Origin: Nanobdellota archaeon
GTDB lineage: Archaea; Nanobdellota; Nanobdellia; Pacearchaeales; GW2011-AR1
NCBI GenBank assembly: GCA_027364705.1
Contig: DAHXOU010000029.1
Location: forward strand, 1 to 55,861
DNA: 55,861 bases
Reading direction: 5' to 3'
Shown: positions 1 through 55,861 of the stretch, piece by piece
Layout: the number at the start of each line of letters is the position of its first letter
Numbering within the stretch: position 1 is the stretch's first letter
Position numbers and translations under genes: made by a program
Notes under the pieces: model-generated
Database searches by the model: none
Seen by the model: the letters and a program-made list of their open reading frames with translations, nothing else
What the model was told of the DNA's origin: nothing

Positions 1-16
1 AATCCCGACCGGCGCA
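1..16 (+). tRNA. Probable last 16 nt of a tRNA gene, cut by the window edge
   Basis: AAT-CCCGA-CCGGCGC-A reads as the end of a TTCGAAT-type T-loop, a 5-nt T-stem 3' half, a 7-nt G+C-rich acceptor 3' strand and discriminator A. No CCA is encoded. The stretch is G+C-rich in an A+T-rich window. The anticodon is not visible, so identity is unknown. Confidence 0.4.
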
Positions 17-70
17 TAAATGATTCGACTCGAACGCCGACCACGCATAACCTCTGTTCAAGTCGAACAC
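1..70 (+). repeat. Imperfect direct repeat with a period of about 32 nt at the left edge
   Basis: AATCCCGACCGGCGCATAA (1-19) versus AACGCCGACCACGCATAA (33-50). TTCGACTCGAAC (24-35) versus TTCAAGTCGAAC (57-68). The CCGACC, CGCATAA and TCGAAC cores recur at offsets of 31-33 nt. Confidence 0.6.
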
Positions 71-89
71 AAAAACAACTAATAACAAA

Positions 90-986
90 ATGGACAAAGA
101 AAATTTCAGAAAAAAATTAACAGCATTTCATGATAAGAATTACAAATTATTGTTATTAATTCCTGTAATCTTTTTAATTTTCGGATTTATTTATATGGGT
201 ATTTTTTATTCTCAAAATCATGATTTTATTAACAAGGATATTTCTCTTACGGGAGGAACTTCTGTAACTATTAATGAAAAAATAAATGCAGCAGATTTAG
301 AAAATGCTTTGTCTGGAAAATTGGAAAATGTAAAGATTCGTGAAATTTCTGACTTGGTGACTCACGAACAAATTGCAGTCATTATAGACACAAAAAGCGA
401 CGGACAGGAAACAAGAACTGTTCTTGAAGAATATCTTCACTATCCTCTTACTGAAGAAAATAGCAGTTTTGAATTCACTGGTTCAACCTTAAGTAATTCT
501 TTTTATCAACAACTTTTGATTGCTCTTTTAATCGCATTCGTTTTGATGGCTGTTGTGGTCTCAATCCAGTTTAGAAATTTTATTCCTTCTATGGCCGTAA
601 TTTTTTCTGCTTTTGCAGATATCTTTTTTACTCTTGTAACAATTAATCTTCTCGGATTGCAAATTTCTACTGCAGGAATCGTTGCATTGTTAATGCTTAT
701 TGGATACAGTGTTGACACCGATATACTTCTTACAAATCGTGTATTGAGAAGAGAAGGAAAATCATTAAATCAAAAAATTTGGGACTCTTTCAAAACGGGA
801 ATAACTATGACTCTGATTGCAATTGGTTCTGCTCTGATTGCAATGTTCATTGTTGGTCCTTTCTCGTCTGTGTTAAAACAAATATTTTTAATACTCGCTA
901 TCGGACTTTGTTTTGATATTCTTAACACTTGGTTGACTAACACTTCAATAATTAAATGGTATGTTTTACATAAACAAAAGAAATGA
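90..986 (+). CDS. secF: Protein-export membrane protein SecF
   Basis: 298 aa. N-terminal TM helix, then the Sec_GG-type motif DISLTGGTSVTI. C-terminal 6-TM block with GYSVDTDILLTNRVLRR. ATGA overlap with the next gene. Confidence 0.9.
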   Translation: MDKENFRKKLTAFHDKNYKLLLLIPVIFLIFGFIYMGIFYSQNHDFINKDISLTGGTSVTINEKINAADLENALSGKLENVKIREISDLVTHEQIAVIIDTKSDGQETRTVLEEYLHYPLTEENSSFEFTGSTLSNSFYQQLLIALLIAFVLMAVVVSIQFRNFIPSMAVIFSAFADIFFTLVTINLLGLQISTAGIVALLMLIGYSVDTDILLTNRVLRREGKSLNQKIWDSFKTGITMTLIAIGSALIAMFIVGPFSSVLKQIFLILAIGLCFDILNTWLTNTSIIKWYVLHKQKK

Positions 987-2515
987 AAATTAAATTCACC
1001 TGGAAAATTTGGATATGGATTATTGTATTAATCTTTTCTTTAATTTCTATTTTTTACAACCCGAATTATTTTATGCAAAAAGGAGTTTTAATTAATAGCA
1101 TAGAGCAAAACTCTTCTGCATTTGAAGAAGGATTGAGGCAAGGGCAAATCATTACTGCAATTGATGGAAAAACAATAACAAGTATAGATGACTTTTCTAA
1201 AACTATGGAAGGTAAATTTAATTCCCATGAAAAAATAAAGACAACAATAACTACTTCCAAGGATGAATACATAATTTATTCTAACCAATCTTTGAATATT
1301 CTTGTTTCTGATCTTCCATCTACAAATCTTAAAACAGGTTTAGATCTGAGTGGTGGTGCAAGAGCATTAGTTAAAGCACAGAATCATGAATTAACTTCTT
1401 CCGAGATTAATGATTTGGTTAACGTCGTAAGTAATAGATTAAATGTATATGGAATTTCGGATATGACTATTCGTTCTGTTTCAGATCTTGCAGGAAATAA
1501 TTATATGTTAATTGAAATTGCTGGTGCAACTCCAAAAGATTTAGAGAACTTAATTTCTCAACAAGGTAAGTTCGAAGCTAAAATAGGCAATCAGACAATT
1601 TTTATCGGCGGAGAACAGGACATTACTTCTGTCTCGAGATCTGGACAGGAATCTGGAATTTATTCCTGCGCACAGGCAGCACAAGGATACTTTTGTGAAT
1701 TTAGATTTACTGTTTATTTAAGTGAACAGGCTGCAGAAAAACATGCAAATATCACGAATGGGCTTGAAGTTAACTCAACTTCCCAAGGAAATTATCTTTC
1801 TAAAAAATTAGATCTCTACCTCGATGATAATCTTGTAGAAAGTTTGTTAATTAGTGAAAGTTTGAAAGGAAGAGTAACTACTCAGATTCAGATTTCTGGT
1901 TCAGGTACAGGCGAGACAAAAGAAGAAGCTTACGATAATGCTATTAATGAAATGAATAAACTTCAAACTGTTTTGATAACAGGAAGTTTGCCGTTTAAAT
2001 TAGAGATTGTTAAATTAGATACTATCTCTCCGACGCTAGGAGAAAATTTCTCTAAATACATTTTTTTCGCGGGATTTGCTTCTTTGCTTCTTGTGGGAAT
2101 TGTTATTTTTGTGAAATACAGAAAATTGAAATTAGTTGTTCCTTCTTTCCTGATTTGCACTTCTGAAATTATTATCACTCTTGGTATTGCTTCTATTATG
2201 GGGCAGGATTTAGACTTACCTGGAATTGCAGGTATACTTGCTGCAATTGGAACAGGTATTGATGACCAGATTGTAATGTTAGATGAAATTAAAACAAAAG
2301 AAGTATTAACTATCAAACAAAAAATTAAAAGAGCTTTCGGAATTATCTTGGGAGCTTATTTAACTGTTTTAGTTTCATTACTTCCTCTTTTATGGGCTGG
2401 AGCAGGATTACTTCGTGGATTTGCAATTATGACTATAATCGGAATAACTATTGGGGTTTTAATCACACGACCTGCATTTGCAGATTTGATAAAACTCGTT
2501 GAAGATAAAGAATAA
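983..2515 (+). CDS. secD: Protein-export membrane protein SecD, with a PDZ-like segment in its extracytoplasmic loop
   Basis: 510 aa. GLDLSGGARALV motif. C-terminal TM block with GTGIDDQIVMLDE. Translationally coupled to secF, in the archaeal secF-secD order. Confidence 0.9.
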   Translation: MKIKFTWKIWIWIIVLIFSLISIFYNPNYFMQKGVLINSIEQNSSAFEEGLRQGQIITAIDGKTITSIDDFSKTMEGKFNSHEKIKTTITTSKDEYIIYSNQSLNILVSDLPSTNLKTGLDLSGGARALVKAQNHELTSSEINDLVNVVSNRLNVYGISDMTIRSVSDLAGNNYMLIEIAGATPKDLENLISQQGKFEAKIGNQTIFIGGEQDITSVSRSGQESGIYSCAQAAQGYFCEFRFTVYLSEQAAEKHANITNGLEVNSTSQGNYLSKKLDLYLDDNLVESLLISESLKGRVTTQIQISGSGTGETKEEAYDNAINEMNKLQTVLITGSLPFKLEIVKLDTISPTLGENFSKYIFFAGFASLLLVGIVIFVKYRKLKLVVPSFLICTSEIIITLGIASIMGQDLDLPGIAGILAAIGTGIDDQIVMLDEIKTKEVLTIKQKIKRAFGIILGAYLTVLVSLLPLLWAGAGLLRGFAIMTIIGITIGVLITRPAFADLIKLVEDKE

Positions 2516-2516
2516 G

Positions 2517-2984
2517 ATGATACCCAAATATCATATCCTCTTCGGATTTCTTTTTGTTGCATTTTTGTATTTCTTTTTTCCAATAATTCCGTTATACGGT
2601 CTTGCAATTATTTTTCTTTCTTCAATCTTGATAGACGTTGATCATGTATTCTATTATTTTTTTAGAAAAGGAAAATTAAATCCGGTCGAATCCTATAATT
2701 GGTATATGAAAAGAAAAATTCATTTTAATCTCATTCCTAAAGAACAAAGAAAAAAAATTTATTCTGGGTTTTATCTATTCCACGGAGTTGAATGGTTGAT
2801 TATTTTATTTTTATTAAGTAATTTTATCAATCCTTTTTTTCTTTTTATCTTCTTGGGTTTTTCTTTTCATTTTTTATTGGATTTAATTCATGAAATTTAC
2901 GATAAGAGAACGGTAGATAAGATTTCTTTGTTCTGGAATATTTTCCGAAGGAAAAAATATTATTCTCTAACTATCTTTCCTTAA
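2517..2984 (+). CDS. Small membrane-bound metal-dependent hydrolase-like protein (YdjM/DUF457-like)
   Basis: Polytopic membrane protein with H near the N-terminus, a LIDVDH motif and a C-terminal HFLLDLIHE. The ATG at 2517 lies 1 nt after the secD stop. The track ORF start at 2499 would overlap secD. Confidence 0.5.
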   Translation: MIPKYHILFGFLFVAFLYFFFPIIPLYGLAIIFLSSILIDVDHVFYYFFRKGKLNPVESYNWYMKRKIHFNLIPKEQRKKIYSGFYLFHGVEWLIILFLLSNFINPFFLFIFLGFSFHFLLDLIHEIYDKRTVDKISLFWNIFRRKKYYSLTIFP

Positions 2985-2989
2985 TAATC

Positions 2990-2996
2990 TTTAAAA
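2990..2996 (+). promoter_or_regulatory. TATA-box candidate for the flippase gene
   Basis: TTTAAAA centred about 26 nt upstream of the ATG at 3019. Confidence 0.4.
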
Positions 2997-3018
2997 GTGT
3001 TCTTTCCTATTTTAATCG

Positions 3019-4560
3019 ATGGAAAATCAAGAAAAAAAAGAGGAATTTGATTCTTCTCTCAGACTGATTATTAAATCTTCTCTGTTTGTTTTTCTTGGAG
3101 TAATTTTTTCTAAAATATTCGCTTATCTTTACAGAATTATAATTGCAAGATCTTTTGGCCCCGAAGTATACGGTTTATTCTCCCTCGCCTTAATCGTTTT
3201 CCTGTGGTTTATTTCTCTCTCTGCTCTTGGTTTTTATGATGGTGTGTTAAGATTTATCCCTTTTTATCGAGGACAAAAAAAGATAAATAATATTCGTTAT
3301 CTTTTCAAGTTTTCTTCAATTGTATTGATAATTTCAAGTATCATTTCTGGGATTTTACTTTTTTTGTCTTCAGAAATAATTTCTATTAAACTTTTTCATA
3401 ATTCGGATTTGATAATCTTCTTGAAAGTTTTTAGTTTTATGTTGCCTGCTTATATTTTTGCTTATTTCTTCTTAACTATAATGCAAGCATTTGAAAAAAT
3501 AAAAATTCATTCATTCTTTTCCGATTTTTTAATTAATCTCATTAAACTAATCTTGATCTTATTTTTTATTTTTATCGGGCTTAAAACAAACGCAGTGGTT
3601 TTTTCATACTTCTTTGGAATAATCTGTTTGTTGCTGATTTCTTATTTTTATTCCCGAAAAAAGATTTCAGAAATATTCGAAAAAACTAAACTAAAGAAAA
3701 AAATAAAAGAAGAAGTTAGAAAGAACTTATTCTCTTATTCTGTTCCACTTCTTTTTTTAAGTATACTCTCTAGTCTTTTCCTCTATATTGATTCTTTTGT
3801 AATTGGTTATTTTTTGGATGCAGTACAGGTTGGAATTTACAATGCTGCAATTCCAATAACTGAATTTTTATCTCTCTTTCCTTGTTTATTCATGAGACTT
3901 TTTTTCCCGATGATAACCAGAAAATTCTCTCAGAAAGATATACCTTTTATAAAAAATTTAAGCATTCAAATTGAAAAGTGGATTCTTATGGTGAACCTAC
4001 CCATTTTTGCATTGATGTTTTTATTTTCTGGAGCTTTTATAAACATTCTTTTTGGTCCACAATATATCGCCGCAGAAACTGCCCTGAGGTTTTTATCCGT
4101 GGGTCTTTTCTTTTTTTACTCTATTGCCTTAGTATCAAATAATCTTTTATCTATGCTTGGAAAGTCGAAGATTATTCTTATAGATACAATAGTAACCTCG
4201 GTTGTTAATCTAATCTTATGTTTGATTCTCGTTCCAATTTATGGGATTAATGGTGCCGCATTTGCAACAATGATAATGTACATTGTTCTTAGTCTGGTTT
4301 TTTTCATCCAATCAAGACATTATTTCTCAGGAATGTCTTTGGTTCCGAAGTTTCTTAGGATATTTTTGTCCATACTAATTCCTACAATTTTGCTTGCAAT
4401 AATTAAACAATTCATCAGGGTAACTTTGATTAGCATAATTCTTGAAGGATTAATCTTCTTTTCCCTTTATTTATTCCTCCTCTTCTTTACTAAAAGTTTA
4501 GAAAAAAATGATTTCATGATTTTGAGCTCTATAAAGAAAAAAATATTTCATTCTTCTTGA
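3019..4560 (+). CDS. Wzx/MOP-superfamily oligosaccharide (polysaccharide biosynthesis) flippase
   Basis: 513 aa with about 12-14 predicted TM helices. The N-terminal IIKSSLFVFLGVIFSKIFAYLYRIIIARSFGPEVYG region is typical of polysaccharide-biosynthesis/MOP flippases. Confidence 0.75.
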   Translation: MENQEKKEEFDSSLRLIIKSSLFVFLGVIFSKIFAYLYRIIIARSFGPEVYGLFSLALIVFLWFISLSALGFYDGVLRFIPFYRGQKKINNIRYLFKFSSIVLIISSIISGILLFLSSEIISIKLFHNSDLIIFLKVFSFMLPAYIFAYFFLTIMQAFEKIKIHSFFSDFLINLIKLILILFFIFIGLKTNAVVFSYFFGIICLLLISYFYSRKKISEIFEKTKLKKKIKEEVRKNLFSYSVPLLFLSILSSLFLYIDSFVIGYFLDAVQVGIYNAAIPITEFLSLFPCLFMRLFFPMITRKFSQKDIPFIKNLSIQIEKWILMVNLPIFALMFLFSGAFINILFGPQYIAAETALRFLSVGLFFFYSIALVSNNLLSMLGKSKIILIDTIVTSVVNLILCLILVPIYGINGAAFATMIMYIVLSLVFFIQSRHYFSGMSLVPKFLRIFLSILIPTILLAIIKQFIRVTLISIILEGLIFFSLYLFLLFFTKSLEKNDFMILSSIKKKIFHSS

Positions 4561-4571
4561 TTGACATTAAC

Positions 4572-4585
4572 TTTAAAAAATATAT
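4572..4585 (+). promoter_or_regulatory. TATA-box candidate
   Basis: TTTAAAAAATATAT centred about 25 nt upstream of the ATG at 4600. Confidence 0.4.
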
Positions 4586-4599
4586 CACGATAAATTTTT

Positions 4600-5979
4600 A
4601 TGAAGATCACTCTTTGTATTGCTCCATGGGATATGTGGGAAGATGAAAATTATTCTGTATATCCTCTTGGTTTAGCTTATCTTGGAGCCATGCTGGAAAA
4701 AAATAAATACGAGGTTAATTTGCTTAATCTTTCACTTTGCAAGTTAGAAGATGCTAAAAAAGAAATTATTAAACATCTCAGCGAACAAAAACCCGACTTC
4801 TTTGGTTTTAGTATTCTTTCAAATAGTAGGATTTCTGCAAGAGAATTAATTAAACTAGTAAAAGAATTAAGCCCACAAACAAAAATACTTGCCGGGGGAA
4901 TTCATACTACTTTTATGTATGAACAAATTCTAAATAATTACCCTGTTGATTTTGCTGTTTTGGGGGAGGGAGAGTATACCCTATTGGAGTTACTTGATGC
5001 AATACAAAAGAAAAAATCAATATCTTTCTTGAAAAAAATAAAAGGGATAGCATTCAAATATGAAGGAGAAATTATAAAAACCGAAAATCGGGAGAGAATT
5101 AAAGAATTAGATAGATTACCTCTTCCAAAACACAATTTTTTTAGTGAACAAATAAAAAAAACAAAAACAGCTTATATCATCACTTCTCGAGGCTGTCCTT
5201 TTAGTTGTTCTTTTTGTCCTAGTTCAGCATACTGGGGAAGACATATCATCCAAAGAAGTGCAGAAAATATTCTTGAAGAAATAAAATATTTATTAAATGA
5301 GTTTCCTGACTTGGAATATATTAATTTTTCTGATGATGAGTTCATCTGCAATAATCAAAGGGTGATCTCTTTATGTCAAATGATAATTCGGGAAAAAATA
5401 AAAATTAAATGGAGATGTTTAGGGAGAGTGTCTTCTATAACTGAAGAAGTAATAAAAAATATGAAAGAAGCAGGATGTTGTCAAATTACTTTTGGAGTTG
5501 AGTCTGGTAGCCAGAGAATTCTTGATGGGATTGGAAAAAAAGTAAAAATCTCCCAAATTGTTGATGCATTTAATATCTGTAGAAAATATGAAATTCAAAT
5601 ATCTTGCTTAACTATCGTCGGATTGCCTGGAGAAAATAGACAAAGTGTTAATGAAACAATCGCCCTGTGTAAAAAATTAAAAATTAATACGGAACCTGCA
5701 ATATTAATAATTTTTCCAGGAACAGAAGTTTACAAATTAGCTAAGGAAAAAGGATTTTTGACAGATGAATATTGGCTTGGCGAAGATCTGTGTCCTCTTT
5801 ATTTATGCGAACATCCAAAATGGAAACTATGGTGGTGGTCTTTTAAAACCGGACTTATAACTTATTATCATGATAAGGATGTTAGTGCTTATGACTTTTT
5901 TTATGATAAAATTATAAAAAAATTTAAACCATCTCTTTTTATAAGAATTTTTAAACGATATATAACGGATAAAACCTAA
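4600..5979 (+). CDS. B12-binding-domain (class B) radical SAM enzyme
   Basis: 459 aa. N-terminal Rossmann-like domain (PLGLAYLGAML...ILAGGIHTT...VLGEGE), followed by TSRGCPFSCSFC. The first Cys codon of this CxxxCxxC motif is at 5194. Confidence 0.85.
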   Translation: MKITLCIAPWDMWEDENYSVYPLGLAYLGAMLEKNKYEVNLLNLSLCKLEDAKKEIIKHLSEQKPDFFGFSILSNSRISARELIKLVKELSPQTKILAGGIHTTFMYEQILNNYPVDFAVLGEGEYTLLELLDAIQKKKSISFLKKIKGIAFKYEGEIIKTENRERIKELDRLPLPKHNFFSEQIKKTKTAYIITSRGCPFSCSFCPSSAYWGRHIIQRSAENILEEIKYLLNEFPDLEYINFSDDEFICNNQRVISLCQMIIREKIKIKWRCLGRVSSITEEVIKNMKEAGCCQITFGVESGSQRILDGIGKKVKISQIVDAFNICRKYEIQISCLTIVGLPGENRQSVNETIALCKKLKINTEPAILIIFPGTEVYKLAKEKGFLTDEYWLGEDLCPLYLCEHPKWKLWWWSFKTGLITYYHDKDVSAYDFFYDKIIKKFKPSLFIRIFKRYITDKT

Positions 5980-5989
5980 TCGTCATTAA

Positions 5990-6000
5990 TTTTATAAATA
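5990..6000 (+). promoter_or_regulatory. TATA-box candidate
   Basis: TTTTATAAATA centred about 25 nt upstream of the ATG at 6020. Confidence 0.4.
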
Positions 6001-6019
6001 TTCTTTTTCCTTTTTTTCT

Positions 6020-7687
6020 ATGGAGACATCTAGCAAAAATAATGAAATTCCTTCTTTAAAAAATAAAAAATTGATGCTCTCTACCTGGGGATGCGGAGAT
6101 AAAGATACTTTTCATTGTCGTGATTGGATTCCTGTCTTCAACAAAATGTTTGGAAAATTGGTAATATTTACTTCAAGAAATTTTTATTATCATTATGGAA
6201 AAGAGGCCTTAAATAAAGAATTTTTAAGAATAATTCAGCAAGAGAGGCCAGACTATCTTCTTTTTAGTCCAGGTTTTTTTGGGCAATTTGAAATTGAAAC
6301 TTTGGCCCAAATAAAAAAATTCTCCCCACAAACCAAAACAATTATAGAATTTGGCGACGATGATTGGAAATTTGAAGATTGGTCTCGGTATTATGCCTTA
6401 TTCTTTGATTATATCATTACTTCAAAAAAAGAAATATCTATCTATAAAAAAGATAAGCTAAAGAATGTTTTTGTTATTCATGGAGTAAACCCCCATTTTT
6501 TTAAACCACTTAATTTGGAAAAAAAATATGATGTTAGTTTTATTGGAAGACCTGTTGCAGATAGATATGAATATCTTCAATTCTTAAAAGAAAATGGGGT
6601 GAATTTAAGTCTATTTGGTATTGGGTGGCAGGATTATCCCGACTTAAAAAATATTTATCATGGGGTTTTGTATGATGAAGATTATCCTCGAGTAATCAAT
6701 CAGTCCAAGATAAATCTAAACTTTTCTAAAACTCTTTATAAAAAAGGAAAAAAAGGACAACTTAAAGGTAGAAGTCTTGAAGTTCCCGCATGCAACTCTT
6801 TTATGCTTAATGAATATACTTCTATGAATATAGAATTTATCAATAAACACAAGGAAATAAATTTTAACAATAAAAAAGAGTTATTAGAGAAGATAAATTA
6901 TTTTTTAATTCATGAAAAAGAAAGAGAGAAAATTGCTGAAGAATTTTATCAACATATAATTAAAAATTATTCTTGGGAATTTTTATTCCAAAAATTTTTC
7001 TCCAAGATAGAAAAAGATAACTCACTCGAATTTCATCTTCCAAAGATTAATAAAAATATTTTTGAGATTTCTAAAGAGGACATTCATCTTTCACTATCTG
7101 AACTAAAAGAGAAATTAAAAAATACAGATTATATCTCTTTCTCAGACACGAAAATAAGACATTCTTCTTACAGAAATTATCTCCAATCTTATTCTTTATT
7201 TATTACAAAAAAACAAATAAGCTGTTGCGATTATTTTGTTCATTCAAATGGGCTTGGAGATTATATGTTATCTTTAATGAAAGAGTCTTTTCATAATCTG
7301 GACAAAGAAAATTTTTCAAAAATAATTCATCCCGGTCAATTAATGGTGACCAAAAATTTTTTCCTTGATAATCTTTCTAAATTTAGAGAATTCTGTTTGG
7401 GTGGAGCTTTTTATTTAATCAATGAGAAAAATACTGCTTTTGTTTCCATACCTCTAATAAGTATTCCAACAACGCCTTTAATTGACTACCCTTTATTAAA
7501 AAAATATTTTCATCTAAGTTTTATTGATAATTTATTCTCTCTTTTCTCTCAGAAGAAAATTTTCAACGCTTATAACTTAAATTTTCTTATCTCCTTTTTT
7601 CAAAAAAGTTTTATTAGAAAATACCTAATTGATTACTTTCGAGATATTAGAACTATCTTTAATCTCTTAAAAACTTTCAAAAAATAA
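6020..7687 (+). CDS. CgeB-family / Glyco_trans_1_2-like glycosyltransferase with an uncharacterised C-terminal extension of about 200 aa
   Basis: 555 aa. The FIGRP...KINLNFSK...GRSLEVPACNSFMLNEY...ELLEKINYFLIHEKEREKIAEE pattern resembles CgeB-type GT-B C-terminal domains. I recognise no motif after about aa 340. Confidence 0.5.
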   Translation: METSSKNNEIPSLKNKKLMLSTWGCGDKDTFHCRDWIPVFNKMFGKLVIFTSRNFYYHYGKEALNKEFLRIIQQERPDYLLFSPGFFGQFEIETLAQIKKFSPQTKTIIEFGDDDWKFEDWSRYYALFFDYIITSKKEISIYKKDKLKNVFVIHGVNPHFFKPLNLEKKYDVSFIGRPVADRYEYLQFLKENGVNLSLFGIGWQDYPDLKNIYHGVLYDEDYPRVINQSKINLNFSKTLYKKGKKGQLKGRSLEVPACNSFMLNEYTSMNIEFINKHKEINFNNKKELLEKINYFLIHEKEREKIAEEFYQHIIKNYSWEFLFQKFFSKIEKDNSLEFHLPKINKNIFEISKEDIHLSLSELKEKLKNTDYISFSDTKIRHSSYRNYLQSYSLFITKKQISCCDYFVHSNGLGDYMLSLMKESFHNLDKENFSKIIHPGQLMVTKNFFLDNLSKFREFCLGGAFYLINEKNTAFVSIPLISIPTTPLIDYPLLKKYFHLSFIDNLFSLFSQKKIFNAYNLNFLISFFQKSFIRKYLIDYFRDIRTIFNLLKTFKK

Positions 7688-8851
7688 TTAAGGGAAATCA
7701 ACACACATAGGATCTTCTTCTCTTGATTCTAATGTCAGTTCTTCTATTTGTCGAGCATATTCTCCATAGGTGCATCTACCACATTCTTTGTCGACATTTA
7801 TTGATTCAAGAAGTCCTTTATGTTTTTCTGAACCCCAGAAATTTAAAATTTCTTTTGGATTTGGATAATGGCTTCCCAATTTGAATCTTTTTTCAATTCG
7901 ATGGTCTGCACAAACATAAACATTTCCGTCTGCGCAAGCTTGTAACATCAATGGAGAAGAACAGCATTTTTTGAAACTGTGTTTTACTGTAAAATCTGGA
8001 TTGTATTTGTGCATAATTGTGAAAACTCTGAAGTCATCTTTTTCTTCTAACTTGTGACACTCGAAAAATAATTTCTGTATCTCTTCTAAATTATAATTAA
8101 GTTCCATTGCCTGCACAAAATCTTTTCTTTCCAAATCTGCAGGACGTGCATGGAAATCCCTGACCCCAATTTTTTTTGCAAGTTTACACGCATCATAAAC
8201 TTCATGCCAGTTATCTGGTCTGATTAAAAACTTATATGCTATATCTATTTTCGATCCTGTTTTATTTTTTGTTTCCACCAAATCATTTAAATTTTTTACA
8301 ACCTTTTCAAAACAATTGATTCCATGAACTTTTTCAAAAGTTTCTTTTGTTGCAGAATCTAAAGAAACACCGACCCATCTGCAGTTCATCATTTCATTTG
8401 CGATATAGTCATTAATCAAGCTTCCATTTGTTGCAAAAGAACTTTTCATTCCTTTTGAAGCAATATACGACGGTAAATCCCACACATTTTTATTCATCAA
8501 CGGTTCTCCTCCACCACCGATACAAACTCCCCTCACACCCCAGTCCGCACAAAAATCAATAATATCTCTTAAATGTTCTTTCGTCATTTTTCTTTTGTCA
8601 GATGGAACTTCATCCGGATTCAAAATTAAATATCTCTTTGCATTACAATGACCACATTCAAAATTACATAAGTGTGTTGGATCTAATGATAGTTCAATTG
8701 GTGCAGGCAAATCTTTTGTCTCTCCCTTAAACCATTTTGCGATCGGCTTGTAATGACTATCATACCAGATAAGTCCTTTATATGAGTTGAATGAATTATA
8801 CTTTGATTTATCACTCCATTCACTTTTTTTATCTTTCCAATCATCACGCAT
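7688..8851 (-). CDS. Radical SAM enzyme with a C-terminal twitch/SPASM-like Cys region
   Basis: 387 aa. THLCNFECGHCNA (CxxxCxxC) plus GGGGEPL. C-terminal CADGNVYVC...CGRC. Confidence 0.8.
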   Translation of the reverse strand: MRDDWKDKKSEWSDKSKYNSFNSYKGLIWYDSHYKPIAKWFKGETKDLPAPIELSLDPTHLCNFECGHCNAKRYLILNPDEVPSDKRKMTKEHLRDIIDFCADWGVRGVCIGGGGEPLMNKNVWDLPSYIASKGMKSSFATNGSLINDYIANEMMNCRWVGVSLDSATKETFEKVHGINCFEKVVKNLNDLVETKNKTGSKIDIAYKFLIRPDNWHEVYDACKLAKKIGVRDFHARPADLERKDFVQAMELNYNLEEIQKLFFECHKLEEKDDFRVFTIMHKYNPDFTVKHSFKKCCSSPLMLQACADGNVYVCADHRIEKRFKLGSHYPNPKEILNFWGSEKHKGLLESINVDKECGRCTYGEYARQIEELTLESREEDPMCVDFP

Positions 8852-10328
8852 CTTGATTCTCCAGAATTTTTCTTTTTAATTTTATTTTTGTCATTTCTTG
8901 AATATGCTCTTTTGCTCCTTTCCCAAATTTGCTCTCTATCATATTTAAATATTTGGGGCTTGTAAAATATTTTTGAAAGGATTCATCTCTAAATTTTAAT
9001 ACTTCTCCTGCAGATAACTTTTTTGTTGAAAGAGGAAATGTTTCATAGGAATGCTGGGAATATCCAATCCACCCCGGACCCATTTTATCTTCGGGAAGCA
9101 CAATTTTTTCTTCAACACATTGTTTATGCAATTTTGAACCTGGATATGCCATTGCACAATAAAAATTTGCCCATTCGCAGTTTAATTCTTTTGCTAACTC
9201 AAATGTTTTTTGCATACTTTCTTTATCATCTTCTGGTAACCCAAAAATATAATTTGCCGCGACATAAATTCCATTATCTTTCATTTGATTAACTGCTTCA
9301 GTTATTTTTTTACTTCCGAATTTTCCTTTTGAAACATCTTTTCTTACCTCTTCATCACCCGACTCAATTCCAACACCCAGCCAGTTAATTCCTGCTTTTT
9401 TTAATGGAGATAAATATTCTTTTTTTGCAGTATCTATGCGCGCGTAAGACCATATATTTAATCCATAATCTCTCTTGATTAATCCTTCTGTTATCGGGAG
9501 AAAATGATTTGGGTTTAAAACAAATAATTCATCGATTATTTTAATATTTTTAACATCATATTTTTTTACGAGAGTATCAATTTGTTTAAGAACCCATTTC
9601 GGATTCCATTCTCTATATGCAGATTTTCCGAAAGGAGCATTGATACAACAAAATTCACAGTGATAGGGACATCCTAAACTTGTTGAAATTGCTGCATAAT
9701 TTTCTCTAGAATTTAAATCTCCGAGACAATGCCAATTATGTGCCTTATATTTTTTCATAGGTAATAAATCCCATGCAACATCATTAATTTCTTCTGTAAG
9801 GTTTGTTATCAAGTCTGCTCGATTAGTTGAGAAAATTTTATTTTCTTTTTTGTACCAAAGTCCAGGAATTTTTTCAAAATCTTTTTTTTCCAACAAACCT
9901 TGCAAAGTATAGAATCCTTCTCCTTCTCCAATGAAATCACAACTTTCTTCTTCAATGGTTTTTCTCGGTAATGCTGAAGGATGCAAACCTGTTAAAATAA
10001 TTTTTCTTTCAGGATTCTCTTTTTTTATTTCTTCACACAATCTTCTCACACTCGGCATTAGTGCTGTTGATGCCGATGGATGCTGGCCATAAACAACAAT
10101 ATTAGTTAGTTGGGGGTTATATTTTTCAACCTGTTTTGCTACTTCAATAAAATCTAAATTCTCTGCATTTGCGTCGAGAATATCCACATTAAAATTTTTA
10201 TTTCTTATATACCCTGCCATAATTGCTGCCCAAAAAGGAGGTTCTACTGCAGAAAAATCTTTTGATAATTCCTGATAAACTCTTTTTTTTGCTATGGGGT
10301 TTATCAATAACAAATCTAAACCTTTCAT
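8844..10328 (-). CDS. B12-binding-domain (class B) radical SAM enzyme
   Basis: 494 aa. N-terminal Rossmann-like domain (PPFWAAIMAGY...ILTGLHPS...IGEGEG), followed by TSLGCPYHCEFC. 8-nt overlap with the downstream radical SAM gene. Confidence 0.85.
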   Translation of the reverse strand: MKGLDLLLINPIAKKRVYQELSKDFSAVEPPFWAAIMAGYIRNKNFNVDILDANAENLDFIEVAKQVEKYNPQLTNIVVYGQHPSASTALMPSVRRLCEEIKKENPERKIILTGLHPSALPRKTIEEESCDFIGEGEGFYTLQGLLEKKDFEKIPGLWYKKENKIFSTNRADLITNLTEEINDVAWDLLPMKKYKAHNWHCLGDLNSRENYAAISTSLGCPYHCEFCCINAPFGKSAYREWNPKWVLKQIDTLVKKYDVKNIKIIDELFVLNPNHFLPITEGLIKRDYGLNIWSYARIDTAKKEYLSPLKKAGINWLGVGIESGDEEVRKDVSKGKFGSKKITEAVNQMKDNGIYVAANYIFGLPEDDKESMQKTFELAKELNCEWANFYCAMAYPGSKLHKQCVEEKIVLPEDKMGPGWIGYSQHSYETFPLSTKKLSAGEVLKFRDESFQKYFTSPKYLNMIESKFGKGAKEHIQEMTKIKLKRKILENQDA

Positions 10329-10437
10329 TCTCTTTGGAGAAAATTCCTTCTTTTAAAATTTCTGTAGGAATGATAGTTTTTCTAATATATATTTTCATAC
10401 ACAAATCCTTTAAAACCGAAATCTCCTGAAAAAGAAA
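10329..10437. promoter_or_regulatory. Divergent promoter region with two TATA-box candidates
   Basis: TTTTAAAA (10351-10358) lies about 26 nt from the minus-strand start at 10328. CTTTAAAAC (10408-10416) lies about 26 nt from the ATG at 10438. Confidence 0.45.
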
Positions 10438-12243
10438 ATGGGAAAAGAAATTAAGCTTGCAGATTATTTAATTAATTCTTTCGGAGAAAATGGGATTGGA
10501 CATATTTTTGAAGTATATGGTGCTGCTAATGGAGATTTAATCGACGCATTTACTAGAACAAATAAAACAAAATACATTTCTGTGATGCATGAACAAGCAG
10601 GAGGATTTGCTGCAGAAGGTTATGCAAAGGTTGCGGAGAAACCAGGAGTTGCAATTGCAACAAGCGGACCTGGAGGACAAAATTTTCTTACTCCTATTGC
10701 AAATTGTTATTATGATTCTGTTCCTGCAATATTCCTGACTGGACAGGTTGATTCAAGATTTTTAAGACCTACAGAAAACATTCGTCAAAGAGGATTTCAG
10801 GAAACTCCTATCGCAGAAATTGTAGCTCCTGTAACAAAATATTCTAAGATGATTACCGATCCAAATTCAATTAAATATGAATTTGAGAAAGCAATTTTTT
10901 ATTCTATGAATGGGCGACCAGGACCAATCCTCTTAGATTTGCCGATGGATGTCCAAAAAACAAAAATAAATCCAGAAGAATTAAAAGGTTTTAATAAAGA
11001 AGAATTTTCAAATAATTATAATTTTGACTTAATTAATGAACAGATTGATTCTTTTTTAGCTGACTTATATAAATCAGAAAGACCTTGCTTGTTGATTGGT
11101 GCGGGAGTTAGACACGCTAAGGGAATTGAAGATTTACTTGAAATTCAGGAAAAATTAAAAATTCCTTGTTTCCCGACGTGGAATGCTTTTGATATAGTAG
11201 CTTCTGATAATGAATATTACGGCGGAAGAATTGGAACTTACGGAGGCAAAGGTAGAAATTTTGGAATACAAAATTCAGATTTGGTTTTAGGAATAGGTAC
11301 AAGAGTTTCTGGAAGATTATTTGGTGGGAATACAAAAGCTTTTTTGCGGGGTGCTAAAACATATCTTGTAGATATTGATGAATCAATGCTCCATAGAGAA
11401 GTTCAAGAAGTTCCTTTTGATGTTAATATTTATTCTGACGCAAAATTTTTCTTATCTAGACTTAAGGAAAAAATAAATTCTAAAACTCTTCCCGATTTTA
11501 CAAAATGGGCTGAGCGTGTTAAAGAATGGAGAGATAAATATGATCCTGTAAGACCTGAATTTTTTTCTCAAAAAAATCCAACTAACCCTTATGTTTTTAT
11601 GCGAATGCTTTCAGGAGAGATGAAATCTAATGATATCTTCTTGGGAGATTGCGGAGGCAACATTGTAATTGCGGGACATGCTTTTGAAACAAAACAAGGG
11701 CAACGATTCATTACTAATAATGGAAACTCTCCAATGGGTTTTTCTTTTCCTGCAGCAATGGGGGCTTTTTTAGCTGCTTATGAAAAAAATCCTAATGGAA
11801 ATCAAAACACTGTTTGTGTAATTGGCGACGGAGGATTCAATTTAAACTTACAAGAATTGCAGACAATTAAGAATTATAATTTGGGGGTGAAAACTTTCAT
11901 ATTAAACAATCATTGTTATGGAATAACGAGACAATTTCAAAGAACAAATTTTGAAGGGAGAGAAGAAGCATGCGGTCCAAAAGGATATCATCCTCCTGAT
12001 TTTATAAAAATTGCTAAGGCATATGGAATTCCAACGATAACTATCAACAAAAATTCTGAAGCTAAAAATAAAATAAGAAAAGTTTTAGATCATAAAGGAC
12101 CAATTCTTTGTGATGTGAATTGTCATGATTGGGATACTTATGAACCAAGAGTTTTTGGTGCTTCTCCGATAGAAGATATGTATCCTAAACTTCCAAGAGA
12201 AGAATTTTTATCAAATATGATAATTCCTCCCATTAAAGAATAA
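10438..12243 (+). CDS. Thiamine-diphosphate enzyme of the acetolactate-synthase/YerE-like family (full three-domain length)
   Basis: 601 aa. N-terminal Pyr domain with the catalytic-Glu context HEQAGGFAAEGYA and ATSGPGGQN. C-terminal TPP motif GDGGFNLNLQELQT...ILNNHCYG. Confidence 0.85.
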   Translation: MGKEIKLADYLINSFGENGIGHIFEVYGAANGDLIDAFTRTNKTKYISVMHEQAGGFAAEGYAKVAEKPGVAIATSGPGGQNFLTPIANCYYDSVPAIFLTGQVDSRFLRPTENIRQRGFQETPIAEIVAPVTKYSKMITDPNSIKYEFEKAIFYSMNGRPGPILLDLPMDVQKTKINPEELKGFNKEEFSNNYNFDLINEQIDSFLADLYKSERPCLLIGAGVRHAKGIEDLLEIQEKLKIPCFPTWNAFDIVASDNEYYGGRIGTYGGKGRNFGIQNSDLVLGIGTRVSGRLFGGNTKAFLRGAKTYLVDIDESMLHREVQEVPFDVNIYSDAKFFLSRLKEKINSKTLPDFTKWAERVKEWRDKYDPVRPEFFSQKNPTNPYVFMRMLSGEMKSNDIFLGDCGGNIVIAGHAFETKQGQRFITNNGNSPMGFSFPAAMGAFLAAYEKNPNGNQNTVCVIGDGGFNLNLQELQTIKNYNLGVKTFILNNHCYGITRQFQRTNFEGREEACGPKGYHPPDFIKIAKAYGIPTITINKNSEAKNKIRKVLDHKGPILCDVNCHDWDTYEPRVFGASPIEDMYPKLPREEFLSNMIIPPIKE

Positions 12244-12246
12244 TAA

Positions 12247-13431
12247 TTAATTTTTATCTAAATACTTATTCAAAACTTCCCTCATTCTTTCAATTCCGTT
12301 TTCTATATTTTGCACAGAATTTGCATAACTTAATCTAACATATCCTTCACCATACTTTCCAAAAGCGGTTCCTGGAGATAAACTAACGCCACCTTCCTCC
12401 AACATTAATTTAGCAAATTCCCTGCTATTCATTCCAGTTTCTTTAATATTCGGGAAAACATAAAAAGCTCCTTGGGGTTTGATGCAACTTATTGCTGGTA
12501 GACTATTTAATCCATCAACAATTAAATCTCTTCTTCCTTTGTATTGTTTTATCATTTCATCACAATAAAGATTACTTCCACTAAGTGCTTCGATAGCTGC
12601 TTTTTGAATAAATGGGCTTGTACAGCTAAGACTAGTTTCCATTAATAATCCTGCTTTTTCTATAAATTCCTTCGGTGCAGTCATAATACCAATTCTCCAT
12701 CCAGTCATGGCATGTGATTTGCTGAATCCATTGACAATAATTGTTCTTTCTTTACATTTATCGTAAATGCTCGGGGAAGAAAATTGCACATTATCATAAA
12801 TCAAACGAGTGTACATTTCATCACTTAAAAGCCAAAGATCTTTTTTTTCTGCAATATCATAAATTTCTTTAATCTCTTCTGGAGTCATAACTGCTCCCAA
12901 AGGATTACTCGGGGAATTTATTATTATCATTTTTGTTTTATCTGTTATTGCTTTCTCTACATCTTTCGGATTTAATCGGAATTTATTTTTTTCATAAACA
13001 GGAACTCTAATAGCTTCTACTCTTCTTGCTTTAATAATTGAAAAATAAGAAGCAAATCCCGGATCTGGCACAATTATTTCATCTCCCGGGTTAGCCGTGC
13101 AAGAAACTGCGAAATCAATTTGAACATTTGCTCCCGGAGTTACTAATAATTGATTTAAATCCGGTCTAAATCCTCTTCTTCCTCTTTCTGTTGAATCCGC
13201 CGCAGCAACTTTTAATTCTAGTAATCCTGATGATGGCGCGTAATGCGTAAATCCTTTATTAAGGGCATCATAACAAGAGTTGATTATATTCTTGGGTGTA
13301 TTAAAATCTGGATCTCCAAGTTCAAAATGAAAAATTGTTTTACCTTCTTTTTCAAGTTCTTTCGCCCGACTTAATATTTGAAACATTTCTTGCCCTTCTA
13401 ATCTATCGGTCATGTCAGATAATTTTGCCAT
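12247..13431 (-). CDS. Class I/II PLP-dependent aminotransferase (AspC-like)
   Basis: 394 aa. PLP-lysine motif NGFSKSHAMTGWRIG. The INSPSNPLG and LSDEMY motifs are typical of fold-type I aminotransferases. Confidence 0.85.
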   Translation of the reverse strand: MAKLSDMTDRLEGQEMFQILSRAKELEKEGKTIFHFELGDPDFNTPKNIINSCYDALNKGFTHYAPSSGLLELKVAAADSTERGRRGFRPDLNQLLVTPGANVQIDFAVSCTANPGDEIIVPDPGFASYFSIIKARRVEAIRVPVYEKNKFRLNPKDVEKAITDKTKMIIINSPSNPLGAVMTPEEIKEIYDIAEKKDLWLLSDEMYTRLIYDNVQFSSPSIYDKCKERTIIVNGFSKSHAMTGWRIGIMTAPKEFIEKAGLLMETSLSCTSPFIQKAAIEALSGSNLYCDEMIKQYKGRRDLIVDGLNSLPAISCIKPQGAFYVFPNIKETGMNSREFAKLMLEEGGVSLSPGTAFGKYGEGYVRLSYANSVQNIENGIERMREVLNKYLDKN

Positions 13432-13525
13432 TTCTATTGGATAATTTGTTTCTTTTTAAGATTTCTGTAGTACAGATATATCTCTATAAATAAATATTTT
13501 TAAACAATTTTCTTTATCTAGCTTT
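13432..13525. promoter_or_regulatory. Divergent promoter region with two TATA-box candidates
   Basis: TTTTTAAG (13453-13460, read on the minus strand as CTTAAAAA) lies about 26 nt from the start at 13431. TTTTTAAAC (13497-13505) lies about 25 nt from the ATG at 13526. Confidence 0.45.
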
Positions 13526-14740
13526 ATGAAAGAAAGGAAGAAAAAAATTGTATTCTATTCTGCAACTACTCCAACCGTCTTTTTGTATAAACTAGGAATA
13601 TTATTTAAAAAAAATAATTATGAGACAATTTTATTTACAACCTGCGAGAAGAATAGATTTAATATGGAATTTTATAAAAATGCCTTTAACAGAGTAATCT
13701 GTTCTAATTTTCATTTTGTTAAACCTTCTCTAAAAAATATTTTTTACTTTTGTAAAAGAACTCCTGACCTAACAAATTTTTTATTTTTTTTAAAACGAAT
13801 AAAACCTTATGCAGTAATCGGGGTGGCTGGAAGTAATTGGCAATTAAGACTTGTTCACAAATATTTTTTTAAAAAATATCCATTTATCTATCTGCCTTAT
13901 GATATTCTGTCTCATTTTTTTAATTCTCTAAATGAAGCATTAGAACATACAAAATTAGACGAATTAACTGCAGAAAAATATTGTTTTGAAAACTCTGACG
14001 GAATTCTCCATAAAGGATCTCCAGAAGAATTATCTTTTATTTCTGGGAGAATTTTTGATAATATAAATATCGTTAAGGATACTCTCAGTTTCATGCCCTA
14101 TTGTTCAGAGGAATATAATGTTCCAATAAATAAAAATAAACTTTCAAAAAAAGATAAAGAATTTCATACTGTCTATGTTGGGGGTTTTTTACATGACCCA
14201 TTATCAAAAAAATCTAATCAGGATTCTATTAAAAAATTATTAGACCAAAATATACACGTCCATGTATATGCTCTTTCTGACCATTGTTCTAAAGAGGAAG
14301 AAGAAAATGCAATAAATGATTTCTTTGGAATCTTTATACAAAATAAATATTTTCACTTACATCACTCATTAGAACCAAAAGAGTTGATTAAAGAAATATC
14401 CCAATATGATTTTGGATTATTTTTTGCCTATGATTATTATCAAAGAACAGGTATAGAATTAAATCATAGCACGGGAAATAAAATTTCTAGCTACTTAGAA
14501 GCAGGTCTTCCAATCATTTATGATTCTAGGCTTTTATTTGTCGATCGATTAATGAAACCTTATAATTTAAACATCTATCTAAATGAAGAAAATATCCTGA
14601 ATACTCTTCAAAAAATAAATTATACTGCCCTTGTTAAACAAGTTGAAAAAATGAGATCTGATTTTGATATGGATAGAAATTTTTCAAGACTAAATGAGTT
14701 TATAGAAACTATTTGTAAATCTGTTAAAAAAAGCCCATAA
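13526..14740 (+). CDS. Hypothetical protein, possibly a divergent GT-B-fold glycosyltransferase
   Basis: 404 aa; the long ORF is convincing as a gene. The only hints to function are weak: VYVGGF...GNKISSYLEAGLPIIY, reminiscent of GT-B C-terminal domains. First gene of the 11-gene operon. Confidence 0.35.
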   Translation: MKERKKKIVFYSATTPTVFLYKLGILFKKNNYETILFTTCEKNRFNMEFYKNAFNRVICSNFHFVKPSLKNIFYFCKRTPDLTNFLFFLKRIKPYAVIGVAGSNWQLRLVHKYFFKKYPFIYLPYDILSHFFNSLNEALEHTKLDELTAEKYCFENSDGILHKGSPEELSFISGRIFDNINIVKDTLSFMPYCSEEYNVPINKNKLSKKDKEFHTVYVGGFLHDPLSKKSNQDSIKKLLDQNIHVHVYALSDHCSKEEEENAINDFFGIFIQNKYFHLHHSLEPKELIKEISQYDFGLFFAYDYYQRTGIELNHSTGNKISSYLEAGLPIIYDSRLLFVDRLMKPYNLNIYLNEENILNTLQKINYTALVKQVEKMRSDFDMDRNFSRLNEFIETICKSVKKSP

Positions 14741-14767
14741 TCCATCTATATATGGGACCTTCATAAA

Positions 14768-14780
14768 TTATTTAAATTAA
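14768..14780 (+). promoter_or_regulatory. TATA-box candidate
   Basis: TTATTTAAATTAA centred about 24 nt upstream of the ATG at 14798. Confidence 0.4.
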
Positions 14781-14797
14781 TCTCACAAATTTTTTTT

Positions 14798-16051
14798 ATG
14801 AAGATAGTATTAACAACTCTCCCTAAAGAAGGGAGTGCATTCAATTGGGTAACTCCAAAATATTTTTATCCTGATGATTCCAAATTTGTTCCCTTAGGTT
14901 TACTTTCTTTAGCATCTAATCTACCTTCTGAGCATGAGATTACTGTTTTGGATCCAAATAGTTTTTGTTGGTCTATCGATAAAACAATAGAAGAAATTGA
15001 AAAACAAAGACCAGATATTTTAGGTATCTCTGCTGTAACACTTAAGGCATACTCTATGGTTAAAATATTAAAAGAAACTTCGGCTCCTTACAAAATTGTT
15101 GGCGGTCCGCATACAACGAACAATTCTTCATCTATTCTAAATCAGGGAGCAGATGCAACTTTCATTGGACAACTAGCAGATTTAGAATTTGTAGATGCTA
15201 TAAAAAATAAACCCAAAGGAATTGTCTATTGTAATACTAACCTTAATCAAATAAAATTTCCAAACAGAAAGTTTATCGACATAAATTTTTATTATCCTTC
15301 ATCTATATTATTTTCAGCAAATAATAGGATGTCTACCTTTTCTAGTGTTGGTTGTCCACATCATTGTAGTTTTTGCGATGTTCAAACAAAAAAAATTCAA
15401 AGAAAATCTCCAGAATCTCTTTTAGAAGAAATGATCTATTTGCAGAAAATAGGTGCTAAGAGTATTCATCTAATGGATGATAACTTTAATACTAATGAAT
15501 CTTATTTAGAATCAATTTGTTCTGAGATGGATAAAAAAGAATTTTATTCTGAATGGAGTGGGAGAGGTCAGGCAAAAATAAGTCCGCATATAGCTAATAT
15601 GTTAAGTGAACGAAATTTTAAGAGAATTCATGTGGGGTTTGAATCTCTCTCGGATAAAACTTTGAAATTTTTTAATAAACCACAAAACTTTTCTCAGATA
15701 CAAAAATTTTGTGAGACTACAAATAAATATGGAATAGACATCCTGGGATATTTTATTATTGGTGCTCCTACAGAAACCGAAGAAGATAAACATACAATGG
15801 CACAAAAGATAAATGATCTCGGGATAAAATATCCTTATATTAACATTTTACAGCCTCTGCCAAATACCGAATATTATTCTTTCTTATTAAATGAAGGAAT
15901 CTACAAAAAAGATTATTGGGCAGAATATATTTCAAATCCTGTGCCAGATTTTATGTTACCTTTTCCTTACGGAGAAAAAAAGTGGCAAGAAGATGCAGAA
16001 TTTGTAAACGAGATGATAAACTTGTTTAAAGAAAAAAATGAAAATGAATAA
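14798..16051 (+). CDS. B12-binding-domain (class B) radical SAM enzyme
   Basis: 417 aa. N-terminal PLGLLSLASNL...IVGGPHTT, followed by SSVGCPHHCSFC. 14-nt overlap with the downstream GT9 gene. Confidence 0.85.
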   Translation: MKIVLTTLPKEGSAFNWVTPKYFYPDDSKFVPLGLLSLASNLPSEHEITVLDPNSFCWSIDKTIEEIEKQRPDILGISAVTLKAYSMVKILKETSAPYKIVGGPHTTNNSSSILNQGADATFIGQLADLEFVDAIKNKPKGIVYCNTNLNQIKFPNRKFIDINFYYPSSILFSANNRMSTFSSVGCPHHCSFCDVQTKKIQRKSPESLLEEMIYLQKIGAKSIHLMDDNFNTNESYLESICSEMDKKEFYSEWSGRGQAKISPHIANMLSERNFKRIHVGFESLSDKTLKFFNKPQNFSQIQKFCETTNKYGIDILGYFIIGAPTETEEDKHTMAQKINDLGIKYPYINILQPLPNTEYYSFLLNEGIYKKDYWAEYISNPVPDFMLPFPYGEKKWQEDAEFVNEMINLFKEKNENE

Positions 16052-16988
16052 AATTTTAATCATTAAAACAGGTTATTCTGAACTATTAGACAAAGAAAAT
16101 AATTCCCGCAAAGTTAGTCTTGGAGATATTTTAAGAACTACTTGTTTATTGCATTTATTCAAAAAAGATAATGTATCTTGGGTAACCGATGAATCTGCTT
16201 TTCCTCTTCTAGAAAAAAATCCTTATATTCATCGAGTTCTTCCATATGATTTAACAACAACTTTTCAGTTAATGGCCGAAGAATTTGATACCGTGATTAA
16301 TCTTGAAAAAACCCCTGGAATTTGTGCTCTTTCAGATAGAATTCGTGCAAGACGGAATCGGTATGGTTTTACTTTCAATAGTCAATCTGGAACTGCAGAA
16401 CCTTATGCTATGGCTTCGAACATATTAACTGTATGTGCAGACCCCCATCTTAAAAAAACAAATAAAAAAACTGCACAGGAACTTTTATTTGAAACAGTTG
16501 GAGAAACATGGAACAAAGAAGAATATGTTTTGGGATATACTCCAAAAACCGATGAAATATTTGATGTAGGTCTTAATACTCAAGTTGGGCAAAAATGGCC
16601 AACTAAATCGTGGCCTAGTAATCACTGGGATAAATTAGAAAGTTTATTATCGGAGAATAAAATAAAAACAAGTAGACAGGAAAAAAATAACCCCCTTATT
16701 CTCGGAGATTTGTTTAAATATATTGATTGGATAAATTCTTGTAAAGTTCTAGTTAGCAATGATAGTCTTGGATTGCACTTGGGAATTGCTCTGAAAAAAA
16801 AAGTTTTTGGGTTATTTGGTCCAACTCCTCATTTGGAAGTTTATTTTTATGGCCGAGGTAAAGCAATCCTACCCGAACCAGTTCCTTCCTGTCTGCCTTG
16901 TTTTGAAGGAAAATGTCTGAGGGAAAGAAATTGTTTGGAAGATATATCTCCAAATACAATCTATAATGAGGTGTTAAAAATAATTTAA
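16038..16988 (+). CDS. Glycosyltransferase family 9 (heptosyltransferase-family) protein
   Basis: 316 aa. ILIIKTG...GDILRTTCL N-terminus, VSNDSLGLHLGIALKKKVFGLFGPT donor-domain motif, and the C-terminal Cys motif CLPCFEGKCLRERNCLEDISP typical of GT9. The start may be at 16044. Confidence 0.75.
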   Translation: MKMNKILIIKTGYSELLDKENNSRKVSLGDILRTTCLLHLFKKDNVSWVTDESAFPLLEKNPYIHRVLPYDLTTTFQLMAEEFDTVINLEKTPGICALSDRIRARRNRYGFTFNSQSGTAEPYAMASNILTVCADPHLKKTNKKTAQELLFETVGETWNKEEYVLGYTPKTDEIFDVGLNTQVGQKWPTKSWPSNHWDKLESLLSENKIKTSRQEKNNPLILGDLFKYIDWINSCKVLVSNDSLGLHLGIALKKKVFGLFGPTPHLEVYFYGRGKAILPEPVPSCLPCFEGKCLRERNCLEDISPNTIYNEVLKII

Positions 16989-17010
16989 TTATTATTCATT
17001 AAATAATATC

Positions 17011-18849
17011 ATGGAACAAAATAAAAACAATATTAAGGATTACGATAACAATGATATTTTCTGGAAAAATTTTTCCAAAATCCAAAATAATCCTTATCTT
17101 GTTGGCGACTTAAATGATTTCAAATGTTTATTTGTTTTTCCAACGCCATCTGATGATTTTTCAAAAGACTATTATCCTACTCCTCTTGGGACTATGGCCT
17201 CTTTGGTTCGAATGAATAAAGGTCACGCAAAAATAATCACACCTGACGTAAAAAATTATAATCCTCTCGATTTTGCAGGTTATGATTTAATTTGTTTTTA
17301 TCCAATGATTGCTTCTTTTTCTCAGACAATGGATCTTCCGCAAAAAATTAAGAAAGATTTTTCCAATTCAAAAATTTGTTTATTTAACTCAGACCAACAT
17401 CAACATGAGATGATGTTATGTGCACCAAAAGCAAAAAATCTAGCAGAGAAGATTATGCAAAAATATTCTTCTTTAGATTATATCTTAGTAGGAGAATCTG
17501 AAAAATCTTTTATCAATCTCTGTAAAAAAATAAAATTAAAAGAGAATGATTTGGAAACTATTCCTTCTTGCATTTATAGAACTGAAGGAAAAATAAAAGT
17601 GTCTAATCAACCCATCATTCCGGTGGAATTTAAATTTTTACCATTTCCTTCTAGGGATTATTTGGAAGAAAAAATTTCCCCCGAAGGAATAAATTCACTT
17701 TCTCCAAGAATACATTCTAGTCGAGGATGTACTTCACAATGTTCTTTTTGTGCTGAATCTGCTGCAAATATAACTCTCGACGGAAGAAAACAACCCGTTT
17801 TAAACAGAGATATAAATCAGTTTATTGATGAAATAGAATTATTGCAAAAAAATTACGGTGCAGTTTTCTTTAATATTATGGATAGTTCTTTTGAAGATCC
17901 TGCAAAAGAAGGAATCATACGTATGAAAAAATTTTCTGAGGGCATATTAGAAAGAAAAATAGATGCTTCATTTAAGATTCATTTAAGGGCAGAGACAATA
18001 GAAAATCTCGACAATAATTTTCTTGATTTGCTTAAACTTTCTGGAGTAGACATAATCGGTGTCGGGGTTGAATCTGCTCTTGAAGAAGAATTAAAATCTT
18101 ACAAAAAAAGAACAACTGTCAAAAAAAGTATTTGCTCTATGAATAAGTTAGAAGAGCAACACGATTTTTTTGCTATTGTTGGATATATCATGTTTACACC
18201 TGAATTAAAATCTGAAGATTTTCTAACTAAAGTTGAATTCTTAAAAGGAATTAATCGTGGATGGGATTATATGAACCTATCTCATAGTATGCTTATCTTT
18301 CCTGGGAGCGAGTATCATAATCTTTTACAAAAAAGAGGATTAGAAGCAGAACATGATGAATTAGCTTTTTTAATCCCTTACAACTTTAGTGAAGAGAATA
18401 CAAGAAAAATTGCAGATGAAATGAGTAACCTCAAAAAAAAATGTCCTGAAGTGATAAAATTGAATAATGCATTATATGACGCAAAAAATTTGGTAAGTAG
18501 ATATTCTAATAAGATGAATAAACACTTATGGGAAAAAGAATCGGTCTTTTTAAATTTTAAAAAAAATTTATCTGAAATTTTACTAGTTACGGAATCAAAA
18601 TATTCTTCATATACTCACGATCTTTTTGAAGTTATCCAATCATCTTCTTCAGATAATCAAAAAGATTTAATCTTTGAAAAAAATATTTCTCCTTATATTC
18701 CGCCTCTATTAAATAAAACTACAAATTTAATCAACAATGTTCTTGAGGATTTTGAATCTTTTGGGCTTTCAACAAACAAACTTTATCTTAAAACATGGTT
18801 ATCTTTGATAAACACTCAGAAAAATATCGTCGGAGGGAAAAATGTCTGA
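17011..18849 (+). CDS. B12-binding-domain (class B) radical SAM enzyme with a long C-terminal extension
   Basis: 612 aa. SSRGCTSQCSFC after a Rossmann-like N-terminal domain. I recognise no motif in the last 150 aa or so. Confidence 0.8.
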   Translation: MEQNKNNIKDYDNNDIFWKNFSKIQNNPYLVGDLNDFKCLFVFPTPSDDFSKDYYPTPLGTMASLVRMNKGHAKIITPDVKNYNPLDFAGYDLICFYPMIASFSQTMDLPQKIKKDFSNSKICLFNSDQHQHEMMLCAPKAKNLAEKIMQKYSSLDYILVGESEKSFINLCKKIKLKENDLETIPSCIYRTEGKIKVSNQPIIPVEFKFLPFPSRDYLEEKISPEGINSLSPRIHSSRGCTSQCSFCAESAANITLDGRKQPVLNRDINQFIDEIELLQKNYGAVFFNIMDSSFEDPAKEGIIRMKKFSEGILERKIDASFKIHLRAETIENLDNNFLDLLKLSGVDIIGVGVESALEEELKSYKKRTTVKKSICSMNKLEEQHDFFAIVGYIMFTPELKSEDFLTKVEFLKGINRGWDYMNLSHSMLIFPGSEYHNLLQKRGLEAEHDELAFLIPYNFSEENTRKIADEMSNLKKKCPEVIKLNNALYDAKNLVSRYSNKMNKHLWEKESVFLNFKKNLSEILLVTESKYSSYTHDLFEVIQSSSSDNQKDLIFEKNISPYIPPLLNKTTNLINNVLEDFESFGLSTNKLYLKTWLSLINTQKNIVGGKNV

Positions 18850-19924
18850 ATATATTTTTAATTCCCCTATAAGTTTAGGTAACACTTTAATAAAAAATAG
18901 AATTGCATTTCCTCCTCTTGGATGCAATTGGGCAGATCAAGGAGGTTTTGTTAACGAAAAAATAATAAATCATTATCGGGAAATTTCTCGAGGAGGAAGT
19001 GGAATGGTTATTGTAGAAGGTACTTCTGTTTCTCCAGAGGGAAATGGAACCACAAATGGAATTGGATTGTATAATGATTCTTATTTACCTGGAATAAAAT
19101 TAATTCTGTCTGAATTAAAAAAGGAAAAATGTTTTTCTTCTATTCAATTACTCCATTCGGGGGGGCAAGCAAATCCTAATTTTACAGGACATCAACCTAT
19201 CTCTCCTTCTGGAACAACTTGCAATGCTACAGGATTCCCTTCTCATGAAATGAATCTTTCAGAAATAGAAGAGATAAAAAATAAATTTGTTTATTCAGCA
19301 AAACTCGCTGCATCAGCAGGGTTTGATGCTGTGGAATTACATTTAGCTCACGGTTATTTATTACATCAATTTCTTTCCCCTTATACAAATCATAGAAACG
19401 ATAAATACGGGGGAAATTTAGAAAACAGGGCAAGACTAATTACGGATATCATCCACGAGATTAAAATTCAAAATCCTTCTTTATTATTGGGAGCAAGAAT
19501 TTCGGGAGAAGATTATATACCTTCTGGAATAAATAACGAGATGAATAAAACTCTCTTGCCTTTACTTGAAAATTCAGGTATAAATTATTTTAGCGTTACT
19601 GCTGGAATTTATGATACTTCTAAATTAAAGCATGAAGCAATGATGAGGGGAGATTTTTTTAAATATAGTAAAGAGATAAAAGAAATTGTTAATGTTCCTG
19701 TTATTGGTGTGGGAAAGATACTTGATTTACTTACTGCAGAAAAACATTTATACGAACAATCTTGCGATATTGTTGCAATTGGTCGTGGTATGTTAGCAGA
19801 TCCATATATGTTAAAAAAATTTAATCGAAAAGAAGATTATAATCGATGTTCAGAATGTAATCATTGTGCCTATCTGAGGTTTGGTAAAAAAAGTGTAACT
19901 TGTCCTGTTCGAGGATTAGAATAA
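18842..19924 (+). CDS. Old-Yellow-Enzyme-family FMN oxidoreductase ending in an Fe-S-type Cys motif
   Basis: 360 aa. ELHLAHGYLLHQFLSPYTNHRNDKYGG OYE signature. C-terminal CSECNHCAYLRFGKKSVTC (C-x2-C-x2-C-x11-C, nt 19847-19903). GGAGGG Shine-Dalgarno-like site 4-5 nt before the ATG. Confidence 0.85.
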   Translation: MSEYIFNSPISLGNTLIKNRIAFPPLGCNWADQGGFVNEKIINHYREISRGGSGMVIVEGTSVSPEGNGTTNGIGLYNDSYLPGIKLILSELKKEKCFSSIQLLHSGGQANPNFTGHQPISPSGTTCNATGFPSHEMNLSEIEEIKNKFVYSAKLAASAGFDAVELHLAHGYLLHQFLSPYTNHRNDKYGGNLENRARLITDIIHEIKIQNPSLLLGARISGEDYIPSGINNEMNKTLLPLLENSGINYFSVTAGIYDTSKLKHEAMMRGDFFKYSKEIKEIVNVPVIGVGKILDLLTAEKHLYEQSCDIVAIGRGMLADPYMLKKFNRKEDYNRCSECNHCAYLRFGKKSVTCPVRGLE

Positions 19925-19925
19925 A

Positions 19926-20888
19926 ATGTCTAAGAAGGTTTTAATTTTGGGTGGAGCGAGATTCCATGGATTTCAGTTAGCCAAAAAATTATCTTCAGAG
20001 GGAAATTTGGTTTATGTTTTAAATAGGGGAAATTTTCGAGATAAATATCCTTCTTCAATCAACTTCCTAAAAGGAGATAGAGAAGACCCTCTTTTTCTCA
20101 AAGAAATATTTTCTCGCAATTATTTTGATTGCATTTTTGATAATAATGCTTATCTCCCTCGGCAGATAGGATTAATTTCTGATTACATTAAGAATAAATG
20201 TAATCATTATATTTTTACCAGTAGCGCTTCTGTTTATCTTAAAAATTTTTCAGACCATTTATTGACTGAGAAAGAAGCTACAGGGATATCAAATGGAAAT
20301 TATAATCCTTTTTTTGAACAATATGCTTTGAATAAATTTGAATGTGAAAATAAAATTAAAAAAATAGGGGGAAAAAAATACACTATCCTTCGCACCCCAA
20401 ATGTTTTTGGTGAGGGAGACTTTTCTGGAAAACTTATTTTTTTTAATACCCGAATAGAAGACGGAGGAAATATTCTTTTAGAAAAAGAAGTGAATCAAGT
20501 CGGAATAATCTATGTTAATGATCTCGTAAATATTTTAGCTAAAACTATGAACTGTGAAAGATGTTTTGAAAAAACACTAAATATCTCCTGCCCTACTTTT
20601 ATCAATAATTTTTTCAGTGAAATATATGGGGAAAAGTGTTTAGAAAAATTAACTTTCATGTCTTCTAAAGAAATGTGGGGAAATAATTATTCTCTACCTT
20701 TTGAGTGGAATCCTCCTCTTGAAACTTCTCTCATTCAATCATTAATTGGAGAAACGAATTACACTCCTATTTCTGAGTGGGGAAAAAAAACATTAGTTTG
20801 GGAGAAAAATAATCTCGGGGATATTAAAAGACCCGAATTTTCTAATCGGGGAAAAGAATTAAACTTAATTAAAAAATACAATGGTTGA
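19926..20888 (+). CDS. NAD-dependent epimerase/dehydratase (extended SDR)
   Basis: 320 aa. Rossmann N-terminus LILGGARFHGFQLAKKL, TSSASVY, and a catalytic YALNK (YxxxK). Confidence 0.65.
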   Translation: MSKKVLILGGARFHGFQLAKKLSSEGNLVYVLNRGNFRDKYPSSINFLKGDREDPLFLKEIFSRNYFDCIFDNNAYLPRQIGLISDYIKNKCNHYIFTSSASVYLKNFSDHLLTEKEATGISNGNYNPFFEQYALNKFECENKIKKIGGKKYTILRTPNVFGEGDFSGKLIFFNTRIEDGGNILLEKEVNQVGIIYVNDLVNILAKTMNCERCFEKTLNISCPTFINNFFSEIYGEKCLEKLTFMSSKEMWGNNYSLPFEWNPPLETSLIQSLIGETNYTPISEWGKKTLVWEKNNLGDIKRPEFSNRGKELNLIKKYNG

Positions 20889-21762
20889 AAATATAATTCT
20901 AAGAACTTCTTACTCCCAAATTCCAGGGGGGAAATTAAAATCTAATTTCGGGGATTTACTTCGGGTTTCTGTTTTAACAGAATGTATTGGAAAAGATTTT
21001 TTATGGCTGACGGATAAAAGATCCATAAATCTATTAAAATATTTTATAGACAAAGAAAAAATTATTTCTATCGACGATATAGAACCAGATAAAAATTTTA
21101 ATGCAATCAACATATACAATTTAGATAATTATATTTCAACTCCCGATTTATTTAATCGTATTTCTGGGAATTGGAGAGGATACATACCAAATAAAGAAAT
21201 TTTAAAACCAGAAAATAAATTAATAGAAGCTATCTCTCCCTACAAACCGCATAGAATAAATAAAAGTTTGCAAGAATTAATTGTTGAAGGATTGGGTTTT
21301 ACATGGAAAGGACAAGATTACCCGTTTCCTAAAACAGATATAACTGAATTTGTAGATATCGGATTAAACTGGTCTATGCCTTCAGACTGGAAATCTAAAA
21401 CTTGGCCACGAGAATATTGGAACGAACTTGAAGAAATATCAAAAAAAGATTATACTATTTCTTGGCAAGAGGGATTAGATAATATTGATGATTACGTCCA
21501 TTGGTTGTCTTCTTGTAAAATAATAATCACAGGAGAAACTCTCGGACTGCATTTAGCATCTGCTTTAAGAAAAAAAGTTTTAGCTATCCTTGGACCGATG
21601 AAAAATACTGAATTTCCTTATAATCGGTTGACAAGAATCTATCCTGCTGAAAGAGATTGTATGCCTTGTGATTCTCCAATTTGTAATCAAGGAGAAAATT
21701 GTTTAAACGAAATAAAACCGCAACAAATTAAGAAGATTATCGATGGTATACTTAGTACCTAA
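20881..21762 (+). CDS. GT9-like glycosyltransferase (shorter paralogue)
   Basis: 293 aa. GDLLRVSVL N-terminal motif, ITGETLGLHLASALRKKVLAILGP, and CMPCDSPICNQGENCLNEIKP. Parallels the genes at 16038 and 36857. Confidence 0.6.
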   Translation: MVENIILRTSYSQIPGGKLKSNFGDLLRVSVLTECIGKDFLWLTDKRSINLLKYFIDKEKIISIDDIEPDKNFNAINIYNLDNYISTPDLFNRISGNWRGYIPNKEILKPENKLIEAISPYKPHRINKSLQELIVEGLGFTWKGQDYPFPKTDITEFVDIGLNWSMPSDWKSKTWPREYWNELEEISKKDYTISWQEGLDNIDDYVHWLSSCKIIITGETLGLHLASALRKKVLAILGPMKNTEFPYNRLTRIYPAERDCMPCDSPICNQGENCLNEIKPQQIKKIIDGILST

Positions 21763-21765
21763 ATA

Positions 21766-21778
21766 TTTTTAAATAAAA
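21766..21778 (+). promoter_or_regulatory. TATA-box candidate
   Basis: TTTTTAAATAAAA centred about 25 nt upstream of the ATG at 21795. Confidence 0.4.
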
Positions 21779-21794
21779 TCTTTAATATACTTTT

Positions 21795-22847
21795 ATGGGA
21801 TCTATCCATCTAGATAGCAATAAACTAGCGCTTCATCCCGAAAGAGTTTCTGAGTGGAAAAATAAGGGAGATTGTTTTCCAATTTATGTTGAAATCGGAT
21901 TGACTAATAGATGTAATCATAATTGTATTTTTTGTGGATTAGATTGGGCAAGAGGAACAAATACTTTGGAAACCTCCGTTTTATTAAATAATCTTAATGA
22001 TATGAAAAATTCTGGAATTAAATCAGTCTGTTTTTCTGGTGCAGGAGAACCTTTATTGCATAAAGATTTTTCTCTGTTGGTTAAAAAAACAAAAGAATCA
22101 GGGATTGATGTTTCATTTTCTACTAATGCTGTTTTATTCAACGAAAAAATTTGTGAAGAAACATTACCTTATGCTTCTTGGATAAGATTTAGTATTGATG
22201 CTGCTTATCCAAAAACACATTCGATAATTCACAGAACTTCAGAAAAAGATTTTCCGAAGATATTAAATAATTTAGTTAAATCTGTTGAAATTAAAAAAAA
22301 GAATAATTATGCAACAACGCTGGGTGTTCAATTTTTGTTATTAGAAGAAAATAAAACTGAGTTATTAGAATTTGTAAAATTATTCCAAAAAATCGGGGTC
22401 GATAATGTCCAACTTAAACCTTACTCTAAGAATCCTAACAGTAATAATGCACTCTTCCAAGATTATGGTTCCTATTTGGAATTTGAAAAAGATTTAACAA
22501 ATTTATCTAGTGATACTTTTCAAATTTTTTTTAGAAAAAATAGAATAAACTCCGTCTCTTCCGAACCAAGTTATGATAATTGTTTAGGATTGCCTTTTTT
22601 TACAATAATAAATGAAAAAGGAGATATTGCTCCTTGTCATCTTTATTATTCTGTTCCTGATTTTTCTTATGGAAATTTATACAAAAATAATTTTTCAGAA
22701 ATATGGGCGGGAGATAAAAGAAAAGAAATAGTAGAAGAAATATCTCGAAAAGGAATTAATCATTGTAAAAAAGGATGCCGACTAGATAGTTCTAATTCCT
22801 ATCTTCATAGATTAAAAAATCCAGAACCTCATGATAATTTTATATAA
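21795..22847 (+). CDS. Radical SAM enzyme with a twitch/SPASM-like C-terminus
   Basis: 350 aa. LTNRCNHNCIFC plus SGAGEPL. C-terminal C-x14-GDIAPC and HCKKGC. Confidence 0.8.
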   Translation: MGSIHLDSNKLALHPERVSEWKNKGDCFPIYVEIGLTNRCNHNCIFCGLDWARGTNTLETSVLLNNLNDMKNSGIKSVCFSGAGEPLLHKDFSLLVKKTKESGIDVSFSTNAVLFNEKICEETLPYASWIRFSIDAAYPKTHSIIHRTSEKDFPKILNNLVKSVEIKKKNNYATTLGVQFLLLEENKTELLEFVKLFQKIGVDNVQLKPYSKNPNSNNALFQDYGSYLEFEKDLTNLSSDTFQIFFRKNRINSVSSEPSYDNCLGLPFFTIINEKGDIAPCHLYYSVPDFSYGNLYKNNFSEIWAGDKRKEIVEEISRKGINHCKKGCRLDSSNSYLHRLKNPEPHDNFI

Positions 22848-23476
22848 TGGAAATAAAAATAACTGTTAAAGAACTTATAGAATTTGAGAATAAAATTGCT
22901 CATTTATGGGAAGATAAAAAAATACCTTATCCAATTCATCTATCTGGGGGAAATGAGAAACAATTGATAGAAATATTTGGTGAGATAAACAAGGGAGATT
23001 ATATTTTTTCTACCCATCGTTCTCATTACCATTATCTTCTAGCAGGAGGTTCTCCTGAAAAATTAGAAAAAATTATTCTCGAAGGAAATAGTATGCATGT
23101 TTTTGATAAAGAACTGAATTTTTTAACTTCTGCAATTGTATCCGGTACACCAACAATAGCTACAGGAGTTGCTTTGGCATTGAAATTAAAAAAAAGTGAA
23201 AAAAAGGTTTGGTGTTTTGTCGGAGACGGAGCAGAAGATGAAGGGCATTTTTATGAAGCAGTTAGATATGTTGATGGACATGATCTACCCTGCACATTCA
23301 TTTTAGAAGACAATGATCGTTCTGTTGAAACTCCGAGGGAAGTTAGATATGGAAAATCCCGAATTAAATGGCCTGATTGTGTAAAGATATATAATTATAA
23401 AATTACTTACCCTCATGTTGGAACAGGAAAGTGGGTAGATTTTTCTGGAACTAAAGCAGGAGGTTCTTCTTTCTAA
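22847..23476 (+). CDS. Short E1-alpha-like thiamine-diphosphate-binding subunit
   Basis: 209 aa. FVGDGAEDEGHFYEAVRYVDGHDLPCTFILEDNDRSV matches the GDG...NN-type TPP motif of 2-oxoacid dehydrogenase E1 alpha, with EDND in place of ENN. TAATG coupling at both ends. Confidence 0.7.
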   Translation: MEIKITVKELIEFENKIAHLWEDKKIPYPIHLSGGNEKQLIEIFGEINKGDYIFSTHRSHYHYLLAGGSPEKLEKIILEGNSMHVFDKELNFLTSAIVSGTPTIATGVALALKLKKSEKKVWCFVGDGAEDEGHFYEAVRYVDGHDLPCTFILEDNDRSVETPREVRYGKSRIKWPDCVKIYNYKITYPHVGTGKWVDFSGTKAGGSSF

Positions 23477-24000
23477 TGAAATATAAAGATGCAATTAAAA
23501 AATCTATGGAAATGTTAGCAGAAGAAGATAATACTCTCTTTTTGGGTTATAATATCTCTTTTGGTTCTTATGCATATGGAACATTAAAAGACATTCCTTC
23601 TTGGAAAAAAATAGAAACTCCTGTCGCAGAAAATTTAATGATGGGTTTAGCAATGGGATTGGCTCTTGAAGGGTATCGTCCGATAGTATTCTTTGAGCGA
23701 CACGATTTTATGTTAAATTCATTAGATGCAATTGTTAATCATCTCGACAAAATCCCTGAAATGTCCAAAGGACAATTTAAAATGCCCGTTATAATAAGGG
23801 CTGCAATTGGTTCCAAATTTCCTTTAAATCCTGGACCACAGCATGTTCAGGACTTTTCAAAAACATTTAGAGGAATAATAAAATTTCCGATATATGATCC
23901 ACAAAATTCCGAGGAAATTCTTTCGGTTTATCATACTATTAAAAACTCAACTAACCCTTCTATGATTATAGAAAAAAAAGAGTTGTATGAGATAGAATAA
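23476..24000 (+). CDS. Short E1-beta-like pyrimidine-binding subunit; the usual C-terminal domain is missing
   Basis: 174 aa. The AENLMMGLAMGLALEGYRPIVFF motif is typical of the E1 beta / transketolase Pyr domain. The ORF ends where the E1 beta C-terminal domain would begin. Confidence 0.7.
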   Translation: MKYKDAIKKSMEMLAEEDNTLFLGYNISFGSYAYGTLKDIPSWKKIETPVAENLMMGLAMGLALEGYRPIVFFERHDFMLNSLDAIVNHLDKIPEMSKGQFKMPVIIRAAIGSKFPLNPGPQHVQDFSKTFRGIIKFPIYDPQNSEEILSVYHTIKNSTNPSMIIEKKELYEIE

Positions 24001-24001
24001 A

Positions 24002-24880
24002 ATGAACTCCATAAAAATCCCAGAAGAATTTAACTATATATCTTCTTTTTTGACTTTTAGATGTAATCTTTCCTGCCCCTATTGTCTCAATGCTTTTGAA
24101 GATGACTTTTCAAGAAAAAGAAATGAACTTTCTGGAGAAGAATGGGTGGAAAATCTAAATAGAATTGAGACAAATGTTCCAATAACTTTTACTGGAGGAG
24201 AACCTCTTGTGCATCAAGATTTTATTAAAATAATAAAACAACTAAAACCTTCTTTGAGTATAGACATTTTAACAAATCTTTATTCCAATACCGAAAAGTA
24301 TAAGCTGACCTTAGACACTTTTGTTTCTGAAATTAATCCCTCGAGAATAAATAAAAATTCCCCTTATGCTTCTATTCGTGTTTCTTATCATCCTGATCAA
24401 ATGAATCCCGCAAAATTAATCGATGACGTCAATCTTCTGAAAAATGCTGGATTTAATGTAGGAATATGGGCTGTTTTATATCCTGGCCCGAATCAATTAT
24501 CTGCGATTAATCAAATGCAATTTCGATGTAAGGACAATGGAATTGATTTTCGATTGAAAGAATTTACAGGAAAATATAAAGATGAACTTTATGGTAATTA
24601 TTCAAAATATCCAGATTCGATATTTATGGAAAAAACAAAAGAAGTTTTATGCAGAACTCCAGAATTATTAATTTCTCCTAACGGAGATATTTACAAATGT
24701 CACAGAGATTTATACTCTCAAGAATTCTCCATCGGGAATATAACCGATAAAAATTTTCAAGCAGAATATAAATTTAGAAAATGCAATAAATATGGTCAAT
24801 GTCATCCTTGCGATGTAAAACTTAAAACAAATCACAATCAAGAATTAGGTTATACTACCGTGGATATAATTAAATCTTAA
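24002..24880 (+). CDS. Radical SAM enzyme with a SPASM-like C-terminus
   Basis: 292 aa. LTFRCNLSCPYC plus TGGEPL. C-terminal C-x10-GDIYKC and CNKYGQCHPC. Confidence 0.8.
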   Translation: MNSIKIPEEFNYISSFLTFRCNLSCPYCLNAFEDDFSRKRNELSGEEWVENLNRIETNVPITFTGGEPLVHQDFIKIIKQLKPSLSIDILTNLYSNTEKYKLTLDTFVSEINPSRINKNSPYASIRVSYHPDQMNPAKLIDDVNLLKNAGFNVGIWAVLYPGPNQLSAINQMQFRCKDNGIDFRLKEFTGKYKDELYGNYSKYPDSIFMEKTKEVLCRTPELLISPNGDIYKCHRDLYSQEFSIGNITDKNFQAEYKFRKCNKYGQCHPCDVKLKTNHNQELGYTTVDIIKS

Positions 24881-25637
24881 ATTCTTCAAACTTATAACAC
24901 TTGTATTTCTTCAAAAATTTTACAACCTCTTCAAATAATTTGAAATTGTCTAAAACTTTCATGGTAATTGGATGAATCAAAATAACACTTGGGATTTTAT
25001 TTTTTTCATTATAGATAACTCTCTTTTTCAAAATTTCAAACCATTCTTCAGCACTGATTCTTCCTTTAACACAACTTGCAAAAGGATTTTTGTTTTCTGG
25101 TTTTGTTTGACCATAAGAAATTGTATCAACATCGTCGGGAATATTCATCGTCATATGAATAAGTTCTTCTTTTTCAAAAGGTCTTTCTCCAAATAAATCT
25201 GAAACATATTTTATCTCATTATTTTTTAAAATTTTGAAAGTTTTATCATTGGATGCAAAGGCATGTGTTCTCCAGCTTTTGATATTAAGATTTATTTTTT
25301 TGAAATTATTTATTGTTTTATCAATATCTTTTTTCTGATATCTTTCAGAGCCATAAACACATCCAAATATTTTTCTGTTGATGTAACCTTTCACTGGATT
25401 CATCTTTCCAAAATTATTGTAGGTATGCCCACCAATTTCAACATTATAATTTAATAATTCTCTGACCTTTTCATATTCTTCTTCAATACATTTTCCGTTG
25501 AGAAATAGTGTGCATGAAATTTTATATTTTTTTAATATCTCCAAATATTCTTTTGAAGCATCCAATTCACTTCCAGCAATTTTTTGTTCCCAATGTCCTT
25601 GGATTTTTGAATGGACATCTCCTGTTAGATATATCAT
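24870..25637 (-). CDS. Polysaccharide-deacetylase-like (divergent CE4/NodB-type) protein
   Basis: About 255 aa from the ATG at 25637, which lies 1 nt after the upstream stop. The LTGDVH...CTLFLNG...EIGGHTYNNF layout parallels the NodB TFDDG...ATFF..G...GHxxxxH motifs but with substitutions. Confidence 0.4.
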   Translation of the reverse strand: MIYLTGDVHSKIQGHWEQKIAGSELDASKEYLEILKKYKISCTLFLNGKCIEEEYEKVRELLNYNVEIGGHTYNNFGKMNPVKGYINRKIFGCVYGSERYQKKDIDKTINNFKKINLNIKSWRTHAFASNDKTFKILKNNEIKYVSDLFGERPFEKEELIHMTMNIPDDVDTISYGQTKPENKNPFASCVKGRISAEEWFEILKKRVIYNEKNKIPSVILIHPITMKVLDNFKLFEEVVKFLKKYKCYKFEEFKI

Positions 25638-25638
25638 C

Positions 25639-26721
25639 TTAAACTCTGTTACACCCAATACATTCTTTTGGGGATTTTCTTTCTTTCAATAATCTTCTTA
25701 ATTCTTGATATTTTTCTCCGTTCCAAACTTTCCAAAAATCTTGTTCTAAAATATTTCCCAAACAAAATTCTTTTGATTCAGTAATCTTACAACAGGCAGT
25801 TACATCTCCGTTATATGTAACATAAATTCCTCTCCACGGCCAAATGCATCCCGGACTTTCATCTTCATCAAAAATTAATATAATCCCATATTTTTCTGCT
25901 AACTCTTTTGCTTCTTTCATTTTTTCTTTTAGTCTATCTGCTTCTGCAGTTACAATTTGAGATTTCATTTCTTTGTCATAACTATTAAAAAAATTCTGTT
26001 TCGTCTGAAGTGTTTGAAAAGAAACCTTATTCACTCCAAGTTTATGCCCCAATTCAACAAACTCAGGAATTTCATCGATATTATCTTTGAATATTATAGT
26101 CGCTATATTAACAATAGTTTTTTTATTTGTTTTTTTTATTCCTTCTGTAAGATTTTTAATATTATTAATTAATACATCAAAATCTGCATTAATTCTTACT
26201 TTTTCATATTTCTCTTTTTTAGTTGAATCAACAGAAATTCCTATTTCTCCGATATCTGCTTGACAGATTTTATTTATTATGTCCTCTGTTAATAAAGTTC
26301 CATTTGAACTAATGTTAACTAAAATTCCTTTCTTATTTGCATAGTTTATCATTTCAAATAACTCTTTATTCAAAAATAATTCTCCTTGTCCTGAAAGATT
26401 TATCTTAAATAAAGAATCCAGCTTGTTCAAAATTTTTTTAAAATCTTCAAATGACATTGAACCAAAAGGAACTCCCATTTTTGTCCTTACACAAAATCTA
26501 CATCCCAGGTTACATAACGAAGTTGGTTCTATCTGCGCAGTCACAGGTTTATTTTTTAAGACGAGTGGTTTTTTTGATTGTATCTTGAGAAATCGAATAA
26601 CATTTGAAATAATTTTTGCTTTTTGTTTTAATGATGTTCTTGAAAAAGATTGATTTGTTCTCGCCGCATCATAATATTTTCTAAACCGCATAGATCGATA
26701 ATTCATAATCTTATAATCCAT
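25639..26721 (-). CDS. Radical SAM / SPASM-domain enzyme
   Basis: 360 aa. PTSLCNLGCRFC plus SGQGE. C-terminal C-x12-GDVTACC and a terminal CIGCN. Confidence 0.85.
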   Translation of the reverse strand: MDYKIMNYRSMRFRKYYDAARTNQSFSRTSLKQKAKIISNVIRFLKIQSKKPLVLKNKPVTAQIEPTSLCNLGCRFCVRTKMGVPFGSMSFEDFKKILNKLDSLFKINLSGQGELFLNKELFEMINYANKKGILVNISSNGTLLTEDIINKICQADIGEIGISVDSTKKEKYEKVRINADFDVLINNIKNLTEGIKKTNKKTIVNIATIIFKDNIDEIPEFVELGHKLGVNKVSFQTLQTKQNFFNSYDKEMKSQIVTAEADRLKEKMKEAKELAEKYGIILIFDEDESPGCIWPWRGIYVTYNGDVTACCKITESKEFCLGNILEQDFWKVWNGEKYQELRRLLKERKSPKECIGCNRV

Positions 26722-26830
26722 GTTTAAGCATAAATGATTTTCTTTTTAAATTTTCTTAATGAGATTACAAATTTCATTAATCATTTTATCTTACAACAAT
26801 CTTTAAAAAGAAAATCTTTTTTTATGAACT
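26722..26830. promoter_or_regulatory. Divergent promoter region with two TATA-box candidates
   Basis: TTTTTAAATTTT (26744-26755) lies about 27 nt from the minus-strand start at 26721. TTTAAAAA (26802-26809) lies about 26 nt from the ATG at 26831. Confidence 0.45.
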
Positions 26831-27781
26831 ATGGGAAAAGTGGCTATAACAGGAGGAAGTGGATTCATTGGTTCTGCTATTTATCGAGAGTGTAGAAAGA
26901 GAGGGGATGAAGTTATATTATTTGATAAAACTGAACCTCCATACAAACTTCCGAAAGGAGTAACTTGGACAAAATGTGATGTTTGTGATAAGGACCTTGT
27001 TCATAAAGTAATTGGAGAATCTAAACTAGATCAATTATATCTTGTTGCAGGAGTTTTAGGAACTTCTGAATTAAATGTTCAACCCAGTACTGCTTGTAAT
27101 GTTAATATCGGCGGCCTTGCTAATTTTATGGATTTGGCTGTAGAAAAAAAACTCCCAAGAACATTTTATGTTACAAAACCAAATGTTTGGGAAAATATGT
27201 ACACGATAACAAAAGAATGTTCTGAAAGAATAATTCAATATTATATGAATGAATATGGATTAGAAGGAGTAATTCACAAATGGTTTAATGCTTATGGTCC
27301 AGGACAACATACTCATCCAGTTAGAAAAGCAGTTCCTTATTTTATCTTAATGGCATTAAATAATAAACCAATGAGAATTCACGGCGATGGTGAACAAACT
27401 GTTGATTTAGTCTATGTTGATGATGTTGCTAAAATTGCTGTAGAATCAATGTATAAACCTAAAAATGAATTGACTAATTCCGAAGTAATTGAAGTAGGAA
27501 CCGGAGTAGGGCTTACGGTTAATTATTTAGCTAATACTATCAAGGAAATGTGCAACTCTAAGTCAGACATAATTCATGAACCAATGAGATCTGGAGAAGT
27601 TCCAAATACTCAGTTGGCTGCAAATACAAAAAGATTATTTGATATTATGGGAAAAGATTTTAAATTTATGGACTATGAAGAGGGAATGTTAAACACAATC
27701 AAATATTATAAAAGTATTAATCCTATTCAAGCAGATGCGGCTTTGGAATTTTATAACGGTCTGAATAAATTAGACAAATAA
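26831..27781 (+). CDS. NAD-dependent sugar epimerase/dehydratase (extended SDR)
   Basis: 316 aa. ITGGSGFIGSAI Rossmann motif and a catalytic YTITK (YxxxK). Confidence 0.8.
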   Translation: MGKVAITGGSGFIGSAIYRECRKRGDEVILFDKTEPPYKLPKGVTWTKCDVCDKDLVHKVIGESKLDQLYLVAGVLGTSELNVQPSTACNVNIGGLANFMDLAVEKKLPRTFYVTKPNVWENMYTITKECSERIIQYYMNEYGLEGVIHKWFNAYGPGQHTHPVRKAVPYFILMALNNKPMRIHGDGEQTVDLVYVDDVAKIAVESMYKPKNELTNSEVIEVGTGVGLTVNYLANTIKEMCNSKSDIIHEPMRSGEVPNTQLAANTKRLFDIMGKDFKFMDYEEGMLNTIKYYKSINPIQADAALEFYNGLNKLDK

Positions 27782-27789
27782 TTTTATAA
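27782..27789 (+). promoter_or_regulatory. TATA-box candidate
   Basis: TTTTATAA centred about 26 nt upstream of the ATG at 27812. Confidence 0.4.
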
Positions 27790-27811
27790 TGTTCTTTATT
27801 GAGGTAGCATT

Positions 27812-28897
27812 ATGATTAATCGCTTATGCATTTTTACCTGTAGCTTTTCTCCGAATAAACAAGCAATGCTTGATTATTTAGATAAAATTCTTCCTGAAAG
27901 TTGTGAAGTTTTTCTTTTTACTCCCCGAGATCCTAAGGGAACATATCAAACCAAAAAAATAAAAAAAATTGAAACAAGCTCAAGTAAACTTCTTTCTTTT
28001 TTTGAATTAAGAAAATTCTGTAAGCAGAAAAATATCCAGCGTATAATTAACCTCGGGGCCTTGCCTTATGAAGCTTTTGCAATGATTCATGCTTGTCTGT
28101 TTGTAAAAAAAAGAGATTTTATCTGCTATCATCTTGGAAATCCGATAGATTCTCTTTATCTCGATTCTACTAAAATGAAAATAAAAGCATTTTTTGAATT
28201 GATTATTTCATTTATCCTTTCTATCTTTCCAAAAAAAATTTTCTTAGTTTCTGCAAATCAGGTTAATCGAATTAAGAGATATTTATTTTTTTCAAGAGAA
28301 AAAATTTTCTTAATGCCACAACCAGTTTCAACTAGTTTTTTTTGTCCACAAGATAAACTTTCATCTAGAAAAAAATTAAATCTAAATTCAAAAGATAAGA
28401 TAATAATTTTTGTTGGGAGGATTGGTTACCTCAAAGGTTCAGACATTTTGCTTCATTTAATAAAGAACAATCCAGATAAAAAATTCATTCTTATAGGACA
28501 AATTGTGGATAAAGATTTGGAAAAAGAATTTTTATCTTTTCTCTCTACTAATTTAATTCTTTTCCCCCACAAAAATCAGAAAGAATTAATTGATTATTAT
28601 AATGCTTCAGATTTGTGTCTTTTCCCCAGCAGAATAGAAGGAACTCCTCTTGTCCCCCGAGAAGCTATGTCTTGCGGAACTCCCGCAATAGTTTCAAAGA
28701 TACCGAGTACAGAATCTATCTTTGCAGCAATAAAGGTGCCTATTAATTCGGCTAAAATGAATCTTGCCTTGAACAATTTTTTTAATTTATCTCCAGAAAG
28801 AAAAAAAGAAATTTCTTTTAACTCTAGAAAATGCATTGTAGAAGCTTTTGATGATTCTGTTTGGAAAAAAGAATTTATACGACTTTTTTTGTCTTAA
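27812..28897 (+). CDS. GT-B glycosyltransferase, family 4 / group 1 type
   Basis: 361 aa. IIFVGRIGYLKG and FPSRIEGTPLVPREAMSCGTPAIVS (E-x7-E-type motif). Confidence 0.75.
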   Translation: MINRLCIFTCSFSPNKQAMLDYLDKILPESCEVFLFTPRDPKGTYQTKKIKKIETSSSKLLSFFELRKFCKQKNIQRIINLGALPYEAFAMIHACLFVKKRDFICYHLGNPIDSLYLDSTKMKIKAFFELIISFILSIFPKKIFLVSANQVNRIKRYLFFSREKIFLMPQPVSTSFFCPQDKLSSRKKLNLNSKDKIIIFVGRIGYLKGSDILLHLIKNNPDKKFILIGQIVDKDLEKEFLSFLSTNLILFPHKNQKELIDYYNASDLCLFPSRIEGTPLVPREAMSCGTPAIVSKIPSTESIFAAIKVPINSAKMNLALNNFFNLSPERKKEISFNSRKCIVEAFDDSVWKKEFIRLFLS

Positions 28898-29388
28898 TTT
28901 TTCAAAACTTTTATTCTAACTTCAATATTTGAAATTAACCCGCCACAAAAAAGCGAAAGTTTATTTCTTATTTGTTTTGGAAATATTTTTCCAGGAAGTG
29001 TTGGTGTAAGTTCCAAATTTTCTATTTTAAATTGTCTCTTTTTTTCTATCTTAGTCCTTCTCATTTCAAGTTCTTTGAATGCAACTTCATTAAAGAAATG
29101 TTTATGTTGTAAATCCGAATAAGCTCCTTTGTTTGTATAGTGTGGGACAACTATATGAATTATCCCGTCGGGTTTTGATATTCTCCATAATTCTGAGATT
29201 ACTTTCTCTACATCATCTAAATGTTCCAAAACACAACTGGTATAAATGTAATCATAACTATCATCTTTTATAGGGTAAGGGAATTTATTAAAATCAAAAT
29301 TGCTAATTACGCCTGGACCTTTTTGTATGTCCACATTATCCCATCCTTCTTTGATATCATTTCCGCATCCAAAATTTAATCTTTTCAT
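28894..29388 (-). CDS. Class I SAM-dependent methyltransferase
   Basis: About 164 aa from MKRLNFGCGNDIKEGWDNVD (motif I), with a CVLEHLDD post-motif. The ATG at 29388 lies 1 nt after the upstream stop. The track start at 29451 would overlap the GT gene by 62 nt. Confidence 0.75.
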   Translation of the reverse strand: MKRLNFGCGNDIKEGWDNVDIQKGPGVISNFDFNKFPYPIKDDSYDYIYTSCVLEHLDDVEKVISELWRISKPDGIIHIVVPHYTNKGAYSDLQHKHFFNEVAFKELEMRRTKIEKKRQFKIENLELTPTLPGKIFPKQIRNKLSLFCGGLISNIEVRIKVLKN

Positions 29389-29389
29389 T

Positions 29390-30568
29390 TTATCTTTTAT
29401 AGTCCTCGATAGTGTTGTCAATAATATTTTTCCACCTGTATCTCTCGGCATACTTTCTTATATCTTTTTTTTCCCATTTTAAAATTTTACATATTGCATC
29501 AGTTATGTCTTTAACTGATTTCGGTTTTATTATAATGCCCTCTCTATTTTCTTCTATCATTGTAGGAATTCCTCCAACATTTGTTGCAATAATCGGGAGA
29601 TTTCTGGCAATAGCTTCCATTATACTTACAGGACAACTTTCTGTATAACTTGGTAAAATTAAACAATCGCAGGCAGATAAGTAGAGTAATTTCTTATCTC
29701 CATAAACCGGACCTAAGAATTTTACATTTTTCATTTTTTTGTCTTCTGAATAATCCTTAAAAAAATTATAATCTGCTCCTCCCCCGACGATTAATAATTC
29801 AACGCCATCTTCTTTTATTTTTTCCATTGCTTCAAGAAGTTCTCTTATTCCTTTGGTAGTTTTAACTCTTCCAAGAAACAGTAAATATTTTTTATTTTTA
29901 TCCAACCCTAATTTTTTTCTTGCGGAATCCTTTTGCTCTTTATCAAAGTATTCGTCTTCAATTCCCATCGTCTGAAATTTAATCTCTGTCTGTTTCGATA
30001 TTTTTTTCAGATAATTATTTTCTTCCTCTGACTCGCTGTAAAAAATATCTACTTTTTTAAAAAGTAATTTCTCTAAAACTTGCATTAATAATATTCCGGG
30101 TAAAAATCCAATTAATTTTTTATATTTTTTAAGATTGCCCAAGGGATTTCTGCCACCATGATGAGAGCTTATAATTTTTATATTCTTTTTATTTTTAGCA
30201 AGTAATAGAATTAAATAACTTTGCCAGGTATGGTGTTCATGAAGATGGATAATTAACTTTTTATCTTCTTCAATTGCTTCTTTTTGTTCTTTTTTTAATG
30301 CACGCAGAATATCTGTTGAAATTTCTATTCCGTGTCTTTTAGAAAAAATGGTTGGAAAAATTCTAAACTTCAAATTTTCCTTAAACTTTGTTTCTTCTTT
30401 TTTATATTTTCTTTCAATTGTCCAGGATTCTATCTCGATGTGGGGGTAAAACTTTTTTATCTGATAAGCAACTTTTGAATTCCATGCCCGATATATATCT
30501 TCTTCATAATCTTCTACAGAATGTGAAGACGAAGCTGAACTTATATGAATTACTTTTATTTTTTCCAT
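29390..30568 (-). CDS. GT-B glycosyltransferase, family 4 / group 1 type
   Basis: About 392 aa from MEKIKVIHISS. LLFLGRVKTTKG and LPSYTESCPVSIMEAIARNLPIIATNVGG. The ATG at 30568 lies 1 nt after the upstream stop. Confidence 0.8.
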   Translation of the reverse strand: MEKIKVIHISSASSSHSVEDYEEDIYRAWNSKVAYQIKKFYPHIEIESWTIERKYKKEETKFKENLKFRIFPTIFSKRHGIEISTDILRALKKEQKEAIEEDKKLIIHLHEHHTWQSYLILLLAKNKKNIKIISSHHGGRNPLGNLKKYKKLIGFLPGILLMQVLEKLLFKKVDIFYSESEEENNYLKKISKQTEIKFQTMGIEDEYFDKEQKDSARKKLGLDKNKKYLLFLGRVKTTKGIRELLEAMEKIKEDGVELLIVGGGADYNFFKDYSEDKKMKNVKFLGPVYGDKKLLYLSACDCLILPSYTESCPVSIMEAIARNLPIIATNVGGIPTMIEENREGIIIKPKSVKDITDAICKILKWEKKDIRKYAERYRWKNIIDNTIEDYKR

Positions 30569-30569
30569 T

Positions 30570-32081
30570 TTAATGTTTATACTTAAATCGGTAACTATAA
30601 TTTGCAATTGGGCTCATTAGGCTCTTCTCGAGAGATGGAGATATATTATACAAGAATAAAGATAACTTACTAAGAAGAAGCAATCCCTGATAAACTCCAA
30701 AACTTACAAAAGAATTTCTAAATCTTCTTTTTGAAATTATTTTAAGATTCCATTTTCCCATCATTTTATACAGCTGGTCAATTTCTCTAAAAACTTTTTT
30801 GTCTAATTTGTAAAAATTATTTTGCAGTTGTTCCCAGAATACGTGATAAAATAACATAAAAAAAGGATGATGATTCTTTATGAAAAAATCCTTTTTGTTC
30901 ATCCACCATTTTTCAAATCCGTATTCTTTTGCATAATTGTCATAATCTTCCGTATTCGGCATCGGCTGTAAAACTCCTCCACAAAATCCTTGTGTAACAT
31001 ATTTTCTTATTCTTTTAATTCGTTTATTCAGTTCTTTTATTTCTTCTGTGCTGTTCCATGGAAAACCCGTCAGAATATTTACACCAATACGGATTTTTGC
31101 TTTTTTGCACCAAATCAAAATATCTTTTGTTCTCTGAATATACCATTCTGCATTGCTGGTTTTTTTCATTTTAATAAGTGAAGATGGAATCAGACTTTCC
31201 ACACCGAGACTAATCATCACACAACCTGCTTTTTTCATTTTAGATATCATCTCCTCGTCGAGAAAATCTATTCTTGTTGCACAGACCCATTCTATTGGGA
31301 GTTTAGCTTCGGCAAGCATGTCACATAGTTCAATGAGTCTATTTTTATTTACGGTAAAAGCATCATCTATAAAATTAATGTGGGTTACTCCATATTTTTT
31401 ATATAATTCCAAAACTTCATCAAAAACATTTTTTGCTGGCCTATATCTGAAACATTTTCCGAATAATGCATGATAACAATAAGTGCATCTTCCGGGACAG
31501 CCGCGGCTTGTCAAAATTCCACCGAAATTATTTATCTCATCTTTTATTTTTACATAATCTTCTTTTCTGAAAATATCTTTATCTGGAGAAGGCAATTTGT
31601 CTATGTTAACTTGCTCTGCTGCGGGGTTTTTTTTAATTTTATTTTTATCTTTGTAAACTATTCCTTTTACTTTATCTAATTTTTTTCCCAAGGCAATTGC
31701 ATTTAGCAAATTTGCAAACATTGCTTCAGCTTCTCCAACGACAGCTATGTCTGCACCTTGCTCAATTGTTTCTTCTGGATAGATTGTAACATGTGGGCCT
31801 CCCGCGATTATTGTTTTACAATACGGACGGATTTTTTTTATTAAGTCATAAGAGTCTACGGCATAATTTGTGAAAATGCTGATACCCACAATTGGATTTT
31901 CTTTTTTAATTAATTCAATGATATCTCCAATATTTTTTTGGTTATACTGAGCATTCAAATTTTCTACCAAAACTTCAAATCCAGCATCTTTTGCAATTTT
32001 GCCTAAATAAGCAAAAGCCATAGGTGGTGACGGGTCTTTCCATCCTGTCTCTGCTCTGAGAAATAATACTTTTCTCTCCAT
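30570..32081 (-). CDS. B12-binding-domain (class B) radical SAM enzyme
   Basis: About 503 aa from MERKVLFLRAETG. PMAFAYLGKIA...IAGGPHVT...VVGEAE, followed by TSRGCPGRCTYC. The longer track ORF begins at a GTG inside the promoter region. Confidence 0.85.
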   Translation of the reverse strand: MERKVLFLRAETGWKDPSPPMAFAYLGKIAKDAGFEVLVENLNAQYNQKNIGDIIELIKKENPIVGISIFTNYAVDSYDLIKKIRPYCKTIIAGGPHVTIYPEETIEQGADIAVVGEAEAMFANLLNAIALGKKLDKVKGIVYKDKNKIKKNPAAEQVNIDKLPSPDKDIFRKEDYVKIKDEINNFGGILTSRGCPGRCTYCYHALFGKCFRYRPAKNVFDEVLELYKKYGVTHINFIDDAFTVNKNRLIELCDMLAEAKLPIEWVCATRIDFLDEEMISKMKKAGCVMISLGVESLIPSSLIKMKKTSNAEWYIQRTKDILIWCKKAKIRIGVNILTGFPWNSTEEIKELNKRIKRIRKYVTQGFCGGVLQPMPNTEDYDNYAKEYGFEKWWMNKKDFFIKNHHPFFMLFYHVFWEQLQNNFYKLDKKVFREIDQLYKMMGKWNLKIISKRRFRNSFVSFGVYQGLLLLSKLSLFLYNISPSLEKSLMSPIANYSYRFKYKH

Positions 32082-32168
32082 TTGCTCAGAAAAATAGTTC
32101 CCTTTAAAATAATTTATATAATTCCAAAACACACAAATTTTTATAAATATTTTTCATATTTCCCCCTT
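32082..32168. promoter_or_regulatory. Divergent promoter region with two TATA-box candidates
   Basis: TTTAAAATAA (32103-32112) lies about 26 nt from the minus-strand ATG at 32081. TTTTTATAAATA (32138-32149) lies about 25 nt from the ATG at 32169. Confidence 0.45.
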
Positions 32169-33284
32169 ATGCCCTCTATGTCTCTGAAGCACAAGATAAA
32201 ACTGGTTTCTCACTACATTACCAGAATGAAATTTATGGAACTCTACAATATGTTTTGGGTTTACTCTCTTTGGTGGAACCATAAATTAAGTGCATTTTTA
32301 CTTAATAAATTCCTTCCGAAATTAGGAGTTGATTTATTTCCTCCTTTCCTTGAAGTCGAACATACTACTGTCTGTAGTTTCAGATGTAAAATTTGCGAAC
32401 ACACTTACTGGAAAGAACCCTCAGTCAATATGAGCTTTGAAAAATTCAAACATATTTATGACCAATTTGGAAGATTAAAATGGATTGGGCTTACAGGAAT
32501 TGGTTCATCTTATCTGAACCCTGATTTTCACAAAATCGTAAGATACTGCAAATCAAAAGGAACAATTGTAGAGTTAATGGACCACTTTGGACATTTCAAA
32601 AATGAATCCCAAATAAGAGAACTTCTTGAAATCGGTCCTGACTTTCAGTTTGTTTCAATCTATGGGGCAACTAAAAAAACTTCAGACGGAGTTTGCATCG
32701 GAAGCGATTTTGATGTTGTAACAAAAAATGTAAGGGATTTTGTTCGACTAAAAAAACAGATGAATAAAAAATTCCCGATACTGAATTTTCATTATATTGT
32801 GACCAATCAATCTAAAGATGAAGTTTTTGGTTTCCTTGATTTTATTCATTCCCTAAACACAGAAATTGGAGAAATTCTTATTACGCCGATGCTTCACGAT
32901 TTTAAGGAAGCAAAAGGATATGCTGTCAAATTAGATTCTGAATATATTGCTAAGATTAGAAAAAAAGCAGCACAGTATAAAATTCCGACGACGATAAATC
33001 TTACTGCAATTCAGCAAGAAAAAGGATTGTTGAAAAAACCTCCGTTTAGTTTTTGCAAGGAATATATCATGCCGTTTGTTTTCGTCACAGGTGATGTTAG
33101 TCCGTGTTGCGGAATGAATGAAGCAAACCAGCGTGACTTGCTGAAAAAAAATTCTCCAGGAAATTTATTCAATCAAAATATTCGGCAAGTTTGGTATTCT
33201 CCAAAATATAAAAGAATTAGAAAAATGTTAAGAAAGAATAAATGCCCTCATGAATGTGCATTGTGTCCTGCGTATCAAGAATAA
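32169..33284 (+). CDS. Radical SAM / SPASM-domain enzyme
   Basis: About 371 aa from MPSMSLKHK. HTTVCSFRCKICEH (CxxxCxxC). C-terminal C-x11-GDVSPCC and CPHECALC. The track start at 32082 is a TTG within the promoter region. Confidence 0.8.
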   Translation: MPSMSLKHKIKLVSHYITRMKFMELYNMFWVYSLWWNHKLSAFLLNKFLPKLGVDLFPPFLEVEHTTVCSFRCKICEHTYWKEPSVNMSFEKFKHIYDQFGRLKWIGLTGIGSSYLNPDFHKIVRYCKSKGTIVELMDHFGHFKNESQIRELLEIGPDFQFVSIYGATKKTSDGVCIGSDFDVVTKNVRDFVRLKKQMNKKFPILNFHYIVTNQSKDEVFGFLDFIHSLNTEIGEILITPMLHDFKEAKGYAVKLDSEYIAKIRKKAAQYKIPTTINLTAIQQEKGLLKKPPFSFCKEYIMPFVFVTGDVSPCCGMNEANQRDLLKKNSPGNLFNQNIRQVWYSPKYKRIRKMLRKNKCPHECALCPAYQE

Positions 33285-35164
33285 TTCTTCCAAGCGTCTT
33301 TATACGCCCGAATCATTTTTTCTGCAAACATTTCCCAAGAAAGATTTTTTTGAATAAATACTGCTTTCTCTTTTGCTTTTCTTTCCCACTCTTTTTTATT
33401 GTTATAAATTTCTAAAACGGAATCAGCATAGTTTGAAGTTACAATACCTAAATCTTTTTCTTTAATTAACGAGGCAGTTTCAATTTCTTCTGAAACAATT
33501 ATTGGAACTCCTGCACATAGTACTTCTATCGGAGCCAAAACTCCGCCCATTTTTTTAAGAGGAAATAATCCCACATCACTTGCTTTATACAAATCTGCAA
33601 GTTCTTTCCTGTTATCAAACATGCCGATAAATTTGATATATTTCTCCAATTTTTTTTCTTTGATATAATCATCTATCTTTTTTTTGTAATCAGGGGTTTC
33701 TCTTCCGCTCAGAATTAAAAGGATATTTGGAATTTTGTCTTTCAATTTTTCAATTGTTTTAATACTTTCCAGTTGATTTTTTACTTCGGTAATCATTCCA
33801 GACTGCAGAATAACAAATTTTTTTTCTAGTCCATATTTTTTCTTCGCATTTAATGAGTCTCCAGAAGAAAAAAAATTATAATCAACTCCAAAATCAATTA
33901 GTCTAGAATTCATCCCATATCTTTCCTTTGCTCTGATTTTATTCAAACTTTCGGCGACAGTAATTATATCCATGCTATTTCTTATCATAAATTTGTCGAC
34001 CCCGATTCTGATTTCATTTAATATTTTTAGGAACAATCCTGCATTTGGTTTGCTATAAAGGTTCGGCGGGAGATTCATAAACCAGACAGCCGGTTTTTTC
34101 CTTGGCCATAAAGTCCATGTTGCAGGAAAATCATGGAAATTTATTACATCATAGTTTCTAATTAACTTCTTAATCTCTCGTCGATAAATTCGTATAAAAC
34201 TTAGAATCTCCTTTATGCTTTTGAATCCTGGAGGCTGCAAGTCAATATTATGTTTTGGAATAATTATGTCTGTATTAATCAGCAGATTTTCAACTTCCTT
34301 AGATTTTGATAATGCAAGAATGTCATTCTTTATTCCTCTTTTGGTCAGCTGATTTGCAAGTTCTGTTATCAGCAATTCTGCCCCGCCAAAATATTTCATT
34401 TGGGTATGAACAATCAAAACTTTTGGATTTTCTTTTTTAATTAGGTCTTTTGCAAGTTCAAAATCCTCTTTTGTATTTACATTAACATAACCCTTTTTGC
34501 TAATTGGGTAAACATGGATTTTTTTACCATCATCAATTGCAACCTGAATTAAGTCGACAAGTTCTTTCTGTTTCCTGAATGCATTTATCGGCGTTCTCTC
34601 AATATAATTAAAAATATCATTTTTCAAAATGCAATGTCCCGTACCTTTTATATTATTGACAATAACTCTTGGTTTTTCTATAAGCCGAAATACTCTGCCA
34701 AGATGATTTCCCATTGCTGTATAGGTTTTAGAAATGCTGGATTTATCCTTTTCAAAAACAATTCCACAGACAGCAAATAATTCCTCTTTTTTGAATTTCT
34801 TAATCATCTCTCTAAGTTTTGCATCCGATATAATCTCATCAGCAAGCATAAGAATAAAATCGCTTCCATCAATTGCTTCTCTCGCCGCCTCAATTCCAGT
34901 AACGAGTCCTTCTTTTATTTTTTCTTCGCTAATTTCAACATAAGTTATTTTTGTTCCCCTATACTCATTGCCTATACTTTTGATAATTTCATCTTTTTTA
35001 TAACAAACAACAATTACAATCTCACTTACTCCTGCTTCTACTGCGTGGTCAAGATTATATTCGATAAGGGGCTTTTCATAGAGTTTAATCATACTCTTAT
35101 TTTTATTATCTGTCCAGTCTTCAAGTCTACTTCCCCTACCTCCTGCTAAAATAAGAGCCTTCAT
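33275..35164 (-). CDS. Fusion protein: sugar-1-phosphate nucleotidyltransferase (N-terminal) plus GT4-type glycosyltransferase (C-terminal)
   Basis: 629 aa. MKALILAGGRGSRL nucleotidyltransferase signature (aa 1 to about 240, nt 35164-34445). Then KVLIVHTQMKYFGGAELL...LILSGRE...GGVLAPIEVLCAGVPIIVS, a GT-B domain (aa about 248-629). Confidence 0.8.
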   Translation of the reverse strand: MKALILAGGRGSRLEDWTDNKNKSMIKLYEKPLIEYNLDHAVEAGVSEIVIVVCYKKDEIIKSIGNEYRGTKITYVEISEEKIKEGLVTGIEAAREAIDGSDFILMLADEIISDAKLREMIKKFKKEELFAVCGIVFEKDKSSISKTYTAMGNHLGRVFRLIEKPRVIVNNIKGTGHCILKNDIFNYIERTPINAFRKQKELVDLIQVAIDDGKKIHVYPISKKGYVNVNTKEDFELAKDLIKKENPKVLIVHTQMKYFGGAELLITELANQLTKRGIKNDILALSKSKEVENLLINTDIIIPKHNIDLQPPGFKSIKEILSFIRIYRREIKKLIRNYDVINFHDFPATWTLWPRKKPAVWFMNLPPNLYSKPNAGLFLKILNEIRIGVDKFMIRNSMDIITVAESLNKIRAKERYGMNSRLIDFGVDYNFFSSGDSLNAKKKYGLEKKFVILQSGMITEVKNQLESIKTIEKLKDKIPNILLILSGRETPDYKKKIDDYIKEKKLEKYIKFIGMFDNRKELADLYKASDVGLFPLKKMGGVLAPIEVLCAGVPIIVSEEIETASLIKEKDLGIVTSNYADSVLEIYNNKKEWERKAKEKAVFIQKNLSWEMFAEKMIRAYKDAWKNYS

Positions 35165-35278
35165 TAATTACTCCTGTCATTAGCTCTTTAAAGGATTTAT
35201 CTACGAAAACTATATGTTTTCAAAATATATATCAGAGCTGACATAAAACCTTAAAAATAATTCAATTATTCCTTTTTG
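35165..35278. promoter_or_regulatory. Divergent promoter region with two TATA-box candidates
   Basis: CTTTAAAG (35186-35193) lies about 25 nt from the minus-strand start at 35164. CTTAAAAATAA (35250-35260) lies about 24 nt from the ATG at 35279. Confidence 0.45.
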
Positions 35279-36817
35279 ATGAAGATTACCCTCATATCGA
35301 CTTCAACTTTCCCTTCTGACCAGGGAATCAGAACAATTTCGAGCGTTCTAAAAAGGGAAGGATATGATGTAAAACTTGTTTTTATGTCTCTGAGCGAAGA
35401 TTATTCAATAAATTATACTTTGCACGAGTTAAAACAACTTTTAAGAATTTGCAGAGACAGTCAGTTAATTGGAATAAATTCTTTTGCTTCGACTTCTCAA
35501 AGAGCTTTAAGAATAATTTCTTTTCTAAAAAAGAATCTTAATGTTCCAATAGTTTATGGAGGAGTTCATGCAACAATTTCTCCTGAAGACTGCATAAATG
35601 TTTCCGACCTTGTTTGTGTTGGAGAAGGAGAAGAAGCAATAGTTGAATTGGCGAAGGCGATAGACAAAGAAAAAAATTTCGATAAGATAAAAAATTTATG
35701 GATAAAAAAAGAAGAAAAGATAATTAAAAATCCTGTGAGAAATATTTTAGATAATTTAGATTCACTTCCTCTCCCAGATTATAATATCGAAAATCATTTT
35801 ATTCTTGAAAAAGGAAAATTAAGAAAATTTCGAGAAGAAGATTTATCTGGTCAGATTTTTTTTCTCACTGGAAGAGGTTGCCCTTATGGTTGTGACTACT
35901 GCAGTAATTCTTTTTTTAATAAGCTCTATGAGGGAAAAAGAAAATCAATTTTGAGATGGCATTCCCCAGAATACATTATCGATGGCATTTTGGAATTAAA
36001 AAAGAAATTTCCAAAAACTCTTGGTTATTTTGATATTCGTGACGACACTTTTTCTCTGCGCCCACTTGATGATATAAAAAAATTCTGTAATCTATACAAA
36101 GAAAAAGTTAAGATGAGATTCAAATGTCTTGCAGACCCGAAAACAGTCAGCGACGATAAAGTTAAACTTCTTGTTGATGCGGGATGTACAGATATAATTA
36201 TTGGTATTCAAGGAAGTGAAAGAACTAATCAGGAAATTTATCACAGAAATCAAAAAGATGAAGATGTTTTGCGTTCTGCAAAAGTTCTCAATAAGTACAA
36301 AGATAAACTTGCAGTTATGTACGATGTCATCACATGTAACCCTTATGAAAAACCAGAAGATATCATAAATCTAATCCGCCTCCTTCAGAAAATTCCAAAA
36401 CCATATTATCTTTCAGTTAACAATCTTGTTTTTTTTCCAGGTTCCCAATTATACCGTAGGATAATGGACGACGATAATTTGAAAAAAGAAAGAAATGCAA
36501 CTTACAAATTAAATTACTGGGACCGAGCAAAACATATTCGACTAAAAAAGAAAAATGCCTATCTTGTTTTAATCTTAAATTTAATGCGGGGTTCAGTTAC
36601 TAAAAAGCGATTTGGTTTTATGCCTACTTCTTTAATAAACTGGTTTTTGGTTCCTGCAAGAGTTAAAAAAAATTTAAGAAATCCATTTACAACTAAAATA
36701 ATTTTGAGACTTGTTGAACTTATTGATTTAATCCGAGAAAAAATATTGAAGCCATTTTACAGATCATTACCCGTAAATTTTAAGGTCTGGTACGATAAAA
36801 CGAGATATAGAGTTTAA
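35279..36817 (+). CDS. B12-binding-domain (class B) radical SAM enzyme
   Basis: 512 aa from the ATG at 35279 (the track start at 35276 is a TTG). VYGGVHAT...CVGEGE, followed by TGRGCPYGCDYC. Confidence 0.85.
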   Translation: MKITLISTSTFPSDQGIRTISSVLKREGYDVKLVFMSLSEDYSINYTLHELKQLLRICRDSQLIGINSFASTSQRALRIISFLKKNLNVPIVYGGVHATISPEDCINVSDLVCVGEGEEAIVELAKAIDKEKNFDKIKNLWIKKEEKIIKNPVRNILDNLDSLPLPDYNIENHFILEKGKLRKFREEDLSGQIFFLTGRGCPYGCDYCSNSFFNKLYEGKRKSILRWHSPEYIIDGILELKKKFPKTLGYFDIRDDTFSLRPLDDIKKFCNLYKEKVKMRFKCLADPKTVSDDKVKLLVDAGCTDIIIGIQGSERTNQEIYHRNQKDEDVLRSAKVLNKYKDKLAVMYDVITCNPYEKPEDIINLIRLLQKIPKPYYLSVNNLVFFPGSQLYRRIMDDDNLKKERNATYKLNYWDRAKHIRLKKKNAYLVLILNLMRGSVTKKRFGFMPTSLINWFLVPARVKKNLRNPFTTKIILRLVELIDLIREKILKPFYRSLPVNFKVWYDKTRYRV

Positions 36818-36828
36818 CTTCATAACCC

Positions 36829-36836
36829 TTTTAAAT
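36829..36836 (+). promoter_or_regulatory. TATA-box candidate
   Basis: TTTTAAAT centred about 25 nt upstream of the ATG at 36857. An AAGGAAAG purine tract lies between the two. Confidence 0.4.
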
Positions 36837-36856
36837 CACAAAACTAAGGAAAGATA

Positions 36857-38755
36857 ATGAATATTCTTATAATAAAAATAGGTGCCTTGGGAGATGTCCT
36901 CCGAACTAGTTTTATTGCTCAGGCACTTAAAGAAAAATATCTAAATAGAAAAGAAAGAAAATTTCCCGATATTTATTGGATAACAAGTAAAAACGCAGCA
37001 CCTCTTTTTGCTAATAACCCTTATGTTACTAAAACAATAATTTCTGAGAATAGAAATTCATTAAGAAAGATAAATTTCGATTTAATAATCAATTTAGAAG
37101 AAGATGAAGATAACTGTAGATTTGCTGCCTCTTTTAATGCAAAAGTAGTAGGATTTAATTATTGTAATGAAAAAATAGTTCCCACTCCAACGGCAAAAGA
37201 ATGGTTTGACATGTCTATCCTCGGTAAAAAACCAGAAAATGATATATTGAAAAAGAAAAATAAAAAAACTCACCGACAGATAATTTCTGAAATTTTAGAA
37301 GTAAAAGATTATCAGAGATATGAACCATTCTTAAGACTCACTCAGCGCCAGAGAGATTTTGCGGAAAATTTTCTCAGGAGACATAATCTTTCAAGAAAAG
37401 ATTTGATTATAGGAATAAATACTGGTTCAGCAGATCGATGGCCAAAACAGTTGTCTGTAAAAAAAACAGTTGAACTTATCAATAAACTTTATCGTCAGTT
37501 TAATGCAAAAATTTTGCTTTTTGGTGGCCCCGAAGAAATAGTTAGAAATGCCGAGATACAAAAACTTTCAAAATCTCCTGTTATTGATACTGGATGCGGA
37601 AATAATCTTTTTGAATTTCCTGCAATGATTAGTATCTGCAATACTCTCATTACTAGTGATACATTCGGTCTTCATGTTGCACTTGCTCTTAAAAGAAAAA
37701 CAATTTGTTTAATTGGACCAACTTCTTCTTCGGAGATCGATATGTATGGGCTCGGGGAAAAAATTATTGCCGATTCTCCCTGTGTTTGTTGTTATAAACG
37801 CGACTGTAAAAGCATGGAAAAAATAGATTTGAATAAAATAGTTGATGTAATAAAAAAAAGTATCAATACAAAAATAAGTATATTAATAACCGCATTTAAG
37901 GAACCAAATATTTCTAAGGCAATAGAATCCTGTCTCAATCAAAAAACAAATGCAGATTATGAAATAATTATTTCTGCACCCGACGATGAAACTTTGGAGA
38001 TTGTAAAAAAATATGCTCAATCAGATAAAAAAATAAAATGGATCAAAGACCCCGGAAAGGGAAAAGCTTACGCATTGAATTTTGTATTTTCACAGGTAAA
38101 TACAGATATACTAATCCTTACAGATGGAGATGTTTTCATTAATGAAAATGCAGTGGAAGAAATTTCTAATTTATTTATGAATCCTGAAATTGGATGCGTT
38201 TCAGGAAGGCCTGTTCCAATGGAACGCAAAAATAAAAAATATGGTTATTGGGCACACTTCTTATTTGACTCTGCACATAGACTAAGAGATAACTCTTATC
38301 AGTCGGGAAATTTTATAGAATGTTCTGGATATTTATTTGCTTTCAGAAAACAAAAAATTAATCAAATTCCTGTTGATGTTGCAGAAGATACAATTATTCC
38401 TTATCTTCTCTGGCAAAAAGGATACAGGATTGGTTATGCTGCAGATGCAAAAGTTTTTGTCAAAAATGCAAATCGGCTTAATGATTGGATAAAACAAAAA
38501 ATAAGGACCCACAAATCCCATATGAAAATTTCAAAATATGTTGATACAGAAACAACTCCTCAGGTAAAAACTTTCAAAAATGAATTGAAGGGAATTTTTT
38601 GGTTATTCCATTATCCTGAGACATTAAAAGAATTATTCTGGAGCAGTCAGTTAGCTTTATTCCGTTTTTACACCTGGTTTAGATATTATATTGACTTAAT
38701 CATTCTGCATAAATATTATCAGGATGGATGGGAAAGAATTGAGAGCACAAAATGA
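36857..38755 (+). CDS. Fusion protein: GT9 (heptosyltransferase-family) domain plus GT2 glycosyltransferase domain
   Basis: 632 aa. The GT9 part is aa 1 to about 335: ILIIKIGALGDVLRTSFI, ITSDTFGLHVALALKRKTICLIGPT, CVCCYKRDC. The GT2 part is aa about 339-632, nt 37871-38752: ISILITAFKEPN...LTDGD...ED..., followed by hydrophobic C-terminal segments. Confidence 0.75.
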   Translation: MNILIIKIGALGDVLRTSFIAQALKEKYLNRKERKFPDIYWITSKNAAPLFANNPYVTKTIISENRNSLRKINFDLIINLEEDEDNCRFAASFNAKVVGFNYCNEKIVPTPTAKEWFDMSILGKKPENDILKKKNKKTHRQIISEILEVKDYQRYEPFLRLTQRQRDFAENFLRRHNLSRKDLIIGINTGSADRWPKQLSVKKTVELINKLYRQFNAKILLFGGPEEIVRNAEIQKLSKSPVIDTGCGNNLFEFPAMISICNTLITSDTFGLHVALALKRKTICLIGPTSSSEIDMYGLGEKIIADSPCVCCYKRDCKSMEKIDLNKIVDVIKKSINTKISILITAFKEPNISKAIESCLNQKTNADYEIIISAPDDETLEIVKKYAQSDKKIKWIKDPGKGKAYALNFVFSQVNTDILILTDGDVFINENAVEEISNLFMNPEIGCVSGRPVPMERKNKKYGYWAHFLFDSAHRLRDNSYQSGNFIECSGYLFAFRKQKINQIPVDVAEDTIIPYLLWQKGYRIGYAADAKVFVKNANRLNDWIKQKIRTHKSHMKISKYVDTETTPQVKTFKNELKGIFWLFHYPETLKELFWSSQLALFRFYTWFRYYIDLIILHKYYQDGWERIESTK

Positions 38756-39294
38756 ACAAAGCAATTTTCTTGGACAGAGACGGAACAATAAATGTAGATA
38801 AACATTATATTCATAAAGTAGAAGATTTGGAATTGATTCCGTTTGCAACAGAAGGGATGAGACTTCTTTCTAAAAATTATTTGTTGATTATTGCGACTAA
38901 TCAATCTGGAATAGGAAGAGGATTATATTCTTTAGAAGATTATTTTGTGGTTAGGGAAAAACTAACTCAAATTTTAAATCAAGAAAAAATAAAAATTTCG
39001 GGAGAATATTATTGTCCTCATCACATGGAAGGAGTTGGAGAATATAAACTAGATTGTAATTGCAGAAAACCTAAAACAGGAATGTTAGAACGGGCTTCAA
39101 AAGATTTTAATTTGGAATTAAATGAATGCTGGATGATTGGAGATAAATTATCTGATATAATGGCTGGAAAAAATGCAGGATGTAAAACAATACACGTTCT
39201 TAGCGGACAAACAGAAAAACCAATTTTGTCCGCAAATTTTGTTGCTAAGAATCTTTTAGATGCAGCAGATTATATTCTGAAAAATAATTACTGA
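38752..39294 (+). CDS. gmhB: D-glycero-D-manno-heptose 1,7-bisphosphate phosphatase (HAD-IIIA)
   Basis: 180 aa. AIFLDRDGTIN, ATNQSGIGRG, the Zn-site pattern CPHH...CNCRKPKTGM, and GDKLSDIMAG. ATGA overlap with the upstream gene. Confidence 0.85.
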   Translation: MNKAIFLDRDGTINVDKHYIHKVEDLELIPFATEGMRLLSKNYLLIIATNQSGIGRGLYSLEDYFVVREKLTQILNQEKIKISGEYYCPHHMEGVGEYKLDCNCRKPKTGMLERASKDFNLELNECWMIGDKLSDIMAGKNAGCKTIHVLSGQTEKPILSANFVAKNLLDAADYILKNNY

Positions 39295-40229
39295 TACTTT
39301 TTCTTATCCATCAAAGAAATTCTTTTCTTCAATTCCTTGAGCCTAACAGAGTAAGTACCCTTTTTCTCTACGGCAATTCCTGCAGAATAATTTCCTAATT
39401 TTGCCGCTTCTTCAAGAGATGAACCCGCGGCAAGTGCAAGTGCAACTGTTGCAACAACAGTATCTCCTGCCCCTTGAACATCGTAAACTTCCTGAGCATA
39501 AGTTGGAATGTCGGTTACATTATCCGAGAATAATGTCATTCCTCTTTCTCCTCTTGTAACCAAAATATTTGTTTCCAAATTTTTTTGAAGTTTCTTTCCA
39601 GCATTGTAAACTTTATTCACCCTTGACATTTCTAAAGCCTCTTTTTCATTAGGAATAACTAACAGAGTGCGCTTGTAAAGATTTTTATTGGAGGGTTTCG
39701 GATTTACTACTATCTTTTTTTTATACTCTTCCAGAAAATTCATGGTATCTTTGTTTACTGCTCCCTTATCATAATCCGAAATTACAATTATGTCTGCTCT
39801 CTCAGCATATTTTTTAAGAGTCTCTTTTGTTTCTTTGGAAAACACTTTCTTGGATTTTTCTTCGTGGTCAATCCTTATTAATTGCTGACCATTGCCGATA
39901 ATTCTTATTTTAGAAACAGTCATAGAATCTTCATCGAGACGATATTCAATTTTATTTTCTTTAAGAATATTTTTCAAAATCTCTGCTTCAGGATCTTTTC
40001 CTATAAATGAAAATATACTTACTTCTCCACCAAGAGAAGAAATATTTGACGCAACATTTCCTGCACCCCCCATTTTAGATTGTTCATATTTTTTTACTAC
40101 TACTGGAACTGGTGCTTCGGGGCTAATTCTACTAACTTCTCCGTCAATATACTTGTCAAGCATTATATCTCCGACAACTACTATCCTTTTATTATCAAAC
40201 TCTTTTAGAATATCTAGTAACGTTCCCAT
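39288..40229 (-). CDS. hldA: D-beta-D-heptose 7-phosphate kinase (stand-alone HldE domain I, PfkB family)
   Basis: 313 aa. IVVVGDIMLDKYIDGEVSRISPEAPVPVV and GGAGNVASNISSLGG match the HldE/RfaE kinase domain. GAGDTVVA is the PfkB motif. Confidence 0.85.
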   Translation of the reverse strand: MGTLLDILKEFDNKRIVVVGDIMLDKYIDGEVSRISPEAPVPVVVKKYEQSKMGGAGNVASNISSLGGEVSIFSFIGKDPEAEILKNILKENKIEYRLDEDSMTVSKIRIIGNGQQLIRIDHEEKSKKVFSKETKETLKKYAERADIIVISDYDKGAVNKDTMNFLEEYKKKIVVNPKPSNKNLYKRTLLVIPNEKEALEMSRVNKVYNAGKKLQKNLETNILVTRGERGMTLFSDNVTDIPTYAQEVYDVQGAGDTVVATVALALAAGSSLEEAAKLGNYSAGIAVEKKGTYSVRLKELKKRISLMDKKKYQ

Positions 40230-40326
40230 TTATTTAACGGGAAAATTAGACTATAAAAGCATTATTGCACAATTTACTATTCTTCAGAATAATAACAAAT
40301 AAAAAGCATATTAAACATTTATACGC
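40230..40326. promoter_or_regulatory. Divergent promoter region with two TATA-box candidates
   Basis: TATAAAA (40253-40259, read on the minus strand as TTTTATA) lies about 27 nt from the start at 40229. AAATAAAAA (40297-40305) lies about 26 nt from the GTG at 40327. Confidence 0.4.
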
Positions 40327-41934
40327 GTGGAAGAGATAAAAGGAGAACTAAGGGAACCAATATCCAATAAAGAAATTGAAAAAAGGATAAAAAAATTGTC
40401 CGGATTTTTCTTTGGATGGGTTAAGGATAATTATGACAAGGCATTTATTGCAGTTTTAGTCTTATCTGTTTTAATCAGAATCTATTTTCTATCAATTTCC
40501 ATTCATCAGCCTGTTTGGTGGGATTCGGCAGATTATCTTACTGAAGCTAAAGTTCTTGCAGGAAACCTTAATATTCCTTACTACTTTACTCCCCGTAGAA
40601 CTTTTCTTCTTCCATTACTTTGGGCTGGTTTGCTGAATCTTGGATTCGAAGAAATTTCGTTCAGAATTTTAGAATTAATATTTTCAATAGCAGTAGTTCC
40701 TGCAACTTACTTAATTGGAAAACAATTATTTGATAAAAAAATCGCTTTGATTGCCTCTTTTTTATCTTCGGTATTCTGGATGTATCTTTTTTATTCTAAC
40801 AAACTTATGACCGAAATTCCGACTCTTGCGCTTTTTTTATTTTCAGTTTATTTTTTCTGGCAGGGTTATACAAAGAAAAATGAAAAAATGTTTATCTGGT
40901 TCGGAATTTTTCTAGGACTAGCGTTTTTGGCAAGAGCAGGAACAATTGTAATGTTTGCTATCTTTCCAATATTCCTTTTAATTACAGAAAAATTGAAATT
41001 CATTAAGAGAAAATATTTGTGGTTCGGAGTATTGGCTGTTCTTGCAATTATGGCCTTCTTTTTTATTTTCACTTCTATAAAACAAGATGTAAATGCAATT
41101 TCTTACTTTTTGGCATTAACTCCCGAAACCAGCGGAGGCAATCCAAGGTTTTCTAACCTTCTTGGATTTCAAGGTATATCTGAATATTTTTCTTTAATGC
41201 CTCATTATTTTGGTTGGGTTCTTTTATCCATTTTTGGAATTAGTGTAATAATCTTCTTGTTTGAATTATTCCTAAGTTTTGACATGATTATAAAAAGAAA
41301 AGATACTTCTCGAGATAAATATCTTTTTTTATTCCTTCTTGCATTTGTCCCGTTTATATTTCAGGCAATGTTTTATCATCATACAGAAGACAGATACCTA
41401 ATGAATGCATTCCCTGCATTTTTTCTTATTCTTTCAATAGGCCTAGTAAAAATTGCAGAGAAATTAAAAAAATACAAAAAATATCTCGGATTATTTTTTA
41501 TATTGCTAATCTTAGCAGTCGGCGCATTTCAGCAGATTACTCAAGCAAATGCAATTATCGAGAGCAAAATTAATTCATATCAGGAAGTAAAAGATTCTGC
41601 AATATGGATTAAAGAAAATTCTAATACAACAGCTATCGTTTTCTCAGCTTCAGTTCCTCAGACTACTTATTACGCCGAAAGAGAAACTTATAATTTCCTT
41701 ACAGAAGATATTAACCAATCTTATTTCGAACAAAAAATGTATGATTTAAAACCAACTTTTTTAGTTTTGTCAGTATTCGAACCTCATTCACAATGGATTT
41801 ATACTTATCCAGAAAAACATCCTAATTTATTAATTCCTGTAAAAGCATATAATCAAAATGACCAACCTGTTTTAATTGTCTATCAATTTAATTATGCAGC
41901 TATGTCTGATTTAATTTCAAATGAAACCAAATAA
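40327..41934 (+). CDS. GT-C-fold membrane glycosyltransferase (ArnT / PMT_2 / GT39-GT83-like)
   Basis: 535 aa with a GTG start. About 11 TM helices with WWDSADYL in the first external loop, then a soluble C-terminal domain of about 130 aa. This layout is typical of lipid-phosphate-sugar-dependent GT-C enzymes. Confidence 0.7.
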   Translation: MEEIKGELREPISNKEIEKRIKKLSGFFFGWVKDNYDKAFIAVLVLSVLIRIYFLSISIHQPVWWDSADYLTEAKVLAGNLNIPYYFTPRRTFLLPLLWAGLLNLGFEEISFRILELIFSIAVVPATYLIGKQLFDKKIALIASFLSSVFWMYLFYSNKLMTEIPTLALFLFSVYFFWQGYTKKNEKMFIWFGIFLGLAFLARAGTIVMFAIFPIFLLITEKLKFIKRKYLWFGVLAVLAIMAFFFIFTSIKQDVNAISYFLALTPETSGGNPRFSNLLGFQGISEYFSLMPHYFGWVLLSIFGISVIIFLFELFLSFDMIIKRKDTSRDKYLFLFLLAFVPFIFQAMFYHHTEDRYLMNAFPAFFLILSIGLVKIAEKLKKYKKYLGLFFILLILAVGAFQQITQANAIIESKINSYQEVKDSAIWIKENSNTTAIVFSASVPQTTYYAERETYNFLTEDINQSYFEQKMYDLKPTFLVLSVFEPHSQWIYTYPEKHPNLLIPVKAYNQNDQPVLIVYQFNYAAMSDLISNETK

Positions 41935-42406
41935 TAAAATAAAAACATTTTCTGAAATAAGTGATGTTGTAGCAGATATAAGAAAAAAAAATTTAGGAGA
42001 AAAAATAGTCACCACCAACGGAGCTTTTGACTTATTTCATCTTGGTCATTTATATTCTCTTATGGAAGCAAAAAAATACGGAAATATTCTTGTCGTAGGA
42101 TTAAATTCAGATTCTTCAATAAAAAAATATAAATCTCTTGATAGACCAATAGTTCCTCAAGAAGAAAGAGCAGAAATTTTGTCTGCACTTGAAATTGTCA
42201 ATTATGTTGTTATGTTTGATGAACCTGACAATCTGAATTTCTTGGAAGCAGTAAGACCTGATTATCATGTAAAATCAAAAACTGGATACAAAGGAATAGA
42301 AGAAGAAGTTATAAAAAAATATGGTGGCCATATAATCTTAATAGATGATGTTCAAGAGATGTCTACAACAAAAAGAATAGAGAAGATTCTCCGTTTATAT
42401 CATTAA
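41921..42406 (+). CDS. hldC: D-beta-D-heptose 1-phosphate adenylyltransferase (stand-alone HldE domain II, cytidylyltransferase fold)
   Basis: 161 aa. TNGAFDLFHLGHLYSL (HxGH), VVGLNSDSSIKKYKSLDRPIVPQEERAEILSALEIVNYVVMFDE. Closely parallels HldE/RfaE domain II. Confidence 0.85.
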   Translation: MKPNNKIKTFSEISDVVADIRKKNLGEKIVTTNGAFDLFHLGHLYSLMEAKKYGNILVVGLNSDSSIKKYKSLDRPIVPQEERAEILSALEIVNYVVMFDEPDNLNFLEAVRPDYHVKSKTGYKGIEEEVIKKYGGHIILIDDVQEMSTTKRIEKILRLYH

Positions 42407-43453
42407 TTTTTTAATTTCTTCAAAAACATTTTCAACACTAACCCCTTCCATTATTTTTCGTATTTCTTCTTTGCTCATCTTAATTGGTTTTCCATCATAT
42501 TTGTAATATTCAAGTTTATTCTTTAAAATTGCAGGATTTTTTACGGTAATAAACGGTTTATTATAGGGATAAACTGTTTCATTGAAAGTTGGTGTTTCTA
42601 TAACTAACTGGTTACTTACTTCCATTGCAGAAGCTATATGCATTAAAGCTGTATCAACACTCAGAAAAATTTTACATCTTCTAGCAACTGATGCTGTTTC
42701 TTTGATATTGTTTGTTTTTACTATTTTTATTCTGTTTCTATCTATTTCACTTATTTTTTCGTTTTCTTTTTCTTCCTCTTTTCCAAACAATAAAATAGAA
42801 ATGTCTTCGTTAAAGTTAAGTAATTTTTCTGATAGTTCTATATAATTTTTTAATGGCCATCTTCTACTGGATAGATTTTTAGTAGAACCAGAACCAATAT
42901 GAAATCCAATAATCTTTTTCCCACCAAGATTGTTCTCTCTAATAAATTCTTTCGCAAATTCCATCTCTTCCCCCGACAGAAAAATTTCATACTTGGGATT
43001 CTTTAATTTCCTTTTTCCTAAGAGCCCAATAAAATCAAGGTTATTTTCCGCACATTGTTTTGAATAATCTTCTTCAATAAAATTATTAATAAGAATATTT
43101 TCTACAAAATTATTTTTCCCATATCTATGACTAAATCTTTTTTTGGCTCCAATAAGTTTAGAGATTATTCTGTATTCTATTTTACTCTGGGGGAAAGTAT
43201 TTATTGAGATATCATAATTTTCTTTTCTTAATTTTCTGCAGAAATCCATCGTCTTTATCGGGCCCTCTTTGATCATATTAAAATAGATTACCTTCGTTAC
43301 ATATGGATTATTTTTCAATATTTCTTCAGCCCCCTTCCACATTACAAGGACATTAATTTCTGCTTCGGGGAAATTATTTCTTAATTCGTGCAAGAGCGGA
43401 GTTGCCATAATAGTGTCTCCTATTCCTGCCAGTGAGATAACAATAATCTTCAT
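42395..43453 (-). CDS. Glycosyltransferase family 9 (heptosyltransferase-family) protein
   Basis: 352 aa. MKIIVISLAGIGDTIMATPLL N-terminus, IGFHIGSGSTKNLSSRRWP, and FLSVDTALMHIASAM donor-domain motif. Confidence 0.8.
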   Translation of the reverse strand: MKIIVISLAGIGDTIMATPLLHELRNNFPEAEINVLVMWKGAEEILKNNPYVTKVIYFNMIKEGPIKTMDFCRKLRKENYDISINTFPQSKIEYRIISKLIGAKKRFSHRYGKNNFVENILINNFIEEDYSKQCAENNLDFIGLLGKRKLKNPKYEIFLSGEEMEFAKEFIRENNLGGKKIIGFHIGSGSTKNLSSRRWPLKNYIELSEKLLNFNEDISILLFGKEEEKENEKISEIDRNRIKIVKTNNIKETASVARRCKIFLSVDTALMHIASAMEVSNQLVIETPTFNETVYPYNKPFITVKNPAILKNKLEYYKYDGKPIKMSKEEIRKIMEGVSVENVFEEIKKLMI

Positions 43454-43532
43454 TATCCTCTAAAAATTAACTCATTTAAATCCTTTTCCCGAGCATATAT
43501 AATTTTATAAATAAAATACTATCCCTATTAAA
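43454..43532. promoter_or_regulatory. Divergent promoter region with two TATA-box candidates
   Basis: TTTAAA (43475-43480) lies about 25 nt from the minus-strand start at 43453. TTTTATAAATAAAA (43504-43517) lies about 24 nt from the ATG at 43533. Confidence 0.45.
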
Positions 43533-44645
43533 ATGGTAAGTTCCATACGTTTAGCAACAAAAATACTCTCTTTTCAATTATTTCGGGCATTCGGATTTCC
43601 AAAGATAATGCCTCTTAATGTAACTATTGCTGTTACAAATAAATGTACTTCGCTATGTAAAACTTGCAATCTTGGTAGAATTTATCTTAAAAATCCAAAG
43701 ATCGCAAATAATGATTTGACTTTGGAAGAATATAAAAAAATTTTTAGGGATATAGGGAAGAATAATGTTTACTGGTTTGTATTTTCTGGAGCAGAACCAT
43801 TTATGAGGAATGACCTTGTCGATGTCTGTAAATCTGCATATGACTATTGTAAACCTAATGTTATTGTTTTACCAACAAATTCTCTTCCTTCAAACATTGT
43901 TTCGAGAGTTAAAGAACTTTTAGAGCATTGCAGAGGAACAATAATCAACGTAAATCTTTCTCTCGACGGAGTTGGCAAGGACCATGATGAAGTCAGAGGG
44001 ATTAAAGGAAATTTTGAAAAGGTAATTGGTTTATTCAGTGAACTTAAACAATTAAAAAAAGAATACAAAAATTTTGAACTTAACATTCACACGGTAATCT
44101 CTAAATTTAATTCAGACAAAATAAATGAATTGCATAACTTTGTTAAGGAAAAATTAAAACCAGATGCACATATTACTGAAATTGCAGAGAACAAAGCTGA
44201 AATAGAAAATTTGGATTTGAGTATAACTCCTTCTCCTAAAGATTATCAAAAAACTATAGACATTCTTTCCGACCAATTAAAGAAAGAAAAATTTTACGGA
44301 TTTACAAAAATGAAACAAGTATCAAGACTAATCTATTATCAGCTTGTTAAAAAAATAATGCAAAGACAAACACAGGTAATTCCTTGTTATGCTGCAATAA
44401 ATGAAGTTCAAATATCTCCTGCGGGAGAAGTCTGGACTTGTTCTCTTTTGGGGAAATCCTTGGGTGATCTTAGGAAAAATGATTACAGTTTCAGAAAAAT
44501 ATGGGGAAGTCAGAGAGCAAAAATTCTTAGAAAAAGCATAAAGAATAAAGAATGCTGGTGTCCGGTTGCTAATATATCTTACACGAATATGATTTGTCAT
44601 CCATCATCATCTTTAAAAATGATCTACAACTTCCTCTTTAAATGA
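43533..44645 (+). CDS. Radical SAM enzyme with a twitch/SPASM-like C-terminus
   Basis: 370 aa. VTNKCTSLCKTC plus SGAEPF. C-terminal C-x12-GEVWTC and CWC. Confidence 0.8.
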   Translation: MVSSIRLATKILSFQLFRAFGFPKIMPLNVTIAVTNKCTSLCKTCNLGRIYLKNPKIANNDLTLEEYKKIFRDIGKNNVYWFVFSGAEPFMRNDLVDVCKSAYDYCKPNVIVLPTNSLPSNIVSRVKELLEHCRGTIINVNLSLDGVGKDHDEVRGIKGNFEKVIGLFSELKQLKKEYKNFELNIHTVISKFNSDKINELHNFVKEKLKPDAHITEIAENKAEIENLDLSITPSPKDYQKTIDILSDQLKKEKFYGFTKMKQVSRLIYYQLVKKIMQRQTQVIPCYAAINEVQISPAGEVWTCSLLGKSLGDLRKNDYSFRKIWGSQRAKILRKSIKNKECWCPVANISYTNMICHPSSSLKMIYNFLFK

Positions 44646-45637
44646 AGATTTTAGTGACTGGTGCTACAGGATTCATTGGAAAACATCTGGTTAAGGCTTT
44701 ATCTAAAAAAAAATATGAAATAAGATGCCTAGTCAGAACAGATAGTAAAAAACAAGATATCGATTTTCTCGAGTCATGCGGGGCCAAGATTTTTATTGGA
44801 GATATTTTTGATGAACCAAGTTTGCTAAAAGCAGCAAAGAGAGTAAATACTGTCTTTCATTTGGCAGGTGGAGGTTATGTTGCAACAACGTTCAAAAAAG
44901 GGTATGAAGAATTAAAAAAACTTAATGTCGAAGCAACTCAAAGAGTATTCGAAGCGGCTTACAAATCTAAAGTGAAAAGAATTGTACATTTTTCCAGTAT
45001 CTCTGCAATGGGAATAATTGTTGAAAAGGAACTTGACGAGAATTCTGAATGCTCCCCAAAGACACCTCATGAAGTTTGTAAACTAGAAACAGAAAAAATA
45101 GCAGAAAATTTTAGAGATAAAATGTTAGTTACAATAATTAGGCCAGGTATTGTTTATGGCCCATATGGTATGAATTCTGAAATTTTACAGCTTTCAAAAA
45201 TGATGAAAAAACATTTTTTTGTAATTCCGGGGAATGGAAAAAATATTATGCCCTGGGTTTATGTGGATGATGTAGTGAATGCAACTATCCTTGCTTTTGA
45301 AAACAATAAAGAATCATGTACTAAATTTATAGTCGTGTCTGACCACCAGCCTACATTTAATCAGCTTATAGATTCAATTCGAAAAAATCTTGGAAATCAA
45401 GTTTTTATTTTTCACATACCAAAACACTTATTTATTTTCGCAGCATTTATTCTCGAGAAAATTGGTGACTTCTTGCATACATCTCCGTTATTAAATTATA
45501 CCCGTGCAAGAAGTATGACTTCTAATAGAATTTATAACATAAAAAAATTAAAGGATTTAGGATATAATCAAGAGACAAATTTTGAAGAGGGGATGAAAAA
45601 AACAATTGAATGGTACAAAGAAAATGGTTTCATCTGA
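44642..45637 (+). CDS. NAD-dependent epimerase/dehydratase-family SDR with an apparent HxxxK in place of YxxxK
   Basis: 331 aa. VTGATGFIGKHL Rossmann motif and an FSSISAMG Ser region. The expected P..Y...K reads PKTPHEVCK. Confidence 0.75.
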   Translation: MKILVTGATGFIGKHLVKALSKKKYEIRCLVRTDSKKQDIDFLESCGAKIFIGDIFDEPSLLKAAKRVNTVFHLAGGGYVATTFKKGYEELKKLNVEATQRVFEAAYKSKVKRIVHFSSISAMGIIVEKELDENSECSPKTPHEVCKLETEKIAENFRDKMLVTIIRPGIVYGPYGMNSEILQLSKMMKKHFFVIPGNGKNIMPWVYVDDVVNATILAFENNKESCTKFIVVSDHQPTFNQLIDSIRKNLGNQVFIFHIPKHLFIFAAFILEKIGDFLHTSPLLNYTRARSMTSNRIYNIKKLKDLGYNQETNFEEGMKKTIEWYKENGFI

Positions 45638-46412
45638 TAAAAAAATACTGCTTCAGTTAACTTTTGCCGAATATGAGGGAATTGGAACCTGGTATGAATA
45701 CCTTGCAAAATATAAACATTTCAAAAAATTAAAAGAAATAAAAAATATTTTAATTGCTGGTCTCCCCCAAGAATATGGGATTTCTTCAGAGATGATTTTA
45801 TTCTCCATAAATGGATGTAATATTACAGTTCTCGATAATCGTAAGAATAAACTTGAAAGCTTCAAAAAAATAGCAGAAAAATTTAACGTTGCTGATAAAA
45901 TAAAATTAGTTTATTCGGAAAATCTTGAAAAATTTCCTTTCAAAGATAATTCTTTTGATTTGGTTCTTAACACTGAAGTTATTCAGCGAGTTAATAATCA
46001 CAAAAAAATGGTTCAGGAGATGGAAAGAGTTTCCAGCAAACACATTTTTGTTTTTGCATCCAATGCTTATTATTATGCGCATTATCTGATTACTAAAATA
46101 AAAACTTTCAAACTAAAAGAACTAAAAAAATATTGTAGTTTAAAGATAATTGACTCGGGTTATTTGGATAGACCGCCTTGGCCCGCAGGAGTTGCTATTT
46201 CTTCATCAAAAATTTCTTTTACCGAAGGTAGCAAATCAAAAGAAAGAGAAACATATGAAAAAGAAAATAAAAAAGATAACTTCTTAATCTCTTTAATAAA
46301 AAATATATTTATTTCCATAACTCCCTCTCTTGTGGTTCTGGAATCTTTATGTCCTTCTCCCTTCAGGGAAATGTTTAGTCATATTTGTTATGTTCATCTT
46401 ATAAAAAAATAA
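45606..46412 (+). CDS. Class I methyltransferase-like protein with a degenerate SAM-binding loop
   Basis: 268 aa. FKDNSFDLVLNTEVIQRVNNHKKMVQEMERVS resembles Methyltransf_11 post-motifs, but motif I is poorly conserved (ILIAGLPQEYG). The start is uncertain (45606 or 45624). Confidence 0.4.
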   Translation: MNGTKKMVSSDKKILLQLTFAEYEGIGTWYEYLAKYKHFKKLKEIKNILIAGLPQEYGISSEMILFSINGCNITVLDNRKNKLESFKKIAEKFNVADKIKLVYSENLEKFPFKDNSFDLVLNTEVIQRVNNHKKMVQEMERVSSKHIFVFASNAYYYAHYLITKIKTFKLKELKKYCSLKIIDSGYLDRPPWPAGVAISSSKISFTEGSKSKERETYEKENKKDNFLISLIKNIFISITPSLVVLESLCPSPFREMFSHICYVHLIKK

Positions 46413-46413
46413 A

Positions 46414-47718
46414 ATGGGAAAATATACTGCTTATGGAGAGAAAGTAGACAATGAAATTCAAAAACAGCTCGACAAAATTTGTGAAGTTATTATAAAATAT
46501 GTCAAACCCGTTTCTATTCTGCTGATTGGCGGATTTGGGAGGGGAGAAGGAAGCATTATCTACAAGAAAAATAAATTTATCCCAATTAATGATTATGACA
46601 TTTATGCAATTACCTCTAAAAATTATCCTAACCCTTTGATAGAAAAAATGTGTGATGAAGCGAGCAAAAGTATTAACAAGAAATGTATTGATTTTGAAGA
46701 TTATTCTAACGACATGGAATACAGCATAGAAAAAACATTTTATCCAGATATAAGAGTGATAAATATTTCATCTCTAAAAAAACTTCCCTCTTTCTTGAAA
46801 TATTTTGAGATTAAATATGGTTCAACAGTTATTTACGGAAAAAATGTTTTAAAAGAAATGCCTAATTTTAATATTCAAAATATACCTAATACCGAGGGGT
46901 TCAGATTTTTAATGAATCGACTTTCACTGATGATAATGCATTTTTCTCCAGCATTCCTCCATTCTATAAATCCTTCAGATAAGGAAAGAGTTATTAACTT
47001 TAATTCAAAGATGGCTCTTAGTTGTGCAGAAGCACTTTTACTCTATTCAAAAAAATTTGTTGCAAGTTATAAAAAAAGAGCAGACATTCTGGAAGAAACT
47101 TATCGAAAAGATTTTCCTGAACTTTATAAAACAATTTCAAATCTTCCCGAAATTGTGAAAAAATACACAGATCATAAATTAAAACCAAATTATCAGGTTA
47201 AAGATTATCTTAATGATTGGTTTACTCTGAGAAATTATGCTGGAGAAATTTTAAAATTTTTAATTTTCAAAACAACAAATAAAAAAGCAAAAAACTGGTA
47301 CGATTTAGCTCAGATAATAAATAAACATTATTTCAAATATTATATTCGGGAATATGTAAAGCTGAAATTTAAAATAAGAAATAAAACCCTTTTGAGTTTC
47401 CTGACTCCTTTTGCCGACGCTACTCTTAATCTACTCTATATGTTAAAAATTTTTGAATCGACTAAAAAAATTTTATTTTCCCCTCTTGCTAATCCAATTA
47501 TTCCTCCAGATTTAAAATTATTTCCAGCAGCTCTTCTGATAATTTTTTCCCTTAATTTCGACGGCACCATCAATGAAAAAATGTTCAAAAAATCAAGAAA
47601 ATATCTGAAACAGGTTTATTTTGACAACCCCGAAATTTATTCTCAATTAAACTGGGAGGAGATGAGAAAATCATTTGGAACTGCTTTCAATTTCTATGGT
47701 TTTCAAAGATTGATCTAA
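46414..47718 (+). CDS. Pol-beta-superfamily nucleotidyltransferase-fold protein with a helical C-terminal region of about 300 aa
   Basis: 434 aa. LLIGGFGRGEGS-x12-DYDIY fits the hG[GS]-x9-13-DhD minimal nucleotidyltransferase signature (GlnD/GlnE-like GGxGRGE). Confidence 0.4.
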   Translation: MGKYTAYGEKVDNEIQKQLDKICEVIIKYVKPVSILLIGGFGRGEGSIIYKKNKFIPINDYDIYAITSKNYPNPLIEKMCDEASKSINKKCIDFEDYSNDMEYSIEKTFYPDIRVINISSLKKLPSFLKYFEIKYGSTVIYGKNVLKEMPNFNIQNIPNTEGFRFLMNRLSLMIMHFSPAFLHSINPSDKERVINFNSKMALSCAEALLLYSKKFVASYKKRADILEETYRKDFPELYKTISNLPEIVKKYTDHKLKPNYQVKDYLNDWFTLRNYAGEILKFLIFKTTNKKAKNWYDLAQIINKHYFKYYIREYVKLKFKIRNKTLLSFLTPFADATLNLLYMLKIFESTKKILFSPLANPIIPPDLKLFPAALLIIFSLNFDGTINEKMFKKSRKYLKQVYFDNPEIYSQLNWEEMRKSFGTAFNFYGFQRLI

Positions 47719-48872
47719 TGACTTTTGTAATAATCTGCCTTGACGGTTTTAAGTATGATTATCTTAAACAAACAAAATTTCTTAAGGATCTTGCATCAAA
47801 AAGCATATCTGGAAAATTGCATCACGGAGTTGGTTTTGTTTCTGAATTTTCAGCAATAACAGGGAAAAGTGCAGAACAATTAGGAATAATCACAAATAAT
47901 TTCAGCTTTGGGAAAGGGCTTAAATTTTTTAATTTCTTTAAATTTCTAGATAAACCAAATAATAAAAATTTTCGCCTCGTTCTGAACATACTTTACAACA
48001 TAAAAGAATTTCTTGTGGGAAATAATCAGCCTAAAAGTATATTTAATGTTCCATTAAAATATTCTAAATACTTCAATTTCCCTCTCAAGAAAAATTTCTT
48101 TGAAAAAAATTCATTCAGATTTCCGACAATCTTTGAACTTATGAAGAAAAATAAAAAAATTGTTTCGGGATATATGTGGCCGTTTATTTATGAACATAAT
48201 AAGACTAAGTTGGATTTTCTTAATCTCAGCGATAGCACAGCCAATGCAGACGAAAGAACTTTTCAAAAATCTATAAACCTATTAAAAAAGAAACCAGAAG
48301 TAATGTATATTCATTTTTTTTCCACAGACAATCTTGTTCACAGCTACGGTACCAATTGCAAAAAAACCGACGAATTAGTTAATAAATTGGATAAATATGT
48401 AGAAGAAATAAACAAATACGCAGAATCTCTTTTGATTTTTTCAGACCATGGGATGAAAGATATAGAAGAAACATGGGATGTTTGGAGTTTGATTAAAAAG
48501 ACAAATTTAATTTACGGAAAAGATTACATCATGTTTCTCGATTCAACTCTTGCAAGATTTTGGTTCAGAAATAAAAATTCCGAACAAATTATTAAAAATA
48601 TTCTGAATGATTCTGGAAAGGGAAAAATTCTGAACTTCAAAAATAAAGAGATTCATGACAGTTCGGGAGATTTAATTTTTCAGGTCAATCCCGGTGTTTT
48701 AATTCTTCCTAATTTTTATCAGTCCATTTCAAATAAAGCAATGCATGGTTATTCTGATGATTGCTCCGACGAACACGGAATTTTTTTATTCACTAAAAAA
48801 GGAATAAGACCTTCAAAAAAAGATATAAACATAGAAGAAATTTTTGAATTGGTTCTTTCAAATATCAGTTAA
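47718..48872 (+). CDS. Alkaline-phosphatase-superfamily enzyme, nucleotide pyrophosphatase/phosphodiesterase (NPP)-like
   Basis: 384 aa. N-terminal VIICLDGFKYDYL, FSDHGM, and C-terminal HGYSDD. These parallel the NPP metal-ligand motifs. TAATG coupling to the upstream gene. Confidence 0.65.
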   Translation: MTFVIICLDGFKYDYLKQTKFLKDLASKSISGKLHHGVGFVSEFSAITGKSAEQLGIITNNFSFGKGLKFFNFFKFLDKPNNKNFRLVLNILYNIKEFLVGNNQPKSIFNVPLKYSKYFNFPLKKNFFEKNSFRFPTIFELMKKNKKIVSGYMWPFIYEHNKTKLDFLNLSDSTANADERTFQKSINLLKKKPEVMYIHFFSTDNLVHSYGTNCKKTDELVNKLDKYVEEINKYAESLLIFSDHGMKDIEETWDVWSLIKKTNLIYGKDYIMFLDSTLARFWFRNKNSEQIIKNILNDSGKGKILNFKNKEIHDSSGDLIFQVNPGVLILPNFYQSISNKAMHGYSDDCSDEHGIFLFTKKGIRPSKKDINIEEIFELVLSNIS

Positions 48873-49668
48873 TCCTTTCTACAATAGAACTTATCTTCCA
48901 TCTTTCTGGAAGTTTTGAATGTGCCCTGACAATAAATTTGAAAGGAGAATGAACCATCCTAAGTCTCATTACAGAAAAAAATGTTTTTATCGGAGTCTTC
49001 TTGATATTCAGTTTAGAATTTTTTTTATCTTCCCATATGGTGGGTATAGATTTTATTTTTGCTCTTTCCCTTCGAAGATAAAATAGCAAATCAATATCAA
49101 AACTCCATTCACTTGAACCAAGTTTTGGAACAATCTTTTCGAGAATTTCTCTTCTGAAAATTTTTGCTCCGCACTGCGTATCTCTAAAGTTTATAATAAA
49201 TAAAGACCTTATTACAAAATTTCCAGCCCTTCCGATAAATCTCCTGAATAAAGTTTCTTTTGACCTGATGATACTTTTTCTGTTTCTTCTGTCTGCAATT
49301 GCCCCATCCGAACTTTTGGAATTTATTATCAAATCATAAAAACATTCGGGAGGAGTAGCTTCATCAGCATCAACAAAACCAATCAAATCAAATCTTTGTT
49401 TAATTCCCCACTTAAAACCCTGAATTACTGCAAACCCTTTTCCTCCCTGTTCAAATTCTAAATGGGTTATATTCTTGTTTTTATTTTCCGAGGATTTAAC
49501 AATCTCAAGAGTTCTGTCTTTACATGCATTAAGAACAACTAATATCTTAAAATTTCCTATCTTTTCTTCTTCCTTTAATGAATTAAAGAATTCTCCGTAG
49601 TGTTCAAGGGTTTTTTCTATTCTTTTTTCTTCATTATATGCCGGAATCACAATGCAAACCGTTTTCAT
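48865..49668 (-). CDS. GT2 dolichyl-phosphate hexose synthase-like glycosyltransferase
   Basis: 267 aa. VCIVIPAYNEEKRIEKTLE, VDADEATPP (DxD), and QCGAKIF motifs are typical of Dol-P-Glc/Man synthase-type GT2 enzymes. Confidence 0.8.
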   Translation of the reverse strand: MKTVCIVIPAYNEEKRIEKTLEHYGEFFNSLKEEEKIGNFKILVVLNACKDRTLEIVKSSENKNKNITHLEFEQGGKGFAVIQGFKWGIKQRFDLIGFVDADEATPPECFYDLIINSKSSDGAIADRRNRKSIIRSKETLFRRFIGRAGNFVIRSLFIINFRDTQCGAKIFRREILEKIVPKLGSSEWSFDIDLLFYLRRERAKIKSIPTIWEDKKNSKLNIKKTPIKTFFSVMRLRMVHSPFKFIVRAHSKLPERWKISSIVERIN

Positions 49669-49674
49669 GAATAA

Positions 49675-50637
49675 TCATTTCTCTGCCTGCAATCTTTTTA
49701 AGGATTTAGCGTCCAATTGGATTAGTATTATTGCTATTACCGACGGAATAATTGTACTGAAAAAAAGACTGAGTAATGACATTGAAAATACCTTTGTTGC
49801 CGCAACCCCAAAAAAACCAAACAGACTGATTAATGTTACTTCTCTAGTTCCAAGACCATTAATGCTTATTGGAATCTGAGCTACAATTGTTCCTATTGGA
49901 AGCAGAGCTAAAAAATATATAATCGGTAAATCAATTCCAATCGACAACCCCATAAAATAGGTAGTAATGTAAAGAAGCAGCCAATTAAACAGGTTAACCG
50001 CAAAAATTCCCAGCAAAAATCTTTTTTTTGGAATATCTTCATAAAATGATTCAAATGTCAGCCTGACTTTTTCTTTAAGAGTTTTTGGAATAAACTTGAT
50101 GTATATTACTTTTAGTAAGGCTCTTGTTCTCTCTTTTTTCATAAATATAATTGTAAATAGAAATATAACTCCCAATAAAATCGTAGACCATATAAGAAGC
50201 ATGTCTCCAAACTTATCTCTGAAAACAAATCCGAAAATTATTGTTATAAAAAATAGCGAAGATAAATCGAGAACCTTGTCAAGAACAAAATTACTCGTCC
50301 CCTTTCCGACGTTATTTGTATATCTCTTAAGATAATTTGCTCTAGTGATTGTCCCAATTCTCGAGGGAGTTATGAACCCATAAAAATTACTCATTAAATT
50401 TATCTTAACTGCTTCTCTAAAAGGAATATTTATTTTTTGTTTTCTTGCTATCAAAAACCACTTTAATGTCTGAATAAACAAAGACAAAACTACCAGAGGA
50501 ATTATAATCACTAAAAATAAAAAATTAATATTTTTTAATTCTTCACCTACTTTTGCTAAGTCCAATTTCAATAAAATATAAATGAAAATTCCTACTCCAA
50601 TAATCGGAAGAAATTTTTTCAACCTTTTCCAAATCAT
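49675..50637 (-). CDS. Flippase-like membrane protein (LPG_synthase_TM / UPF0104 family)
   Basis: 320 aa with about 8 TM helices. LKWFLIARKQKINIPFREAVKINLMSNFYGFITPSRIGTITRANYL is typical of this family, which is commonly adjacent to Dol-P/Und-P GT2 genes. Confidence 0.65.
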   Translation of the reverse strand: MIWKRLKKFLPIIGVGIFIYILLKLDLAKVGEELKNINFLFLVIIIPLVVLSLFIQTLKWFLIARKQKINIPFREAVKINLMSNFYGFITPSRIGTITRANYLKRYTNNVGKGTSNFVLDKVLDLSSLFFITIIFGFVFRDKFGDMLLIWSTILLGVIFLFTIIFMKKERTRALLKVIYIKFIPKTLKEKVRLTFESFYEDIPKKRFLLGIFAVNLFNWLLLYITTYFMGLSIGIDLPIIYFLALLPIGTIVAQIPISINGLGTREVTLISLFGFFGVAATKVFSMSLLSLFFSTIIPSVIAIILIQLDAKSLKRLQAEK

Positions 50638-50716
50638 TAAACTAACTACATTTTTGTTAATAAAAACCTTTTGATGTTTTCTAAATCTTTAAATAACTTT
50701 TATTCTTAATGATAAA
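50638..50716. promoter_or_regulatory. Divergent promoter region with two TATA-box candidates
   Basis: TTAATAAAAA (about 50657-50666, read on the minus strand as TTTTTATTAA) lies about 24 nt from the start at 50637. CTTTAAATAA (50688-50697) lies about 25 nt from the ATG at 50717. Confidence 0.4.
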
Positions 50717-51253
50717 ATGCCACAAGCAGTAACTCATTTTTTGATTCCAGTAATCTTGTTAGAACTATTCCGACATTTTTTTGTAAAGAATAAAAAATCT
50801 TTTCCTATTCATTATGTTTTTATCGGAGGTTTAGCCGGCTTAATTCCTGATTTTGACATAGCTCTTTATTATATCCTAAGTTTCTTCGGATTTACTTATC
50901 AAGAAGTTCACAGAACTTTTTTGCATACCTTATTTATTCCATTAATCTTTGTAATTTTATCTTTTCCCGTAGAGAAAATTAAAATAAAAAAATTAGGAGA
51001 GTATCATCTTAAACTGAAAAATATCTTCCTTGTTATTGCATTTGGTGTTTTAATTCACCTTATTCTTGATGCAACTATCTCTGGATTTATAATGCCTTTT
51101 TATCCTTTCTTTCTTTTTCCTGTAGGATTAAATTTAGTTAATCTTTTTCCTCTTCAATGGCAAAATAGCATAATTCCTACTCTTGATGCAATTTTATTAA
51201 TTATTTGGATAATTCACATAGAGCTAAAACATAAAATTTCTGATTTTTTTTAA
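50717..51253 (+). CDS. Membrane-bound metal-dependent hydrolase-like protein (YdjM/DUF457 family)
   Basis: 178 aa. N-terminal THFLIP, GLIPDFD, HRTFLHT, and HLILD motifs across 4-5 TM helices. Confidence 0.65.
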   Translation: MPQAVTHFLIPVILLELFRHFFVKNKKSFPIHYVFIGGLAGLIPDFDIALYYILSFFGFTYQEVHRTFLHTLFIPLIFVILSFPVEKIKIKKLGEYHLKLKNIFLVIAFGVLIHLILDATISGFIMPFYPFFLFPVGLNLVNLFPLQWQNSIIPTLDAILLIIWIIHIELKHKISDFF

Positions 51254-52266
51254 AACATCAAAGAAAATATTTTTAAAATATCTACTTCAAAAATTATAAA
51301 TCCCAAGACGATAATTAGAATTTGGAATAAATTTATCAGATGAACTACATCCTTCTCGTAAACTTTTTTATTTGGCTTAATTTTCTTAAGGAGATATATT
51401 GCTAAATGCTCCAAACCATAAATTTTTTTGTAAGGCATTTCGATGCTTCCATCTTCATTTACTTTTGCGAAACTTTCTTTTTTTAGTCTCCCTCTTGCCT
51501 TGAGAATTGTTTCAAGAATATATGGAATAAAAAAGAAAATTGCAATCTTTTCAATATCTCCTAAAATAGCAATTATTGCAATAAGTGCTCCTACTGGATA
51601 TGTTAAAGTATCTCCGGGAAAAACTTTTGCAGGATGTTTGTTAAAAATATAAAATGCGAATAAACAGGCAACCATTACCAATCCTATTATACTTAGCCAT
51701 CTGTTTCCCATGAGATAGGTTACAACTGAAAGCCCAGATAGAATTAAAATTCCCTGACTTGTTTCTAATTCATTATATCCTGCAAGAAAATTTAATGTTG
51801 AAGCTGCTCCGACAATCCCCAAAGGGATTAATAGGAAAGGATAAATTGCACCTAATTCTATTCCAGCAATTTCAGAATGCCCTGCATTTATTACCACTAA
51901 TGGAAGTGAAGCAAAAATCAAAAATATAATCCTGATTGGTTTATTGAGCCCGATTTTCCATCCAAGAATATCGTCGGTAAAACCAATAAATGAAACAATT
52001 AATATCACACTCATTAAAGAAAATATTTCTATTATATCTTCATATGATTGAAAATAAAAAGTTTTAACTGCAATATAAGTTAACAGCCCTAGAATAAAAC
52101 CCATAATCACACAAACTCCTCCTGCTTCTGCAACTATCCCTCCATTGATTTTGTTCATATCCTTTCCTGCTAATCCAACTTTTTTTGCTCTTTTAATCCA
52201 GATGGGAAGTGCAAATAAAGACAATAAAAATCCAAAAAATATTGGAATAAACAAAAGAATTTGCAT
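51250..52266 (-). CDS. Polyprenyl-phosphate HexNAc-1-phosphate transferase (MraY/WecA/Alg7-AglH-like GPT family)
   Basis: 338 aa with about 10 TM helices. GFTDDILGW Asp-Asp motif and FPGDTLTYPVG. The ATG lies 1 nt after the aglB stop. Confidence 0.8.
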   Translation of the reverse strand: MQILLFIPIFFGFLLSLFALPIWIKRAKKVGLAGKDMNKINGGIVAEAGGVCVIMGFILGLLTYIAVKTFYFQSYEDIIEIFSLMSVILIVSFIGFTDDILGWKIGLNKPIRIIFLIFASLPLVVINAGHSEIAGIELGAIYPFLLIPLGIVGAASTLNFLAGYNELETSQGILILSGLSVVTYLMGNRWLSIIGLVMVACLFAFYIFNKHPAKVFPGDTLTYPVGALIAIIAILGDIEKIAIFFFIPYILETILKARGRLKKESFAKVNEDGSIEMPYKKIYGLEHLAIYLLKKIKPNKKVYEKDVVHLINLFQILIIVLGFIIFEVDILKIFSLMF

Positions 52267-52267
52267 T

Positions 52268-55075
52268 TTAATATTCGCCGGGATTTACATTCGTTAACTC
52301 TTTTGGATATTCTGTATTCAAATAACTTGAATTCAGTTTAATATCCGACGGGTAATTGATATCCCAAATTTTAATTGGTCCCCTAAGTCCGTTGTAATAT
52401 GCAAATTCACCAAGATTAACTCCTTGTCTTTTAATATCAGCAATCACTAAATCATCTTCGCTATGAGCTAATTTGATATAATCTGATTGTTCATTGAATA
52501 AATAATATCTTGCAATTCCAGAATGAATTGTTCGTGTACTTAAATAAAATGCAGCACCTTTCTCACTCACTCCTAATTGACCTTCATTGTTTTCCAGCAA
52601 CGGGAAAATAAAGATTCCTGCTTCTAATCCTGTCTTAAAGTCATACATTTTATTTTTAATATAGACATATCTCAGAGGCATTTCATACTGATTTCCGTTG
52701 TAGATAAAGAATATTGTCGGTTGCAGAGGTTCTCCATCTTTATTTTCTCTCGTCCCTATTGCTGCAACTATTGCTTTTTTTCGTGGTAATAATATTTCTC
52801 TTCCATCTTTCTCTAGAATTATATCTTCATCGACGGGTGTTCCGATTGGATATACGTAAATTGTTTCATTATTTGTTTCTCTTGTTTGAGTACTATCCAT
52901 AAATATATTTGGAATCCATGAATATCTGTCGTATTCTGCATTTGAACCAATACTTGAAAATGCAGCATATTTTCCGATATCTGTTGAATCAATTAATAAG
53001 TGTGTCCCTTCATGAGCATAGAGGAATTCAAGGGCTGCTCTTTCATCGCTCCCAGTTAATACGAGCCTTCCCATAAGATGGTTCCAGTAACCTATTGCAT
53101 TACCTCCGTCTAAAATTGTTGCTCTTTCTCCTATAGTCTGAACCCAATAACCATAATCCCACCAATGTGCAAAAACAGAATCTATAGGAGTATTATCTCT
53201 TACCCAGGACATTGCTTTCTGCCATTGTTGCGTGTAAACATTAGGGGCATAATATTCGGCCATGCCTTTGTCATTCTGATAATAACTCCAGATAGTAAAC
53301 ATAGATGCAAGCAAGATTATTATTGCAAGTATAGCTATAAACACTTTTTTTGTTTCTTCTTTTTCATGGAAATATTTCTGAGAAATTTTTACAATAAGGA
53401 ATGCAACAGCAATTGGGCTGACTGCACCTAAAACCATAACCAGTCTTATTGCCCCTCTTGCAGCAATTATCATCATCGTTAATAACATAAAATACAAAAC
53501 ATAAGAGAAATTAATTTCATCAAAAATAGATAATTTTCCTTCTTTATTTCTTTGAATATACACATATGCAAAAGCTAAAATGAACACAATTAATCCACCA
53601 ACATAAATAAGTATACTTAATCCACTTTCTCCATCGAGAATGCTATCAGCAGAATATTTACTAAATATTAATCCAAGTAGGAAAAGGACATAACTCACCG
53701 TTAAAATTATTTTTTCTTTTTTTGCAAGAGGTTTTATCATATAATTAAATAAGAACACTGCTCCAGCAAAAAATAGCCAAAAGTATAATGGTATGTTGAA
53801 AACCATCGGACCAAACTCATTTGCCCAATCACTTGTAAAATAAGGCTGTTTATTTTCTGCAACAGTTACTCCAAATCTATCTGTAGCAAGAGGTTTAATT
53901 GTATCTGAAATAACATTTTTTATCATGTCCGGGATAAATGAAACTCCAAAAATTATTGAAGTTAAAATAATGATAACAATAAAAGCAATTATAAGGGAAA
54001 TTATCTGGTGAGGAATTTTTATTTTCTTAAATTTTTCATGCAGATTGAAAATCTTTTTCTTAAAAATTAAAAGGTCAATTCCGATTATCAGGAAAACTAT
54101 AAATGACAATCCTGTAGACACAGAACTGATTAAATTAACAACATTGTATCTTGTAGAAAAAGGAATCATCATTAGTGCAGATGAAAATAACCATATTGAA
54201 TAAAAAAGGAATTTTTTAGCATCAAATTTTCCTAAAAGGAATATAAACAAAACGGCAATAGCTATAGTTATGAAAATGAAGACCACTGCTCCCCACGTTA
54301 ATCCTAATAATGCTGTTGAAATTCCTGCTAATGCCCCAAAGATTATACCTTTTGATAATTTCTCCGACGTATAAGCTTCTAAGAAGAAATAAAACGCCAT
54401 AAAAATAAAGAAGAAAGCGACTGATTCTTTTTCTGGAATTCCTGCAATTGATCTTGGAAGAAGTGAAGGAATTAAAACAAAAAATGCTGTTGCTATTAGA
54501 GCAATTATATTGGCAATTTTTTTATCTTCTTTGTAAAATATTTTCCTCGTTAATAAAAAGAAAGCAATTCCTGTAAGAACTGCCATTACAACAGGGAATA
54601 TTATTGCTGCATAAGTTACTGTTAAATCTTTATTCAGGAAAGATAATAAATTGCTTAATGTAGCTATCATATACGGGAGCAACTTCATTTCTGATGCAGT
54701 ATTTATTGAATTACATAAATCTCCTGAACAAATATTTGCTAATGGGGCAGACCTCATTGCATCAAGAACAAATAACTTTCCGTTTTCTACAATATATTTT
54801 GCCCATCTTAGGAATAAGAATGGATCAAGGTCAGGACCAAGTGTCCAGTTGTTTGTTGCAATGTCCCACAATTTTGGTTTTCCAGTAGCAGGATTTATGT
54901 GCATCGGCAGAGTTCTTATATAGACACTTACCATCAAGATTATTGACAATATTGAATAGACTACCCAATTACTTTTCTCTTTTAGAAAATGAATTATCCT
55001 CTTCTTTCTCTTTTCTATTTCTGCACTTGAGAAACTCTCTTCTTTTTTTGTTTCTATTGCACCTAGTTCTGTCAT
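52268..55075 (-). CDS. aglB: Archaeal oligosaccharyltransferase AglB (STT3 family)
   Basis: 935 aa. 13-TM N-terminal domain with GPDLDPFLFLRW (the first DxD-type loop). WWDYGYW is encoded at 53144-53164 on the minus strand. Large soluble C-terminal domain. Confidence 0.9.
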   Translation of the reverse strand: MTELGAIETKKEESFSSAEIEKRKKRIIHFLKEKSNWVVYSILSIILMVSVYIRTLPMHINPATGKPKLWDIATNNWTLGPDLDPFLFLRWAKYIVENGKLFVLDAMRSAPLANICSGDLCNSINTASEMKLLPYMIATLSNLLSFLNKDLTVTYAAIIFPVVMAVLTGIAFFLLTRKIFYKEDKKIANIIALIATAFFVLIPSLLPRSIAGIPEKESVAFFFIFMAFYFFLEAYTSEKLSKGIIFGALAGISTALLGLTWGAVVFIFITIAIAVLFIFLLGKFDAKKFLFYSIWLFSSALMMIPFSTRYNVVNLISSVSTGLSFIVFLIIGIDLLIFKKKIFNLHEKFKKIKIPHQIISLIIAFIVIIILTSIIFGVSFIPDMIKNVISDTIKPLATDRFGVTVAENKQPYFTSDWANEFGPMVFNIPLYFWLFFAGAVFLFNYMIKPLAKKEKIILTVSYVLFLLGLIFSKYSADSILDGESGLSILIYVGGLIVFILAFAYVYIQRNKEGKLSIFDEINFSYVLYFMLLTMMIIAARGAIRLVMVLGAVSPIAVAFLIVKISQKYFHEKEETKKVFIAILAIIILLASMFTIWSYYQNDKGMAEYYAPNVYTQQWQKAMSWVRDNTPIDSVFAHWWDYGYWVQTIGERATILDGGNAIGYWNHLMGRLVLTGSDERAALEFLYAHEGTHLLIDSTDIGKYAAFSSIGSNAEYDRYSWIPNIFMDSTQTRETNNETIYVYPIGTPVDEDIILEKDGREILLPRKKAIVAAIGTRENKDGEPLQPTIFFIYNGNQYEMPLRYVYIKNKMYDFKTGLEAGIFIFPLLENNEGQLGVSEKGAAFYLSTRTIHSGIARYYLFNEQSDYIKLAHSEDDLVIADIKRQGVNLGEFAYYNGLRGPIKIWDINYPSDIKLNSSYLNTEYPKELTNVNPGEY

Positions 55076-55127
55076 TATGAAAATTCTCCTGAATTTTTAT
55101 TTGTGCTGAACATTAGTTCTGTCATTA
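55064..55127 (-). repeat. 14-nt direct repeat TAATGACAGAACTA (minus-strand reading), two copies 50 nt apart
   Basis: Plus-strand TAGTTCTGTCATTA occurs at 55064-55077 and at 55114-55127. The first copy contains the aglB start codon. Confidence 0.85.
55075..55125 (-). promoter_or_regulatory. Possible 16-codon upstream ORF (MTELMFSTNKNSGEFS) ending in a TAATG overlap with the aglB start
   Basis: The ATG at 55125 shares its first four codons (ATG ACA GAA CTA) with aglB. A GGAG (plus-strand CTCC, 55086-55089) lies inside it, about 10 nt from the aglB ATG. TATA candidates: TTTAAAT at 55152-55158 and AAATAAAAAT at 55093-55102. Whether it is translated is unknown. Confidence 0.25.
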
Positions 55128-55180
55128 GTAAAAACTGGAATAAAAATTTCTATTTAAACATTTCCTTAGCGAAAAAGAGA

Positions 55181-55855
55181 TTATCCGAATATAACTGGAG
55201 TAATGAATACTTCAATTAGTGCTGCAATGATAAGAATTATTACTGCAATAAAAATAAGAATTATTACATTCAGGAGTATGTGTGTAAACTTCTTATTGCC
55301 AAAACCATTTCTGACAATTCCAATTCCAAAGATTCCGCCAGCAAGAGCAGTTATGAAATATGCTGCTATTTCAGGAAAACCATGAATCATGTAACGTAAT
55401 ATTCCTAAGGGAATTTCGGTTACATTATATTTTGTAAAAATTCCTATTGCTGCCGAGATGACACTTGCATTCCAAGCTAAAACAAATATTGCTCCCGCTC
55501 CGAAAATCAGCGAGAATATTAGTGTAAATATCATAACCCCAAAATTATTTCCTATTATAGAAAGAAATCTGGTTCCATTAGATAATGCGTTTGAAGAAAT
55601 TACATTGCTTGTAAAAGAATATTCCGAAACACAATCTTCAACCTGCCCCGGGTCATTTATATTACAGTATGTTTCTATCTGCGCATTTAATAGCGACGAA
55701 TTTTGGAGAATAGCATACCAAAATGAAAATGCTACTATAAATCCGAGGAAAAGCCACAAAAAAGCATAAATTGCATCGCCATGAGTTTTCCATACACCCC
55801 AAATTCCATCAATTTCTTCATCTTCTATCTCTTCCTGTCTGATTATAAAATACAT
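55181..55855 (-). CDS. SpoIIM-like (DUF95) integral membrane protein
   Basis: 224 aa. RYMIHGFPEIAAYFITALAGG motif and 5-6 TM helices. The start codon is 6 nt from the window edge with no upstream in-frame stop, so the 5' end may extend beyond the window. Confidence 0.6.
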   Translation of the reverse strand: MYFIIRQEEIEDEEIDGIWGVWKTHGDAIYAFLWLFLGFIVAFSFWYAILQNSSLLNAQIETYCNINDPGQVEDCVSEYSFTSNVISSNALSNGTRFLSIIGNNFGVMIFTLIFSLIFGAGAIFVLAWNASVISAAIGIFTKYNVTEIPLGILRYMIHGFPEIAAYFITALAGGIFGIGIVRNGFGNKKFTHILLNVIILIFIAVIILIIAALIEVFITPVIFG

Positions 55856-55861
55856 AAAAGG

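Follow-up and report, generated by a model that had tools for sequence, protein, structure and literature searches.

Two small proteins encoded side by side in a sugar island of a Nanobdellota archaeon make up a minimal PP + Pyr architecture of the E1 type, which is real and conserved and belongs to a widespread family that phages carry as well. We put at about even the chance that the pair (alpha and beta hereafter) works as a minimal ThDP carboligase of the E1 type: a partner enzyme would generate a carbonyl on a sugar, and the pair would attach to it a C2 unit derived from pyruvate. In this reading, how the subunits assemble, which donor and acceptor they use and what the partner does are all inferred. 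The genes lie on contig DAHXOU010000029.1 (GCA_027364705.1), of which positions 1-55,861 of the forward strand, the whole stretch of 55,861 nucleotides analysed, are called the window. A first-pass annotation had described ORFs of 209 and 174 aa coupled by TAATG, and both the coordinates and the overlap are as it gave them: the alpha stop codon TAA (23474-23476) overlaps the beta ATG (23476-23478). The same TAATG overlap (22845-22849) joins the 350-aa radical SAM gene to alpha, and the 292-aa radical SAM gene starts 1 nt past the beta stop. All four belong to a co-directional operon (Table 1) with intergenic gaps of -14 to +57 nt and the order 404-aa protein, B12-radical SAM enzyme, GT9-like protein, B12-type radical SAM enzyme, OYE flavoenzyme, SDR, GT9-like protein, radical SAM/SPASM enzyme, alpha, beta, and radical SAM/SPASM enzyme; the 404-aa protein matched no Pfam family.

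Table 1. Positions of the alpha and beta genes, their operon and the sugar genes of the window
Feature	Position	Strand	Size and basis
Mini E1alpha-like PP-domain subunit (alpha)	22847..23476	+	209 aa; PF00676
Mini E1beta-like Pyr-domain subunit (beta)	23476..24000	+	174 aa; PF02779
Radical SAM/SPASM enzyme	21795..22847	+	350 aa; Pfam Radical_SAM + SPASM; translationally coupled to alpha
Second radical SAM/SPASM enzyme	24002..24880	+	292 aa; Pfam Radical_SAM + SPASM
GT9-like (heptosyltransferase-family) protein	16038..16988	+	316 aa; PF01075, C-terminal part only
First gene of the operon	13526..14740	+	404 aa; NCBIfam NF007325, 22.5 bits, a weak sugar-transferase match
Co-directional operon containing alpha and beta	13526..24880	+	Eleven genes; ORF coordinates and Pfam
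GmhB phosphatase	38752-39294	+	TIGR00213, 157.4 bits, above cut-off 149.6
HldE-domain-I-like kinase	39288-40229	-	TIGR02198, 317.1, below cut-off 345
HldE-domain-II-like adenylyltransferase	41921-42406	+	TIGR02199, 141.6, below cut-off 181.5
ALS/YerE-like gene	10438-12243		Pfam and NCBIfam

Alpha matches PF00676 (E1_dh, E 2.1e-19) in the first half of E1alpha only (profile positions 6-170 of 300), and its residues 13-162 align to residues 49-206 of human PDH E1alpha in its solved structure. It carries the ThDP-Mg motif GDG-X26-DN, the sequence GDGAEDEGHFYEAVRYVDGHDLPCTFILEDN was found, and both motifs quoted in the first-pass annotation are present in the ORF translations. H31, T56-H57-R58, H60-Y61 and P189-H190 are invariant in a 40-sequence alignment, and the metal-binding motif, as GDG-X(25-30)-N, is kept in 116 of the 120 best alpha relatives. 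The AF2 monomer model has a pLDDT of 90.2, and alignment with human E1alpha (1ni4_A, VIA-align) gives Z 19.2 and an rmsd of 2.2 A for 194 residues, spanning 34-271 of 362. A full-length E1alpha has ~320-370 aa and covers the whole PF00676 profile; alpha, as had been claimed, is far shorter: its alignment to 1ni4_A (362 residues) stops near residue 271, and ~90 C-terminal E1alpha residues are absent. This loss puts the completeness of the active site and interface in question and is a point against the carboligase reading. The alignment ranges, a comparison at range level only, put H190 upstream of the catalytic alpha-His of E1 (PDH: His263, BCKDH: His291). On TPP_enzyme_C, alpha scores 20.1 bits, under the cut-off of 21.9.

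Beta matches PF02779 (Transket_pyr, E 5.6e-10) at positions 5-173 of 174, and PF02780 (Transketolase_C) has no Pfam match in beta or elsewhere in the 89.6%-complete genome. Residues 3-172 align to residues 5-177 of the 329 of human E1beta, and beta therefore ends at the start of the C-terminal domain, the boundary at which the first-pass annotation had placed its stop. The mapping of domains with HMMs that it had proposed thus gives a partial PF00676 on alpha, PF02779 on beta and no PF02780. The best solved match of beta is 3exe_B (E 3.1e-14), and its AF2 monomer model has a pLDDT of 94.0. The cofactor-activating Glu is found in PVAE52N, which lines up with the PISE motif of human E1beta; E52 is invariant, as are Q122-H123. 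Among the 120 best beta relatives, 107 have P[VLI]AEN with the activating Glu and 117 have G.QH.Q[DN].

Relatives are numerous: at E<=1e-3, near-length database proteins include 1380 for alpha and 731 for beta, many more than chance would yield, and 140 clusters (50% identity) remain at E<=1e-30. The best 120 relatives of alpha have 204-249 aa and are 67-83% identical, those of beta have 161-296 aa (mode 174 aa) and are 57-71% identical, and the same short lengths recur in hundreds of relatives from archaea, bacteria and phages. That the pair is a decayed or frameshifted remnant of a full E1, which the first-pass annotation had named as the finding that would overturn its reading, has a single point in its favour, namely that alpha and beta fall short of canonical E1 subunits in length. 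Both frames are intact and translationally coupled, hundreds of relatives of equal length (57-83% identity) keep the lengths and the invariant motifs, and the AF2 models are confident; we regard pseudogenes as ruled out, with a residual chance that is practically nil. Among the 120 best longer relatives, 113 are alpha-beta fusions of ~400 aa. Beta follows alpha in 67 of 85 loci and is fused to it in 3; a further 14 have no called beta ORF, and in 13 of these a beta fragment runs off the contig end (counts from the metagenome and viral scans; the genome-contig scan with a single protein gave 5 loci). The fused form is phrog_34187 (PHROGs v4, 405 positions), listed there as of unknown function, to which alpha aligns at positions 7-206 (E 1.5e-74, 252 bits) and beta at 237-405 (E 3.1e-59, 202 bits); in the window the same family is split into two genes. 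The search for publications, which covered main texts in the portions available, gave none on the short family, and the available portion of the PMC3037559 main text contains no occurrence of "transketolase".

The natural alpha-beta fusions suggest that alpha and beta assemble as subunits. A joint folding of alpha, beta and the 292-aa radical SAM enzyme scored 0.00 where the mark was 0.32, the controls being unfolded, and so counts neither for nor against such an assembly. The best matches in sequence and structure are the alpha2beta2 E1 components of 2-oxoacid dehydrogenases (1ni4, 3exe, 1w85, 1dtw, 1umb), whose GDG...N motif, activating Glu and beta His of QH.Q are all kept; unlike E1, the pair lacks the beta C-terminal (E2-binding) domain and alpha ends at ~271 of 362. 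The scores on curated NCBIfam models of PDH E1 lie far under their cut-offs (TIGR03182: 90.2 and 393.85, NF006667: 74.5 and 321). Split-gene transketolase (6yak) and DXP synthase have the same PP-then-Pyr order, and a split alpha2beta2 form exists, but both keep a C-terminal domain and a longer Transketolase_N, neither of which is found here (no PF00456 on alpha at E<=0.01, no PF02780). ComD and ComE, two small chains that share out the PP and Pyr domains and have none besides, follow the same minimal logic in another lineage (decarboxylase-like TPP_enzyme_N/C), whereas the mini pair is nearest to E1. The SPDC (sulfopyruvate decarboxylase) superfamily is listed in the TEED paper, in the portion available (PMC2831816). 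The first-pass description of a stripped-down PP + Pyr pair thus holds for a conserved E1-type domain architecture (Pfam, fusions and motifs); the heterodimer and its transfer of a C2 unit to a keto sugar are kept conditional here.

The genome of the window (628,064 bp, 89.6% complete) has no match to 2-oxoacid_dh (E2), Pyr_redox_dim (E3), Biotin_lipoyl or Transketolase_C, so that the absence of E2 and E3 genes noted at first extends to a profile search of the whole assembly; alpha and beta are its sole PF00676 and PF02779 matches. The sugar-operon setting is likewise borne out, as the window contains glycosyltransferases, AglB/STT3, a flippase and ADP-heptose genes. The ADP-heptose activation genes span 38752..42406 in the same island as the operon, and likely supply the sugar that is tailored by the cassette. 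The same genes invite another explanation, namely that the pair is a minimal transketolase-like or DXS-like synthase making the ketose-phosphate skeleton for the ADP-heptose pathway (e.g. sedoheptulose-7-P, deoxy-heptulose or octulose) rather than modifying a sugar that is already complete. A GmhA-like SIS gene is present in the genome in addition to the HldE-I-like kinase, GmhB and HldE-II-like adenylyltransferase, and neither Transketolase_N nor transaldolase has a match in it, which leaves the pair as its only Transket_pyr match; ADP-heptose genes without a detectable transketolase or transaldolase fit a heptulose precursor. Alpha also matches DXP_synthase_N (Pfam), DXS and split transketolase are structural neighbours (Z 14.7-15.1), and in cyanophages the fused gene directly precedes a heptose kinase. 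However, the genome is incomplete and a transketolase may have been missed, and four of five other genomes with the pair do contain a canonical Transketolase_N gene. Cyanobacterial hosts, moreover, produce sedoheptulose phosphates through the Calvin cycle, which counts against such a synthase in their phages. Such a synthase would also leave the oxidoreductase partner and the radical SAM fusions unexplained, and in one phage lineage (L109) the beta, radical SAM and alpha trio comes with a GT2, and Pfam recognises no heptose gene in the 17 ORFs scanned. We therefore consider a synthase unlikely, though not negligibly so.

No partner accompanies the pair more constantly than the 350-aa radical SAM/SPASM enzyme, whose family occurs <=9 kb from alpha in 21 of the 22 cellular loci with enough flank. 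The families of the 292-aa radical SAM enzyme, the 404-aa protein and the GT9-like protein at 16038..16988 are found in 13, 12 and 9 of these 22 loci, and the pair can have as many as three radical SAM genes around it. Natural fusions repeat these associations: a relative of the 350-aa enzyme (P0344, 29% identical end to end) and one of the 292-aa enzyme (P0245, 59% identical over 292 aa) are fused behind alpha-beta, and a relative of the GT9-like protein (P0241, 61% identical) is fused ahead of the alpha domain. The best solved relative of the 350-aa enzyme is the cytosylglucuronate decarboxylase BlsE, a weak match (E 2.2e-7) over residues 23-150 only; that this nearest relative is a decarboxylase is a point against the carboligase reading.

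Viral loci offer a second type of partner. Within <=3 kb of alpha, 47 of 79 have a radical SAM gene, 30 a Zn-ADH and none both; in the remaining 2 alpha is at the contig edge. Dereplicated at 90% identity, these loci fall into 11 clusters with radical SAM, 18 with Zn-ADH and 1 with neither. The two partners are mutually exclusive in viral loci. In the cultured cyanophages S-SM2 and P-TIM68 the order is Zn-ADH, fused alpha-beta and heptose kinase, surrounded by adenylyltransferase, epimerase and glycosyltransferase genes. In S-SM2 no radical SAM domain was matched by Pfam in 18 ORFs, from ~6 kb before the fused gene to 8.7 kb after it, and no NCBIfam model above its cut-off assigns the Zn-ADH to a subtype. 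The S-SM2 protein has Asp in place of the usual Mg-binding Asn, and the Zn-ADH-linked and radical SAM-linked alpha domains form largely separate groups (quick unrooted tree, SH-aLRT support); both are points against the carboligase reading, and the two types could, given their separate groups, perform different reactions. The L109 lineage has only GT2, an unknown gene, beta, radical SAM and alpha, located after the coat gene, and dedicated sugar-activation genes are therefore not needed nearby.

We suggest a carboligation that would proceed as follows. Alpha would provide the diphosphate-binding PP domain and beta the Pyr domain, which binds the pyrimidine and holds the activating glutamate; what E1 needs for working with the E2/lipoyl machinery, namely the C-terminal domain of beta and the C-terminal region of alpha, has been lost. 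Decarboxylation of pyruvate, or of a 2-oxo acid like it, would give a C2 carbanion bound to ThDP on the enzyme, and this carbanion would add to a carbonyl on a sugar intermediate that is probably heptose-derived and nucleotide-activated. A partner oxidoreductase would create this carbonyl, the radical SAM/SPASM enzyme here and in other anaerobes, the Zn-ADH in oxic cyanophages, and the branched or extended sugar would then pass to glycosyltransferases for a cell-surface (N-)glycan. C2 transfer to a keto sugar is made plausible, indirectly, by the near-invariable oxidoreductase neighbour; the carbonyl-making role that we would give to the radical SAM partner has one basis, its mutual exclusivity with the Zn-ADH. 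The directly upstream dehydrogenase would suit formation of a donor as well as of an acceptor. The pair might act like the acetoin dehydrogenase E1: the partner would turn a vicinal diol on the sugar into an alpha-hydroxyketone, which the ThDP enzyme would cleave, so that the side chain is shortened or rearranged. Acetoin-cleaving E1-type enzymes belong to the same superfamily, according to the available portion of PMC12247030, and some beta relatives carry the JGI label "acetoin:DCPIP oxidoreductase beta", but JGI names are automatic annotations. A C2 acceptor is missing, as the 89.6%-complete genome has no E2 or lipoyl domain, glycan islands usually build and seldom degrade sugars, and the sequence offers nothing to distinguish cleavage from ligation; cleavage seems to us an unlikely role.

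The radical SAM enzymes could also be more than makers of a carbonyl. One proposal would make the pair their redox or radical partner, the ThDP enamine feeding electrons to the SPASM clusters (cf. pyruvate:ferredoxin oxidoreductase) or coupling with a substrate radical. Fusions to two different radical SAM families, the beta-radical SAM-alpha order in many viral contigs and a 735-kb phage, and the radical SAM genes beside the pair, up to three, would be in keeping with it. Against it, the Zn-ADH, with no nearby radical SAM gene, is the partner in 30 of 79 viral loci and in both cultured cyanophages, from which it follows that the enzyme functions without radical SAM chemistry, and neither alpha nor beta shows a cluster-binding Cys motif in the alignments; as a general explanation we hold it to be very improbable. 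We give a slim chance to a form limited to the radical SAM-linked loci, in which the ThDP enzyme and its radical SAM neighbours would act as one catalyst, the C2 enamine coupling with a sugar radical (radical acylation) or reducing the SPASM clusters as in pyruvate:ferredoxin oxidoreductase.

Carboligation by an E1-like pair has precedent. Full-length alphaKADH2-type pairs are proposed to transfer a C2 unit from pyruvate to keto sugars, forming the branches in aldgamycin, kibdelomycin, paulomycin and avilamycin, and for KbDH-alpha/beta (kibdelomycin) C2 transfer was shown in vitro (available portions of PMC12247030 and PMC4425429, the latter giving 325 aa for Pau11 and 345 aa for Pau12). The portion of the review PMC12247030 available to us states that no alphaKADH2 carboligase structure is solved. 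Like AviB1/AviB2, Pau11/Pau12, KbDH and the aldgamycin and kosinostatin enzymes, as described in the portions available, the mini pair is of E1 alpha/beta type and stands in a sugar pathway without E2 or E3. By the same descriptions, those pairs are full-length and come from actinomycete antibiotic clusters, whereas the mini pair has 209 + 174 aa and no Transketolase_C; its context is surface glycans (DPANN archaea, assorted bacteria and phages), with a constant radical SAM or Zn-ADH partner. The YerE-type ThDP/FAD carboligases (yersiniose; PMC12247030, in part) also use ThDP to place a C2 branch on a keto sugar destined for a surface glycan, but these are single chains of three domains and ~600 aa from the decarboxylase superfamily, with an architecture unrelated to that of the mini pair.

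The presence of the family in the cultured cyanophages S-SM2 and P-TIM68 makes it testable at the bench. If the carboligase reading is true, the pair would be the smallest E1-type ThDP enzyme, with a PP + Pyr core of ~380 residues, and would separate the parts of E1 needed for catalysis from those needed for the multienzyme complex. There is demand in biocatalysis for small ThDP carboligases able to use ketones, and the mini pair is a possible lead. If the ThDP and radical SAM enzymes do act as one catalyst, they would represent hybrid C-C bond formation on sugars without oxygen, and the phage clade linked to Zn-ADH would have arisen from it as a two-electron variant. For the archaeon, the pair points to a sugar that is probably branched or chain-extended and likely heptose-derived; E1-type C-C chemistry on sugars would then extend from the antibiotics of actinomycetes to surface glycans in DPANN archaea, uncultured bacteria and phages.

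The two open reading frames that the first-pass annotation described, an E1α-like PP domain (alpha) of 209 residues and an E1β-like Pyr domain (beta) of 174, lie exactly where it placed them, and the stop of alpha overlaps the start of beta in TAATG. The same kind of overlap joins alpha to the upstream gene for a 350-residue radical SAM/SPASM protein (21795-22847), a second such gene (24002-24880; 292 residues) starts one base past the stop of beta, and all four belong to an eleven-gene operon (Table). The annotation had also held that both proteins fall short of canonical E1 lengths and that beta stops where the E1β C-terminal domain would start, and the domain boundaries agree. In Pfam, alpha matches only positions 6-170 of the 300 in PF00676 (E1_dh; E 2.1e-19), beta covers the full length of PF02779 (Transket_pyr, positions 5-173 of 174; E 5.6e-10) and the scan detects no Transketolase_C domain on the pair. 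The nearest NCBIfam models are those of PDH E1 alpha and beta, and the scores are far under the cut-offs (alpha, 90.2 versus 393.85 bits; beta, 74.5 versus 321 bits). In alignments to solved structures, alpha residues 13-162 correspond to human E1α 49-206 and beta residues 3-172 to human E1β 5-177 of 329, so that beta ends at the start of the C-terminal domain. The AF2 monomer models are confident both for alpha (40-sequence alignment; pLDDT 90.2, pTM 0.88) and for beta (41 sequences; pLDDT 94.0, pTM 0.90). The whole alpha model superposes on human E1α 34-271 of 362 (Z 19.2, rmsd 2.2 Å, 194 residues), BCKDH E1α has a nearly equal structural score, and DXS and split transketolase are the next neighbours (Z 14.7-15.1).

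Features of the window, its genome (G000) and related phage loci
Feature	Location	Strand	Remarks
Alpha	22847-23476	+	209 aa
Beta	23476-24000	+	174 aa
Operon of eleven co-directional genes	13526-24880	+	gaps -14 to +57 nt
Three-domain ALS/YerE-type ThDP enzyme	10438-12243	+	601 aa; TPP_enzyme_N, M, C
GmhB	within 38752-42406		NCBIfam 157.4 bits, over cut-off 149.6
HldE-domain-I-like kinase	within 38752-42406		317 bits, under cut-off 345
HldE-domain-II-like adenylyltransferase	within 38752-42406		141.6 bits, under cut-off 181.5
AglB/STT3	52268-55075	-	
GmhA-like SIS gene	G000:C39:19255-19626		on another contig than the window
Head-module cassette of tailed-phage lineage	L109:2691-8606		GT2 604 aa; rSAM/SPASM; portal gene upstream
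Beta, radical SAM, alpha	L099 (LR756501.1) 7400-9618		735-kb uncultured phage

That the pair is a decayed remnant of a full E1, one of the outcomes the annotation had named as its refutation, can be ruled out: there are many relatives of the same length, the motifs are conserved and the AF2 models are confident. A search for relatives of similar length (E<=1e-3) returned 1380 proteins for alpha, the best 120 of which have 204-249 residues (mode 209; identity 67-83%), and 731 for beta, the best 120 having 161-296 (mode 174; 57-71%). Where a source is named, it is Pacearchaeota, Nanoarchaeota, Omnitrophica, Phycisphaerae, Firestonebacteria or Erysipelotrichia, and a search of 1.84 billion library representatives gives 140 clusters (50% identity) with E<=1e-30. 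Of the 120 best alpha relatives, 116 have the ThDP-Mg motif GDG-X26-[D]N; alpha itself reads ILEDND, which aligned with human ICENN retains the second Asn, the one we take from E1 structures to bind the metal. Of the 120 best beta relatives, 107 have P[VLI]AEN, which holds the activating Glu, and 117 have G.QH.Q[DN], whose His aligns to the QHSQ His of human E1β. The alignments contain 48 (alpha, 40 sequences) and 29 (beta, 41 sequences) invariant columns. The distribution is patchy, with the short type in 5 of 401 sampled genomes of the phylum (E<=1e-69); of the family to which the window belongs, 27 other genomes all lack it. We note that one alpha homologue (G221:C45:115231-115827, locus L012) is read through two in-frame TGA codons and could be a broken gene or use a different genetic code.

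Alpha and beta clearly travel together. Among 85 related loci, 5 of them taken from genomes and 80 being the best of 416 metagenome relatives, alpha is followed by beta in 67 and fused to it in 3. A beta fragment reaches the contig end in 13 of the 14 loci with no called beta ORF and none was seen in the other, L095; in locus L087 alpha itself is cut off. Longer database proteins gave 731 matches at E<=1e-3, and among the best 120 of these, 115 have 370-420 residues and 113 carry the alpha motif and then the beta motif, making them natural alpha-beta fusions.

The pair descends from the E1 alpha/beta enzymes and is predicted to work like them, but it differs from that family in having no TKC domain, in an alpha that is not full-length and in scoring below the curated NCBIfam models. 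The E1 portions that it is missing are those that serve E2 docking and lipoyl acylation in E1. The pair is the sole PF00676 and the sole PF02779 match in its genome (628,064 bp in 49 contigs, 89.6% complete), and the absence of E2 and E3 genes claimed by the annotation extends to that whole, though incomplete, assembly: the models 2-oxoacid_dh (E2), Pyr_redox_dim (E3), Biotin_lipoyl and Transketolase_C all fail to match there. An acetoin-E1-like cleaving enzyme would be one use for such a protein, though to our mind an unlikely one. We favour a minimal carboligase, to which we would give an even chance, because full-length E1-like pairs carry out C2 transfer to keto sugars. Passages in two reports describe such pairs placing a pyruvate-derived acetyl unit on a keto sugar in antibiotic sugar pathways (PMC12247030; PMC4425429), and acetyl transfer to a keto sugar by one of them, KbDH-alpha/beta, is described as shown in vitro (PMC12247030).

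The 56-kb window is a glycan island that takes up about 9% of the genome, a very large investment for 628 kb. It encodes, besides AglB/STT3, a Glycos_transf_4 initiating transferase, a flippase, several GT1/GT2/GT9 genes, SDR epimerases and 12 radical SAM genes, of which five have a B12-binding domain and a sixth (17011-18849) is recognised as B12-type by NCBIfam only. Against the acetolactate synthase large-subunit model the ALS/YerE-type enzyme reaches 374 bits, under the cut-off of 538, and it is the only acetolactate-synthase-type gene that Pfam detects among the window's ORFs; a homologue adjoins the mini pair in loci L001 and L042. With the pair, the island thus has two different ThDP C-C enzymes. 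Two short GT9-like proteins (16038-16988 and 20881-21762) align to the heptosyltransferase profile over its C-terminal third only, and the Cys-rich end of each (C-x2-C ... C ... C) could bind a metal. The 89.6%-complete genome has ADP-heptose pathway genes but no Transketolase_N or transaldolase match that would account for sedoheptulose-7-P. That gap would suit a minimal transketolase- or DXS-like synthase making the heptulose precursor, but transketolase is present in four of the five other carrier genomes, and we consider this role for the pair improbable.

The neighbours of the pair in cellular loci were counted in the 22 whose contigs extend 4 kb or more left of alpha and 4.5 kb or more right of it. 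A member of the 21795-22847 radical SAM/SPASM family is present in 21, the 24002-24880 radical SAM type in 13, the 404-residue first operon gene in 12 and a 316-residue GT9-like gene in 9. Functional ties of the pair with radical SAM and GT9-like proteins are confirmed by Rosetta-stone fusions: P0245 (697 aa) is alpha-beta plus a radical SAM part 59% identical to the 24002-24880 product, P0344 (802 aa, on a 190-kb contig) is alpha-beta plus a radical SAM/SPASM part that aligns end to end with the 21795-22847 product at 29% identity, and P0241 (564 aa) is a GT9-like protein (61% identical to 16038-16988) plus alpha. P0203 (296 aa, 2.1-kb contig), in which a beta-like Pyr domain runs on into an NAD-dependent epimerase/dehydratase (SDR) domain, is a further fusion, this one with a sugar oxidoreductase. 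Among solved structures, the 350-residue protein comes closest to BlsE, a sugar-nucleoside decarboxylase, over residues 23-150 only (E 2.2e-7). In three loci (L064:5520-7286, L079:10306-12117 and L090:2534-4375) the radical SAM/SPASM partner carries a fused N-terminal class I SAM methyltransferase domain and totals 588-613 residues.

Phages carry the pair too. The cultured cyanophages S-SM2 (SSM2_198) and P-TIM68 (gp190) encode a 402-residue fused alpha-beta (identity 51-53%) with a Zn-dependent alcohol dehydrogenase (Zn-ADH) gene directly upstream; downstream comes a heptose-7-P-kinase-like gene, adjacent in P-TIM68 and one hypothetical gene (SSM2_199) further on in S-SM2, and adenylyltransferase, SDR epimerase and glycosyltransferase genes surround the fusion in both. 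Pfam finds no radical SAM domain in 18 S-SM2 ORFs, a stretch reaching from about 6 kb before SSM2_198 to 8.7 kb after it. SSM2_198 (L097:8971-10179) reads IIEDDC against the EDN[ND] of its relatives, with Asp at the usual Mg-binding Asn; the P-TIM68 protein keeps the Asn (IIESND). In the literature searched we found no description of the short family; the fused form is phrog_34187 in PHROGs, listed as unknown function, and a passage in Sullivan et al. (2010) notes the S-SM2 LPS gene clusters, role unknown (PMC3037559). The ESM-Atlas neighbours are short E1_dh clusters labelled viral, a label we treat as a lead only.

IMG/VR holds at least 567 relatives, and 79 of the best 80 loci have an alpha ORF. 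A radical SAM gene lies within 3 kb of alpha in 47 of the 79, and Zn-ADH is found in 30, mostly followed by fused alpha-beta, with the kinase next in 17. None has both partners; two have neither, and in both some 230 nt or less separates alpha from a contig end. Dereplication at 90% identity leaves 30 clusters (11 radical SAM, 18 Zn-ADH, one neither), and at 70% identity 12, split six and six. Partner type is clustered when 72 dereplicated alpha domains are placed on a quick tree: the Zn-ADH label needs 4 changes there against a shuffled mean of 13.9, indicating that switches between partner types are rare and that details may differ between the two types. Most radical-SAM-type viral contigs share the permuted order beta, radical SAM, alpha of L099, a huge-phage locus. 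One tailed-phage lineage accounts for about 40 of the viral loci (e.g. L109, L104, L112 and L127); there the major head protein gene is directly followed by GT2, a 254-residue gene, beta, radical SAM and alpha. In this lineage the trio would work without dedicated sugar-activation genes nearby, and the virion may be glycosylated with a tailored sugar.

Three features are constant: a minimal PP plus Pyr scaffold with all its ThDP-binding elements, a partner oxidoreductase (radical SAM/SPASM or Zn-ADH), and a setting of glycosyltransferase or heptose genes. As a general function, a redox or radical partnership of the ThDP enzyme with radical SAM enzymes is quite unlikely, since the Zn-ADH-type loci speak against it. 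Returning to the carboligase, we infer that the partner is the maker of a sugar carbonyl, at which the pair would next perform ThDP-dependent C-C chemistry. The simplest account of the two partners is non-orthologous displacement of one step, sugar carbonyl formation, which would proceed by radical chemistry with the radical SAM partner in anaerobes and by NAD(P)-dependent chemistry with Zn-ADH in oxygen-tolerant hosts.

Follow-up and report, generated by a model that had tools for sequence, protein, structure and literature searches.

A complete ADP-heptose gene set and GT9 glycosyltransferase genes in a DPANN archaeon with an aglB glycosylation island

Results

Heptose genes within a glycosylation island

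The stretch of DNA analyzed here, referred to as the window, covers 55,861 nucleotides of contig DAHXOU010000029.1 from a Nanobdellota archaeon (assembly GCA_027364705.1). It contained the following genes of relevance to heptose and glycan synthesis:

3019..4560, plus strand: Wzx/MOP-type polysaccharide flippase, at the opposite end of the island from aglB (PF01943, 98.5 bits)
16038..16988, plus strand: short GT9-family glycosyltransferase, 316 aa (PF01075, 38.7 bits; family motifs present)
20881..21762, plus strand: short GT9-like glycosyltransferase, 293 aa (PF01075, 27.9 bits)
36857..38755, plus strand: fusion of GT9 (N-terminal) and GT2 (C-terminal), 632 aa (PF01075, 37.5 bits; PF00535, 71.3 bits)
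38752..39294, plus strand: gmhB, phosphatase (TIGR00213, 157.4 bits, cut-off 149.6; NF006506, 170.6 bits)
39288..40229, minus strand: stand-alone HldA-type kinase (TIGR02198, 317.1 bits, cut-off 345)
40327..41934, plus strand: GT-C membrane glycosyltransferase, PMT_2/ArnT-like, 535 aa (PF13231, PMT_2, 54.9 bits)
41921..42406, plus strand: stand-alone HldC-type adenylyltransferase (TIGR02199, 141.6 bits, cut-off 181.5)
42395..43453, minus strand: GT9 (heptosyltransferase family), 352 aa (PF01075, 62.9 bits)
51250..52266, minus strand: GT4-family polyprenyl-phosphate sugar-1-phosphate transferase, AglH/GPT-like (PF00953, 91.3 bits)
52268..55075, minus strand: AglB/STT3 oligosaccharyltransferase, 935 aa (PF02516, 45.6 bits; also PF21436)

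The open reading frames and their intact motifs bore out the initial annotation of a gmhB gene and of separate hldA and hldC genes, with the kinase encoded on the minus strand, the phosphatase and the adenylyltransferase on the plus strand, and a GT-C gene matching PMT_2 between the kinase and adenylyltransferase genes. The start of gmhB shared 4 nt with the stop of the GT9-GT2 fusion gene, and the 2 genes were translationally coupled. The hldA gene converged on gmhB, with an overlap of 7 nt, and diverged from the GT-C gene across a spacer of 97 nt. The hldC gene overlapped the stop of the GT-C gene by 14 nt and was also translationally coupled, so that these 2 genes are probably co-transcribed.

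The setting of the heptose genes is archaeal, since the 628-kb genome of this DPANN archaeon encoded TBP, matches to which were confined to the archaeal controls in a search of the genome and the control genomes, and since the window contained the AglB/STT3 gene. The genome was about 90% complete with an estimated contamination of 0.25%, and the GC content was uniform, at 0.30 to 0.33 in every contig.

Five enzymes of the ADP-heptose pathway

All 5 ADP-heptose genes were present in the genome, distributed over 3 contigs, which makes the gene set complete. In the family profile search, the top match for each of the 5 enzymes was a heptose family by a wide margin, with 4 of them scoring slightly below the strict equivalog cut-offs of NCBIfam. 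The kinase obtained 317.1 bits against TIGR02198 and 97 bits against the next family, ribokinase, and the adenylyltransferase obtained 141.6 bits against TIGR02199 and 30 bits against glycerol-3-phosphate cytidylyltransferase; both were thus of the heptose type and not members of the 2 non-heptose groups that the initial annotation had named as the alternative.

The best matches among solved structures were E. coli GmhB for the phosphatase (3L8E/2GMW, 118 bits), B. cenocepacia HldA for the kinase (4E84, 166 bits) and B. pseudomallei HldC for the adenylyltransferase (5X9Q, 87.6 bits). In these alignments, the catalytic and Zn-loop motifs of GmhB were conserved (DRDGTIN, TNQSGI, CPHH...CNCRKP and GDKLSD), and the motifs RISPEAPVPVV and GAGDTV of the kinase and TNGxFDxxHxGH, DRPI and STT of HldC were aligned. 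The best representatives matching HldC were stand-alone proteins of 161 to 169 aa, with 53% to 55% identity.

The gmhA gene, correctly described in the initial annotation as absent from the window, was identified on another contig (C39) between gyrB and gyrA as the single match in a whole-genome search (202 and 197 bits). The hldD gene was located on a third contig (C4), with 240 bits against TIGR02197 and 107 bits against GalE. Both genes are thus situated outside the glycosylation island. One of the SDR proteins in the window had been suggested to be HldD, but these proteins scored only 45 to 56 bits against TIGR02197, and they were rejected as candidates.

It seems improbable that the enzymes are active but yield a product other than ADP-L,D-heptose, be it CDP- or UDP-heptose, the D,D-epimer only, or a sugar nucleotide without heptose. 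According to a summary of the study by Tang et al. 2024 (PMC11461863), CDP- and UDP-heptose are additional products of many HldC-type enzymes, the scores here were below the equivalog cut-offs, hldD was unlinked to the island, and the finding of 2 kinase paralogs within one operon in some relatives hints at product diversity. However, the window HldC contained Met instead of the STTR5 Arg that marks the promiscuous enzymes (DVQEMSTT here, FEHDRSTT in 5X9Q), HldD scored far higher than GalE, and the kinase was of the PfkB/HldA type (beta-anomer route) and not a GHMP-kinase HddA of the GDP-alpha-heptose route. The canonical route was moreover complete for all 5 steps, and ADP is the nucleotide predicted from it.

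GT9 and GT-C glycosyltransferases

A GT9 enzyme had initially been noted only at 42395-43453, but the window encoded 4 GT9 domains, all with the family motifs, and their best NCBIfam matches were heptosyltransferases II, I and III. The protein at 42395-43453 contained the G-D, RRWP and DTxxxH motifs and scored 72 bits against TIGR02195 (WaaF type), which is below the equivalog cut-off; the GT9-like protein at 20881-21762 contained the G-D and xWP motifs, with ETxxxH as the donor-site motif. Among solved structures, the former scored 38.8 bits to 3TOV and 32.8 bits to WaaF (1PSW). With 33 to 39 bits to solved heptosyltransferases, the GT9 proteins resemble the characterized enzymes only remotely, and heptose is therefore their putative donor.

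Across the 301 sampled genomes of the phylum, GT9 genes were present in 69 of the 75 kinase-positive genomes, and 203 genomes contained neither gene (odds ratio about 100, kinship ignored). A GT9 gene was located within 10 kb on either side of hldA at 28 of 44 loci, and separate GT9 and GT2 genes were found beside hldA/E in L099, L100, L113, L121, L137 and L140. The GT-C gene adjoined hld genes in L099, L100, L101, L121, L137 and L140, and recurred beside them at 7 of the 44 loci. Orthologs of the GT-C protein (E ≤ 1e-40) were identified in 48 of the 301 genomes, 17 of which carried the kinase. The GT-C gene is a frequent neighbor of hldA/hldE in the sub-lineage of the window, and is not specific to heptose-positive genomes. 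A search by sequence found no solved relative of the GT-C protein.

Gene order in relatives and ancestry of the kinase

The cassettes of 2 DPANN relatives, GCA_043810775.1 (L100) and a JGI contig (L099), encoded kinases with 57% to 60% identity to that of the window and shared its neighbors, namely genes for an NTP-transferase/GT4 fusion, a B12 radical SAM protein, GT2, GT9, GmhB and a PMT_2 GT-C. The order in L100 was GT9-gmhA-x-gmhB-hldE-GT-C-GT4-GT2-GT9-GT2-flippase-AglH-AglB, where the flippase between GT2 and AglH belongs to the Wzx/MOP family and x is a gene of 297 aa that is absent here. The AglH-AglB end of the island was alike in the window and in these relatives, and the AglH-like protein was 60% identical to the product of the gene adjoining AglB in L100. 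The relatives contained one fused hldE gene, with gmhA inside the cassette, whereas the kinase gene of the window was separate and inverted, hldC was located downstream of the GT-C gene, and gmhA and hldD were found elsewhere. The split hldA and hldC genes on opposite strands are a local rearrangement of the gmhB-hldE-GT-C cassette of close relatives, and the heptose operon is scattered over 3 contigs in this genome.

The inversion of hldA and the dispersal over 3 contigs would also be features of a decaying relic, in which the operon is broken and no heptose is formed for want of sedoheptulose-7-phosphate. Transketolase and transaldolase were searched for in the approximately 90% complete genome and neither was found, hence there is no evident source of this substrate, and of the 14 genomes from the same family, only 3 have retained the kinase. 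We nevertheless consider decay very improbable: all 5 open reading frames were intact with catalytic motifs, gmhB and hldC were translationally coupled to glycosyltransferase genes, and 4 GT9 genes have been kept although a genome as small as this one (628 kb) usually sheds useless genes. Furthermore, both transketolase and transaldolase were likewise missing from 16 other kinase-positive genomes, which suggests a regular alternative supply, for example from a host.

The closest homologs of the kinase, most of them fused HldE proteins, were found in Pacearchaeota/Woesearchaeota-type DPANN archaea, with 55% to 61% identity. Bacterial kinases reached only about 36% to 44% identity (36% to 46% at the widest), which does not amount to the high similarity to bacterial enzymes initially claimed. 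In an unrooted tree, the kinase was placed inside a DPANN clade with 98% support, the members of which were mostly fused HldE proteins, and it was identified in 75 of the 301 genomes (about 25%), representing 60 of 225 genera. Based on these relationships and this distribution, the heptose genes are native and of archaeal ancestry, with no recent import from bacteria. An ancient bacterial origin of the kinase is plausible, since the DPANN groups nested among bacterial phyla, beside a few bacterial sequences, although the tree is unrooted.

This nesting could also be cited for a recent acquisition from a Gram-negative bacterium or for bacterial contamination of the bin, as could the status of the pathway and of GT9 as Gram-negative hallmarks and the restriction of TIGR02198 and PF01075 matches in the control genomes to bacteria. 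Such an origin deserves hardly any credence and is already contradicted by the higher identity to the DPANN kinases, by the presence of the genes in a quarter of the phylum, and by the synteny with other archaeal MAGs, in which the flanking genes were 57% to 71% identical. The location of the AglB/STT3 and AglH genes on the same contig as hldA, together with the GC content and the low contamination estimate, also speaks against such an origin.

Linkage of hldA to aglB

The aglB gene was located 12 kb from hldA in this genome. Among the 75 kinase-positive genomes, the distance was at most 10 kb in 19, at most 20 kb in 29 and at most 30 kb in 34, against a chance expectation of 6% to 10% (p ≤ 4e-15, kinship ignored). 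Of the 25 contigs that carried hldA and were 100 kb or longer, 16 had aglB within 30 kb of it. The clustering with aglB signifies membership of a glycosylation island and does not by itself identify the heptose-bearing glycan as the one that AglB transfers; the layout of the heptose genes suggests how the heptose is used. The initial annotation had offered horizontal acquisition or an archaeal heptoglycan as explanations; recent transfer does not hold, and the co-occurrence with GT9 and the linkage to aglB strengthen the case for the heptoglycan.

We consider it probable that ADP-L,D-heptose from a native pathway is used by GT9 enzymes in the synthesis of a surface glycan that contains heptose and is probably N-linked. 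As predicted from the gene content, GmhA would isomerize sedoheptulose-7-phosphate, HldA would phosphorylate C1, GmhB would remove the 7-phosphate, HldC would adenylylate the product of GmhB and HldD would epimerize C6. On the cytoplasmic side, the 4 GT9 enzymes of the island may then add heptose to a lipid-linked oligosaccharide, the likely initiator of which is the AglH/GPT-like enzyme. This oligosaccharide would be flipped and, most probably, placed by AglB on Asn residues of surface proteins.

It is possible, albeit unlikely, that GT9 transfers heptose to an acceptor other than an AglB-delivered N-glycan, such as a glycolipid or lipoglycan in the membrane (comparable, in an archaeon, to the inner core of LPS), an O-linked glycan that the PMT_2 GT-C completes extracellularly, or a cytoplasmic protein, as for the bacterial autotransporter heptosyltransferases of the TibC/Aah type, which are a known class (PMC4358343). 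The GT9 domain encoded just before gmhB shares its polypeptide with a membrane-synthase-type GT2, whose Pfam matches (Glyco_tranf_2_3, Glyco_trans_2_3 and Glyco_transf_21) are to families with some lipid-glycosylating members; hldA and hldC flank the GT-C gene, which recurs beside hld genes; and among the 39 genomes with hldA and aglB on one contig, 5 had a distance of over 30 kb between them. On the other hand, the aglB linkage was strong across the phylum, the GT-C was unspecific, and the NCBIfam matches gave no sequence evidence for the TibC over the WaaC/WaaF type.

Comparison with known heptose systems

The enzymes correspond to those of the bacterial split HldA/HldC pathway, with GmhA, a PfkB-type HldA, a HAD-IIIA GmhB, a cytidylyltransferase-fold HldC and an SDR HldD, and they share with it the catalytic motifs and the separate kinase and adenylyltransferase genes; proteins of that pathway were also their best solved-structure matches. 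In Burkholderia HldC, the STTR5 position is Arg, whereas it is Met here. Unlike the bacterial hosts, the archaeon has no outer membrane or lipid A, and its genes belong to a glycosylation island with aglB instead of an LPS core locus, with hldA and hldC on opposite strands around a GT-C gene and with gmhA and hldD on other contigs.

Gram-positive S-layer glycans, as in Aneurinibacillus, contain heptose from the GDP-D-glycero-alpha-D-manno-heptose pathway (GmhA, HddA, GmhB and HddC), which uses a GHMP kinase and a guanylyltransferase of the NTP_transferase family. This is the closest functional analogy, with heptose in the glycan of a surface protein and no outer membrane around the cell, although the enzymes here are a PfkB-type kinase and a cytidylyltransferase-fold transferase.

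The initial remark that heptose is not standard in archaeal glycobiology is out of date. The N-linked glycan of Thermoplasma acidophilum contains D-glycero-D-galacto-heptose (PMC11407970, PMC12448462), the one chemically shown heptose on archaeal Asn-linked glycans and thus a precedent for the proposed fate, although it is another isomer in another phylum and the DPANN case is known from genes alone. Functional archaeal heptose enzymes were reported by Tang et al. (Science 2024, doi 10.1126/science.adk7314). In their study, as presented in commentaries (PMC11573728, PMC11461863), archaeal enzyme sets, with Methanococcus maripaludis S2 named, produced ADP-heptose in vitro, and what the sugar does in archaea was left "elusive". 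The novelty of the present gene set is therefore modest, as such enzymes were already published and the split of hldA and hldC is common. The archaeal set of Tang et al. is alike in its isomerase, kinase, phosphatase and mono-domain nucleotidyltransferase; beyond that study as summarized, the genes are here tied to GT9 and aglB across a DPANN class.

Heptose biosynthesis genes and their dispersal in the genome

The initial annotation had placed genes for a bacterial type of ADP-heptose pathway in this archaeal window, and all of its open reading frames were found at the positions it had assigned.

Heptose genes and neighboring genes in the window, each confirmed as an open reading frame
38752-39294, plus strand, gmhB
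39288-40229, minus strand, PfkB kinase (HldA), 313 aa
40327-41934, plus strand, PMT_2-type membrane glycosyltransferase (GT-C), 535 aa
41921-42406, plus strand, cytidylyltransferase-fold protein (HldC), 161 aa
42395-43453, minus strand, GT9 gene

The catalytic motifs that had been read in GmhB, the kinase, and the adenylyltransferase aligned with the best solved structure for each protein. The GmhB protein (HAD-IIIA) reached 157.4 bits on the NCBIfam model TIGR00213, over the cut-off of 149.6, and its best structure was E. coli GmhB (3L8E/2GMW), with DRDGTIN, CPHH, and CxCRKP kept in the alignment. The kinase scored 317.1 bits on TIGR02198, below the cut-off of 345, with ribokinase as the next family at 97 bits, and residues 11-300 of its PfkB fold aligned to Burkholderia cenocepacia HldA (4E84) with GAGDTV conserved. 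HldC scored 141.6 bits on TIGR02199 (cut-off 181.5), which is more than 80 bits ahead of the non-heptose families, the next being glycerol-3-P cytidylyltransferase at 30 bits; its best structure was B. pseudomallei HldC (5X9Q), to which FHLGH (HxGH) and STT were aligned. Since the heptose models ranked first by wide margins in NCBIfam and the best structures were HldA, HldC, and GmhB, the kinase and the adenylyltransferase were not reassigned to the ribokinase or glycerol-3-P cytidylyltransferase clades.

As noted from the start, gmhA is missing from the window, but a single gene for a SIS-fold protein of 195 aa is located on another contig of the same genome (G000:C39:19105-19692(-)), and the pathway thus has its isomerase. 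Its top matches were NF010546 (201.7 bits) and TIGR00441 (197.4 bits), both under their equivalog thresholds (276 and 209). The gene is distant from every other glycan gene; the region G000:C39:18821-21578 contains, in order, genes for a GyrB-like protein (628 aa), GmhA, a DUF1653-type protein (95 aa), a Zn-ribbon-like protein (110 aa), and a GyrA-like protein (873 aa). The suggestion that one of the SDR proteins in the window is HldD was rejected: these reached only 45-56 bits on TIGR02197, versus 240.5 bits (cut-off 274.6; GalE 106.7) for a protein of 307 aa encoded on a third contig (G000:C4:14983-15906(-)). For annotation, the absence of gmhA from the window means that the operon is scattered and nothing more, and the HldD role should not be given to the SDR proteins of the island. 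Overall, the observation made in the initial annotation was confirmed, whereas its interpretation was right only in part.

The genome assembly is 628 kb in 49 contigs, of which the window is contig C43, with about 90% completeness, 0.25% contamination, and a GC content of 0.30-0.35 across contigs. No tRNA or Rfam matches were obtained in the window. Because no SSU rRNA was found in the assembly, the domain of life was settled with the help of the gene for TBP, a family that otherwise matched only the four archaeal control genomes. In this gene (G000:C12:18425-18940) the matches to the two repeats lie side by side, and the first of them contained one in-frame TGA, probably because the match extends beyond the start of the open reading frame.

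Ancestry of the kinase

The closest homologs of the kinase, with 55-61% identity, came, as far as their source was named, from metagenome-assembled genomes of 'archaeon', Nanoarchaeota, Pacearchaeota, or Woesearchaeota, and are labeled HldE at NCBI and JGI. Among 119 homologs, 96 were fused HldE proteins of about 465-475 aa and 23 were stand-alone kinases. An even sample of 301 genomes from the phylum, all of one class, was surveyed with the kinase called at E<=1e-40, and it was present in 75 genomes and in 60 of the 225 genera, with reading frames of both fused and stand-alone length. In the family to which the window belongs, 3 of the 14 genomes contained the kinase.

When species-representative genomes were scanned, bacterial kinases reached only 36-44% identity. 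A tree was built from 132 kinase domains, and the protein from the window was placed inside a clade of 38 sequences with 98% support, 32 of which are fused, including its immediate sisters. The DPANN groups formed a group with 94% support together with a few bacteria (Cloacimonadota, Vulcanimicrobiota, Planctomycetota, and Spirochaetota), and this group was nested among bacterial phyla. As for the question of whether the nearest neighbors are bacterial or archaeal, similarity and tree agree on archaeal (DPANN) relatives. We infer that the kinase may have been acquired from bacteria long ago and has since been kept and exchanged among DPANN for a long time; the direction of transfer is read from an unrooted tree that was built by a quick search.

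In the loci L109, L110, and L132 (genomes G132, G221, and G147), a single operon encodes 2 HldA paralogs separated by a few kb, in the pattern hldA-gmhA-...-hldA-hldC-gmhB, which hints at either a recent duplication or the synthesis of two different heptose products.

Separate and rearranged hldA and hldC genes

In the bifunctional HldE protein both domains reside in one polypeptide, whereas the window contains two open reading frames on opposite strands, 1.7 kb apart, as the initial annotation had described. Separate hldA and hldC genes are common in the phylum and nothing unusual in bacteria, and the solved HldA and HldC structures come from such split systems. The kinase of the window nests among fused proteins in the tree and appears to descend from fused relatives.

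For HldC, the identity to domain II of the sister protein P0014 was 50%, and the best matches in the full library were stand-alone HldC proteins with 53-55% identity. In a quick tree it grouped with the stand-alone forms, outside the fused-domain-II clade with 95% support. However, under an AU test a placement with the fused clade could not be rejected (p 0.63), and the constrained tree even scored better, which indicates that the quick tree search was poor. The split may have arisen either by fission of hldE or by replacement with a stand-alone hldC.

In relatives the genes are arranged as gmhB-hldE-GT-C, versus gmhB, an inverted hldA, GT-C, and an hldC that overlaps the stop codon of GT-C in the window. 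The only repeats detected around the inverted kinase gene and at the break-points were short AT-rich chance matches. Most relatives contain a compact operon, and the genome studied here carries a scattered version of that operon.

GT9 proteins in a large glycan island

The window as a whole is one large glycan island, with genes for SecDF, a Wzx-type flippase, about a dozen radical-SAM proteins, and GT2, GT4, and GT9 proteins. The flippase and the genes for an AglH-like initiator and the oligosaccharyltransferase AglB, with GT2, GT4, and GT9 genes between them, mark it as an agl island.

Genes for assembly and transfer of the glycan in the window
3019-4560, flippase, Wzx-type
51250-52266, AglH-like GT4-family phosphotransferase
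52268-55075, AglB/STT3, 935 aa

An archaeon that encodes AglB and an AglH-like initiator would not be expected to have genes for lipid A or Kdo. Another segment of the island (33275-36817) encodes a fusion protein of 629 aa, with a sugar-1-P nucleotidyltransferase domain and a GT4 domain, adjoining a gene for a B12-binding radical-SAM protein; the pair occurs in the same order in the relative L100, with 63% and 71% identity.

The 4 GT9 domains in the window scored 62.9, 37.5, 38.7, and 27.9 bits on PF01075 (gathering cut-off 22), and the family motifs (N-terminal G-D, xWP, and the D-[ST]-x-x-x-H type) are kept in all of them, the roles of these residues being taken by us to be those in WaaC. 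The domains are remote from characterized enzymes, with 33-39 bits to solved structures and scores far under the cut-off of every equivalog model. Across the 301 genomes, kinase and GT9 were found together in 69, the kinase only in 6, GT9 only in 23, and neither in 203, which corresponds to an odds ratio of about 100 on raw genome counts with kinship ignored. The co-occurrence in 69 of the 75 kinase-positive genomes and the adjacency in 28 of 44 loci lend indirect support to ADP-heptose as the putative donor of the GT9 proteins in the window.

Heptose genes are linked to aglB across the phylum

The same heptose module was seen in three relatives. In L100, a locus in an archaeal metagenome-assembled genome at NCBI, the genes were arranged in the order NTP-transferase/GT4 fusion, B12 radical SAM, GT2, GT9, gmhA, a gene for a protein of 297 aa, gmhB, hldE, PMT_2 GT-C, GT4, GT2, GT9, GT2, flippase, AglH-like, and AglB. 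It shares the AglH-like/AglB end of the island with the window, and the flanking genes are 57-71% identical to those of the window. The gene for the 297-aa protein, located between gmhA and gmhB, is conserved in relatives (L100:8583-9476, L109:8509-9423, L132:8604-9509, and L140:10933-11745) and gave only a faint ArgZ-like Pfam match; no homolog was found in the genome studied here. These four loci contain no close hldD within 10 kb on either side, whereas this genome has hldD.

Within 10 kb on either side of hldA in 44 loci, we identified hldC in 33 loci, GT9 in 28, gmhA in 23, gmhB in 18, hldD in 16, and GT-C in 7. A role for GT-C as a heptose-specific partner was rejected, as orthologs were found in 48 genomes, only 17 of which contained the kinase.

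Among the 75 kinase-positive genomes, an STT3 profile placed aglB at most 10 kb from hldA in 19, at most 20 kb in 29, and at most 30 kb in 34; the distance in the window is 12 kb. Proximity within 30 kb was seen in 34 of the 39 genomes with both genes on one contig and on 16 of the 25 contigs that are 100 kb or longer, where 6-10% would be expected by chance (p<=4e-15 against 10%). An earlier tblastn search with AglB from the window, which had placed the gene near hldA at only 2 of 44 loci, was a false negative that was overturned by the profile, the undercount being due to sequence divergence. The location of heptose genes in the aglB island is the rule and not a single-genome accident. The genomes themselves show which heptose genes are present, what ancestry these have, and that they are linked to GT9 and aglB.

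Supply of sedoheptulose-7-P

Transketolase and transaldolase are the usual suppliers of sedoheptulose-7-P. No match to transaldolase (PF00923) or transketolase (PF00456) was obtained in the genome, which is 89.6% complete. Of the 75 genomes in the phylum sample with the kinase, 58 encoded one or both enzymes, and both were missing in the other 17, including this genome and a member of the same family (G218). Transaldolase by itself was not associated with the kinase (28/75 kinase-positive genomes versus 63/226, p 0.15), whereas the presence of either enzyme showed a modest association (odds ratio 3). A short pair of E1alpha/E1beta-like thiamine enzymes is encoded at 22847-24000 in the window; the transketolase N-terminal profile does not match it, and it is therefore no obvious substitute source. 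The sedoheptulose-7-P may come from a gene in the 10% of the genome that the assembly lacks, from the host, or from an unrecognized route. The lack of a precursor route poses a modest yet genuine puzzle concerning metabolic dependence on the host.

In the Woesearchaeota relative L101, a second cassette (4440-8490) beside the heptose genes encodes a fusion of an RpiB-like isomerase with a cytidylyltransferase domain, a second PfkB kinase with 29% identity to that of the window, a class II aldolase, a cupin, and a transaldolase. The cassette may constitute an additional route to a sugar nucleotide, one that supplies its own precursor.

A putative role in protein glycosylation and comparison with known systems

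In the scheme that we suggest, sedoheptulose-7-P would be converted to ADP-L,D-heptose by GmhA, HldA, GmhB, HldC, and HldD. The GT9 proteins, members of a family known elsewhere from the inner core of LPS, would act on the cytoplasmic side and attach the heptose to a lipid-linked oligosaccharide begun by the AglH-like enzyme, and the glycan would be flipped and then moved by AglB onto surface proteins. What the enzymes catalyze, which donor and acceptor they use, and that the glycan ends up N-linked are predictions from the genes and their arrangement. We tentatively extend this to Nanoarchaeia-class DPANN in general, which could possibly carry L,D-heptose on asparagine residues of surface proteins by way of GT9, dolichol-linked oligosaccharides, and AglB, with a C7 precursor taken from the host where both transketolase and transaldolase are absent. 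A lipoglycan, an O-glycan completed by GT-C, or direct heptosylation of proteins would be other, less likely fates of the heptose.

DPANN cells live attached to hosts, and their surface glycans are likely to be important in attachment and recognition; we know of none that has been analyzed chemically. If the proposed route is true, it would give heptose synthesis in archaea the physiological role that has so far been missing, and the surface glycan would be partly host-fed in genomes without transketolase and transaldolase.

The proteins in the window do not fit the GDP-D-glycero-alpha-D-manno-heptose pathway, which uses the GHMP-family kinase HddA and the NTP_transferase-family HddC. Here, the kinase belongs to PfkB (PF00294, 144.5 bits) and the transferase to CTP_transf_like, and GmhB scored 170.6 bits on the beta-anomer model versus 145.2 on the alpha model. 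NTP-promiscuous nucleotidyltransferases of the STTR5 type have an arginine at position 5 of (F/L)xxGxSTT (Tang et al. 2024), which is described in a commentary as a mark of enzymes that also make CDP- and UDP-heptose, and as not strictly necessary (PMC11461863). The aligned region is DVQEMSTT in HldC of the window, with methionine, versus FEHDRSTT in B. pseudomallei HldC. As the STTR5 arginine is lacking, ADP is the likelier nucleotide.

Among the papers searched, nothing relevant turned up on GT9 or heptose in DPANN. In archaea more broadly, the N-glycan of Thermoplasma acidophilum contains a heptose (PMC11407970, PMC12448462). According to two commentaries (PMC11573728, PMC11461863), functional heptose biosynthetic enzymes were reported in archaea, viruses, and eukaryotes by Tang et al. 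(Science 2024), who defined mono-, di-, and tri-domain nucleotidyltransferases and called the archaeal role of heptose elusive (PMC11573728). Archaeal ADP-heptose enzymes are thus already known, and the genome studied here is a rearranged, dispersed example of such a gene set, for which the locus and the phylum-wide counts point to a testable use: GT9-dependent heptosylation inside the aglB island of DPANN.
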